Source: Bigelowiella natans CCMP2755 (lineage: Eukaryota; Protista; Cercozoa). Taken from it: a stretch of DNA of 64,000 nt. Positions 1-64,000 of the stretch are shown one piece after another. The notes under the pieces are model-generated. The model ran no database searches and was not told the DNA's origin. It saw only the letters and a program-made list of their open reading frames with translations. The stretch lies in assembly GCA_000320545.1 (NCBI GenBank), contig ADNK01000875.1, positions 186,001 through 250,000 of the forward strand, given 5' to 3'. The position numbers and the translations under genes are program-made. The first letter of the stretch is position 1; every line of letters starts with the position of its first letter.

Positions 1-2
1 AG

Positions 3-3000
3 ATTGTCAACAGAATTAACTTCATGCCTTCCGGCGGCATGTCAGGCCACTACTGTGATATGGACTATCTTCAAGACCTGGACGGAAACGGCTACAACGA
101 GATGGTGTACGGCCATTGTAGCGATGCAATTGGAAATTACATCACCGTTGTCTTCATGATGTCCGACGGATTCGGAGCTGACACGAGGCAGAACATGATT
201 ACGATGGTCCTACCGGGAGGCAAGAAACTTAACGGGCGGGCGGTCGCTGCTATTGGAGACATCAACGGCGATGGTATAGAAGACATTGCAGTTTCAGGTC
301 TCAATCAGGCGACTGGCAAAGGCTGTGTGTTCATCTGCTTCTTACAGCGAGTTGGTGCATGTATTTGGGGTCCAGAGCTCAACGCTCCCCGTCATGCGAC
401 TCACGACACCAAGTTCTGGGGGTACTCTCTGGCAGCTCTGGATGACATCAATGGCGACGGGATTCCGGAGGTCGTGGTAGGAGATACCCAGGCCGAGATC
501 GCGAATGCCACTGGGTACATCGAGATTCTCTTCATGCAATCCAATGGTCAATACAGCCGAGCGCACCAAATTGGCCGCTTTGGTGACCAGGCAGATACGC
601 TAGATCTGAGCGTGAGAGACCTATTTGGAACTTCCATCCGTCAGATCGGCGATCTGAATCAAGACTCCACGCTCGACCTTATGGTAGGTGCGCCAGGAGA
701 CGGCTTCAACAACACAGGCGCAGTGTGGATTCTGTTTATGGATGTGGCCAATACAGAAGTTGCTTATACCTATAAGATAGACCAGCATGAGCCATGGCTC
801 AACCTGGTCAATGGCAGCGGCTTTGGTTGGAGCGTCGAAGTGATTGGCGACCTGAATGGTGATTTGATTCAGGATATAGCTGTAGGGGCGCCATTCACAA
901 CTCCGACCCTCGGTGGAACTGAGAACAACGGTGTGGTATATCTGCTGACGCTAGACAAGTCTGGTGGCGTCACGGACAGCAGAAGGGTTCTCCCTGAGTT
1001 CGTGACGGATGACTCACTGTTCTTTGGTCGCAAGGTCAAGGCACAGCCCCGGCATCGTTCGTGCAATAGCCTCCACACAAAGTGTCTGGACAAACGCTCT
1101 GAGTACTACGAGCTAGTGACAACGCAAGGAGGCCAGGCTCACTGGAATATCTTCATTGACATCACACAGACACAAAACTGGTTCTCAGGAGGTTTTGTTG
1201 GAAGACAATTTTCGACACCTTACGGAAAGACCCACTACATCAATAGGCAGTTGAGGCCGAGATTGACTATCACTCACCTGGCCACAAGCACACCTTATAA
1301 CTCTGCGTTTGGCCTGAAGATCAGTTCTACCTTCCTTATCACACACGACGCAAATTCTACGTCGGGCATCCATGATATTGAAATCTCTACGTCCTTGGAA
1401 AGCGACTACAACGTCAACATTCTCACTAACACGATTAACTCGAACTTGCCTGGAACTACGAACCCGTACCATTTCATCCCACATCTGAAGAATACCCTCT
1501 TCAAGACTCCAATTTTCAGACTTTCTCATCCCGAAGTCTATGGTTTGGAGAGTAGGTATATCTTGCAGCCAAACTTCACACTTTCGTTTGAGTACAATAT
1601 GAACGAGACTGCAACCATCGGGGGTGTGCTCGAGAGTTCCATAACGATGAAGTACAAGATCTCTGATGACGTTACCGACTATTTGTACAAGGTTCAAAAC
1701 TTCACGGTGATGCTAAACGATAGCTCCAACGATCACCCTGTGATTCTGTCGCTACCCAAGCACTCCACATTAGAAGACACTGATCTGGTCATGCGGGACC
1801 TCACCATTGTTGACACTGACTTCTATGAGATCTACAAAGACGGTATGATGATGACCAACATCACTGTGGTCAACGGAAAGGTGTCATTGGACGGATTCCT
1901 CGAAGGTCTGTGGTTCATTGAGGCCAACAGCTCGGAGACAAATCCAGAATACGATTGGACCGACCGCTTGGTGTTCAAAGCAGGACTCATACAAACAAAC
2001 AAGGCCCTGCAACAGATGATTTTCCGCCCATCTAAGAATGAGGAGACGGAGGCTAACATCACCATTCATGTTGACGACCAAGGCTTCTCCGGGGTCGGAG
2101 GTCCTAAGCATGCGACAAAGCTCATCACGATTGACATAATACCTGTAAACGATGCGCCTATCATCCAGCATCCACGCATCTTCGAGGACGCAATCGAAGA
2201 TACACCTTTCACTCTGGCAATGGTCACAGTCTCCGATGTCGACATTGGAAACGATGATATGACGTTGCGTCTCTGGGCTAAAGGTGGTTTTGTTCGCCTC
2301 GATATGACCAATAGTTACGCCATCTCGCACCGAGCCCTGTACACAACGTGGAACGACTCGACCTACGATATTCATGCTGTGTCTGGACCGGTTGAGCGGC
2401 TAGTCATAAAGGCCAAAGTGCCAATCTTGAACAATCTACTGAAGTTTGCAGTGCGATTTGAGCCTTATTTCTCCTGGAACTGGGCTTCGCAGGACTACCA
2501 GACTGTCTACATTATTGCAGAGGACTCAGGTAGCTCCGGAGATAGCTGTATATGCCTGGATACCTGCGCAACAGCGGGAGATCGTGTCTGTGACGACGGT
2601 GGACCCGGTTCGCAGTCTGATCATTGCATGCTGGGTTTTGACTGCTCCGATTGCGGCCCAAGCATTCGCTCAGGGGGCGTGGCTTTCAACAAAACTTGCG
2701 GTGGTGCAACATATTACGACGGTCCTAAAATGAATCAAACCACTCGCATCGAGATGCTGGTTAAGGTGGCACCGGTCAACGACGCGCCATACCTGACCGT
2801 ACCTACGATCCGCTTACACAACATGGAGGACTCGCCGACTACCCTAGGGGAAGGCGGAGAGATTATCATTAATGATATTGACCTAAACGAGACCGACAGT
2901 GCTTTGCTCACGGTCATCGTAACAGCACAGTGGGGTCTGATGAACCTGATGGACGCAACCGTTCCTTACTACGAGCCACTCTACACGTGGAGCGATCGAG

Positions 3001-6000
3001 TCAAATTCCAAGCAACTATCGAACAGGCCAACAACATTCTTTCTGGGACTTGTGTGCGAAGCGGCGACAGCGGTGGAGCACCTTGCATCCTCCCTTGGGA
3101 GCACAATAACAAGACGTATAACCATTGCACTTTTGACAATAGAGGCAGGCGCTGGTGTAATACTGAAAATGGTATTGGATTCTGCGACTGCGGTCTTATG
3201 TATAAGGGCCGTCACAACTGGTACGGAAACGATACTATTACTGTTATGGTAGGCGATATGGGCCAGAGCGGCAGTGGCGGCGCTCTCTGGACGAACAAGT
3301 CCTTCACGATGAATGTCAAGAACATTAATGACGCACCGACGCTTTCTGGCCCCGGGAAATTCCTTGGGCAGTACGAGTTCAGTATTCACGAAGATGTTCC
3401 AACTAATATCAAGAATCTGACTGCTGATGATGTGGATGAGTGGTACGGCAAATTCAGCTATAAGCTGAAGGTCTGGGGCGACCACGGCCAACCATCATTC
3501 AATGGTACTACAGCCTATTACATTGAAAAAGCTGCTTCATTGCCTGACATTCAGCAGTGGCTCAAAGACTTGGTGTTCGTGCCAGACCCTGACTTCAACG
3601 GCATGCAGGCAGGATTGCGAATCCTGATTGATGACTACCACGAAACCGACGAGATTTATGTCAACATCGATGTGCTTGCCGTCAATGATATGCCTTTCTT
3701 TAAGGTGAACACGACTAACAACACTCTGGCGCCTCTGGAAGACGTTAACTTCCCAATGTGGATTGCTGTATACGATGTTGATGTTGATGAAACCTTTGGG
3801 GGACTCCTGGAGATTACCATGGAAGCTGGAAATGGCTCCCTAACTCTGCGACAAGAGTGTCTGCAACAGTCCTCATGCGATATTGAGTTCCTCGAGGGCG
3901 ATGGATACGAAAACTCCAGAATTGTTTTCAAGTCATCGAAAAAGTCAGCAAATCTCCTGATGAATGGCACCTTCTACCGAAGCGCTTTGAATTGGTATGG
4001 GACCGACTGGGTATACCTTCACGTTACAGACCATGGTGCATCTGGTGTACTTGCCGGTGTTCAGCAGAGCTCATGGAACATCACAATGAACGTGCAGCCT
4101 GTAGATGACTACATCTTCATCGACCTACCCGAGTATGTATATGCTATTGAGGATGAACTGGCACCGCTCAACCTTACGATCGGCAAGGTGGATCCCGAAC
4201 TTACGCAACCTGTGAAAGTTACACTTGAGGTCATTAACGGCACTCTTCGAGCTCCCGATGTTGGACTACCCGCAAGTTCGACGTTGGTCGTGGAGCGGCG
4301 TGATGATAACCACACGATGGTGCTCCTTGGGCCATGGGATGATGTTGAAAAGCAAATCGAGAGCGTCACGTACCTGTCGCAGATCCACTTTAACAAGCGC
4401 TGCTGCGGGGTAGAGACTCTCAAGATCACCGCAGAGTACAACCGAAGCAGCAACGCTAGCGTGATCTCTCACTATGAGACCGCAACGGTACTCATTACAG
4501 CCGTCAATGACGACCCCGTCATCAACGGGCCGCTCGCTTACACGATCCTTGAGGATACCCTGACGCACTTGAACGACATCTGGGTATTCGATATTGACCA
4601 TAAAGAACTGTTTGGTGGGCTGTTGAACATGTCGATTGAAGTACGTCACGGTATGCTGACGATGGATACGTTCGTGCCTGGAATCCACATGATTGTCCCC
4701 GAGAGGGAGGAAAATTTCATCAACCTCCAAGAGACCCAGACCAAAATAACTGCTCGAAGGCTCTCTTTCACCGGTGTCCAAGAGGACATCAACAAGTTGC
4801 TGGACACTCTCATGTACAAGACAGACTTGCACTGGGACAAGTTCGACAATCTGACGATGAGGATCTCTGATATGGGCAACTATGGAGTGGGAGGAGAGAA
4901 AGTACATGAGGTAATGTATCCTATCACCATCACTCCAATCGATGATCGTCCGTACATCGAAACGACGCCCGCGTTCAAAACGGACGAGGACGTGCCAATT
5001 GATATCCTTGTGAACATCAAGGATGTAGATTCTAGTGTCGGTGGCGTCGAATTCAACATCTCGTGCAGGTTCTGCTTGATTTTTGTGTACGAAAACCAAA
5101 CAGTTTTCGACACAATCACGCAGAACAACAGTACCGGCGTCCTCGTGAGGATCAAAAACTCAGTGACGACAAACAATCTGCCCTTCCACTACATCTACGA
5201 GCCCCGTCAGGACTGGAACTCGTTCATTGCAGGAAACGACACGGTCACCGTCTTGGTTACCAGTGCAGTTACTACAGGAGGCAAAGGCGTCAACACAACC
5301 ACCACAGTGTACGTGGACCCTATCAATGACGCCCCAGAGATCTACAGTATCGTAGACGATCACCAGGATGATCAGTACGACGAATACATCACAATTCCTG
5401 AGGATACGGTACTCATGCTCGAGTTCCTCAGTGTGATCGATGACGATTACTTCGACGTGTACGGAGCTCTCTTGGACGTCAACATTTCCTGCACCTACTG
5501 CACCTTGGTGATGAATCAAACAGCAGGCTTACACGTCCGATCGGGAATTTACGAGAACACCTCGATTCCAACGGGGCAGTTCCTAGGTACGACCATGCCA
5601 ACAATGAACCTCTCCTTCTCTGGAGGACAACGCCCTATCAACGAGGCACTCAGAGGCATTTCGTACATTCCCAGTCCTGACTTCAATGGCCTTGACACCC
5701 TGCGAATCTCCGTTTCTGACCGTGGTAATCATGGTTTTGGGGGAGTCAAAATCACGCACCATGCGGTCACAATTAACCACACCTGGGTGAACGATCGCCC
5801 CAAACTTTTCGGTCCAAACATCACCGGCATTCACATGGCGGTTGGCGAAGAGGATCGAATGATACCAATCGAGGGTATTCGCTTGGAAGACGACGACCAT
5901 GCAGGCTGGTCTCACGGCATGATGGCTGGCAGGCACACCCCCGTCACAACAGGTGACATTACCAGTAAGGAATTGTGCTACCAGAAGGCGCGCGATACCT

Positions 6001-8797
6001 TCGATATGGGCTCGCTTTGTGGACTCAACTGGAATGGCACCTGTCATGCGCTTACACACTGCTCGGGACAACTTTTGGATGCGTCTGGAGCCTGGGTTGG
6101 TGAGCACTTCAATATGATGAACACAACTGTGACGATTGAAGTGATACTCGGAGTAATTCACTTCCCGTACACGAACGGCATCAAATTTCTGCTTGGCGCC
6201 CCCCACAACCACTCAATTGTGATCTTCAGCGGTATCATGAATGACTTAAACCAGGCGATCAGCCAGTTGCAGTACCAATCAAAGCTGCACTACAACGGGC
6301 TGGACGCAAAAGTGATATTCAAGGCTACCGATGGCATCTCGAATACCTTCGCCGATGTCACAGCTGAGCTCAACGTTAGCGTGGTGGTGCACGCAGTCAA
6401 CGATCCTCCATCGGCCTCCAACCCTAACCAACCTCTAAAGGTCAACGAAGACACCCTGATGGAATTCCCTATTCCTATTCGTGATGTCGATCATTTTGAG
6501 GACCACGCCCCTACGTTGCGCGTCAGCATGAACGTTACACACGGAACTATATGGCTCATGACAGAGGTGGGCTTCAGGTGGTACATTAACTCCACCCGTG
6601 CGCTACAATTTGAGTGCGACATCGGAAGGGCCAATGATGCACTGAAGAAGATCCAGTACTTCCCGGATCCTAACTTCTATGGGAATGATACCCTCGAATT
6701 CAGAATCGAGGACTTCGGGCACAGTGGACGTGAAGGCCCCAAGACAGCCAACTACAGCTTCCCAATCTGGGTCCGACCTATCTTTGACGTCTTGGTTGTC
6801 AACTTGCCACTATCGTTCCTTGGCAAGGAAAATTCGGATCTGCTACTCCAGCGCATTACTGTCACTGATATCGAAAACATTCCTTCCAATGTAAACGTGA
6901 CAGCTACGATCAATGTAACCGGTGGTACCGTTGACCACATTGGCAACACGATTGGCGGCCTAGGAACCTGGAGACGAAAGACCGACAGTATGACGATCAT
7001 TGCGCCATTGCCTAAGATCCGACAGGCTCTGAACACTATCGTCTGGTCACCTCCAAACCACATCTTCAACAAGAATGTGACGCTTTCCATCACACTGACA
7101 TACTACATACTGTCGCAGACTACGTCGGCTTCGTATGAAAGTGTCATTATTCCCTCGCCAGTGAACAACTATCCCAAGATCACGATCCTGCCCAAAGCCA
7201 AGAACAACGTGGCGATTGAGCGCAAGTCGTGGTACGTCAAAGGGGTCAACGTGTCTGATGAGGACGAACTTGATAACCCTGACGGCCAATGGAAGCTAAC
7301 GCTAAGCACCATGGCTGGGCAGTTACTCGCCCCGGCGGTCATCACGGGTATGGTGTTCTTGGACGGCGATGGATCCTTGTCGCCCAAGTATGAGTTCCTG
7401 GGCTCGATCAGGCAGATTAACGACGCCCTGGATCACATTGAATACCGATCCATTGGAGCATTCCGTAACAAGGACATCATCAATATCACCATCTCAGATA
7501 TGGGCAACCTACAAGGTTACCGATTCGTGTACCTGGGCCATGATGTTGGAGTGGGCTCTTATGTTGGGTCATCGGGCGAAGGCACACAGATCGAGTCGAC
7601 TCTAACAGGTGTCACGTTACAAGACTGTAAGCAACATTGCTTCGAGCTTCCAGCGTGCAGCGCGATCTCATGGGGAGGCGGCGTGCAGGGTAATTACTAC
7701 GAGGGATACAAGACGGCATCTTGTAAGCTCTTCGAGACGACTCAGGCATGCTTCGACATCCGCAACGACACGAAGTCGGTGCTCGATGCAGGGGCAACCT
7801 GCACGGAGGACGGAAAGTCTACGTGTGGGTGGAAGTACTGGGCCTTCTGCACACCGGAACAGCTACCTAAGATATACAGTGATACCGACTCCTGGCCGAT
7901 TCACGTTCTAGATATAAACGATCCACCTGACTTGATCATGCCGGAAAGCCCTATTGAGTTCCTCGAGGACTCGATTGACAATCGAATGACGAATATCATG
8001 CTGTACGACGACACCACGAAGTTCGAGATTCTTCTGTATGTCAATCACGGAAGGCTCGATTTCCGCGGTTTCGACCCTACTGGCTTGAACATCTCGATCG
8101 AATTCAATTCCACGGGACCGTCCAATACCTCAGGGAGAAATCTACTCATTCGAGGGAACACCTACAAGATCGCGGACATCGAGGCTGCCATGTCCACACT
8201 TGTGTACACACCCGACCCTAATTTCAGTGGCTACGATGTCTTCCAGGTCGCTATCTCCGACCATGAATATCAGACAGTCCGGAATACGACGATTTGGGTT
8301 AAGGGCGTCAACGACGCGCCGAGTGTGGATATAAAAAATGCCACCATTCGAGCTCACAACAAGGAGCGTGTGGACCTCTACGATACTGTTAAGATTACAG
8401 ACGTAGACGCGCACGAGACACAAGGCTATAAGCTCACTGTGTTTGTGTCGGCCACCCTCGGGAAGGTAAGCTTTAAAGGCAGCGGTATGGTCAACGCGCT
8501 CGACATCGACGTCACAGAGGACGAAACAAATGAGTTTGTTTTCTATGGCGACCTCAAGCAAGTGCAAGATCTCTTCACCCACTTCAAGTACTTCGCACCA
8601 GAAACTGTTCCGAAGGGAGGCAGCACCGACGTGGTTACGATTGTCGTGGATGATGGGGGCGCCAGCGGCATTGGTGGCGTACAGACTACCACCAAGACTA
8701 TAACGTAAGTTTTCACATTATAATTCATTATGATATACACCAACATGATCTGTACGACACAAATAAAGAAAATAATGAGAATGAAGAGAGAGAGAGA

Positions 8798-8835
<38 letters not shown>

Positions 8836-10081
8836 GATGTTGAATGATGACTTGACACCAATGCAATAGGATATAAGTTAAACTGATCTGTATCATTTTA
8901 GGGTGGACGTCTACATGTACAATGAGAAGGCAACAGTAACTGCAACGACACAAGCATACGTGACCATGGAAGACATTCCTGTCACAATTGCAGGCGTGTT
9001 CATTACCGACGACAGCTATTATGTCGCCGAAGGAACTCCAGTTGTTGTGAACATCACAGCTGTCAATGGTAAGATTCGCCTCCTCTCGACTTCGGACGTG
9101 CATATGCTCGAGGGAACTAACAGTGGCCCTCACAAGACCGTCATGTTCTGGGGCAATGTCACTAACGTCAACGCGACGCTCAACTCATTTGTCTACACCC
9201 CAGACCTCAACTACAACGGCATGGACAGCGAAGAGATTGTGATCGGGCTTACAGAGCACAACACACGGAACGTAAGCGGTGGCAACCCTCGGATGGATTT
9301 GTACCACGAGCACTTCGCCCATATTGGCGTCGAAGTGACCCCTGTCAACGATCCACCACTGATCACGGCTCCTACGTCGTACACAATTACTCCCGCTAAC
9401 TCCGTGGTTTACACGAAGCCCGACGGGGCTGGTTTGGGCGACAAGATCAACGTCACCTCATTCCTCCTCTCCGGACTCAGTGTGGAGGACCCTGATCTCA
9501 ACGAGGACTATGCGGGATTACTCAAGGTCTCGCTGCAGGTGCAAAAGGGTAACCTATCCACTATCGAATGCTCTGGCGTTCATTATGATCAGGGTGGGTG
9601 CTCCGTTGGCTCGGGCAGCGACCGCCTCCTGTTCGCGTACAGCAGCTTGGCGTTCCATTCCAATAATGAGCACGCGCGTGGCGTCCTTTCGACGCTCTAT
9701 TATCACGCTAGCGAGCTGGCGTGCAGCCAGTCAGACACGTTGACAATCGTTATTTCGGACGACGGTCCAGCGCTCCAGTACCCTACACGAACGCCAACTA
9801 CCGGCCAGCCAAGCGTAACAGTAGCCGTGACGGCAGCACCTTCTCTCGCGCCTACAACGAAGGCTCCAAGTCCAGGTATGACCCCAGCTCCAACATTCGC
9901 TCCGATCACGTTCGCACCTACAATTACGGGCGCAACAATGTCTCCAGTGACATCCGGGCCTGTAACCTCGTCGCCGGCTGCGGTCACCGCCACGCCCTCT
10001 CGCTCTCCAGTCACTTCGGCTCCTTCGATGTCAGGAACCGCTACTGTGACCAAGACCATCACCATCACTCGAACGTGTTAA
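3..10081 (+). CDS. Giant extracellular adhesin-like protein: FG-GAP (integrin-alpha-type beta-propeller) repeats + ~17 cadherin-like/Ig-like repeats with inserted Cys-rich, FN2, PAN/apple and Pro/Thr-rich modules; probably 5'-partial; exons <=3..8704 and 8902..10081
   Basis: The frame is open from nt 3. Five FG-GAP motifs are visible (e.g. FGTSIRQIGDLNQDSTLDLMVGAPGD, FGWSVEVIGDLNGDLIQDIAVGAPF). Repeated (P/A)VNDAP linkers and YxPxxxFNGxDxLxIxxxDxG motifs follow. Intron 8705-8901 (GTAAGT...TTTTAG, contains (GA)n) joins AC|G in frame with the 8903..10081 ORF. There are many NxS/T sequons and no C-terminal TM helix. Confidence 0.88.
8785..8830. repeat. (GA)n microsatellite inside the single visible intron of the adhesin gene
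   Basis: Seen directly. Confidence 0.95.
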
Positions 10082-11279
10082 CAGTCATGAATCATCGACG
10101 CTTCACGTTTTTAGATAACGCAAGCAACAAATTAATTCTTTAATACTCGTTGCTGCGCTCATATGTAACAATAATAATAATAACAATATTATAGTAATAA
10201 TAGTAATATTAATAAATATAGTAAAAATATAAGTCATAAAAGATCAAACACTCCCCTTTGAGAATAATGAATGATACCTACTTTTCTTTCTCTACTAATA
10301 CCCTTATTATTTTCGTCTTCTTCCCTCGGATTACATTTCTATGTAGAGAATAATATCCAATCATCTCCATCACCCCATTCCGCCCCTTTGCGTAATGATG
10401 ATTGATGATAATCATGGTGATATACTTTTTGCTTTCCATCATTATCACCAATGCTTCTTCATTACAATCTCCGCAAGCAGCAACACTCTTTCTTCTGGGT
10501 CGACTCTAGCACCCGTCACAAATCACAAGAACATTTCCATCGTCTTCTCTTTACGCGACTTTCCTCACAAACTACCCTACCAGTAGCAGAAGTTTCTTGA
10601 CTTCTAGCATCAGAAGCTCTCTCGGATCGGTTGAAAGATTTCTGAGGAATGATCTGGGACATCATCACTCTGAAACTTCGCCGCCGCCGACTGTTTATTC
10701 TGCTTTCGCTTCTTTATTTCTTCTTTAATTCTTAGCAGCCTGCTACTCGGGTATGATGTCTACTACATCACAAGCATAATCACCAAACGGTTCAATTTCG
10801 AAACGGATGGGCGCAATTCTAGCCTAGATATTTCGCAAGTAGTAGGGACAATGCTATAGTATCCTTAAAGTCTTACATCTCCACCACGAATTAATGGTGT
10901 AGGAAGTCGCTTATTTCGCCTTCGTTTTTTCTACTAGAACACCCTCGTGTTCACTAGTATTTGGAAATGCATCATTATTACATTGTGTACGAGGCAACCC
11001 GGGAGAGCGCACCTGGTCCTGCACTATTGAAGCTTCTTTTTCACTTTTCTCGCTTCACTTTGTGCAGAGCATGTCATGGCAATCATCTTCACTTCTACTA
11101 CACAGTACAGGAGTTTTCCAAAGTATGTGTGATAGTTATCTCTGTAACCTTTTTCACCACCTAAAAATATAGAAATTCCATGGCCGTGTGTGCGCCTCCT
11201 GTTCTGGTTCCTTCCCCATGTATAATCTGAAAAGATCAAAATGTGCAACAAATATCTCTCCACATGTAGACATGCGCAA

Positions 11280-11960
11280 TACATGCTCGTGTACATAATT
11301 TACGTGGTATGTGCTAGCTAGCTGGGCATCGCAATGTGTATCTAGCTACATTCGCTAGATTCGCACAATCGCATGTTAATATATATAATAAATATACAGC
11401 GTGTATAACATCTCAGGAGTAGCGTATCGTACGTATACATCGTATTTCTAAGGACATATGATATACTTGTCGCAACTATGCGATGCGATGTAATGTAGGC
11501 AAATTTTATGTTGTTGGTTTAGGGAGCCATATGTATCGTACGCACGCACACAGTGAGCTACCTCTGCATGACAATAGACAAAGTATATATATGATATACA
11601 AGCTAGTAAGACGAAGACAAAGTATGATATATATGTATGATATGCACATTACATATTTCATATACAGCATTACGTATGTCTAGATAGCTATGCTAGTGCG
11701 ATGTCTACAGTTTTAGTATCTGACTTACATAGCTACTACGCTGTATATATTGTATTATGTCTATCATTGGCCGGTAGCAGGGGTGCAGTACACTGGTCAA
11801 ATATTATATGACTTGTTTGCTGTGAGTATCATAGCGCGCCCTTTGCACTGCACTAGTATTGTTGCAAATTTGAGTGCACTGCTGTGTTTATTTGGTGCGA
11901 TGCGCTGCTGATACTGATTTGTGCAAATGGCATTGTTTCCTTGCAATCAACTACTTCAAC
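11280..11960. other. Low-complexity intergenic tract of alternating purine/pyrimidine words (GCTAGCTAGC, CATG, TGCA, TATA) between convergent genes
   Basis: Composition seen directly; no credible ORF. Confidence 0.5.
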
Positions 11961-12037
11961 ATGAATACATAAATGCAAGTAGAAGAAGGAAAAACGGAAC
12001 AGGATAGAGAGCAGAACGCATCATCCGCTGGATTCAA

Positions 12038-13104
12038 TTAAAACATGGTAACGTTGTAATAGTCTGCAGGATCGATAATGGAAGCTCCCCCGAAAAAGTC
12101 AAGCATCCAAATATCTTGAATTTGAAGCTTCTTGACTTTCCAGTTGTGATCAGAAGGCCAAGATTTCATCGGTGGATGACGACTGAACAGAGCACTCTGC
12201 AAGAAATCTATGTGAGACCCGTGACGTGAGGTTAATAACATTTTCACGTGGTTAATACCTTGAATTTTGCCTGCTCATCAGAATCGGTGACCTCTACTAC
12301 TTTTCCACTGAGAACAACCTTGGCACATCTTGGATCTTCAGGGTCCCATCCTTTCTTCGCACAGTACCTGAAGATAATAGACGGTGTGAGGAAAGGAAGA
12401 GTGCTGTCATAGATAGCTTATCACTACCCGATCGAGGCTTCGGAGATGGTGAATGAAACCATTGGATTAGCAGCAATATCCTGCTGCGAAACATCCATTT
12501 CACTGACATAGAAGTAAGGGATCCCTGTAGTGAAGGTCATATCGCCGTCAACGAAGGATTGGACATTTCCGAAAGCAGTGCCTGAGAATAGTAGAAAAAG
12601 GTGTGAACGATGCTTCGGAGTTGGCATGTTTGCTTGTTCTAAATACCGTTGAGATGAACTGAAGTAGTAGCTAGGGTCCCATAAGTAGTATTGTGCACTA
12701 CCCATCTGTGAAATAATCCATGATAAATTTCTGTTCTACCCAATTGCATGGAAGCAACATTTTTTACCGAGCAGTTGCTGCCTTCTTCATCCAAAATGGA
12801 GGGCCATCTTTCTTCTGCGCGATTTCAACACTATCGCAGACAAAGACTCCAGGGGGGAGCTTCTTCGCGTTCTCCTTCTCAAAGCATGAGGAGGGCACAG
12901 CGCCGGCCTTACACCAGGTACACTTTGAGTCCGCGTCACACGATGCTGGGGGAAAGACATGAATGAGATTGTTTCTTCGGTAAATACTCTCACAAATAAA
13001 TATTTCTACTGTAACATACCCTGATCCGAATACTTTGGTTGGCATGAGTCTTGTTGGGCAAAGGCGTTGTTGAAGGCCAGGAGGAAGAGGAGAGGGGTCA
13101 GCAT
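12038..13104 (-). CDS. CREG: CREG-family (split-barrel, PNPOx-like) secreted/lysosomal protein with signal peptide and N-terminal Cys-rich module; exons 13104-13020, 12945-12768, 12705-12647, 12581-12428, 12367-12259, 12196-12038 (247 aa)
   Basis: All five GT-AG introns (60-74 nt) restore the frame; the spliced CDS is 744 nt. CREG hallmarks are present: ARWVVHNTTYGTLAT, GTAFGNVQSFVDG, GIPYFYVS, DPEDPRCAKVVLSG, ALFSRHPPMKSWP, IWMLDFFGG. The N-terminus MLTPLLFLLAFNNAFA is signal-peptide-like. Confidence 0.9.
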
Positions 13105-13199
13105 GGTGCGATGGAGTTTGAGATGCAGTCTGTTTAGTTGAGATAATTCGTTATGTCGTTACATATAATTGTAGGCCAATTATGCATTTTAATCCACAT

Positions 13200-14030
13200 G
13201 GGGTGGTCCAATGATCCGACTGTGACATTTTTGTGCAGCACTTTCTCATTCGTCTTCTTGTCGTACTCGTTACTTCCCCCGAATCTATCCCGAAACTGTT
13301 AGCTATGCTTTATTGGGGTTGCGACAAGTATGTTCCATGTTTCTTTTGCTTTGATGGAGGCCGTTTGGAGCAAGATTGCCTTCGCCCTCAGACGCGACAT
13401 AAGCTCCGCACTGTTCACCAAATCATATCGAACGTGCTCGAACATGGTAGGCGTAGCTTCAGTCAAACATGTTGTTCGGATCTTCCACGCATGCACTAAG
13501 AAATCAAGCAAGGATTTACCAAAAGTTGCTTTGATGTCAACTGCTTGTGGCTGCGGAATCATCGGGAGATGGCTATCTTACAGCACATCAGACTCGCAAA
13601 TTTCCACTTTGCCTCGAAGCAAAGATGGACAGTTACCCGATGGAAAACGAAATAGAAACCAATCGAATTTCCACATCTATGCCCGACCTTAGGCTGATGA
13701 GGGACCAATACAAATGATTGAAAAACTCCTCTCTGTCGCGACGTCTTCAATTGCATTAAGAAGGTCAAAACTTAGTGTTTTGAAACTTGAAGAGTAGGTT
13801 CACGCACAGGGACAATATGTATAGCCCTTAGTTCCTCCAGCAAGCAAAAGGAATCTGTTTTCTCTTGTGGAATGTACATCACCAAAGCAGTGTTAAAAAA
13901 AAACGAATTTGAGAAATGATCAAAGCTTGGAAAGCCAATGTGTGTGACTTCACACCAAGCACCCACAACCTCTAGACCTTCACTTGTTGTAAACAACATT
14001 GTTCGATCGGTGGCCACGTATCGACATCAA
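13200..14030 (-). pseudogene. Degraded coding-like sequence (fragmented ORFs 13299-13562, 13559-13768, 13772-14017), origin unknown (TE, viral or gene remnant)
   Basis: Protein-like ORF pieces separated by stops and frame changes, with no clean splice sites or recognisable family. It abuts the TpA-depleted tract. Confidence 0.3.
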
Positions 14031-14039
14031 CATGCACAA

Positions 14040-15060
14040 ATGGAGCATATTTATCGTCCAATAGTCTAGATTACTGACTGCATGCACATGCAGACGGCAC
14101 ATCTAGACATATCGCATCACATACTAGCATGGGATCCAAGCTAAGCCGTCTCTGACAGATCTACGCAGACGATGCGGTACGGAGCGACGCATTGTGTTGA
14201 CCGTGTATGATGAACAGTGTGCACATGTCTAAGCAAGATACAATGCGTACATACATTATATCACGTCTGCAGTCATCGATCAATGATCGCATCCATCTAG
14301 CCACATGCGTCGCTCGACATCGATCTGTCCGATCCGCCGATGCGATGCTGTGATGTACGTGTGCTTACATCACATTGCACGCACACGCTGCCAGACTACA
14401 GACAACAAAGCTAGAAAGTGCATTTTGCATCATGCATGCGTCTGATGCACACAGAACATGATCGGCGCTTGTCGGCAACATCTTTGGCTAGCGACACAGT
14501 CGAGCGCTAGCGAGATCGCATGACAGTCATCATGCGCATCATTGATCATCGCACAGCACCACGCGTACATGTTGTGGGATCGGCGCACACCTAGCGTAGC
14601 TAGCTAGATGCACCATGCTAGCATTGTAGCATGTGGACATCGCGCTAGCTGTGGCGGTGTGTCACGATCACATCATCATGCAGCACGCTAGCACGTGTGT
14701 GGTGCGTTTGCTTGAAAATTGAGTGTGATGTAGTCCACGCATGCCAGCATGGTCATTTGTCAAGCATTCATTTTCACGCAATTTGCCGATCCGCGGCCAC
14801 CTAGCCACGCATGGCATGTCTTGTCTAGCTACACATTAACTGTGTAGTGTGAAGTGTGGACACAGCCATGCACAGTTGTGCGAGACGTTTGCATTGCTAG
14901 ATTGGACACAGGCATGTTGCACACATCTAGACAAACATGCACACATGCACGTACATCACATTGCACGCCTGTGTAGGTCTAGATCGCATGCGTTACAGTT
15001 GCACACATCTGCTACCGATGCATCGCATATCTAGATACATGTGCAGACACATGTCAGATG
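14040..15060. other. CA/TG-rich, CTAG-enriched non-coding tract (putative hypermutated repeat)
   Basis: In 14281-14940 I count 24 TpA: 14 are CTAG and 6 more are CTA or TAG. CATG, TGCA, CACA and TGTG words are abundant. Confidence 0.7.
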
Positions 15061-15201
15061 TGCCTACTTGTAGCGCCACACAAAGCCTTGCATGTGTATA
15101 AACAACACAGACATAGCTGCATGGTGCACAGTTTTAATTTGTTACAACGTACGCTCGTCGTATGTGTACATGCATGTGTGTATAAATATGTACATATGTG
15201 T

Positions 15202-15205
<4 letters not shown>

Positions 15206-15242
<37 letters not shown>

Positions 15243-15388
15243 TGTGTGTGTGTGTGTGTGTGTACATAATACACGTTTACACATGTACATTGTGTGCCAT
15301 CACGCTCGTCGATTACATTAGCTACACAAATATGCAGCTATAGCTATGTGCATATGTGTCATCACGCTCAACCTATATTCACATATTT

Positions 15389-15467
<79 letters not shown>

Positions 15468-15487
15468 TTGTATTGAGCAAATGGGAG

Positions 15488-15526
<39 letters not shown>
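15206..15526. repeat. Compound microsatellite cluster: (TA)n-(TG)n, (TA)n-(TG)n, (GA)n
   Basis: (TA)n ~15206-15236, (TG)n ~15243-15262, (TA)n ~15396-15423, (TG)n ~15436-15465, (GA)n ~15495-15526. Confidence 0.95.
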
Positions 15527-15527
<1 letters not shown>

Positions 15528-15601
15528 ACTTTTGCGCATATTGTAGGCCTAATAATGCTCTGATATGATATTCATCATCGCATCAACATAAATATTGCTC
15601 C

Positions 15602-18600
15602 CTATTGGATGCAAAGTTCCTTGAAATTGCGAACAGTTTCCTTCATTGACTTTGTGTTGCACTCGGACATGGCCCACCGCTGCCTTGAAGAGTCGTGGAG
15701 GGTTATTTTAAAACAATTTTCGTTGTGGTCCTCCAGCTCCTCCATCGTAAGCGGCGTGGAGACAAGTCTATGCATAACCACCAAGGATGCCAAGTTTCTT
15801 CTGGATCGCCTCGCCGTGCTCATACTGATCAGCCACCGCACTTGCATGTGGTGTAGCGTCTGCAGTGCGGACCGCCTTACATCTGCGGAGTGGTTGTGGA
15901 CACCGCCCTCATCCTCATCCTCCTCCTCATCTGCTACATCAGGGGCGGAGTATTTCCTCCATCCATCGCTAACATCATTATGATCTCTTTTGCAATCATG
16001 ACTACAGTTGTCATCATCATCGTCGTTGCCGTCCTCCATGTCATCATCGCTGCCTGTAAAGCCGAGATACTGGAGCACTGACAACGATTGGTTGGGATCA
16101 GCCTTCATAATCTCGGCGAGAGCTAGCTCTGCAGAGTCGCGGACATGTGCATCCTCATCATTGCATACCTGTAGAATGGGCTTGAGCGCGTGTTCTGCAA
16201 TCTCTGGAATATTCTTCACCACTTCGCCAAGGGCAGCGGCAGCCACCTTCCTTACGTCGTGATCCTCATCGCTGCAAGCTCTACCCAGGCTCTGCAGAAC
16301 CGTGGAAGCTAAGGATGTTTTTGCTTTTGCTATTTCCGACATTGCAAACACCGCTCCACGCCTTACCAACCACTCCTCGCTGCTATCATATGCTGTGATG
16401 AGTTTCTTAAGGGAATCCTTGGCCCGAGAAAGGTCCGCCTTCGTCGCTACCCCGAATGCGTGCACAGCTGCGATCCATGCGCTCTTATCCTGCTCTTTCA
16501 TGCACGCAGCAAGGAGGGTTCTGAGGACGAGCGGACACTTGGCTGGCTCCATGGATATAACCTGTGCAATCGAAGTCATCGCTGCACGCCGTACCTCCAC
16601 CTCTTCGTCATGGCTGCAGGTCAGCAGCGGGCGAACAACATCTGAGGCTTGGGAGGGGTCAATCTGGACGATCCTTCCCAGGGCATCCACTGCTAATACT
16701 CGCACATCGACATCCTCGTCGGAGCAGGCCTGGATAAGCGGCTGCATAACTGCTATTGCTTGGTAGGGATCGACTTGCACAACATCGACGAGGGCTGGAA
16801 CGGCGCTCCTCCTTACCCTCCAATCTTCATCCTTGCATGCCATTACGAGAGCTCGTCGCATAGGCTGTGCCAATACGGAGTGGCGCTTGACAGAATCGCC
16901 AAAAGCTGCAACGGCCAGCTTACGCACATGCCAGTCCTCGTCCATTCCAGCGGCTATCAGGCACTTCAGGGCCGCATGCTTCTCAAATCCCTCCTTTTTG
17001 TAGTCATTATTGTTGAATGACGAGGATGATGATGACACCTCGATTACCTCAGGGAGTGCAGGAATAGCTCCACGCCTGATTCTCCAATCCTTATCCCTAC
17101 AGGCCGCGAGTAACGGCTTTAGCACAACCTTAGCGTGTGACTTATCTGCCTTAAGCACGCCGGTTATCGCCACAATCGCGGACCATCGAATATCCTTACG
17201 ATCCTCATACTCCTCCTCCTCCTCCTCCTCCTCCTCTTCTTCTTCGCTACATGTATGGGGTGTTGCAGCTATGATCAAGGGTTGGAGGACAAGGCTTGCT
17301 TGGGTTTTGTCTGCCTTCACCACACGCGTGATGGTAGCCACCGCGATGCGTCGCAATCGCCAGTCCTTGCACGCAGACACAAGTGGTTTAAGCGCTGCAG
17401 ACACGTACAGAGGATTGTGCATTACGATCCTTCCTACAGAGGCCATCGCTAGAATCTTCACCTCATTCACTTTGTCGTCACACGCATCAATGAGGCTGTT
17501 GAATAATTGCTTTTTCTCAGGACTCAGCAGACTCCCTGGCTCATTTACCCTTGCGACTGCTGGCAGTACCGCCACGGCCCCTCGCCGGCGGGTCCATTCC
17601 GCATCCTTAGTGTAGGCGAGAAGCGTTGGGAAGATTCTACGGACGACCTTGAAGTAATGTACCTCCACAATATCCCCGAATGCGTGCACAGAACTCAGCC
17701 AAACCTGTCGCTCTTCATCAGCACAACCGTTTATCAGGCCCTTAAGACAAGCAAATGCATGGAGCGGTGCGGCGACGCCGACCTTCCTCACCGCCTGTAC
17801 CGCACAGGAGCGCACATCTGGGTCCGTATCGTTGAGTAGCAAGGCGATCAAGGGCCCTACAGCCTTCCTCGCCACCTCAGGGTAAGCGTTCACGAGCTCG
17901 CCTAGCGCATGGGCGGAGGCGATGCGGACGTTCTCGGAATGGTGGGAGCAGCCGGGGATCCATATTGAGGTGAATGAATCTAGCCGTAGTAAGCTCGGTA
18001 ACACAGCCACAGCCTCAACGACGGTGCGATGGATGCGGAAGTCGATCTCAGGCAGTAACTCTGCTCTTGCCACAGCTCTGAGGCCTGCCTCGGCCCATGA
18101 TTTGAGGGTAATAAGATCCTTTGACATGGACTTATACTCCTCAAACTTACCACTGGAGAGCCCGAGACACTCATGGATGCACTTGAGTTTCAGCACGAGA
18201 TGCTGTAGGCCTACAATCTCAATCGGGGGGGTATCGATTACGCCTACGATCCTGTCGAACCGCGTCCAAGTGCTCCCCTCGAGAACACGGAACAGTTCTC
18301 CAGCCATGAACTGCAGTATACGCCGCCGTGTGAAGTTATATTTATGACGCTTAATGAATTCCCGCGCTTCCTTCCCCTTCTCCTCGTCACCGCACGTCAG
18401 TAGGCGCGCGAGGGCCACGCCAGCAAAGAATTCTTTGTAGAGCGTATGTACCACATGAGGCTCCGCGCCGCCCTGATCCGCATCTTCGTCATACCGGACG
18501 AACCCGCAGTTCTCAAGCATCGCTCGGATGTACGAGGACTTTATTTTGCTCTCTGCACCCTGAATTGTCTTAAGGACCTCATGGTAGCCGTCGAGCTGGC

Positions 18601-21600
18601 GCATGGAGAGGTAACCTAACGTCTGGAGGAAAATCTCCATGTCATCCTCACAGAGCTCTTCACCAAACAGATCCCTTCTAATCCGCAGGTTTGCCCATCT
18701 ATCTCTAAAAATTCTATAGAAGATCGCTGAGAGGCTTTCCATATTCATCAATTGCCTTGTTCCTCTTCTTCTCCTTCTCCTTCTTCTTCTTCTTCCACTA
18801 CCACCATTCCTGCTGGTGCTGCTAGTATTATTCTTCCCGAGACTGCTGCTGCCACTAGCTACAGTAGAGGGTATACTAGTCCTAATGCTGCTGTTGCTGC
18901 TGCTACTCTGGCTACTACTGACTGTTGCGATCATGATAGCGCTGCCATCATCCTTGCCATTGCTCTGCGGTTGAAAAAGGTCTACCTCGCAGAGTGCACA
19001 TATCATCTCCAGCTGAAAAGGCACGCTGGCCATCATCTGGATGTGCGAATTCTTGTTGATGAAGGAAAGCACCTGTGCGGTGGTCGCCATATTTGTCGTA
19101 GCCTCGTCAAGGTTATCCTCAGTTTTTATCCTCGCTTCTGCTACAGTCGTAGGTTTAGCCTCAACTAGCTCCTCGTGAAAATACTTCTGAACAAAGGCCC
19201 GGATTGATTTGCCAGAGAATTTGCCAATGCTTACGTGCAGATCGACTGCTCCCTCCTCTATGTGGTTGTAACCCTCGTCCTCTGTAATAGAGGTCCAGAG
19301 TCGATGTACGTTCTTGCCACACTTCTCTGCCTCTGACAGCAGATGACCCACGCCGTGCCTGCACTCGTCTAGTCCATCCAAGACCAGCAACACCTTGAAT
19401 AGATGATTGTCGATTTGGCTCTGGACTTCCCTCTTCAAGCAACTTCTCCTTTGCACGTCTTCCTCGTCCATCTCCTTGTTGCCTTTCTTCTTTTCACTAG
19501 TCCTGCTCAAAGATGAATTCCTTGTCGTCGTATTCCCTTTGCGAGGAATGAGCAGCAGGTTTACGATAGCTTCGGAGAGGCTCTTCCACTGAGGCTTGAG
19601 CTTCCTGACGGGAATCATGTACACGGCATCGAATACGTCTCTTGCCCATTCTTGGATGGCCCAACGATACACTAGCCGTGTACACAGGGTCGTCTTGCCG
19701 CTTCCAGCAGGGCCCTTAAGGAGCACGCATCGAGGAATGCCCTTATCACCGTTAGGGAGCTGTATGGGATTGAAAATATCCTCCACTCGCAAAGTCGTCT
19801 GCGAGTTGGTAACGCTTTCGTACAGACCGAGCAGCTCGGCACTTTCGTTCCCATGATTCTCCACCTCGCTTCGAGGGCTCTTCAGAACACGTAATACGAG
19901 CTCATCGGTCATCTTGCTCATATTTTTCCTTCTCTTGTAGTAATAATTGTTGGGGACGTCTCTCTTGAGGACGGGCTCCACGTATCCATCGGCGAAGGTG
20001 CGTTTCCGCCCCGACATCGACGGCATGTACTTGCAAGCCTTCTGATAGTGCCGGCTTAGCAGTCCTTCTATCTCCTCGGAGCTGCGAGCGTCCTCCTCTC
20101 GCTGCTTATGCAGCTCTCTCTCCTTTTGGAACTTCTTCTTCACCTCCTTGGTGACCTTGCTATACAGTGTAACACCATCGCCTCCTCCAGCAGGCTGTTT
20201 CTTCCTCTGAGTTTCCTCTCGCATTTGCTTGATCATTTTCACTTTTGTCCTCTGTGAGAGCTTTCCTATCCAGCTTAGGACTAAAGTAGCTGGGGTTTCC
20301 CCCCGAACATTGCAGGCGGCGCAGAAAAAGAAGATGTTTTTTTTCCTGCCCTTCCCTGAATTCCGCGCATCCGTGATGCATGTATCTAGGTTAATGGTGG
20401 CCATGGATGCGACCTGTTTCTTGCCCTCGATTGATATCACGGCAAGGGCCGTCAACATTGCGTGCACTAAATCCTTGTCATACTTCCATCCTGGTCATTA
20501 TTAATCATCCACAGAATTTTGGTATAATTAGTAGATATGATGCAACAATTTTTTCTTTCATAATTGTCCTTTGAAAAATATGCTTAGCATCATAACAATC
20601 TTACTTGTGCAAGGTATCATCAGCATCTGTTGTTGTATTTATATTAATAATTATATGGATATGAATGTCGCTACCTGCATCCTCTCCGAACCTCCTCTCG
20701 ATCCCTAGCAGCGACGCGATCCAAGTGACCGCCCGGACGCGTACCTTTGGCGTCTTTCCACGTAGAGCAATACTTGTCAGTTGCTGCACAACGGCGTAGC
20801 GCATGGCCATTATCCCGTCGGCTGTGGAATTGCTCTTATCTGGACGATCAATGTAATCTTCTCCACCGCCGTCATTGGTATTCTCTTTATCATCATCTCT
20901 CTCCTCCTCCTCCTCCTCCTCCTCCTCTCCAAGTCCTGGGAGATTCTGTAATCCAACTTCGAAATACTTGATAAAATATTCCTGTCCTTTTTTCTCCTCA
21001 AGACTGCAGGCTGCAGCATATGCCATGCTTTTAAGCCACTCATACCATTTCTTCCCTTTCTCATTTGGTGGATCCTTGTTGTTGCTGCATCCTCCTAAAA
21101 GTAGCTTGAGATCCTTCTCAATATCATCCGAATCCTTTCCATCAGAGAATGGACAAAGAGCATACACTACGTCGCTGATTCCCTCTTCGACCTCAAAAAG
21201 ATTATTTTCCTCTCGGAAGAAGCTATCATCCATTATCCTCGCACCTTTATGTGTAGGATTCTTCTTACCTGGAGCCTCTAAGAGTCTCTTGTTCAGCTCG
21301 AGGCTCTTCGCCAGTAGAGTGGCCTGAAAGTGATAGGGATAATACTCCGACTTTCTCACAACACGCAGCTTTTCCTTGAACCTCGCGTAAAGACTGTCTT
21401 TCTTCTCGAGTGACCAGCTGTCTTCGTGAACCTGGCGCATAATTATGAGTGCCTGGCACGTGGATATTAGCATATCCCGACTGCGAATATACGTCTTGGC
21501 TATGTAGCGTGAAGGATCGTCGGGTAGCCTCTCAAGCATCACCTGGCACACATCGTGCAGCATGTAAATATTATGGCCGAACAACAATGGATCTAGTGCA

Positions 21601-22103
21601 CGTAGCACATGCTTCGTTCCCAGTCCAATCTTTGACTCTGAGTCACCGCTGTCGAGCTTCGTCCTCCACGTCTCAAAGTAACCATGTAATAAATCTGCCT
21701 GCCGGGCCTCTGCATTCAGTCGCGCCTGCGCTAGACGGCTGTACTCAATGATGTCAGTCTCATCAATCTTTGAGAGCGCCATCTTGCTAAAGTAATATGT
21801 GTACTCCTGGAACAGTCGCTGATAGATGACCTTGTCAGTCTGGGCACTAGTCTTGCTGTTGAGAGTTGCGACGAGGCCTGAGGTACTACTAATATTATTC
21901 AAGGCATCTTGAATATCCTGCAAGGAACTAGTTCCTAAAACCTGTGGGTGAGAAGCGAAGAGGTGGTTTTTACGAAGGAATTAATGATCAACATGTAATT
22001 ATAATTCCATATGCATTCACCTGACGAATGAGAGATAATAATTTCGAAAATTTATTCTTCGGAAGTATACCTGTGAAGATACTCTTGTATTTTTTGAATC
22101 CAT
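15602..22103 (-). CDS. NACHT NTPase + C-terminal HEAT repeats (NLR-like STAND protein), ~2,062 aa; exons 22103-22071, 21941-20675, 20490-15602
   Basis: Walker A GPAGSGKTT, Walker B VLLVLDGLDE, helical-domain motif MASVPFQLEMIC and winged-helix-like HTLYKEFFAG are present. Many HEAT units follow (e.g. ACKDEDWRVRRSAVPAL, ACSDEDVDVRVLAVDALG). Intron phases 0 and 1 match and the CDS is 6,189 nt. The first exon is the least certain part. Confidence 0.88.
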
Positions 22104-23161
22104 TCCTCCTCGAAGGATTCCCTAGGATTCCCTCTCCAAGGATCTTTCGTTCAATTTTGATACTTAGCCAGTAATTACACTTCGTGTCAGAAATTCATCC
22201 TCTCGAGTTTCTACTTAGGAAACAACATACATGAGAGAGTAGCGGAACATATGCAATTCTCGAAGCGAAAACCATTGCGCTTTGCCTAGGAAATTTACTG
22301 AACAATATCCCAAAGTCCTTTAATGTGCATCGTGAAGCATTACTGACGAAAAGTTTATATGTAAGCGGGGGGGTTGCACCTCCTCCTTCCAAGGGCATCG
22401 TTCGGCTGCACGCACGACTTTGAGATGATTAACCTGATACATCTCCCAATATTTACGGTCCGGACAAAAAAGGCCTGCATTCTCGCTTTTTTGCACGGGT
22501 ATTTATATGTCGTTTGTCGCAAAATTCATGGTTCAAAAGAAAGATGCAGTATTCGCGTAGCACGCAACTGTTCTAACTGTTCTTCTTTGCGTATTCTTGT
22601 CTCAGGACTTCTTTTCAGCCAAATTCAGATCGAAATGCAGGTCGCACATAGCACAGTCTCAAACAGACAACAATGCGCATGTCACACGTGGAAGAGATAG
22701 CATCTATGTCGCACGGACCATAACGACCTTGGAACAGGGATTATGGACGAGCCTCTCATCCTAATCTCTTCCAATCCGCCTTTATCATTGTTGACATACT
22801 CGAACGTTTCTGACAGTAGAGTGCTCGAAACCGAAATTTATCTGGACAGAAACACTGACGATTCCGTGCGTGCGACATGTATATTATCGGTAGTCACATA
22901 AATACTCGGTAACCGTGGGTTTCTGCAGCCGAAGAACATTGCCCCTCCCCTCGTGGCTTACATCCACGATAGCACCCACGGTTTTACTTAAATTTTTACG
23001 CATCGTTCACCTTTCATTCCGAGCGCTGTGACTGCAAAAGCGCATCTGAGAACTGTGACGTATCATGCATGTGCATGCAAATGAAGTTTGGCATTTTTTT
23101 GCTTTATTATTTGTTTCCTATTTCGTTCCAGGTGGTCAACATAAAAGAACTCCGATAACCA

Positions 23162-24857
23162 ATGCCTTCCTGTGACTTTCGTGTCCAGTGCGGACGGTGC
23201 GATTCTGATGCAGAGCAGCAAGCTTGCACAAAACTTTGGCTTACATTTGGGATTCTATATGGAGTAATCGGTTTGCTCATTTTAGCACAAAATTCTTCAC
23301 AATCGATGGCCAAAAAGTAAGGATTACTTATTCAGTTCCTTATTTTTGATGACAATGAGCTATGATCGTAGACCGGACCTGTTACGTCGCGTTCTATCAC
23401 TATGGGGATTCGCATGCTTGTGTCGGGTTGTGGTAAGAGAGCATCCTGTAACCGAATCGTTTACGGTTGATGTTTGTTTATTTTTGCCAGGGAGCGGTTA
23501 TCCTCGCCACCCACACCGATGAAGATGTTCATCCAATCGTGTTAGAAATGTTGTGGCACGTGGTAGGAAAAAACTCATCAACATATTCTCTTTAGGGGGT
23601 AATTTACGGACCACATTTTCAGGTGTGGCTTTGTGGATGCTTTGCCTTAACTTATTTCATCACGGTAGGAACTGTGCTGAAGCAAACTTCTCTACTCATG
23701 ACTGCATTGAATACAAAAGCGAATATTCACGACTCAATATCTTCTGTAGGTCATATTGAACGTTCTTAGCCGAGTGTCAGGGATGTCCCTAAAAACAGCT
23801 ATTCCGGTAAGAATAGTTGTACGGCATTGAAGGATGAAATCTTTATATTTTAGAAGAGTCTAGACACTATGGATGAAAGTCCTAGAAAAGAAAGCTGTAA
23901 TGAATTTAGCATATTTGAATAGCATATTGCCACGAAAACATCAAGGTATCTCAATACGTTACCTGTCTCAACTTGGGATGGGCTCTGGTCTTTGTCGTTC
24001 TCTCGATCGCTGATGGATTGAATCCTGGTTGGCCAAGACCTGGGGTTCAATGGCTCGTATGGATGTTTTGTGCAATGTAACATAAAAAAAGAAGATGATT
24101 TAGCAAGATTATTTTGCAGCGACTGACAGCTGATATATTGCGAACTTCCACAGTTACCTCTTCGCTGGCACCTGTTATGCTGTATTCAAACTGGACAAAT
24201 TGTACGGAACAGATTCGATTTCTAAAGAATAAGATTAGTGGAGAGGGGAAGGAAGATATCTCCTCTGTTAAGCTATGATACACGTGTCAAGGGTTCTTTG
24301 TAATTAAGATTTCTTTGTGGTATTACTGTTCGTGTGTGTCTGCTGGTGGTGTCTGGATAAGCAGGATTGGAAAGACAAACACAAAGAAGGCCCCGTCGAT
24401 GACCACTAACCGAAATGTGCAGAAGACCAGCAATATGATGAACTTGCTACGAATGTTCTCTTGGGCAATTATCCTCGGATTAGGGGCCTACTCACTTTTC
24501 CTTCCATGCCTGGCTATCCTGCGCCTCGCCTTTGCAGAAGAAAACGACGTGTTTGCTGAGACAATTATCACGGCTTTCCACCAGGTGGGCATGCTATGTA
24601 TGGGACTTGGAATGCAGTTCGGAACCAGTAAGATCTCCGAGCGGTATTTATCGTCTAAAGGCAGCAAGGGAACTACTAAGTCTGAAGACCCTACTAAGGA
24701 CCGAAGCAAATTTTTGCAGAATACACCGACGAGTTTTAACGATGGAACGATAATACCATCCAGGATGGCCAGCACGCCCCTGGGCAGGACCTCCGTTTTC
24801 GATGCAAAGTACAGAGCTGGCTCGCTTGCCACTACGCCTGTAGGTTGGAAGCTCTGA
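23162..24857 (+). CDS. Multi-exon polytopic membrane protein, possibly 7TM/GPCR-like; exon structure only partly resolved; may extend to 25282
   Basis: Short GT-AG-bounded exons give hydrophobic helices LWLTFGILYGVIGLLILA, VLSLWGFACLCRGAVILA, WLCGCFALTYFIT/VILNVL, ISLWYYCSCVSAGGVWIS, FSWAIILGLGAYSLFLPCLAIL and IITAFHQVGMLCMGLGM. The N-terminus is Cys-rich and the C-tail is S/T/K-rich. Confidence 0.45.
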
Positions 24858-25605
24858 TCGATAGTAACAACCGACTCCATGACTTTCCATAATTTTCAAT
24901 TACAGTGCAATGAACATTGTGTATTCTTAACGATAAGGCTGGAAAACAAATAACCAGTTGTGTCGATGTGATAATAATGTGTGATACATAATCAGCAGGA
25001 ATCTGTAAAAAGAAGAATTCTGCCTTCATTCCAGCCACAGACAAGATGCCAACACCTTTGGATCTGAATTTAAAGAATCAAAGAAATTTCATTGTAAACC
25101 AATGTAACCTCGCGGAGATGCCAAAATTGAATGGAGATCTTCAGATGTTCCATGAGTCCGAAACTAACACTACTGGTATCGAAGTGAAGCGGAAGGAAGA
25201 GCAGCTTATGGAGGATTTAAATTTGGCAATAGCTAAGAAAAAACTTGATCTCGAGGGATCAAAATCAATTACGCACGATTGATGGTCTATCCAAGTCCGA
25301 TCGCATGAAATGCAGAAATTCACAAATACAATGATCTGCCAGCTAGTTTGATGCCATTTAGTTCAGCTTTATTTGTGAATATGGCGTATAGTATGTAATC
25401 TTTTCAATAATATATACGTGTAAAAATGATCTTACACGATATCAATATATCTGTTTTGAATTCTTTGTGTCCATGGAGCATATAACACGCAACACCAATT
25501 ATCGCTTCTCAATGGCACATGTAGCGTGCTAGCGTGTGGTAGATGTACATGTACAAGATCAATTGCTCTTAGCTATGCAATACGGAAATATATTAATATG
25601 CACAT

Positions 25606-25606
<1 letters not shown>

Positions 25607-25657
<51 letters not shown>
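25607..25657. repeat. (CA)n(TA)n compound microsatellite in a convergent intergenic gap
   Basis: Seen directly. Confidence 0.95.
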
Positions 25658-25659
<2 letters not shown>

Positions 25660-25796
25660 TATTGGCTGATGTATACACAAAATAGATAGCTAGATATGCT
25701 AAAGCGCAGCTTCGCATATGTTGTTGCACATGTAGATTTGCATGATTGCTGTTTAATTGTTCTTTATCGCAAATTCCTCTGGTGAATCATCATTTA

Positions 25797-26021
25797 TCAT
25801 TGCTTAACACCATTATTTTTAATCTCCCTTGTCGTAGTCTCGTTGAACGCGTCTGGGCGCAGCAGCAGCACTTCGTCTAAGCAATTATTTTTTTCTATCT
25901 TAGCACGTATGCTCTGGTAGCTAGAAAACATCGAGAGAGATAGTGCTAAATCCGAGGGAACAAAGGATCTCTCGTACACATTTTATTGACACAAATACGG
26001 ATGCGAGCTGCTGAGAAAAGT

Positions 26022-26071
<50 letters not shown>

Positions 26072-26544
26072 CCTGTCAACCGGAGACGAGAGCTCAGTGC
26101 CGAGAACATTCTTAACAGTTCTGACGGTAGAAGAAAGAAAGAAGTGATGATGCGAACGAAGAGGAAGGCATTTGCTTTGTCGCCGAGTTGCCAACGCAGC
26201 AACCACAGCAATATGTGTGGCGTCGAACGAAGTGTGGAAGTTAACGATGATTCTATGGGCGGAGGACACTAAAGTGCGATCATGCTAGCATGGGTATTAC
26301 TTTTACATTTCTATAATACATTTGTCGTCGATGTAAATCGCTACTCGACATCATTATCGCGCACGTCTTGCCATTACTTTCATGCGGGCATTATGGCGTA
26401 ACGTACAAATCAAACGACCGAGCGAAAGGTATTCAAGACACTAAGGACGCACGTTTTTCTTTCCTTCCGCGCCTTGGGAGGTTCGGATGTACAACAGCTA
26501 GAAAGATACCTTCGGTAGCATGGTAAGAGAGAAATAGAGAGAGG

Positions 26545-26575
<31 letters not shown>

Positions 26576-28851
26576 AGGGTTGGAAGAAGGATGGAGAAAT
26601 AGATGCCCTATATTTATCGTCGCTGAAGGTAGCTGTCATTATCCACCACCAAATAATAATAATAACATCATCATCATCATTATTCACTCAAGCTGTCACA
26701 ATCATCCCCCTCCCCCCCAATACTATGTTACAAGTAACACGCACACAGCTGTTACATGGCTCAACTTGGGTGATACAGAACCAGAGCTCCTTGTTGCCTG
26801 GAGGGCAATACAAAGAAAAAGGCAGCACAAAGCTCAGCAAAGAAGAGAATTTCCCGACGATAGATACTAGCTATACACTCCCTCTTCTTGTGTTGTGCTG
26901 ATGAATGTTATCTACCTCGAACGACCGTGTCGCGGAAGTGAATTGGAGGGCCAAACCTGCCACGCAACAAAGATCTAACGGCCAATCCGCAGCGGCGAAA
27001 TTCAACGAAACGACGATAATGACAACTATGACGCCGATATTGCTTCGCAAATCGACGCGCGCGCCCTCTCCAACTACGCCGTATGCACACATTATATTTC
27101 CAATACTATGCATGCACACACTTAGCAGACAATCAGGCCCAGCTGGTGCTGTTACTGTGAACTACGGCTGTGTATTTATTAGCTCTCCTGCACGCACCCA
27201 TCTAGGATGTGCCGATCCGTCATGATGCTACTGACTATGCTTGGCCATAAAAGCCTTCGTAAACAACAAAGTATGAGAACAACGAACGACGACGACGACG
27301 ACGACGACGATGATAGTGACATCGTCATCTACTATATCTAAGTGATAATAACAACAATAATAGCAGCACGACGAAAATAGTGATGAGTATTCGTGGGATG
27401 GTGATACGAATTTGATGAAATGACTCAAAGCCAGTTAGAAATCGATTTCTATCTGAAATTGTAGCTTTGTGGAATGGGAAATGAGGATGCTGCTGCTTCA
27501 TCTAATAGCACACATAATATGTGCTTCCAATGCCAACGTGTGGCAATATGATCCATTGCCACGTCTCTTACATCTTCTCATTCTTCTTCTTTCTTTTCTT
27601 CTTCGACTGAAATTTCACATACTGTTTGCTGAGAGTCAAGTCTTTGAAGGCCTTGCTTGCCTGTATATTATTCACGCAAGATGATAGATAAACACAGGAC
27701 GCACATCAGAGCCCATATCTGTGTAGCAGCTATGCGTCCTCCTCGTCCTCTTACATCCAGAGAGAACATGTTGGCATCATCATCATCATCATCAACATCA
27801 TCATCATCACCCAACAACAACAACACCAGTACCACCTCAGGAGATACGACGCTACAGATGCAAGGCCAAGCTTTCATGCCTGTGTAGAACATAGGAGGTA
27901 GAACATGGGGGGAGGGAGGAAGAAGTACGAGAGACACAGATACCGAACGGATCGTAAATCCACGTAGTGACGCGCGGAGCAGCAAATATATCAACATCAT
28001 GACAACGACATCAATCTGTGCAAAAACTTGATCCTTTGCTTCTATTATGCAACTGTTGTTGATGATGCTGTTGTTGTTAGTGGCGTTGTCACTACTCATG
28101 ATACCTGTGAGGCCATCAGCACCAAAGTCTCCCACCTCTCTCTCACCAGTAGTGTCGCTCTGTGCACTAAATAGAGGAAGAGGAGGAGGAGGAGAAATAG
28201 GAGGAGACTGACTATAATATGATTGCATACACAACCACACACACATACACACTCGCATGCGCATACACTTTCAGCAATTTATTTACCGAGCATCATACGA
28301 ACTCGTCTGGTTCGGCGGAAGGCGGTACTTCATGAAATTGGGGTAATCTACGTTGGCCTGCGTGTATCTTCACATGGAATCATATTGGAAAGGAGGAGGA
28401 GGAGGAGGAGAAAGGGATTAGGAATGTGGTGAGATATCCCACTTTGCTGACCAGGGGTAGCACCTACCTCTTCTCCTTGAGCGTACGGTAATCAAGTAGT
28501 AAGAAGGCTCGATATGCGCTACCTGAAGGGATGTTGATAGCAATCGTCAGAGCAACGATGATGGAAGGAAATAACAAGAAGAAAAAGGAAGAATACAAGA
28601 TAACTACCATCATTCCTCGTCCACTCATCATCAAATATACTAAATCACGCTGTAGCATGCACACTGCCGTCTTGTAGAAGACTCGAAAGCAAAATTCGGA
28701 AATCTTTTCCTTTTTACCCTCCCCTCCCCATTGCCGTTGGCGGTGTAATGATCAATGATGCTATTACCGATCTTGGGGTCCACCAGCTCTTTCATTGCTA
28801 CAAGCATATCGTCTACCAAGGATATGATACGACCCAAAAAAAGTCTTAGTC

Positions 28852-28885
<34 letters not shown>

Positions 28886-30217
28886 GCATAGTTGTTCTTT
28901 GTAGAAATAGTAAAATTTGTAGTAGTGGCTGTGGCGGTGGCGGTGACTGCATATCATCGGTTTCCTTATTATCCATGAATGTGCCTGCTACCAACGCATC
29001 ATTGCTACACGCCGCTACTACACAACACAGACAAAACGACGACGGTAACAAAGACGTGCAAGCAGGCAGTCATCATGTTCATCAATGCTGCCACCACCAA
29101 AGGAAGATCCTCCCGACGACGACGACGATGATGATGATGATGATGTTTGGGGAGAATGCTGCTGCGTCGGCAGAGATGGTTGTTGTTTGAGTGCGTTCAT
29201 AAAGTACACTGCCAGCTTCTGTTTACACATCCATCCGTCCGCCAGGCGATTTGTTTGTTCGCAGCGTCGGGAGAGGAGGGGGGAGGGGCGAGGAAAAGGT
29301 ACAGGTAAGGCAGTGATTAGATTCTCGTAAGAGTGCATCAAGGAGAAAGAGAGAGAAAGAATGAGGAGGGGTAAAAGAGAGTAGGAATGCGGATACGAGT
29401 CGCTACGAGCATGAGCTTCATTATCGTGTAATGTGCTCCTCTCTCCTCTTCTCTGTGTGTTATATTTTCTCTCAATCCAAACATTTTTTAGTTTCGTCGC
29501 GAAGCGCCTCGACCACCGCAGCACGAACGGTTCCATCACTTGCTCAAACTATGCAGATAGAGAGGTGGAGCGAGAAGACCGAATAAAAGAAAAGAGACTT
29601 AGAATGACACAGCGAGGGGGTGGGGGAGAGGGAAAATGAAGAAGAAGAAGAAGAAGAAGGAATGCCCACTGTCCGCTCATTATGACCACTTGTTGGTGTC
29701 ATCACTTACTCTTCTCTGCTCTTTCTGTTCATGCTGCTGATGCTGCTCCTGCTGCATGCGCGAGCCCTTGATGAGACGGCGCATTTCTGAGAGGCAGAAG
29801 GCCGCCAAGGTAAATTGAAGCGATGCAATGTTGGCCTGCGTGCGAAACGCCATTCCGACAACGACTAGGCACCTAAAGAAGGTAGTTCTTCGCTCATGGT
29901 GATGCTCGTTGTGTGAGAATCAATCAATAAGAGGCAGATGTCATTTTCTTTCTTCCATGCAACCACAGTAGCTGCTGCTGCTGCTGCTGCTGCTACTACT
30001 ACTTGTTCTAATTCTAAACACCGCGCCCCCTCCCCCCTAACAACCTTTCCATTCGCAGGAAGATGCTGTGAACCTAATGTACGACGATGACGACGAAGAC
30101 GACGAACACACAGGCCTCATATACAACAACCCTTCCTACAGACTGTATCGATGATCTGTCTCTCCCCCTCCCCAATCCTCCCTGCCCTCTCTCTCCCTCT
30201 CTTTCCGTATGCGCACG

Positions 30218-30257
<40 letters not shown>

Positions 30258-30300
30258 GTGAGTATGTGCTATCTCTTACTCGTCACCCTTGCCATATGCA

Positions 30301-30331
<31 letters not shown>

Positions 30332-31164
30332 CACCACCATGACGCACTTGCTACTTCTAACAATCTTCTTCGTTACCGCTGGGGGATATAGCGACAAAAC
30401 GGAGGAGGAAGGCATCAGCGATGAGATGGTGGTAGTAGGAGGAGGGTGGTTAGGCGTCGATCTGTCGAGTGATCGTGAGGAAGAGGAAACATAGCGGGAG
30501 GGAGAGGAGGGGGGCGACGAGGCTCTCCCTCCCTTGAAAGGGGATGAGAATGATAGTCTTCGCTGCTGCTGGTGATGATGATGTTGATGATGATGACGAT
30601 GACGCAGTAATCGCCGTTTTATCCTAAGAACAATCGACAAAAGACGGGTGACGACAAGCCAATGGAAAGGAGCGTGTTGTTGATGCAATCGTCGGTCACA
30701 TCCTTCGACACTATCTGCTGCTGCCTCACACACCTGACGGTCTTGGAAAGCGTATCTGCGTGCTGCGTGAACGTGTCCCAATCAACTAAGATCACCGCGG
30801 GTTCGGCCTAGAGCCAACAAGTTAGTAGTCAATGATGAATCATCCATCACACCGTATTTCGCAACATCAACCACCGAGCGGAGAAGCGAAGGAAAGAAGG
30901 TAGTTCAAGAATGAAAACAATATCCACGGCGCACGTCAACGACTGGAATCGCTGTCGTCCACTTTGGCATCACCTGCTACTTCTAATGAGTATTGGTTGA
31001 ATAGTACCGCTCTCGCTCGGTTGATGTGCATGCCACACACCTCAATGTACCGCGACGCGATTTTCGCCTGCATCCCGAACAAAAAGAGTAACTCGTCGAC
31101 GAGTGCGCCCACAACCTGGATGCGCGCCATGCCTGAGTGAAAGTAGTATTGGTAAGAAGACAAA

Positions 31165-31221
<57 letters not shown>

Positions 31222-32986
31222 AGATAAATGTAGGATGATTATGACACGGAGTCTTGCGTTTGTAGTGGAGGAAGATGTAGCAGCTATTGTTTCTCCAATA
31301 CCTGAAACTTGTTCCAACGACACGGCTGAAGAAGAATGAGGAGCAGTCGGAGGAGGAGGAAGAGCTGTGGGAGTAATAGCAGCAGCAGCACTGCCTGCTG
31401 GTAGAGGGGTCTTCTCCTTCACATCTGCTCCTTCCCCCCCCCCTTTGTAGTCGTTTCTGCTTCGACGTCTAGTATGATGTGGAGGAAGCTGATGCTGCTG
31501 CTGCTGCTGCTGTCTTGGGTAATCCCGCGACGTCGGAGTCGTGTGTGAGGAGTATTTACTACTCGATATTGTCTTTTGTGGCGACTCTAAAATCGTGCTG
31601 CTGCCGAGACTATCGATGCTCCCGACTACAACAGATGTAATGATGATTTAGAACCATCAATTCGATTGTAATACATCGCAGATACAAATACTACTACTAC
31701 TACTACTGCTACTACCTGAGTTTCTACTATCTGTGCGCCGTAGATGGTCACTGGCAGTGGTTGTGGAGGGCGTTGTCGTGCTCCCTAATTTATGAATATG
31801 TTTGTTTAGCTTGTCTTATGTGTTGTTCGCATCATCATGATCATCATCCACAACAGCAGCAACACAGTGTGATCGGTGTTGTCATCATCAGCATCAGGAC
31901 AAAGACAGCTGTTTTCGAGAAGGTTTTAGCTTCTAATCGGCTACTCACTGATCAGCCCGCTATCGATCCTCTTGAATCCGCTGCTGTGCGCGTCACCTTG
32001 GTGGTGGTGGTGGCGGTTGGGAGGAATGTCAATACCTCCATGACGATTGCGATTTGAGGGATGATGAAGATGGTGGAGATGATGGTGGTGACGATGATTG
32101 GGGGATGCTCGAGCACTGCTTTCTGGCCGAACTCCTTCTGCTGCTACCGATGAATCTTTCCCGCTGCCTTCTCTTTCTTTAACGTTTAATGAAGGAGAGG
32201 GAGGTGGATGACTCGAAGTCATCAAGGTTTGCTTTTTTGGACGCCGAGAGCGGCGATCTTGGTTGTTGGGTGACGGTGACGACAATAGGCTGAGCGACGA
32301 CGGCTGCTAAGTATTATTGTTCAACCCCGCAACGGAAACAATGATAATGATGAACATAGTAATATAATATTAAAAAGAGGAAAAGAGGAAGAAAAAGAAG
32401 AAGAAAAGGCCAAAAGGAAGCAACAGCAGCAGCAGAAGAAGAAGGAAAAGAATTACGAACAAACAAAGCCACCAAGAAAAGCATTCTGACGTGCGACGTA
32501 CAAACAGGTATGATTCATCGTCCTCACAGCTATGGTCAGAATCCATTGCTACATGCATCATGGGTATATGTGTTCTTTTTACACTCCGCAAGGTTTTCGA
32601 TAGAAATACTGGATGTGTTCGGTAAGTTATGTGACGGGTGAGGATGTCCGTACCACTGCGGTGTGCGACGGTGGCAAGAGAGAAGAGATCTGAGATATAC
32701 GGATAAGGAAAGAATACGACATCGTTACAATCAACGAAAATAATAACGTTTTACATAGTTGCAGAAAGGAACTTGCTCAAAAGAAGAAATAATTATCTCG
32801 AACAAGTCTCAATATTAAGGTGAAGGACCTGTTTTTGTGTGCTGATGAGCTCAGTAGTGATCTTCTTCAGACTATTGAGGTGCTCTCTTGCAACCCTATA
32901 AGTGATAGATGGTGACATCTCAAATACTCTTTAAGGTAGCTGGGCAGTCAATAAATAAATACAACTTGCTTTTTCTCCCCCCTTCT

Positions 32987-33045
<59 letters not shown>

Positions 33046-34072
33046 CCTCTTTCCTCACTCTCCCTCATCAGCTTTTCGATTTTTTTCGCTTTTCTCTAGT
33101 CTCAAAGCAGCCTACCGTGGATCCATCAAATAACTCATTGAATACGAAATCTTCTCGCGGCTGATCATCAAGTAACACAACTTCGAGATGTGCGCTCCTG
33201 CGATATTATGGAGAGCATGGAAATAAAATGTCTGGGAAGAATTTTCAAGAGTGATAGGCGGTGAATCGAGTACGCGATTCTTTCAAACAGTTAAAGCGAA
33301 AGGGAAGTGCAGAAGTCGAGAATCAAACGTGTTTTAAACACATCAGGAATTGGTAAGCTACGAGTTACCTAGGCGCTTTCTCTCAACGTAATCTGAGGAG
33401 TTGGAACCTGGTAATAATAATGTATATTGGAAGAGGAATGAAGATATTGAGGAAATCTGAAGAGAACAATGTTCGATAGAATGAGCAAAGCATTAATATG
33501 CTAAAATCTATATCCCTAATCGTTTCATTCAATTCCCTCTGTTCTCTGACTCTCTTCTTCAATTTGACCAGATGAGAGCCACTTTTCCAGTGGATCCTTG
33601 AAAGGTGCTGTAGTACCAACGAACGATGTATCTGTTCGGCCAATTTCCAGCAGCGATTGGAACAGACCCGCCAGGACCGCATGCCTAATTGATGATGTGA
33701 GCTAAGATGAAACTGAGAAGCTTCTTAAGTATCCTCTTTTGCGGTGATTCAATATTTATGGTAAATAGATGTCAAAAGTCATCATATTGTCATCTCCCAT
33801 AATGAGTCGAAAACTATCTGTTTAAGTGAGGCGCAACCAGGCATCTATGAGCGGAAATCCTGGGCCAGATGAGAGATGATGCTGGTAGAAATTCGAATCG
33901 CTTAGATTCGGGTCATATTGATGAGCCCCAGCACGTCTCTTTGGACTTTCCTGAAATAAGTACCAATGGGTATACAGATGGAAAGGAGACGGGGGGTTAG
34001 GGGGGAAGATCATAAAGAAAGAAGAGCCCAGTAGTAATCGATTAATGTGCTTGTGATCGTACCATCGGCCAT
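25797..34072 (-). CDS. Long multi-exon hypothetical gene (could be two genes); microsatellite-filled introns; no recognised domain
   Basis: Splice-bounded exon reads include ASKAFKDLTLSKQYVKF, YTQANVDYPNFMKYRLPP, VMEPFVLRWSRRFATKLKNVW, CLVVVGMAFRTQANIASLQFTLAAFCL, MARIQVVGALVDELLFLFG and LEVVLLDDQPREDFVFNELF. The last exon ends ...EIKNNGVKQ*. Candidate ATG at 34072. Confidence 0.5.
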
Positions 34073-34344
34073 GCGAAAGCTGAGATGGATCCTGATTTCC
34101 GTGTCCTTCCTGCTTGTATGAAAATTAAGCTATAAACATCCTGTTTTTCCGTGTCGTCAGATTAATTTACACTGCCTTCTTCTCTCTGCGCATTGCGTTC
34201 TAAGAGTTTTTAGGCACATTCGGGAGCAAAAAGTGGTTAAGATGCTGCGACAAGATAATGGCTGTTGTCGCATCATAAAAACACAAATATTTTCTGTGGT
34301 AAATGCTTCATTGTCTGCCTCAAAACCCTTAACACAATAAAAAC
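34073..34344. promoter_or_regulatory. Short divergent (bidirectional) promoter region with a duplicated motif ATCCTG(A/TT)TTTCCGTGTC at 34089-34105 and 34138-34155
   Basis: Head-to-head candidate start codons ~270 nt apart; the near-identical 17/18-mer occurs twice. Confidence 0.35.
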
Positions 34345-35366
34345 ATGTCTGCTTCGACAACGGCTGACCCCTCCTCCCTTCTCCACCTTGGAGTGCTCCG
34401 AATTAGCTCCGATCACGACTTCGAGCTTGTTGTACGTTGGCAGAAACAACCGAATGAGGATTTTGATGCTAAATGTGAACGGATTCTGGGTAAACTTGTG
34501 CAACGGCAGGACACGAAGAAGGTCGACGTTTGCCACCCGTTATGAGAATAATGAGTTCTGAGATCATATTTACAAAGCTCTGGTCGTTTGATGCAAAGCA
34601 ATTGAACTATACAATCCACGTAAATGTGAGACCGAAGCAACAGGACAACTGCGCCTTCTTTGTGGTACGGTCGGCTAGTAACAGCCACATTCAAAAAGTC
34701 TTACATATCGTTGAAATGCTGTTTTTAGATCACAAAAAGTGGGTATGATAGGAGCATCAAAGGCCTTCTGAACGACTTTGCTGACGGATTTTCATCAACT
34801 GTGACTCGAAAAGAAGTCAACGAATCAAATTACCGTACGCAAGAAATAGCTTCACACACCAACTGCGAATTCACACTTTCTGTATAATATTTAGGCGGGT
34901 TGAATAAAAAATGTGCCTCGCTTTTTGAGAGCCTTGACGAAAAGTATGGAACCGATAAGTTAATGAAAGTCAAAGGGCAAGTGGATCAGGTTTGCGGTTA
35001 ACATCGTACATGTTCTCACAAAAGTAATTTTGTTCTGTTTTCATGATAGCTTCACGACAAGACGAAGGAAATAATGATGGATATTATTGATCGCGAGGTA
35101 ATAAATATTTGTCGTCTATCAAATTGCATTAGAGGAAATGCTTGCGTATTTCCATGCAGGGTGACCTAAACCGACTTGACACAGAAGCCGACGGGCTCGC
35201 AAACGAAGCTAAGGGATTCGAGCAAACTTCGAATAAACTAAAATGGAAATTTTGCCGAGAGAATGCTAAGTGGACCATCATTCTTACTCTTAGCATCATT
35301 ACTATTCTCATTGTCATAATTGTAGCTGCAGTGTGTGTCAACGATCCAGACGCATGCAACAGTTGA
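34345..35366 (+). CDS. Longin-type R-SNARE (VAMP7/synaptobrevin-like), six short exons, C-terminal TM anchor
   Basis: The spliced SNARE motif reads DKLMKVKGQVDQ-LHDKTKEIMMDIIDRE-GDLNRLDTEADGLANEAKGFEQTSNKLKWKF with the zero-layer Arg. The TM segment is WTIILTLSIITILIVIIVAAVC. A longin-sized N-terminal region precedes it. Confidence 0.8.
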
Positions 35367-35479
35367 TGGACTATATCGTAAGCATCAGCTTTTGCGTGAC
35401 AGAGAGTATCTAATCTCGAAAATCTATTTTAGTCTCATGAGCATAAATACTAGCAGGTCATACCCAGAATAGTTAAATC

Positions 35480-36130
35480 AGAGCATCACTACATGCATAT
35501 GGTGTCATAATAGCACCTTAAGAGCACGCAACTAGACGACGCAAGCTAGGGCAAACAAGCTATAATCATAGCATGACAGTGTAGGATTTAAACATCATCA
35601 TGCTGCACGTGTGATTGCTAGCAGCACATATAAATAAATTACAAAAAAGTGCGTAGAACAATATAGTCACATATTTTCACTTGATTTATATTTCGGAATT
35701 TAAAAGGCTAGAAGGGTTCACAAAGCTCCACTATGCTGCGCGTGCGCATGCTAACCACTCGATCAACTACAGCTGCTATGCTAGTATGGTGATCACAAAT
35801 CGCCATCGATCATGAAACTAACAACGTTCGCTGCAATGAATGAATAAACTTGGTGATTGTGGCATGATCATTCTAGCATTGTGCGATAGTATTATGACAG
35901 CACAGAATACAACTCAAGCAGGAACCCGCATGAAATAATACAATAGATATTGCATTGTGTCAGCACCGTGTCTAGATGTTACGCTCTAGCGGTGCTCCCA
36001 GAATATCAAGTACGCATACACATAGATTTACTATCACATGTCGTTCCCGTTATACTCGTATCGTAGTTTTTAATAAGTGGAAAACATGACTCTGCGACAG
36101 AGATGACATTCGCACTTAGATATGCTAGTG
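35480..36130. other. Intergenic CATG/TGCA/CTAG-rich tract between the convergent SNARE and LENG8-like genes
   Basis: Same word usage as the 14-15 kb tract but weaker; not quantified. Confidence 0.35.
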
Positions 36131-36646
36131 ATTAAGTAGCACGTTAATTTTGGACAATATATCAATGACGACGAGGTAGTACGACGATGATGATCTAGAA
36201 GGATGCAATCGAGTAGAATACTATCACAAATAGGAGGGATAACAAAGCAGCTTTAATTTGCGATAGAACGATTCTCCACCATACCACTGCAATTATTGAT
36301 AGTGCAAGCTACTTGTGGTGGCAAGCCGAATTACCACATTTTGCGTATGTACTATTTCAGTCAGAGTAGCTCAGATGTTCGAAGCACATTCAACTATCTC
36401 ATGGATTTTAATCATAATCATCATCATCATCATTGTGGCGGCATCATGAGTTATTCGAATGCACCCGTAGTCCGCCCTTTCTCACTTTGTCTTCATCGTC
36501 CTCCTGGAATTAAAAAAAAGAGAAGATTCGGAGGAGGAGGAGGAGGAGGAGGAGGAGAAGAGGAAAAGTGGTTGATGACAATCACTTTAAAATGCAACGA
36601 AAATGATCCACACTATCCTGTATTATAACATCGATAGTGTTCATCA

Positions 36647-37386
36647 TCACTGCTCGCCCATTCGCTTGCTATTCACCTCTTCTCTCTCAGGAGGATGCAG
36701 GTTCGTGCACTGCTTCGGGAGTAATTCCTGTGATAAATATACCCGCCATCAAACAAATCAGCACCAGCAGCACTACAGCACGGATGCAGCAAGAAGGCAG
36801 CAAGCGACCGACCGTCAAGTTATAATGACCAAAAGGAAGCATGAGGTGAAGTTGGCAAATACACAGAGAAATTCATCCTTATTTAGCGGTGGTGCTTTGA
36901 TTGACCGGTCATCCTCTCCTCCCCTCCCCTCCTTCTACTCTCATCAGTACCGTTTGGTCGTCATTGAGTGCCGCCCCGCATTCGACCATAAACTGCACGC
37001 AGGCGCTGTCCGTTTCGAAGTTGAGGGTTCGCGTCAAGTAGCTCACAGGAACTTTTAGCATGCGATATCTGATGATAATGATAATAATAATAATGACGAC
37101 GATGATGATGATGATAATTATGATGATAAAGAATGATGAGAATCTGTAAATGAACGCCGTCTAACCCTTTTGCAGCCGCAATCAACGCATGTAGTCTCAC
37201 TCCGTCGGCCATCTTATCCATAATGGGCTTGCATAGGAGAGGCGCGTCTGTGATTATCCCATGCGATGGGCGGACAGTGGTGAATAAATAAATAAAATGA
37301 ATCAGACGAACAATAACAGTAACAAACCCAACTGGGGGTGCTAATTACTCAAGCTTCCTAAACAACTTCACCGGATGCTACTACTA

Positions 37387-37418
<32 letters not shown>

Positions 37419-37553
37419 ACGACTTACTGCTACTACAAGTAGTAGTAATACTTTTGTAAAGACGGAAGAAAAGCACCCAGTTCCCTCCTGAAACTGCTTG
37501 ATAGACGTCCAGTGCAAAGCGAACCTGGTACGAGTATAGAAAGAAAGAAGAAT

Positions 37554-37595
<42 letters not shown>

Positions 37596-38474
37596 GAGGG
37601 GAAGGAGGGGAGGAGATTGTTTGGTGGATGCTGCTGGTGCGTATATCGTTACAAGAAAGAAGTATGTGTGTGTAATGGATAAGCTGCACTCGTGTCTGCA
37701 TTTTAGCTGACTATCATTTTAGGGGGGGGGGGGGAGTGCGTGGTAGTCGGTAACCGCTGGGTTCTTCCTATCGTTCGGCGTAAGCTCACAACGTAAGAAA
37801 GGTACTAAATCCAGCTTGTGCTCGGTAAGGGTGAGATACAAGAGTTTGTAGGACATAAATTCGGCGTAGTTTGTTCGGTGTTCGCCCTTGATGCTGTAGA
37901 GGTATTTCAGCTGCCTCAGGCACTTGAACAACTCGAACATATCGCCGCACTCGAGGGCGATGCGAGCATGCGTTTCGTACGTTTTCACCGCGAACTCATT
38001 GCGGATGTTCTGGATCATTAGGTCTTGCCGCATGGACTAGAAGCAAAATATGAGATGATGATGATGATGATGATGATAGTAATAAAAGGAGGAGGGGGGG
38101 GGATAGAAGGGTCGGTGTCCTACAGCTGCTACATACCACTGCTACCAACTACATTGACGCGACTACTACGACTATTGCAACTACTACTGCTACTACGACT
38201 ACCTGAAACTGGTCGTTAGTGTACGGGTAATCCTTGTCTGTTTTCCACTTATCGAGCAGCATCGCGTACGTCTTCTCCAGCACCCGTTGAGGCCGCACCT
38301 TCTCAGGTTCGGGGGCGCAGTTGAGTCTGAAGTAGTTTTTCTCGAGCGTCTCACATGTTCCCACAATCTTCAGCTTTTCCCAGTCCAGCGCAAGGTCCCC
38401 TGTCAGCACATAGCCTCTGTCGTCGTCGTCGTAGTCGTCGTCGTCAATGATGATATGTTTGGAGAAGGGATTGT

Positions 38475-38512
<38 letters not shown>

Positions 38513-41508
38513 CAGTAGAACGTTCATGATAGGGTGAGTAGATGTGCATCGTGTCGTGTGTTAGCAACGGTAAAAAGCATGGCTGCTCTCTAGGTTCATG
38601 CATTTGATGCTAATATATAGCTCATTATTCTTTCGTAATTGTTATGATGATGTGGTGCTTATTCTGTCCTCTCTTGTCGTCGATGTATATTCATTAAAAG
38701 TCAACTACAGCACCTATTCTTTGCTTTCTTCATGTATTTTTTGTTCTTCTTCCCCCCAGCGTTATCGGTGGCGTAGAATTCTCTAAATCGGTTAAGGCGG
38801 TTTTCGCGTTTTTTACTATCGAATTCTTCGACGATTGCCATAAGTTCTGATCTCTTGTTCTTGTTCTGGAGGGGTTGGGGAGGGGGTGGGGGGGGGGCGT
38901 GTAAGGTACTACTCAGTGGCAGTCTTGCACAACCTTGCACAACTACTGGTAACATTAATAACAGTCGAAGACAGCGAAAGATTAAGAAAACCAATAAAAA
39001 TGCTTTGCAGCAGCGTCGTTTATCACAATCATGATGATCATCATCACCACCAACCACTACCACACCTTTCTCTTCTTTCGTTTCTTCTTGCTCGATCCCG
39101 GCTGGCTACTATCATCATCGTCGTCGAAGCAGTCACCAAAAGAGTAGTCGGGCTGTCGCTGCTTGTTCTTCGTGATCTGCAGCCTACTTCCGCGTCCCTT
39201 GCGTTTGCCTCCGGACATGTTTAACATTACCTTACTACCAGAAGGTCTCCCACCACTGCAGGGTTGCAGTTAGTAAGAAGTAGAGTCAGCAATGGGGTGG
39301 TGGGTGGGTGGTGGTATTTATTTAGTTGGCGGTGGGAAACAGATGGAGATGATGTAAATAATAGGAAGTAGTGTGTAAGTAGTGTGTATTTGATGATTGT
39401 GGGTCGTCGTTGCATTGCGATCTTGCAAGGACATCGCTTTGATATCGCATGTCCTCTTTGGTCTACTACTATCCAATTGAAAGGATGCAATGATGACGAT
39501 GATATTAGATGCCCTGCTGCTGCTGCAAATTGCAGCAGTAAGTAGCAGCAGCCAGAGGGCATGTATTACCATCGTCAAAAACACCACATAACGACGATGA
39601 TCTGCAATACTCGTGATTCAGCATATGCTGCGTATACGTACATATCTATGGGAGGCTAGCTACTACCCGAGAGGAAGGGGTTCGTTGTCCCAATCGATCG
39701 TTGCCAAAGTACCCGCTTGCTGCGCACCCTTGATCTTCAAGGCCAAGTACATCTCCACCTGCCTCTTTTGTGAGCTCTTAACCGAATTGAACGCCCGCGT
39801 TACGTATCGTTGCTGAATTGAAGATGGGAGATGGAAAATATATGTGATGATGATGATGATAATGATGATGATGATTATGTCTCTATGGTGCGTTCCAATC
39901 TGTTCCAAGAATGATTGTTCGAGAGGCGGTAGAATTTGTATGGTAGTGTGCGAGTCTAGGACCAGAGATGGAGGATATTGCTGCATCTGTTGCTTCTGCT
40001 GCTGCTTGTTTGAAGGTGACTTTGGTCCAAAACGGGACTTTCGATTAGTACCGCTGGGAGATAATAACGCTGCTGCTGAGTGTGTCGAAGAGGAGGAGGA
40101 GGAGGAGTGCGTCGCGCCGACTATCTGAGCGTATGAAAACTTCCTCTTCTGCTGTCCAGCTGTTCAGCAACATATCAATACAACAAAGTTATCGAATGAG
40201 AATTAGTTGTTCCAGAGAAATCTAATAACAACCCTAACCCCGTCCTCGACCCTCAAAGAGCTCCTACACCAATGCAGCACGTGTGCGATGTGCTGGAACT
40301 AATTTCGTCATTGCTGACCTGCTTGCTGATAGGAAGAGGGTGGACGTACTGCTCTGTAGGTGGAAGGGGGGGCGACTTGGGAGTAGGATCGGGGAGGTGG
40401 AACTGCATTGTGAGCAAAGGAGGAGGAGGAGGAGGAGGAGGAGGAGGAGGACATTGTTTTGTTCGCGCCATTCTGGTTGGTAGCGCTTGCTGTTACAGTT
40501 GTTCGCTGCATGGCTGCAGGAACTTTTCCAAGGCTGCCCTGTTGGTTCGTCTTCTTGTTATGGTGCTGCATGTGAGCCTGCACAGCTTTAGGGTAGTAGT
40601 GCTGTTGCTGCTGCTGGTATTGCTGTGGATAAGCTCCATTCCATGCGTATCCTGCAGGAGGAGGACAACACATCATACCGCGCACCGAATCATTTTGCTC
40701 GCCATACATTCGTCCATGCAAAAAGAAACCAAAAAATAATTGTCCTTTTTTTCACAAAACTTCGAGGGCGTTCCAGTAAATATGCCGAGATGTTTAGTGG
40801 GTGGAAGGAAATGACGTTGATGACCTTGAGTCTGCATACTCTGCCAGTACTGCTGTTGCTGCTGTGGAAGAAAATTGGTATTCAGTAGAATCATATAAGG
40901 CGATGGCATTTAAAATTGCTGTACCGCATATGCGTATTGATTCCCGTAAGCGGCAGCCGCATACTGCTGCTGCTGCTGCTGCTGGTATGGATTATACCCC
41001 CATCCTAAGGAAGATGATTCCATATGATGTATCCTCACAGAAGGGGGAAATTAGACGATTAGTATACCGTTATATGCTCCAGCCTGTTGACCATAATTTT
41101 GATATCCTTGCATCCAATTTTGTTGCTGCTGTTTCTGCTGCTGCTGCTGCTGCTGCATAGCGTACTGCTGGTACACAGTTTGGCCTGTCTGCATAACGTT
41201 TGCCGTGTTGTTGCCTGTTGGTGTTGTTCCCGGGGGATTGGGGTTCACCACTGGCTGTTGCGAACCCGGCAGAGGGGGAGCCCTTGAGTTGGCAAAATGC
41301 AATTAGTGCATCACGCATGTGTACGTGAGCGATTCAATGAATTGTTCTTGCTCCGCATGAAATGAAAGCAGGGCAGGATAAATATGAACATGCAAATGAA
41401 AATGGGAAAAAAATCATTTTCCGAGAGTAGAATCATTGTTGGAAGTAGAAACAAAGGGTAAGGGGAGATCTATCTAGGATGAAAGGACCCTGGATTAGCT
41501 CCCGCCAT
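36647..41508 (-). CDS. LENG8: LENG8/THP3/SAC3A-like SAC3-GANP-PCI domain protein with Q/P/Y-rich N-terminus; many microsatellite-containing introns
   Basis: Conserved motifs: [82 protein letters not shown] and KVPVSYLTRTLNFE. Start and end exons are approximate. Confidence 0.85.
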
Positions 41509-42019
41509 TGTGTGTGAGAATTCAGCCCTGGGAGAGCCCTTTCTTCGCGTTCAAAACCTAAAATGACGTTTATTATAAATGAAAAAATATTAATTATTTA
41601 TTGACGCAGATAGTATATCATGCTATCTTTGACTGAAATGATTGGAAGACTCTGTTGAAACTATTCCGAGAAAGAACGCAGGTCGTTTGAGTATATCTTC
41701 TAATGCAGGTCATTTATACAGAATATTCGCTGCATCCGGCAAGAACTAGCAAAAATTCTCAGGCCGATTCGTTTCAAGTCAGGACAAGAGGTCTGAAGGC
41801 TCCAAATAGAAGTAAGGGCATAGGAATCCAATTGATACAGTTCTAGCGACATATAATTTATTGTGTCGTTACATGAAATATAGCCTATTTTAGAGTTTCT
41901 GTGGCTCATCCCCACATCTGACTAAACCTGTTTCGAAACGATAGAGTAACTTACATCGCCCCCTCCATCCGACCTCCAACCAAGCATTTAGGAGGGGTCT
42001 CGAAACCCAACCAACAACG

Positions 42020-45000
42020 ATGATACCAAACGTTGGGAGGGATATACAGGCACGCCCAAGGGAGGGCAGGGCACCTATAAAGCTCGACTATTTGTTCGGG
42101 CTGCAGACCACCGTGAATAGCAATATTCACTACATTGATGAAGCTGAGGTAGCGAAACACAACTTTGTTAAACTCTTTATGTAAATGATCCCAGGATACC
42201 TTCTTCGATAGGATTCTTGGGTTAAAATTATATTTGCATTCATAGAGTGTGCCAAAAATAAATATTCAAATCTGCATCTCGAATACATTCGTGCAATAGG
42301 AGCGGCTTAACTTGCTTTGGGATCACGGCATGATATGATGAGACATGCAGATCCACAGAACCTAACTATGTTGTGTCTGAATCAAATAGGTGGTGTACCC
42401 GTGCGGGCACAACGTAATCGTTTATGATACGGAGAAAAGGACCCAAAAGTTCATTCATAACCTTTCGAATCTTGGCTCTGGTGGGATATCAGCGATGGCA
42501 ACTGGGAGCGGTATAAAAGGAAAGTTACTCGCGGTTGCGGAAAGAGGAACTGAAAAGAAATCTCCACAGATTACAGTGTACGATTTAGAAACTAGGAAAA
42601 AACGTAGGCCCTCTTTCACGCCGGACCAGCAGTCAGCGGATATAATCAGTATCGCCTTTTCGCCAGATGGTCAAAATCTTCTGACTCTTGGCGGAGCTCC
42701 GGACTGGGTGCTTGTGAATTGGAATTGGGCAAAAGGGAGAGCAACACACAAAGCCAAAATCTCGAATCCTACGGGTGCACAGATTTATCAATGTTCCTTC
42801 TGTCCCACAGACCCTTGGTGCGTTTGCGTGTCGGGTGATGGGATTTTGAAGTTCCTTCGCGCTGAGATGAGCGAGTTTCGCGCTATTAGATACAATTTGG
42901 GTAATCGGGAACCACAGAACTATCTCTGCCATGCGTGGGTCGACGTCAGATTGCTTGTCGGGACAGATACGGTTTGTATTCAATGCCTTTCCTCCTAGTT
43001 CAAAAGAAACGTTAGTCAACGATGTATCTGAAGAACTCTCTACCACTCTCTCAATTATTTATATGTATCCCTTTGTTTTTAGGGCGACATATTGGTGTTC
43101 GTGAATGCTGAGTATCGTGGAGTTTTGGACTCCTCGCCTTCCAACGGGGAATCAATCACTTGCCTTGCTACTTACTCCAAAGGGTTTGTTGCGGGTTGTG
43201 ACCAAGCATTGCTGTACGTATTTGAAAGAGATGAGAAGAAGATGTATAAGCAGACCCGATCGTTCCAGATAGATGGAAGCTATAAAAGTATTAAAAATGT
43301 CGCGATAAGCCCCACTGAGGATAATGTGGCCTGCACCCTTGAGAATAGCCAGGCCTACGTTCTGAGCATTTCGAATAGTGACATCCAGGTACCAGAGGAT
43401 ATGAGCTTTGAACCACTTGCCCTGCCTTTCCATGACAGCGCCATAACGGGACTCGACACTTGTCTGAGGAAACCTTTGGTAGCGACTTGCGGTCTCGACA
43501 AAAGCGTCAGAGTGTGGAACTACTTGGAGAAGACGATCGAATGCATTCGATTCTTCAAAGACGAGCCCTACAGCGTCTCGCTCCACCCATCTGGATTTCA
43601 TATTCTGGTTGGATTTTCCAACAATCTTTGCCTCTTCAATGTCCTCATGGATGAGATCAAGCTCTGTAAAGAGTTTGAGATAAAATCGTGCAATGAATGC
43701 CACTTCAGCAACGGGGGGCACCTCTTCGCTGCGGCCGACGGTTCGGACATCCTGATATACCAAACTTACACATGCGAGAAGATTGCAAAACTCTCAGGGC
43801 ACACAGGTAAGGTGACCTCTATAAATTGGGCAGAAAACGATAGGGCGCTCTTCTCTTCAGGCGTCGACGGCTCAATTTTTAGCTGGAATGTAAGAGCATG
43901 GAACAAGCTGTACGATCACAACCAGAAAGGTTGCAACTACACCTGCGTGCAGGGTGCTCCCGATAAGCGTATCTTTGCTGTTGGCTCCGACCGTCGTCTA
44001 AAGCTAGTTAGTGAGAAGGAGGAGGATACTGTGAGTTCGCCAGAGATGAAGTTTTCGATCTCGCAGCTTACGACCTCTCCAGCCCAACGACTGCTTTTTG
44101 GGGGCTCGACGCGCGGGTTCATTGCAGTAGCGCAGATGGACTTGGAGAATGGGATAGTGTATTCCACTACCTGCCATGAGGGCCGTTGTACTCGCATGCG
44201 CATTTCGGCAGACTCTAAGTATCTCTTCACCGTCGCAGAGGACGGTAATTTAGCTATGTTTGAGATCCGTGATCTGGAAAAGAAGAAGCAAAAGCAAGAG
44301 AAGACTAAGGAAGTTGGGCGGCTACCATGGTCAGATGATATCCTCGTATCGCGCAAGAACCTAGAGTCAAAGCTGAAGATGATGACTGAATTGAAATCGA
44401 AAGTCGAGGAGCTTCAGCATCAGAACCAGGTGCAGCTAGAGCAGCGAAATACAATCTACAAGAAGAAGATGGGGGAGGTCGAGAAAAAGTTCCTCTCCGA
44501 GCTGATGCTTGATGAGAAGCGCTTTAAGGATTTGCAGGCGGAGAAATCTACACTCTCGATGACGTTTGAGAAGAAGATGTTCGCCATGAAGGAGCTCCAC
44601 GAGAAGAAAATCGAAAAACTAAAGGAGCACCACTCCCAGAAGATGACGACTGAGAAGGAAAGAATGGATGATTTGGAGGAAAAGATGACGAAGTCTGCTG
44701 CCCAGTGGACCCTTCAGCTCGAAGAACTGCAACAGCGTTATGAGTCTGAGCTCAGGAGATTGGCCGTGGATCAGGAAGATGAGATTCAAGCCGCCAATGT
44801 TAAGAGAACGAAGGCTCTCTATGAAAAGGGTGAGGTGCAAAAGGACTTCAGGGAGACGGAGAAATTGATGGAGGACGAGACAACTTATGAGTTTGAAGAC
44901 CTCAAGATCAAGTACGATAAGCGCCTTGTCGAGGAGCAGAAACTGACTGTCTCGCTGAAGGATCAGAATGCAATCCTCCGCCGGCAGTTCAACAAGCTCC

Positions 45001-46034
45001 GGGTCAAGATTAAAACAAATGATACTGAGCTCGAAGACAAGACAAAGCTCAAGGAGAACCGCAAACAGCGGATAAAGAATTTGCAAGGCGATATCGAGTC
45101 TCACAAGAATGAAATAGAAGATCGTGAAACAACAATCGTTGAGAAGGAAAAGACGATTCAAGACCTGAGGAAAAAGAACCAAGAGCTAGAGAAATTTAAG
45201 TTTGTTCTGGATTACAAAATATCTGAGCTCAAGAGTCAGAACGCGCCCCGCGAGAAAGAATCTAAGTCTTACGTCGCACAACTCGCTGAGATGTCGCAAG
45301 AGGTAAGGAAGTACGAAATCAAGAATTCCAACCTGAAGCTGGGTGTGGAGGATTGTCAGCAAAAGCTGGAGGGCGTCGGCAAGTCTATCGACAAGCAGCA
45401 GAAGGAGATCAATGGCGTGCTCCACACTAAGCATAAGATTCAGGTCGAGCTCAAAGAGCTCAGCAAGATAACAGATTACAAAGAGCGCAAGTCCTTTGTA
45501 AAGTCTTTACACATGAGATATTCCCGTCCGGAGGCAAACCAAAAGAAGAAGAAAGCAGAGTCGAACCCAGATGGCACCAGCAAAGAATATATACGCAACC
45601 GAACCTATCTAGAGAAGACGGTAGAATCCCTCAAGCGCCAGATTAAGAAAGACGTCAGCGCTAACAAACGGGACTACGACAGAATTATTAGAGAGAATGT
45701 TATTCTTGTCAGGGAAATTAACACATTGCGTCGGGAATTTCAGACAAGCGCTGAGACAATTAAGATCAAGGAAATTCGTGCGGAGAAGAAAAGGCGTGAG
45801 CGACAGAAAAATGCGATGTCTAGATCGGGTACAGTTTCAAGGTCAGAGCAGGCAAAATCTCAAGATAACAGTGAGGACACAAAGAGGCAGATAGAGGTTC
45901 AGCAGGAGCAAATTTTGAATTTAAAACAACAACTCGAAGAGTTACTAGAGCAAGAACGGATACAGCAGAGTGAGGAACAGATGCAAATTCGCCCAGGATC
46001 TGCGCAAAAACTTCCCCCAGTTTCACGGCCGTGA
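42020..46034 (+). CDS. CFAP57: Cilia- and flagella-associated protein 57 (WD40 + long coiled coil), ~1,220 aa; exons 42020-42148, 42390-42971, 43083-46034
   Basis: Motifs: YLFGLQTTVNSNIHYIDEAE-VVYPCGHN, ITGLDTCLRKPLVATCGLDKSVRVWNY, SVSLHPSGFHILVGF, LRKKNQELEKFKFVLDYKISELK and RIIRENVILVREINTLRRE. Both introns are phase 0 GT-AG. Confidence 0.93.
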
Positions 46035-46539
46035 TAGCTGTGTGGTAGAACTGATATATGTCTGCAGAAGCAGTGTAAAGAAGTACTCAAGTATCATTCG
46101 GTATGACCTTTACTGACTTTTATACATATATTGGCGGCGTGTGTGTTTTCTGTGTTTTGTGTGTCGTTACTCACTGAGCGCCTCGCTCCCATGCATCTCA
46201 TGTATCTAAATACAGAAGATATGCGCCGATCGCTATTTTGCATTGTTGCCAACTTTGTAATTAGCATTGAAGCATTTCTCTGCGCGACATGCGAGCTATC
46301 AGATGTGACGTGTCGTCTAGGTGTTTCAACCACGTGCTGAACTCATCAAAGCACAGAATTAGGCTTTGCATGATGTAAATGAATGCCGCGTATGCTTGCA
46401 TGACATCGATCGCGCTAATGCACCAATCTGTCGTTCGTCGCGCCATGCGAGCGAGACGTGGGGGCTGTACGTAAAGAAGCTAAGTGATCAAATCTATGAA
46501 GCCTTTTCTCATGGTCATCCTATGAGATGTAGCTGTTGT

Positions 46540-47900
46540 GCAAAGCATCGGGCCATGCAGTAACAACAAGCCTGTCAATGGACAGGAGGAAGAATGCACA
46601 CAAAAAACAAGCCTTGTGGAACACATCACTCAACCTGCAAGGAAAAATGAAAAGAAAGGAACGTGGCAAGTGCTTGGGATTGTGGTTTGACGAAAGATTG
46701 ACTTTCGAAAAGCACGCCCTTTTCGTGCATCTGAAGCTGCAGAAAAAGAGAAGATTCTTGCTCAGGCTGTGCTCCACCCGATCACACATGCCATTCGATT
46801 CAACGTGAGAACAAAGTTTTGTGACACATGGTTCACAGTCACAAGCAGACATGTCGCACCCATGTGGAGGTCCCGTGAAAACCCAAAAGTGAAGCGGCTG
46901 GATTCCATGGAATCACAAACACTGAAAAGAGTGCTGGGATCACCAGCATCCATTTCCAATGACACACCCCATGCACTAGCGACAACATTGCCACCACGTC
47001 ATCGCACACAAGTTCAATGCACCAAAGCATGGTTGCGAGTTGCGAACCAATGCATGGGTGAATGAAAATGACGGCAACGGTCACGTGGCAGAAGAAGAAG
47101 TGCTCAATTGGAGCTCTTTCGGATGCCATGTTGAATCTTCACTGGAACACAAATGACATGACACAACTAGGTCGTGGAACAGAGTGTCCTTGCACCGCCG
47201 ACTCAGTTTGATCACAACCAAATTGCTTGGAGCGGAACACTCCACAATGCGTGCCACAAACAAGACACCAAAAAAGAAATTGAACACACACAGCAAAGTG
47301 ATCATGCGGACCGCTGCATCTGACTTCAAAATGAACTGGTGCCAAGAGGGAACAAAGGCCATGCATTTGAAGAAACTTGGTTTCATGCCTGGCTCTCGCA
47401 CAACAGGAATCACATTGAAGCTGCCAAGTGTCGCCACATCATGGATGCGCGCCATCTGTGGTGTTGGCAACCTTGGAACTTTTGTCTTGCTGTCCAGAGG
47501 ACAACGCACAGAATTGAAAGCAATGTGCGACACATGCAACACATTGCAAGACATGGACCACATTCTGCAATGCAGGAAATGCGGACCACAGAGACTCAGA
47601 ATCAACAAACAACTGACGGCGATCATGGATCGCAACGATGAAACTACGCGTCTCACAACCACAGAAAAATTGACTCGCAAAGCTGCGCGCAAAGCACGAC
47701 ATGCTGGACCAAATCACAATGCATTTTCATGCATGCAACATGTGACCAAGGAAACAAACAGATTCAATTTGAGCGCTGCAGCCGCTGCTTTCCACAGCTA
47801 CATTGGGATGACCATTGAAAAAATTTGAACATTTCATTGCATCCGTCTCACATGTACATGTGTGCATGCCTGGATTCACAATGATGTGTGTGCATGTAGC
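46540..47900 (+). mobile_element. 5'-truncated, frameshifted non-LTR (LINE) retrotransposon remnant: end of the RT domain, downstream helical region and CCHC knuckle; heavily TpA-depleted
   Basis: KCLGLWFDERLTFEKH corresponds to the RT motif KYLG..D..LTF..H. LDSMESQTLKRVLGSP and the knuckle CDTCNTLQDMDHILQC follow. The coding pieces lie in different frames (46536-46808, 46769-47065, 47184-47828). No target-site duplication was found. Confidence 0.8.
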
Positions 47901-48066
47901 ATGAAACATCTGCCGGCATTCTTAACAAGGGTGCATGGATATTCAAATATATACACAAGGGGGTTATTTTGTAATGTTTGACAAAATTCATTTGTACTTA
48001 AAGGCCTGATAGAGATTCGATACATTGTATGAAGAAAGCAACCAGACTGGGCGCTTTACGAGTAGC

Positions 48067-49192
48067 TTACACTTTGCCTCTAGTATTTGGCAGCCGACTA
48101 TCCATCCTCACGTGTTTGCTGACTTTCAAAGAGTTCCCAGCGCTAGCCCCCATCGGGGGCACCTATTTGAATAAGAAATGACGCTGCTACTGTGAATATA
48201 ACATGGAGCGGGAGAGATGCGTACCATCATGGAGCTGTGGCGACTTTTGTCAGCCTTGGTGAAAACACTCAGAACTATGTAGATCAAACAGATGATGGTC
48301 AAAACTCAGTTGTTTTTATCACCAGGCATCATCACGAAGACACACTGAGGAAGCTTTCTGATGACGACATAATAGGACCTCCAGCTTGAGTCCATTGGCT
48401 AGCATAACTGGCGTATTCAGGAAACTGCAAACACATATCATCATCGGGTTTGGGGAAAAAATGATGCTAACAAGAAGCGTCTTGCGGCTATTGAGGTCAT
48501 TTAAAAAAATTAGGTTGGTTCCTGCTACTATTCATCTGATAGACGGACATTTAACATGGTCGTTGTCTCGTTGTTTTTACCTTCATTTCCTTCTTTCCAT
48601 AACAGCTGTCACAGACAAGCTTCAATTTGACCCTAACGTATATTATAGATCAATCAATCAATACCACGTAAATTTCTGCTCGCGCAGGGTAGAGTTATTA
48701 GTATTTATTGACGAATTAAATACTTAATACGCCGCAGTTTCATCTAAGTAATACCAGAGGGAGGAGTTGTGATATCCAATCATCATCAACTTTATCATTG
48801 TCATCATCATCATCATCATCATCATTATCATCATCTCAGCAGCAGCAGCAGCAGCAGCAATAGCAGTAAATTCGCTTCATCATAATCATCATCATCATCA
48901 TAGCTCATCATCCACACACACGTACTTTCTTGTCGCACAAGACTTGCACACCACTATCCCGCACTCTCCACACTTTATGCGCCGCGTTCTGCGCCTGAAT
49001 GAACAATGTCATCCTCCGAAAGTAAGTATTCTTTACGATTGAATTCGATGATAAGAGTACGGAAATCGATCTACAGATGTTTCTGGTGTGTTTCTTACCC
49101 GTGTTTCTTCAGGCATAAGGTGCACACCTGGGATAAATAAAGTCACCGTCCACACATAATTTAGAATTATGCAATGAAACCGTATCGCCAAG

Positions 49193-49225
<33 letters not shown>

Positions 49226-49435
49226 ACGGTATAGTAGTAGGATGTATTACCCATTCCCCCCTTTTGAGAAGGGTAGACGGTCTCCTCGAGGAGTTCTGCG
49301 AGGCCAGTTGTAGCGACGATGATGCAAACGACGGGAACGATGCTGAATGATCGTATCATAATCATAAACAATTTATGGAAGTTGAGAAATCTATCACGAT
49401 CATCATGATCCTCATCATCATTCATCTGCTGTTTT

Positions 49436-49478
<43 letters not shown>

Positions 49479-51309
49479 TCATCACTCTCAAAGAGAAGCG
49501 GCGTCTACTATTACTACTACTACTGATAATATTACTACCTGGATCACTGCCCTGTTTCTGTTTTGCTGTGAGAGCGGATGTGAGAAAAAATGGTGAGGAC
49601 CGAGGGATGATACCGAATGTAGAAGGGGGGGGAGGCAACAGCTACAACAAACAGCACATCTCTCGTCTAGTACCTTTGTGCGCCGCTTCTTCGTCATCTC
49701 CATCGTCCTCATCCTCTTTGCTTCCTGTCGCTCCTGAAGAACACAATGGCAATCAATAAGAAACTTACAAACAGATAGGCAAACACACAAACAGACATAA
49801 AAGGAAGGAGGCTATAGTACAACAAACGTCTTTTCCTTTTTCATTCTTCCTTTCTCTACTCCTTTCTTTCTTTCCTTCTCTCCATCGTATCTATAAACTC
49901 ACGCACACTTAAGCACTGACCTGCTGCCGCGGCCACACCCCGACTGAACTGAGAGTCGATCTACACAGAGTGTAGTAGTAGTAGTAGTAGTAGTAGTAGT
50001 AATAGTAGTAGCAGAAGTAGCAACAATAGTAGTAGTAACAGGAGAGAAGGAGGAGGAGGAGGAGGAGGAGGAGGAGGAGGGGGAGCAGTAGACGACGAAG
50101 AGAAATGGTTAAAAAACGGGTCAACATCACATCACATCACATCTGCGGCGTATCTATCTATATGGTTGATTGGTTGGTAGCAAGGACCGGGGACTTGCTC
50201 TCATTGGCGATTTGAATCTGCTCGGTTATATACTTGTCCAGCGCCGTCGCCCTGAGAATAATTCACACAGCATGCATGGATATCGGCGATGATGAGGTGG
50301 AAGAAAGGATGGGGAGGAGGAGAAGGAGGATGATTGAGGGGAATGGCTAAACACAGAGACAGCATCATAGGAAGGACTCAATGAGCTAGGAAAGATAGTA
50401 GTAAGCGTACTACTACGAAGTGCACACGGCGGTCTATCCTTGCTAGCCTTTTTCTCAGCAGTAGATCTTTCAATGACGAGCCTTGTCGACGACAGCAGCA
50501 GCAGCACCACGCACGCACGCACGCACACACGTACCATTTCTCTGCGGTTGGTTTGTTAGGAGCCAGTATTGTGAAGGACTTCTGGGAGGAGCAGATCTGT
50601 GTTTTGGGAAAGAAAGAATCACCACAACTTCAGGAGCGGCATATCTTGTGATGATGACGATGACGATGAAGATGATGATGATGATGACAACGATGATAAT
50701 GACTGAACATCCTCCTCTAAGAATATCCCCCTCCTCTCCCCTTTATCATAATTCTCCTCTTCATTTTGTTACGCTGTCAAGTTGCTCCTAAATTGATGAA
50801 GAAGCTGATACTCGTTATTATATAAGTACAACCTTGACTTTGAGGTCGTCGTTCTCATGCTGTTTTAAGCGGCACAAGACGAGGTGTAGCATACGATGGA
50901 TTGAATACGATCTGTACAGCAGCAGCAGTATACGGAGGAGGGAAGAAAGAGACAACAACGACGACAGTATTAATCATAAATATTAATATTAATAATAATA
51001 CCACATCGTAATGATTTGTAGGTGTCCTCATTGCCGTTGTAGTCATTGTGGTAGCAAGAGTAGAGAAATCAAAAAGAGTAATATTTGCAGCGAGGGAGGA
51101 CGAAAAAGTACAGGACTGACGATGCAAATCACATCTTATCTTCCATCTCATCATCATCATCATCACCCTTAACATACCCGTTGCTTCTCTTCTCTCCGTA
51201 CACGAGGATGTCATTGAAGAGGAAGAACGTGTAAGTTTGCTTCTTGTTGGTGCTCTCCGACACCTTGAGCATGTCTTCTTTCATGATGAAGACCCTGCAA
51301 ATAACATAC

Positions 51310-51344
<35 letters not shown>

Positions 51345-51582
51345 TACAACATCAAGAAGTTATCTATCAACGCCATTCCCTAGGCTGCTCTGCTTTGCAT
51401 CATCATCATCATCCTCATCATCCTCATCATTATTAAATTCTGTATGCAAGGCCCCCTCCCCCCCCCACACACACCTATGCGGCGCAATGATGACGTGTGA
51501 ATCTCCGAATTGCTTCTGCAGCTTCCCTAGCGCCTTTTCAACCAAGCAGCAGCAGCAGCAGGAGGAGGAGGAGGAGGAGAGG

Positions 51583-51619
<37 letters not shown>

Positions 51620-54068
51620 GGTGAGAGAGAGAGACAAAAAAGTATAGAACAAATAACGCAATGTTACATCACCAAACTTTATTCCACCAACATTTTTCCC
51701 CCTCTGGCTCTCTCTCTGGTTCTCTCTTATTATTTTGCATGCAGCATGCTTTTTCTTGAGGGAGGAAATGAAATCCTCCTCCCTTCCTCCTGCCAATCTT
51801 CTTCTTCTTCTTCTTCTTCTTCTTCTTCGTCGTCGTCCAAGTGTTATTATGTCTGCTTCTCTTGTGTATTACCGTTTGGTGGGAGAGCTGCACTAGCCGG
51901 ATGTTCATGCGGGTGATTTCGTCCAAAATCTGTTGCTTTGCCTCCTCTTTGCGACCCTTATATATATGTTGATGAAGCTATGTCATTGCTATTGCTGTTA
52001 TTATTATTGTGGTAGTTGTGATGCTACTGACGATGAAAATGATAATGATAATGATGATGATGATGACGATGATAACGATGAGAGAGAAATCAAACAATGA
52101 GACAGCTAGCTCCAAGAACTACTACTAGTACTACCACTACTACTACATTCTTGTTCTTACCTTTGCCAAGTTCAGCCTCACATTTTTGTACCTGATAGTT
52201 AATAACACCACACCACGAGCATTTTCACTTCATCGCCATGCATGCTTGGGGACAACAACGATGGCAGCAATGGGATGATGAAGGTGATGATGATGATGAT
52301 GATGAGTATTATGGAGAATTGTGCACATGGGTCGGGTGAATGCCATCTATTTGTGCTGTATAGGCTTAAATCTGATATCTCTCTCCCCCTGCCCCCCTCT
52401 CCTCTCTCTTGCTCTCTCCTTTCTTACCAAAACAGGCTCTTAAACTTGGATTGGTACTTGGCGTCCGCAACATTGATTGTTGGGTCGACATCCAAGATCT
52501 GAGGACCAGCCTCCTCCAGCTGCGTGCATATAATAATAACACACATATATGTCTCAATGCATTATATGCGCCGCTTGCAACAACACCAAAACAACACCAA
52601 CAACAGCACTTTTTTGAAACGATATCACACAGCGAATAAACTTAATGGCATTTTTTGAAACACCCTCTCGTCCCTCCCTCCCCCCCCCCCCCCCCTAAGC
52701 CCCTCCCAATGCGTGTCGTACTGGATGAGTCATCGCTGCGTAGCTGTGTAGTACATATTCGTGCTACCGTATGTTGTTACCTGCTTCAGCCCCCAACATC
52801 GCTTCCCGACCACATCCAGCATCCACTTCAGAAGCTCCTGCAGGAAGAAGAAGAAGAAGAAGAAGATAATGATGATGATAATGATGATGATGTAAGGGGG
52901 GAGTGATTATTCTTACAGCAGTAGGCAGCAACGACACCCTACCTACCTTTTGATCCAGGTCGATACACATGCAGATGACTTTCACGCAAACCTCCAGGCA
53001 CAATTGCACCATTCCCACGGTTTCAGAACTACATGATGATGATAATGATGGTGAGGGGATAGTGAGGGGATGGTGAGGGAGGGGGAGGAGGAGGAGGAGA
53101 AGAAAAAGAAATAGGAAGAGAGAGTATGTAAGATTCAAGGAGGACAGGTGGAGAGAAAACCAGCAGGATTGTTGAGTTTGAAGAAGATTTAAGAAAAGCA
53201 GATAGGAGATGACAATCGAACAACAACAACAACTCACTTAAGAGCCACTCGCTCGGTGATATCGTTTGTGATTGTGTAGATCTCATATCCAACTTCATCC
53301 AGAAGCGCTGATATCAGCTTCGGATCTTGAGACGTACAGAAGGATCTGCAAGGATGATGAAAAGAGAAGACGAAGAATTTAATTCAGGAGAGAAGGAGGA
53401 GGAGGAGGAGGAGGAGGAGGAGGGGAAAACATATCAAGAGCACAAGACAAAGATATGTCCGTTGTATCTCAACACCATAGCCACATCACAGAACGAAGTA
53501 GGAGGATCTTCGTCAGATAGTATTAACGATGAAGATAGCTACAACACGCTTTTTCCAATACTCATATCAACAGCGATTGTAAGACGGTGATGCGTTTATG
53601 CGACATACTATAAATGCTCTTGATATCACGTGTCACACGACAAGAATTCCTTCTGCTATCTATCTTTCTCTCGTTCTTTAATTCCACGCGTGTTGATTAT
53701 ATATTTGCTGCACGTAATGTTCACGACGTGATTTAAGATTAGCTGATGACTACCTAATCTTCAAGGCGCTGGAGTTGAGCATTGCATATGCGGCGCGAAT
53801 GTTGTTGGAAAACTTGTCGCGCAGCTTGTGTCTCATGCTCTTCGATGTCTGCACGAATGTAGTGGTAACGGTCAACAATAAATCAAATATAGTAGTATTA
53901 CTACTACTACTACTACTACTACTACTCTAGTAGTCGTATTATGTAGTAGTAATTGTAGTAGTAGCACACAAACACACTCGCAACAATATACTATTTTGTA
54001 GAGTATATATGCACACGTGTGTCTATTTGTTTGTGTTTGTAAATGCAAGGTTGCTCGATATACGGTAT

Positions 54069-54099
<31 letters not shown>

Positions 54100-55706
54100 G
54101 CTACTATGACCTTGGCCGACTTACGATGACGTTTTGATTTTTGGGTCGAATCTGAAGTGAATTAGCATGATCATGATGACGATGAGGGAACATCGACAAC
54201 TCGTTGCCGCGCTACTGCGAACAATAATACTTGGACGACGAAAGATAGTTGTAGTGGTAGTAGTAGTAGTAGTAGTAGTTGTTGTAGTAGTTCCCAAGGA
54301 TAGATGGAAAATAGGGATTTATTTATCTGCTACTTGTCTTTCTCAACTGAGCCTTACTCCTCCTCTTCCTCCTCCTCCTCCTCCTCCTCCTTCTCGTCTA
54401 CTACTATTTCTACTATTACTACAACTGGTAATACCCCTAAGGCCTATTTCCTCCGAGAGAATCTCTTTGTACTGCCTCTCCAAGAATGAGGGTGAGAAAT
54501 CGTCCTCAACTAATTTGCTGTTGGAAGAGGAAGAGGCAGCTGAAGAACAATTTGTTGGAGGTTTCTTGTCGTTCTTTTTTCTTCTTCTTTTAGTTCTCTC
54601 TCCTTCTAACGCACTGACTGAGAATAATACCCATTCTTCGTCGTCTTCTTCATGTTCTGCCCGCGCATCATCGCGACGTAACTATGTGTGCGAGTAGCAG
54701 CAGCAGCGGGTTGTTGATTGATTTGAGAGTGAGCGAAAAACAGATAGATGAGGGGCGAGGGGGAGGGGGAGAGAGAGAAAGAGGAAGGTCAAGGAGGGTG
54801 AGGAAGCATGCAGCATACTCCTGCTTCGATGGTAGTCTAGGCCCGCCCCGGCTGGAGTCATTCGCCTTGATGATGTAAAGTCCAATCGCAACACAAGCAA
54901 CAATACACAACAACGACGGAGACGATTGAACGACGACGTTGAAGGTGGGCACACCACACACACACACACACAATCGCACGTTCGAATGGAATGGATATAT
55001 AATATTAATCTTGTGTGACTGATGTTGGGTGATGAGCACAACAATAATAGCTAACTAACTAACTAACGGTACCTTGTTAAATTTGATTGTATGGATAAAA
55101 AGGAGCGACTGGGCAAGAGCGTCGGCACCGTAGGCATCGTGTATCTCGCAGTCGGGATTGTCACGCAAATATACTTCCGCAAAGCACAGCGACATGCCTG
55201 AATGATATTAACAGCAGCAGCAGAAGAAGAAGAAGAAGAATGTTGAACAAATAAATCAAGGAAGAAGAACAGGTAAAAAGAAGTGATTTGAGACGGGGGA
55301 GATGCGAGCTTTGTTCTTCATTGAGCTGCTAATTGTCTTCTTCTTCTTCTTCTTCTTCTTCTTCTTCTTCTTTCTTCGTCCTTACGGTTGAGACGCTGCG
55401 ACTCCAGTCCACCCACATGAAACCCTAATGATTTCAGCCAACCATATAAGCAATATCAAAACGCTCCGCACATTGATTCGTCCCTTCTCACCCCCCCTCG
55501 TCTCCCCTTCTGAGCATATGTGCTCATGCTATTCGATATGTATATTTATCGTGTTACCGCTCTGTGAGACGAAGATGCGGAAGGCCTTGGCAAAGTCCAC
55601 TTGGGTGAGATCGATCTTGGCCATATACTCCGCCCGAAGCTCCGAGTGGTAAACGTCCTAATGACAACAAGCCGACGAAATACACACACACACACACACA
55701 CACATA

Positions 55707-55746
<40 letters not shown>

Positions 55747-57113
55747 CAGCAATAACATATAATACTAACAGCATGATAATGTTCACTGATGATAATAATG
55801 ACACCGACGGCGGTAGTTGTTTAGAGGCGCTGCTGCTATTATTATTATTATTACTATTATTATTATTATTAGACGTCCTTCCTTCGGATTGATGCTGCTG
55901 GTCAGCTGTCGTAGCGTATTGTACCTTCTCGTCTCCCGTGGCGAGGTAATCTGCAATCTGCACCTTGTTCATTCTGTCGGAGTACCGAAAGAGGAAGTCT
56001 GCGATCTGCCAAGGCGAGTCCACACCGACACGGAGCAAGTATCTGATGATGACGATGATGATGATGATGGGTGGGAATGAAAAAGATGATGATGAGTCAA
56101 AAATATTGATGATGATAGAAGAGAAAGGCGATGGTGATGATGATCCTGAAGAAGAAGAAGAAGATGATGATGATTGACTACACTGAAACAACATACACAC
56201 AGCCACACACACGCGCGCGCGCACATATGAGTGTGTTTTTGTTTACCTGCAAGCGTATTTGACGGCCTTTCCTTTCAACGTTTTATCTTCTTTGTTGTAG
56301 TATTCGCGAAATTGCTCCAGAGCGCGTTCATACTCCTTCGAGACAGTGATTTTGAGCTCCTTGCGCAAGATTACCGAAGGCCTGCAGCAGGAGCAGCAAC
56401 ACACACACACACACACACATTAGAAAGTCATCATATCGGATCGATGTTAACGTCACGTGAGTGATTTAAGACTAGCGGTGGTTGGAAAGAACGTTTCATC
56501 GATATCATCAGTCTTTTGGCTTCGTTGAAGAAGAACACAGGATAATACGCAAATATTGTAGGCAGTCGGGGTAGGTAAACAGATAGGCAGCAGTCAACCA
56601 ACAACAACTGCTACCGCACCACGATGTGACAAATCGTTTATCTATTTTCATTTGCTGATGTTACGCACTCTCTAAGGACTCTTGCGGGATATTCGAGGCT
56701 GCTGCTGCTGCCGCCATTCTCTTTCATATCAGGAGGAGCGGCGGCCTTTTGAGGAGTGTTGAGGTTTGAATCACCATCACCCTCAAGCCGCAGCTGTTGC
56801 TCTTCTTCCTTCTGACGGAGTTTCAGCTGGTCTCTGATGATGATGGTGCTCTTCTTCTTCTCGCGTATACTTGTCAGCTTGGTAGAGGACGGCGAGGAGG
56901 AGGAGGGGGGGGAGGAATGCGCCGTGGCCTTGCCTTTCTTCCATACCCACCTACGAGAAGAAGAAGAAGAAGAAGAAGAAGAAGAAGAAGATCAAGATGA
57001 AGAAGAAGGGGAAGAGGAAGGCCATGTAGTCAATGCTCCTGATTAGAATAGAGGTCGTAGTAGTAATAGTATAATATTGGGGTGATATAAATGAATAACA
57101 CCGATAGTAGTCT

Positions 57114-57149
<36 letters not shown>

Positions 57150-58256
57150 CCAATAAGCAGTAGGTATGTATGCGTGCATAATATGTGCGGAGGAGGAGGA
57201 GGAGGAGGAGGAGGAGGAGGAGGAGGAGAGAGAGGAGGAAGAAGACGACACCTCAAATATACCCTTCAAACAAAATAGATTACAATATGTACTACTGCCG
57301 CCGCTCGTTCTCTTTTCTTTCTTTATTTTATGTGCCTCCTCTCTTCCTCTCATTATAGTCGTTGTTACGTTCGGTGGGGGTCTTCAGGGTCATTTATCGA
57401 TATTCCTACGCCTTAAGAATTGAAGGGAGGGAGGGGAGGGAAGAGGGAGGAGGAGAAGGAGGAGAAGGCAGAGAAAGATCCTTTACGATGTACACGGACG
57501 GAGTAAAATACTGGGGGATATATCAGGAAAATAATCCGTCATCAACTCACTCACGCACACCACACGCCTATGTATAAATATACAACATTTATAAAGTATG
57601 CTAGCAACATCCCCCCCCCCCCCCCTCAACCTAGGAAGTCCAGCAACTGGTCTATTATTATCCCGAGCACGCCAATCGCTTTTTCTTGCAGCCACTTGAT
57701 CTGTCGTCGTACCATCAATCGCATCACGTTGGGAGCAGCAAGAATATCATTATGTAAGCATCGACTTAACTGCTAACCCCCCCCCCCCTCCCACACATGG
57801 TCATCTACCTACCTGTAGTTGAAATTTGAAGCCTTTTAACGTTGGGCCTGCTGCTCGTCCCTCATCAACTTCCACCTATCACATGCATAAAGAGAGGGGG
57901 GAAAACAGCCTCGATGAATGGCAGTAGACAACAACAACAACAAAAGTGTTCTTGCGAATCAATAGAGGACGCAGATAGATGCTCTTCTTTCCCAGTGTGA
58001 GTTTGTGTGTTTACTACAATGATGATGTTCCTTAACGCTTTGAAGATTGACACCACAGTGCTGCGAAATTAGAAAGAACAAACGAATCATCATCATCATC
58101 ATCATATGATACACGATGAGCAACAACCAACCCACCCGTTGGGCCAATCCAAACGATTATCAAAGTTGTAGTACAAATCAATAAACCTGTGACAGAAAGA
58201 TAGATGGATAGATAGATAGATAGATGATGACGATGATACTGTAAGAGTTGGTAGGG

Positions 58257-58301
<45 letters not shown>

Positions 58302-58450
58302 GTGAGGCGATCGAAGAATTATTATTAATTTTTACTAACGATTATAAAAAGGAGAAGAAGTGGTGGTAGTAGTAGTCGTAACGAGAGGAATCATAACACC
58401 ATTGAAGAACATTACGATTATGTTCTTCGCTATTCTCAGCTTAACGCCTG

Positions 58451-58490
<40 letters not shown>

Positions 58491-59408
58491 ATGGTGTCCT
58501 TCCCCCCCTTGAACCCCCCCCTTTTAACTGTAGCTCACTACTACACTGCGTGTACTTTGCATTAGGAGCTGAAGTGGGAGGAATCGTGATGCCCTTGATG
58601 ACATTCAACAGGATCCTCTTGTCGAGTTGCTGTTGGCGGTATTATTCAGAATGTAGCGTATTATACATGCTTTGTGTGTGTGTCTGTGTGTGTGTGTGTG
58701 TACACTGCAGCAGTTTATTGATTTTTAGTGCTTCTGAAGAGGAGGGCAGAAGGAAGAAGAGGACATAACTTTTAGCATAAGAGGAGGAAGTTAAGTATTG
58801 TGGGAGAAGGCAACGAGAGACTCATTGACTGGTTGACTGACTGCATATAAATAGAGAGGAAAAGAGAAGTAGGAGGAGGGGGAGGAGGAGGAGGAAGAAG
58901 AGAGAAGATGATGCTACCTGCGAGAGAGGCGACTCCAGGAGTGGTAACAAAATGTAATCGAGCATAGTTCCTGAGCAATAATATTGGCACTCAGTTGTTC
59001 GTCCTTCTTCATCATTATCTTCCTCTTCCTCCTCCTCCTCCTCCTCCTTCAACAACAACAACAACAGAGAACAATTATATCACACACCTAGTTCGATCGG
59101 AAGGAAGGCACGGAAGTTCTTATGCAGCATGAGAAAGAGGCTCACAGCGCTCTTGTACTGACGGTGCCACGGCGACGCGCAGAACTCCACCAAACATACG
59201 AAAACGTATCTTCGGATCAAATATCTGTCGGTTTTTGTGTTTGATTGTCGGCGATTGAAGGTAGTATAAGTAGTAGCAGGGTGTAATGGTAAGGGGGGGA
59301 GGGGAGAGAATAGAGAAGAAGAAGAAGAAGAAGAAGTAGAGGGACCGGAAGAGGAAGACGAAACAGAGATGTCATAGGAACAGAAAGAGACAATAGCAAA
59401 CGCATAAC

Positions 59409-59451
<43 letters not shown>

Positions 59452-61277
59452 AAACAGACAGATAGAGAAGTAGTAAGAAGATAAAGAAGACGAAGGGATA
59501 TTACATATATGTATCACACGTAGTTTAACAGAGCAACAACAGTTCTTTCATTTCCTGCAGGATATATGCAACTCGAGAAAGGACGACGACGACTACTACT
59601 ACTACTACTACTATTACCGCCTAGAAGCCTTTGAAGAAATAAAGGCTGAACCAAGCTCTATAATCCTCTGCAGAGGGAGGAAGGAAGCATATGGGGAAGG
59701 GAGAAGGGGGAGGGGAGGGAAGACAAAATAAGTGGTAAATTGCATTTTGATCGTAATAGTAGTAGTGGGCAGTGAAACAACGTTCTTCAGTTAACGTAAG
59801 TACCCTGATATTAATGCATGCTGCTAGCACATCCTTGCCAGTCTGGTCGGCACCGAGGTGCAACCCGACACTATCATCCTTTTTCAGTTCTCCGCCCCTA
59901 GCCTCCTGCTGCTCCTTCTGGGAGATCTGCAGCAGCAGATATGGAACAGCAAGCTCTCACAATATGGAGTTATTTTCAAAATTGGCATGCAAATTAACAA
60001 CTACAGCACTTTTGGATGTAAAGCCCAGGTAAATAGAAACGGAGATGTATAGCAGCCGTAGCACAAACAGAGAATAACGCAATTATAGCAGCAGCAGCAA
60101 TTGCTAGCACAGCTGTCCCTGACCTCGGCTATAGAAGCAGTATGGAAGCTCGTGGCCACGTGTATTCTTTTTGCCAGTAGCATCAGCAATATCATCGCCA
60201 ACTAAAGATTGTCATCAGTTATGCTAGTATCATTACCCATCCCCGGCAGCGGGGTTGATTTTTTATAAAAAGTAAAAAGGTAATATAGAAGGGGGGGTGG
60301 GGGAGGGGGGAGACGGCATCTTCCACTGTGAAAAGAAATCCGATGGCGGCACAACAACAATTATGAAGTTAAAGTAGTTATCGGTGTGAGTGATGGTGGA
60401 AGTTGCTGCTACATTTTAGTGAGATAAGCATTGCTACTGCGTGATGTTGTTGTTGCGTGCAGATTGCTGATAATTCGCAGAGAAAACACAACACCTTTTC
60501 AACGCCCCTCTCTAGGGAAAGATCGACCTGTGAATACACACACGGACAACGGTATAAAAGTGGGGCGGGGGGAGGTTGTATCCCTATCCATGACGGGATG
60601 ATCATCCTCAATCTCAAGAATGGCAGCAGAATGGTGATGATGATGATGATGATGATGATGATAATGATAATGATAGATGAACCGTGCCGTCATCATCGTC
60701 ATCATCATCATCATCATCATCATCATCGATCATCGTCGTTCGTTATTATTATTATTATCATTATAACTATAAGAAGAATATCTGAGTAGTACCGCTGTGG
60801 CCGTGTGCCTTGCTAAATCGAAGGATAACGACTTTTGCGAGAGAAATGCAGATTCCACCCCCATAAGGCTTCGGCTTCTGGTTGATATGGCACCGTAGTA
60901 TTAGTATTATTATTACTATTAGTTGTAGTAGTAGCAGCAGCAGCAGCAGTGAGCTTTCCATAGTTGCGTGCGTCTTGCAATCGAAGCTACTCAAAGCGGC
61001 TCCTCCTCCTCTTCTTTCTTCTTCTACTCTGTTTACTAATTCATACCATCGACATCTTCTGCTATCTAATCGTTTCTCTCCCCTTCCTACTTCTCCCCCC
61101 CCTCCCCCCCCCCTCTCTCCCCGCGCTTCCTCCTCCTCCTCCCCCTCTCTCCTAGCTGACCGACTGACCTCTGCACATGTTGTGCGACTTCGGAGACGAT
61201 GGAAGAGGCAAGTCGGTACCTCTTCGAGCGATATGATGATGATGATGATGACGGCGAAGATAGAGATGACGAAGGTA

Positions 61278-61309
<32 letters not shown>

Positions 61310-62653
61310 GACGATGATGCGGTGGGGGTTGGCTGAGGAGGAGGAAGGGTGGTCGTTGGTGATTCTTTTGAAACCGTTTCGGTCCTGGAGTTATCTTGCA
61401 TAGTATGACTGGGGTTTCCAGCTACCCCCTCTTCTTTCTTCTTCTTCTCTGTTATTTGCTGCTTCTGATCGATTCTCCATAGGCTCGAGCTGTAGCTTGT
61501 CTTCTTATTTTTGAACAGAGACACGGAGGGAAGGGCAGAGGAAGAAGCCGATAACGCCATTAGGTAGTTGCATGGTTAAGTAAGGAGGGGGAGGAAGAGG
61601 AGCGAGAGAGGAGACAGCTTTAGTTTTCTTTAATAACGTGCACAACACCACCGTGCCGAACTGCATTACCTTTGGGGAAATGATCTGAATCTTCCTAATC
61701 TCTTGGCGCACGAACTATAGGAGAAAACGACATTGAAAATAAATCTCGTTATTATTATTATTATTATTAATTTCTAGAAAATGTTGATTGAGGATATAAC
61801 GTGGAACTGATACACTTGCTTGCGAAAAGAACGACAGCGAGACCACAATTTCGAGTTATCAACATCATCGATCAAGCATTAAATCCTTCCCCTTCCTTCT
61901 CCTCGCTGCTGATGATATTCTTCGTTTACCAACACCACTCTGTTTTACACTGTAAGTGGCCTTCGCTGATTAGGTGGTGGTCTACTGCTCACTGACTCAC
62001 TCATCCTCTCACTCACTCTCCCAATTGTCCCTTATTCTTCGTTGCCTGACTAACCTTACCCCTATTATTATTATTATTACTATTTCTGCTACTACTCCTA
62101 TTACAACTACTTTTGCAACTGCAGAGATTGCGCTATTGCTGTCCTTAACAATACTACTCAGGGACTGATCTAGCTTGGTCGAAGGTTTCTGTGTCATCAC
62201 CCATCATCATATCACCCATCATCGTCATCATTAGAAGAGGAAGAGAAGAAGAAGAGGAGGAAAAAGAAGAAGGCAGATCAAGACATAGCACAGCGCAGCG
62301 AGCCTACAACCACCCTCCACACTTTCGGCTACTGTTGCCACATTATATTATTCATTAATTCATATATTTACCAGTATGGCTGCTACTATTATGGCCAACT
62401 TGACACCACACGAACACACACAGAATAACTCACACAAGCACACACGCACACACACACACACACACAGTTTACGACGAAGACGAGGGTCTACAGGGGAATT
62501 GATGGTCGCCCCTTGGACTGGAAGTGTTGAGGAGCGCCGATGATTCTTGGCATCATCGAGTAGTACGTTTGTGCTGCCTAGAGGGAGAAGAAGGGGAAGA
62601 AGAAGTAACATCATATTTTGGACATCCATCATGGAGATGTACCTTTGTACACG

Positions 62654-62687
<34 letters not shown>

Positions 62688-62737
62688 CCAACATGTCTGT
62701 ACACATGCAAATACATACTCCACGCCTGATAACCTGC

Positions 62738-62768
<31 letters not shown>

Positions 62769-63086
62769 CCCCCCCCCCCCCCCCATGAATGCAATCAAAA
62801 CTCACCCTGCTGCTGCTGTTGTTGTAGAGAATCCCGTCCACTTGCTGACTCTACAGAAAGGGGGTCGTCAAGTGATATTGCTCCCAGGAGCATCTAAAGA
62901 GGGGAGAAGAGGAAGGAAGAAGAAGAAGAAGAAGAACAACAACAACAAAGGGGGCAGGCACAAAAAAAGAGCAAAGAACATATGAGCAACCACGCGATGA
63001 GTGACGAATCATCGAAGAATACGAAAAGAATATAAAATAATACTAATGCGGCGACAGGAAAGTCCAGCGTTTCTCACTACAGGGAG

Positions 63087-63128
<42 letters not shown>

Positions 63129-63309
63129 CAAAAGAGCGGTAGTAGTAGTAGTAGTGGTAGCAGTACCTTAGACATCGTTATTGAAGGTAATTGCGTGAAG
63201 AACCGCATCACGGTTTCGCAGAGATAATAGGCAATCTGAGAAGAGGAAAGGTAGTTTCGTTATTTCGATGAAGAGGAAGAAGCAGACAGAGAGCTACATA
63301 TATATCATA

Positions 63310-63346
<37 letters not shown>

Positions 63347-63547
63347 ATAATTGGTACTGAAATCAGAGATATTGCCTCCTCCTTCTTCTTCCACAATGCT
63401 TGCTGCTACTACTACTACTACTAGTACTAGTACTAGTGATACCTCATGCCTGACACTCGGCCCAAACGCTGTTAGGTAGCAAGGAACCTTGACAGTGTAT
63501 TACAAGCACCGACAACACAAGTACAAACCACAACATCTACTTTGTCA

Positions 63548-63580
<33 letters not shown>

Positions 63581-63863
63581 CCAACGACCTACCTACCTAC
63601 ATCGGCTATATACCAAAAGAGAATTTCAGATCATAGTTTATTCTTCCGAGAGGCAGAGAGAGAGAAGGAGAGAGAGAGAGAGAAAGAGAGAAGGGTGTAC
63701 CCTTTCCGCAATCTTGTCGAAAAGGAATAGCTTGAGTTTTAAGGGCAGCACATCTAATGAGCTCATCTTCATAGAGGTCATGACCTAAGATATATCGATG
63801 GTGATGAGAAAGAAAGAAGAATACGACACAAGAACGACACGAGCGGTGGCTCTTATTTCTCCT

Positions 63864-63905
<42 letters not shown>

Positions 63906-64000
63906 TTTATCTAGGGAGGGAGGATTCGATGATATAGGAGGGAGGGAGGAAAGGAGGAGCAACAAACTTATTATTATTATAATTATTATTATTATGATCA
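48067..64000 (-). CDS. Large ArfGEF-like protein (BIG/GBF-type HUS + Sec7 + HDS1-like) ending in PH and atypical FYVE-like zinc finger; dozens of small exons; 5' end probably beyond the window
   Basis: HUS: LIRRYVFVCLVEFCAS...KNFRAFLPIELG-TMLDYILLPLLE and FIDLYYNFDN. Sec7: QIADFLFRYSDRMNKVQIADYL, YMAKIDLTQVDFAKAFRIF, GFHVGGLESQRLNR, FAEVYLRDNP, MMRGQN and FLERQYKEI. PH: RVFIMKEDMLKV...YTFFLFNDILVY and SQKSFTILAP...EKW. FYVE-like: CTLC...CGECGIVVCKSC...VCDSCY. The terminal exon ...TRGKV* is approximate. Confidence 0.8.
48780..64000. repeat. Dense field of intronic simple repeats: (TAG/CTA)n, (GAT/ATC)n, (GAG/CTC)n, (GAA)n, (CAG)n, (CAA)n, (GA)n, (CA)n, poly-C/G
   Basis: Nearly every intron carries one or more arrays; the same holds for ~26.0-33.05 kb and ~36.4-41.2 kb. 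Confidence 0.92.

Follow-up and report, generated by a model that had tools for sequence, protein, structure and literature searches.

In fungi, repeat-induced point mutation (RIP) destroys mobile DNA through transitions that are localised and context-biased and can extend into its flanks; the changes are C to T, create TpA and need a duplication. The closest system to the one considered here was described in Bigelowiella natans itself, where mutation-accumulation lines revealed a TpA to TpG/CpA hypermutation (Mettrop et al., bioRxiv 10.64898/2026.01.13.699255). According to the main text of that preprint, the mutation rate of integrated giant-virus and virophage regions is raised about 1000-fold, nearly all of the changes being TpA to TpG/CpA; TpA-depleted transposon and reverse-transcriptase genes and 124 depleted clusters are present; the depletion criteria are a Rho of at most 0.43 for TpA and of at least 1.52 for CpA+TpG; and an ADAT2-like deaminase is proposed for the process. 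A flanking rule is absent from that main text, which uses none of the words 'context', 'trinucleotide' or 'flanking'; its figures or supplements may hold one. Our literature search found only this report on the TpA to TpG/CpA process.

The window studied here is a stretch of 64,000 nucleotides, and its CFAP57 gene (43083–46034) is 100% identical to B. natans JGI Bigna1/37070 across the matched 64%. Within it we analysed a tract that would resemble the targets of fungal RIP in carrying localised, context-biased changes but would differ in their direction, likely TA to CA or TG, by which TpA is removed; whereas RIP requires duplication, the tract is single-copy at 80% identity. The published giant-virus region is also single-copy, unlike RIP targets (Mettrop et al.). 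The tract shares with the published system the species and probably the TpA to TpG/CpA change on both strands, but the main text of the preprint deals with viral insertions of 25–186 kb at the level of dinucleotides only, whereas the tract is 0.7 kb long, single-copy and non-coding. On balance we favour the view that the tract was swept by the published hypermutation, its rate lowered several-fold or more, and not to zero, after a C. The process itself is already known and the flank bias is likely a new detail.

Composition of the tract

The tract and the principal segments used for comparison are as follows.

14261–14993, no strand: likely TpA-converted patch in single-copy intergenic DNA, with only 2 A/T-flanked TA in 733 bp
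14281–14940, no strand: the tract under study, with 24 TpA (14 CTAG, 6 CTAC/GTAG, 2 GTAC, 2 A/T-flanked) and CA+TG of 154
11200–11950, no strand: TA-rich control segment, 8 CTAG against 2.7 in shuffles
35370–36200, no strand: TA-rich control segment, 11 CTAG against 3.0 in shuffles

A recount gave exactly the figures of the original prediction (24 TpA, with 14 in CTAG, two in other CTA, four in other TAG and four in the remaining contexts), which resolve into 14 CTAG, 2 CTAC, 4 GTAG, 2 GTAC, 1 TTAC and 1 TTAA. The CTAG count compares with 0.9 in 2000 dinucleotide shuffles of the tract, none of which reached 14. Total TpA is not depleted, the observed/expected ratio (O/E) of 0.62 being gene-like (0.55–0.72 in three coding regions, against 0.08 in a LINE copy described below). 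The only missing class is TpA flanked by A or T, of which there are two against about 49 expected from the 207 in four control intergenic segments (2775 bp, picked by eye, with CTAG varying from 1.9 to 13 per kb). These two, at 14366 and 14837, are the only ones across 14261–14993, which makes this gap in A/T-flanked TA the longest of the window apart from the LINE.

The original prediction described the rest of the tract as the products of TATA (CATG, TGCA, CACA and TGTG). CA+TG is indeed raised, at 154 where control intergenic DNA would give 107, but CG (43 against 28) and GC (71 against 44–56) are both high and AA/TT is low (48 against 85–93). Conversion of TA gives neither this surplus nor this deficit, so the tract is not purely made of TA products. 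There is also an excess of CTGT/ACAG (12 against 5), which a block by C at position -2 (positions here being counted from the adenine of TA) does not predict. CpG O/E is 0.99, without the CpG deficit of the LINE copy. In a Rho-type test the tract gives 1.87 for CpA+TpG and 0.62 for TpA (strand-symmetrised O/E, which differs from the formula of Mettrop et al.); it therefore stays above the published TpA cut-off of 0.43, because CTAG persists. A screen based on total TpA would accordingly overlook conversion of host DNA in CTAG-rich places.

An exact 17-bp direct repeat lies near the ends of the patch (14366–14382 and 14952–14968) without extended similarity around it, and the folding of the tract is not unusual (z = -1.49, 20 shuffles).

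Genomic setting and copy number

The surroundings of the patch comprise the following features.

14040–14260, no strand: left flank, alternating DNA with CTAG in which TA is kept in A/T contexts; sharp edge near 14260
14994–15160, no strand: right flank, with a gradual return of A/T-flanked TA and CA/TG still high
15181–15465, no strand: (TA)n and (TG)n microsatellites adjoining the patch, TA kept (Tandem Repeats Finder)
15602–20494, minus strand: NACHT and HEAT-repeat open reading frame, 1630 amino acids from stop to stop, TpA O/E 0.72, with the tract 3' of it

The tract also lies upstream of a minus-strand gene with an apparent start near 13105. The NACHT and HEAT-repeat frame, possibly an immune-type gene, is preceded by a frame of 459 amino acids (20601–21980) without a Pfam match. 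The stretch 13240–13900 looks coding, with open frames of 87 (13314–13574) and 129 amino acids, and one ChIP run covers it at slightly greater depth; neither frame has a Pfam match, and the shorter is also unmatched among longer proteins. Compound (CA/TG)n-(TA)n microsatellites occur at 15181–15465, 25601–25657 and 55682–55743, and one might speculate that such arrays could originate by TA conversion followed by slippage.

The tract is real and single-copy at an 80% identity threshold. Positions 11000–15150 are fully present in twenty DNA runs, which are not independent, since any of them may be of the source strain. Two raw-read runs cover 13150–15170 with 489 and 445 reads at even depth and with no alternative letters, which shows that the tract is not an assembly artefact; as a check for ongoing activity, the same two runs contain no sequence variants in the tract. 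No paralogue of 13150–15170 was found in reads or contigs at 80% identity, and two contig sets each gave one partial match of 37 bp, to CTAG-rich DNA of a similar kind at another place. According to Tandem Repeats Finder there is no array in 14281–14940, only short look-alikes of 12–28 nt being present, and the tandem or satellite unit that the original prediction had set up as its refutation is thus not what lies here. Nor did the tract yield a repeat, an open reading frame match or a terminal repeat at 80% identity that would mark it as foreign DNA, and no element was found in the patch. When CA and TG were collapsed to TA and the rest of the window was searched for paralogues, the only matches were low-complexity TA runs, while the LINE used as a positive control was recovered. 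As these searches found neither an unconverted allele nor an unconverted paralogue, no change in the tract is polarised and we infer its conversion.

Polarised changes in a LINE copy

Polarised changes are available at a second site in the window.

46577–47853, plus strand: copy of a non-LTR retrotransposon, truncated at its 5' end and sharing 83% identity with the intact element L001; of 23 aligned TA, 19 are converted; two CTAG and two CTAC survive
47854–47922, no strand: DNA just beyond the 3' end of the LINE, CA/TG-rich and with no A/T-flanked TA; the loose ends of paralogues are TA-rich here

L001 is the DNA of an intact LINE, P0121 (78% identical to the copy), which carries an endonuclease and a reverse transcriptase and is a relative rather than the direct parent of the window copy. 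Of the 23 TA in L001, 11 have become TG and 8 CA in the window copy, three are kept and one has changed otherwise. This agrees with the earlier suggestion of a TA to CA/TG process at 46.5–47.8 kb, the process published for B. natans, and on recount the four TpA of the copy were again all CTA, two of them in CTAG. By the same strand-symmetrised O/E the copy falls within both published limits (TpA 0.08, CpA+TpG 1.82) and, as a transposon, is a foreign-DNA target. The conversion likely spilled some 70 bp beyond it (47854–47922), into the LINE tail or the host flank.

All 14 TA that lack a 5' C or 3' G in L001 are converted, against five of the eight that have one, the other three being kept (Fisher p = 0.036, calculated by hand from small counts). 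TTAA was converted in 3 of 3 cases, and GTAC at both L001 sites and, by the majority of paralogues among the matches listed, at a third. Two of the three CTAG of L001 have become CTGG (at 46900 and 47706) and the third has changed otherwise; a GTAG has become GCAG at 47779. These three changes at C/G flanks are 3 of the 19 conversions in the LINE. Among the matches listed (40 of 374), most contigs and reads of paralogues have the TA form at both 47706 and 47779, and at 47706 an A is present in 18 of 18 contigs of run X5 and in 178 of the 201 reads on the plus strand in X23. A count of 4/10 against 0/16 (p = 0.014) was set aside in favour of the one from L001 alone, since it adds sites taken from the matches listed (40 of 374) and one site chosen as a survivor.

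The commonest double change is the CA/TG doublet exchange (23), as expected if two copies convert one TA independently; scorable flanks carry a 5' C in 2 of 17 and a 3' G in 1 of 19 (3 of 36 in total). Part of these doublets may stem from CpG decay. CpG O/E is 0.63 in the copy, and there are a few differences between CG and TG/CA relative to the paralogues, in both directions. A derivation of the KCLG of the copy from KYLG was dropped, as KCLG is also found in the intact element.

Native CTAG in intergenic DNA

CTAG is not peculiar to the tract. TA-rich control segments contain 23–24 CTAG against 8.8 when shuffled (8 against 2.7, 2 against 0.5, 2 against 1.2, 11 against 3.0 and 1 against 1.4), an over-representation of about 3-fold in the two best controls with one control against the trend, and CTAG is under-represented in three genes. 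The host flank of L001 (4973–5162) is (GCTA)n-like, with 11 CTAG in 190 bp; there, 11 of 17 TA are CTAG, close to unconverted ATA and TAC. Since unconverted intergenic DNA is enriched in CTAG, its abundance alone does not lend the process seen in the LINE the independent support that had been claimed for the tract, and the 14-fold excess is better read as native enrichment combined with loss of other TA.

These data raise the alternative that the tract was never hypermutated and that native intergenic DNA, alternating and rich in GCTAG, simply reaches an extreme here. Its gene-like TpA O/E, the CTAG enrichment of the two best controls and of the L001 host flank, the excess of CG and GC that conversion does not explain, and the failure to find an element or paralogue all fit such an origin. 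We nevertheless consider it unlikely. TA without a C or G flank is kept at 40–88 per kb in the four controls and at 6 per kb in the tract; of 576 sliding windows, and leaving aside the LINE, none has less A/T-flanked TA or more CA+TG than the tract; and in the simulations described below an unmutated model is the worst, by 9–50 log units even relative to a model without context.

Flanking bases and protection of TA

We counted xTA:xTG on both strands in the tract and in the four control intergenic segments (2.8 kb). ATA:ATG was 0:63 in the tract against 206:173 in the controls (p = 9e-20), GTA:GTG 11:49 against 115:98 (p = 8e-7) and TTA:TTG 3:25 against 91:109 (p = 3e-4), whereas CTA:CTG, at 34:17 against 121:70, was unchanged (p = 0.74). 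A bound that needs no controls points the same way: with 14 CTAG and 2 CCAG+CTGG in the tract, conversion can have reached no more than 2 of 16 CTAG. The proposal that a 5' C blocks mutation is supported in so far as CTA persists where ATA, GTA and TTA collapse; in its strict form it also predicts survival of CTAA and CTAT, yet CTAC/GTAG to CTAW/WTAG is 6:0 in the tract against 23:50 in the controls.

Simulated conversion of the controls raised CA+TG from 107 to 161 (154 observed) and the trinucleotide correlation from 0.52 to 0.84–0.89. The poorest fit in each of the five control sets was that of the unmutated model, followed by the no-context model. On the question left by the original prediction, whether C at -2 or G at +1 protects the adenine, the fits lean towards C, which did better in four of the five sets. 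A YTAR model was worse than C at -2 in all five, CTAA/TTAG being absent from the tract and CTAC/GTAG kept, and both the +1 G and YTAR models were rejected for their poorer fit to the tract. Two rules gave the best fits, one graded by the base at -2 (C 0, G about 0.25) and the other with G/C at both flanks; they lay 0.4–6 log units apart, the latter ahead in four of five sets; on pooled controls the values were -62.9 for both flanks, -65.4 for the graded rule and -68.3 for pure -2 C.

Rather than C at -2, G/C pairs on both sides of TA (STAS) might therefore protect against the same mutator, for example through less breathing or base flipping. This account has the best fit in those four sets, the disappearance of all CTAW/WTAG, and the survivors themselves in its favour, 22 of 24 in the tract and 4 of 4 in the LINE being STAS against 58 of 265 TA in the controls (p = 9e-12). 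GTAC, which it should protect, was however converted at both L001 sites, at the third by paralogue majority among the matches listed, and in two of ten recent events among intact LINE copies, and the survival of STAS is inflated by GTAC and CTAC regenerated from TATA runs. From the tract by itself the two rules are indistinguishable, but the GTAC conversions among the LINE copies speak for the graded rule specific to C, and we regard protection by both flanks as a minority possibility.

The strict form of the C rule, in which a 5' C blocks mutation fully and CTAG is immune, draws on the bound of at most 2 of 16 tract CTAG converted and on a best-fit residual rate of 0 at -2 C in the tract simulations. 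Absolute immunity is contradicted by the changes from CTAG and GTAG in the LINE copy at 46900, 47706 and 47779, of which 47706 and 47779 are conversions of an adenine preceded by C; ordinary background transitions are possible at single sites, and even so we give the strict form almost no credence.

Those same LINE conversions of CTAG would suit a mutator without any flank preference, CTAG being kept instead by selection, protein cover, base modification or (GCTA)n slippage. There are also 19 GCTAG/CTAGC matches and a short TAGC run at 14597–14608, and the enrichment of CTAG in intergenic DNA suggests a role for it. Against this, the survivors in the dead reading frame of the LINE are also all CTA, CTAC and GTAG persist too, and CTG products are not raised (25.8 against 25.2 per kb), which makes this reading improbable. 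The likely picture, drawn from one tract and one LINE copy, is the known process with a graded flank bias, in which C before TA slows conversion, and without an absolute rule.

A possible course of events

On the favoured graded reading, the tract would have started as TA-rich, purine-pyrimidine alternating, GCTAG-containing DNA, as is typical of intergenic regions here. Strand-by-strand A to G change (equivalently T to C, the two being the same event in double-stranded sequence) at TpA would then have acted on a patch of 0.7 kb, hitting the adenine on either strand and yielding TG or CA. The rate would depend on the base at -2 in the order A,T > G > C, and from this order follows a survival of CTAG (C on both strands) > CTAC/GTAG > GTAC > any A/T flank, with CTAC and GTAC presumably replenished as TATA runs convert. 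The LINE copy would have received a larger dose, at which CTAG began to be consumed too.

The chemistry may, following the published hypothesis, be deamination of adenine to inosine by a TadA/ADAT-like enzyme; no enzyme gene that could be a deaminase candidate was identified in the window. Likeness to TadA and ADAT2/3 lies in the A to I change, read as A to G, and in the strong preference for U/T at -1 (PMC10027721, PMC9643335). These are RNA enzymes, however, and the portions of the two articles consulted do not mention an avoidance of C at -2; there, TadA is reported to prefer UACG (PMC10027721) and ADAT2/3 to act independently of sequence (PMC9643335). The published candidate therefore does not predict an aversion to C at -2, which would offer a useful test of it. 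The LINE events show no preference for C at +1. The flank signature could serve as a cheap fingerprint for candidate enzymes, for example Bn78255. A broader and distinctly tentative idea is that an enzyme that edits DNA, with a D-T-A signature, is the mutator, and that it fires also on short single-copy host intergenic patches, without a repeat or virus as trigger, and whose long low-level action might have given rise to the CTAG/CATG/TGCA-rich intergenic DNA.

The LINE family beyond the window

Near-identical intact LINE copies show 12 amino-acid differences, each of them due to an A:T to G:C change, and 10 of the 12 fall at TpA; the -2 base of these ten events is A in 5, G in 4, T in 1 and C in none, the absence of C not being significant (p = 0.24). 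A cluster of such copies (P0121, P0125, P0127, P0129, P0130, P0133) comes from environmental data, with three of the changes in adjacent codons of P0133, a sign that the process has recently been active, in clusters, outside culture as well. Searches for LINE relatives gave none in viral_contigs or genome_contigs and one of 41 candidate stretches in metagenome_contigs; two loci in viral_contigs with an 18-base LINE pattern (L002, L003) look like chance matches. The JGI gene models P0122 and P0123 of B. natans terminate in a 3' fragment of a related LINE (55–58% identical), which is probably mis-joined to host genes. L001 itself is TA-poorer in its 3' third (24 TA in 1262 bp at 3711–4972, against 125 in 2240 bp at 1471–3710) with the reading frame kept, as if tolerated conversions had been absorbed by the master lineage.
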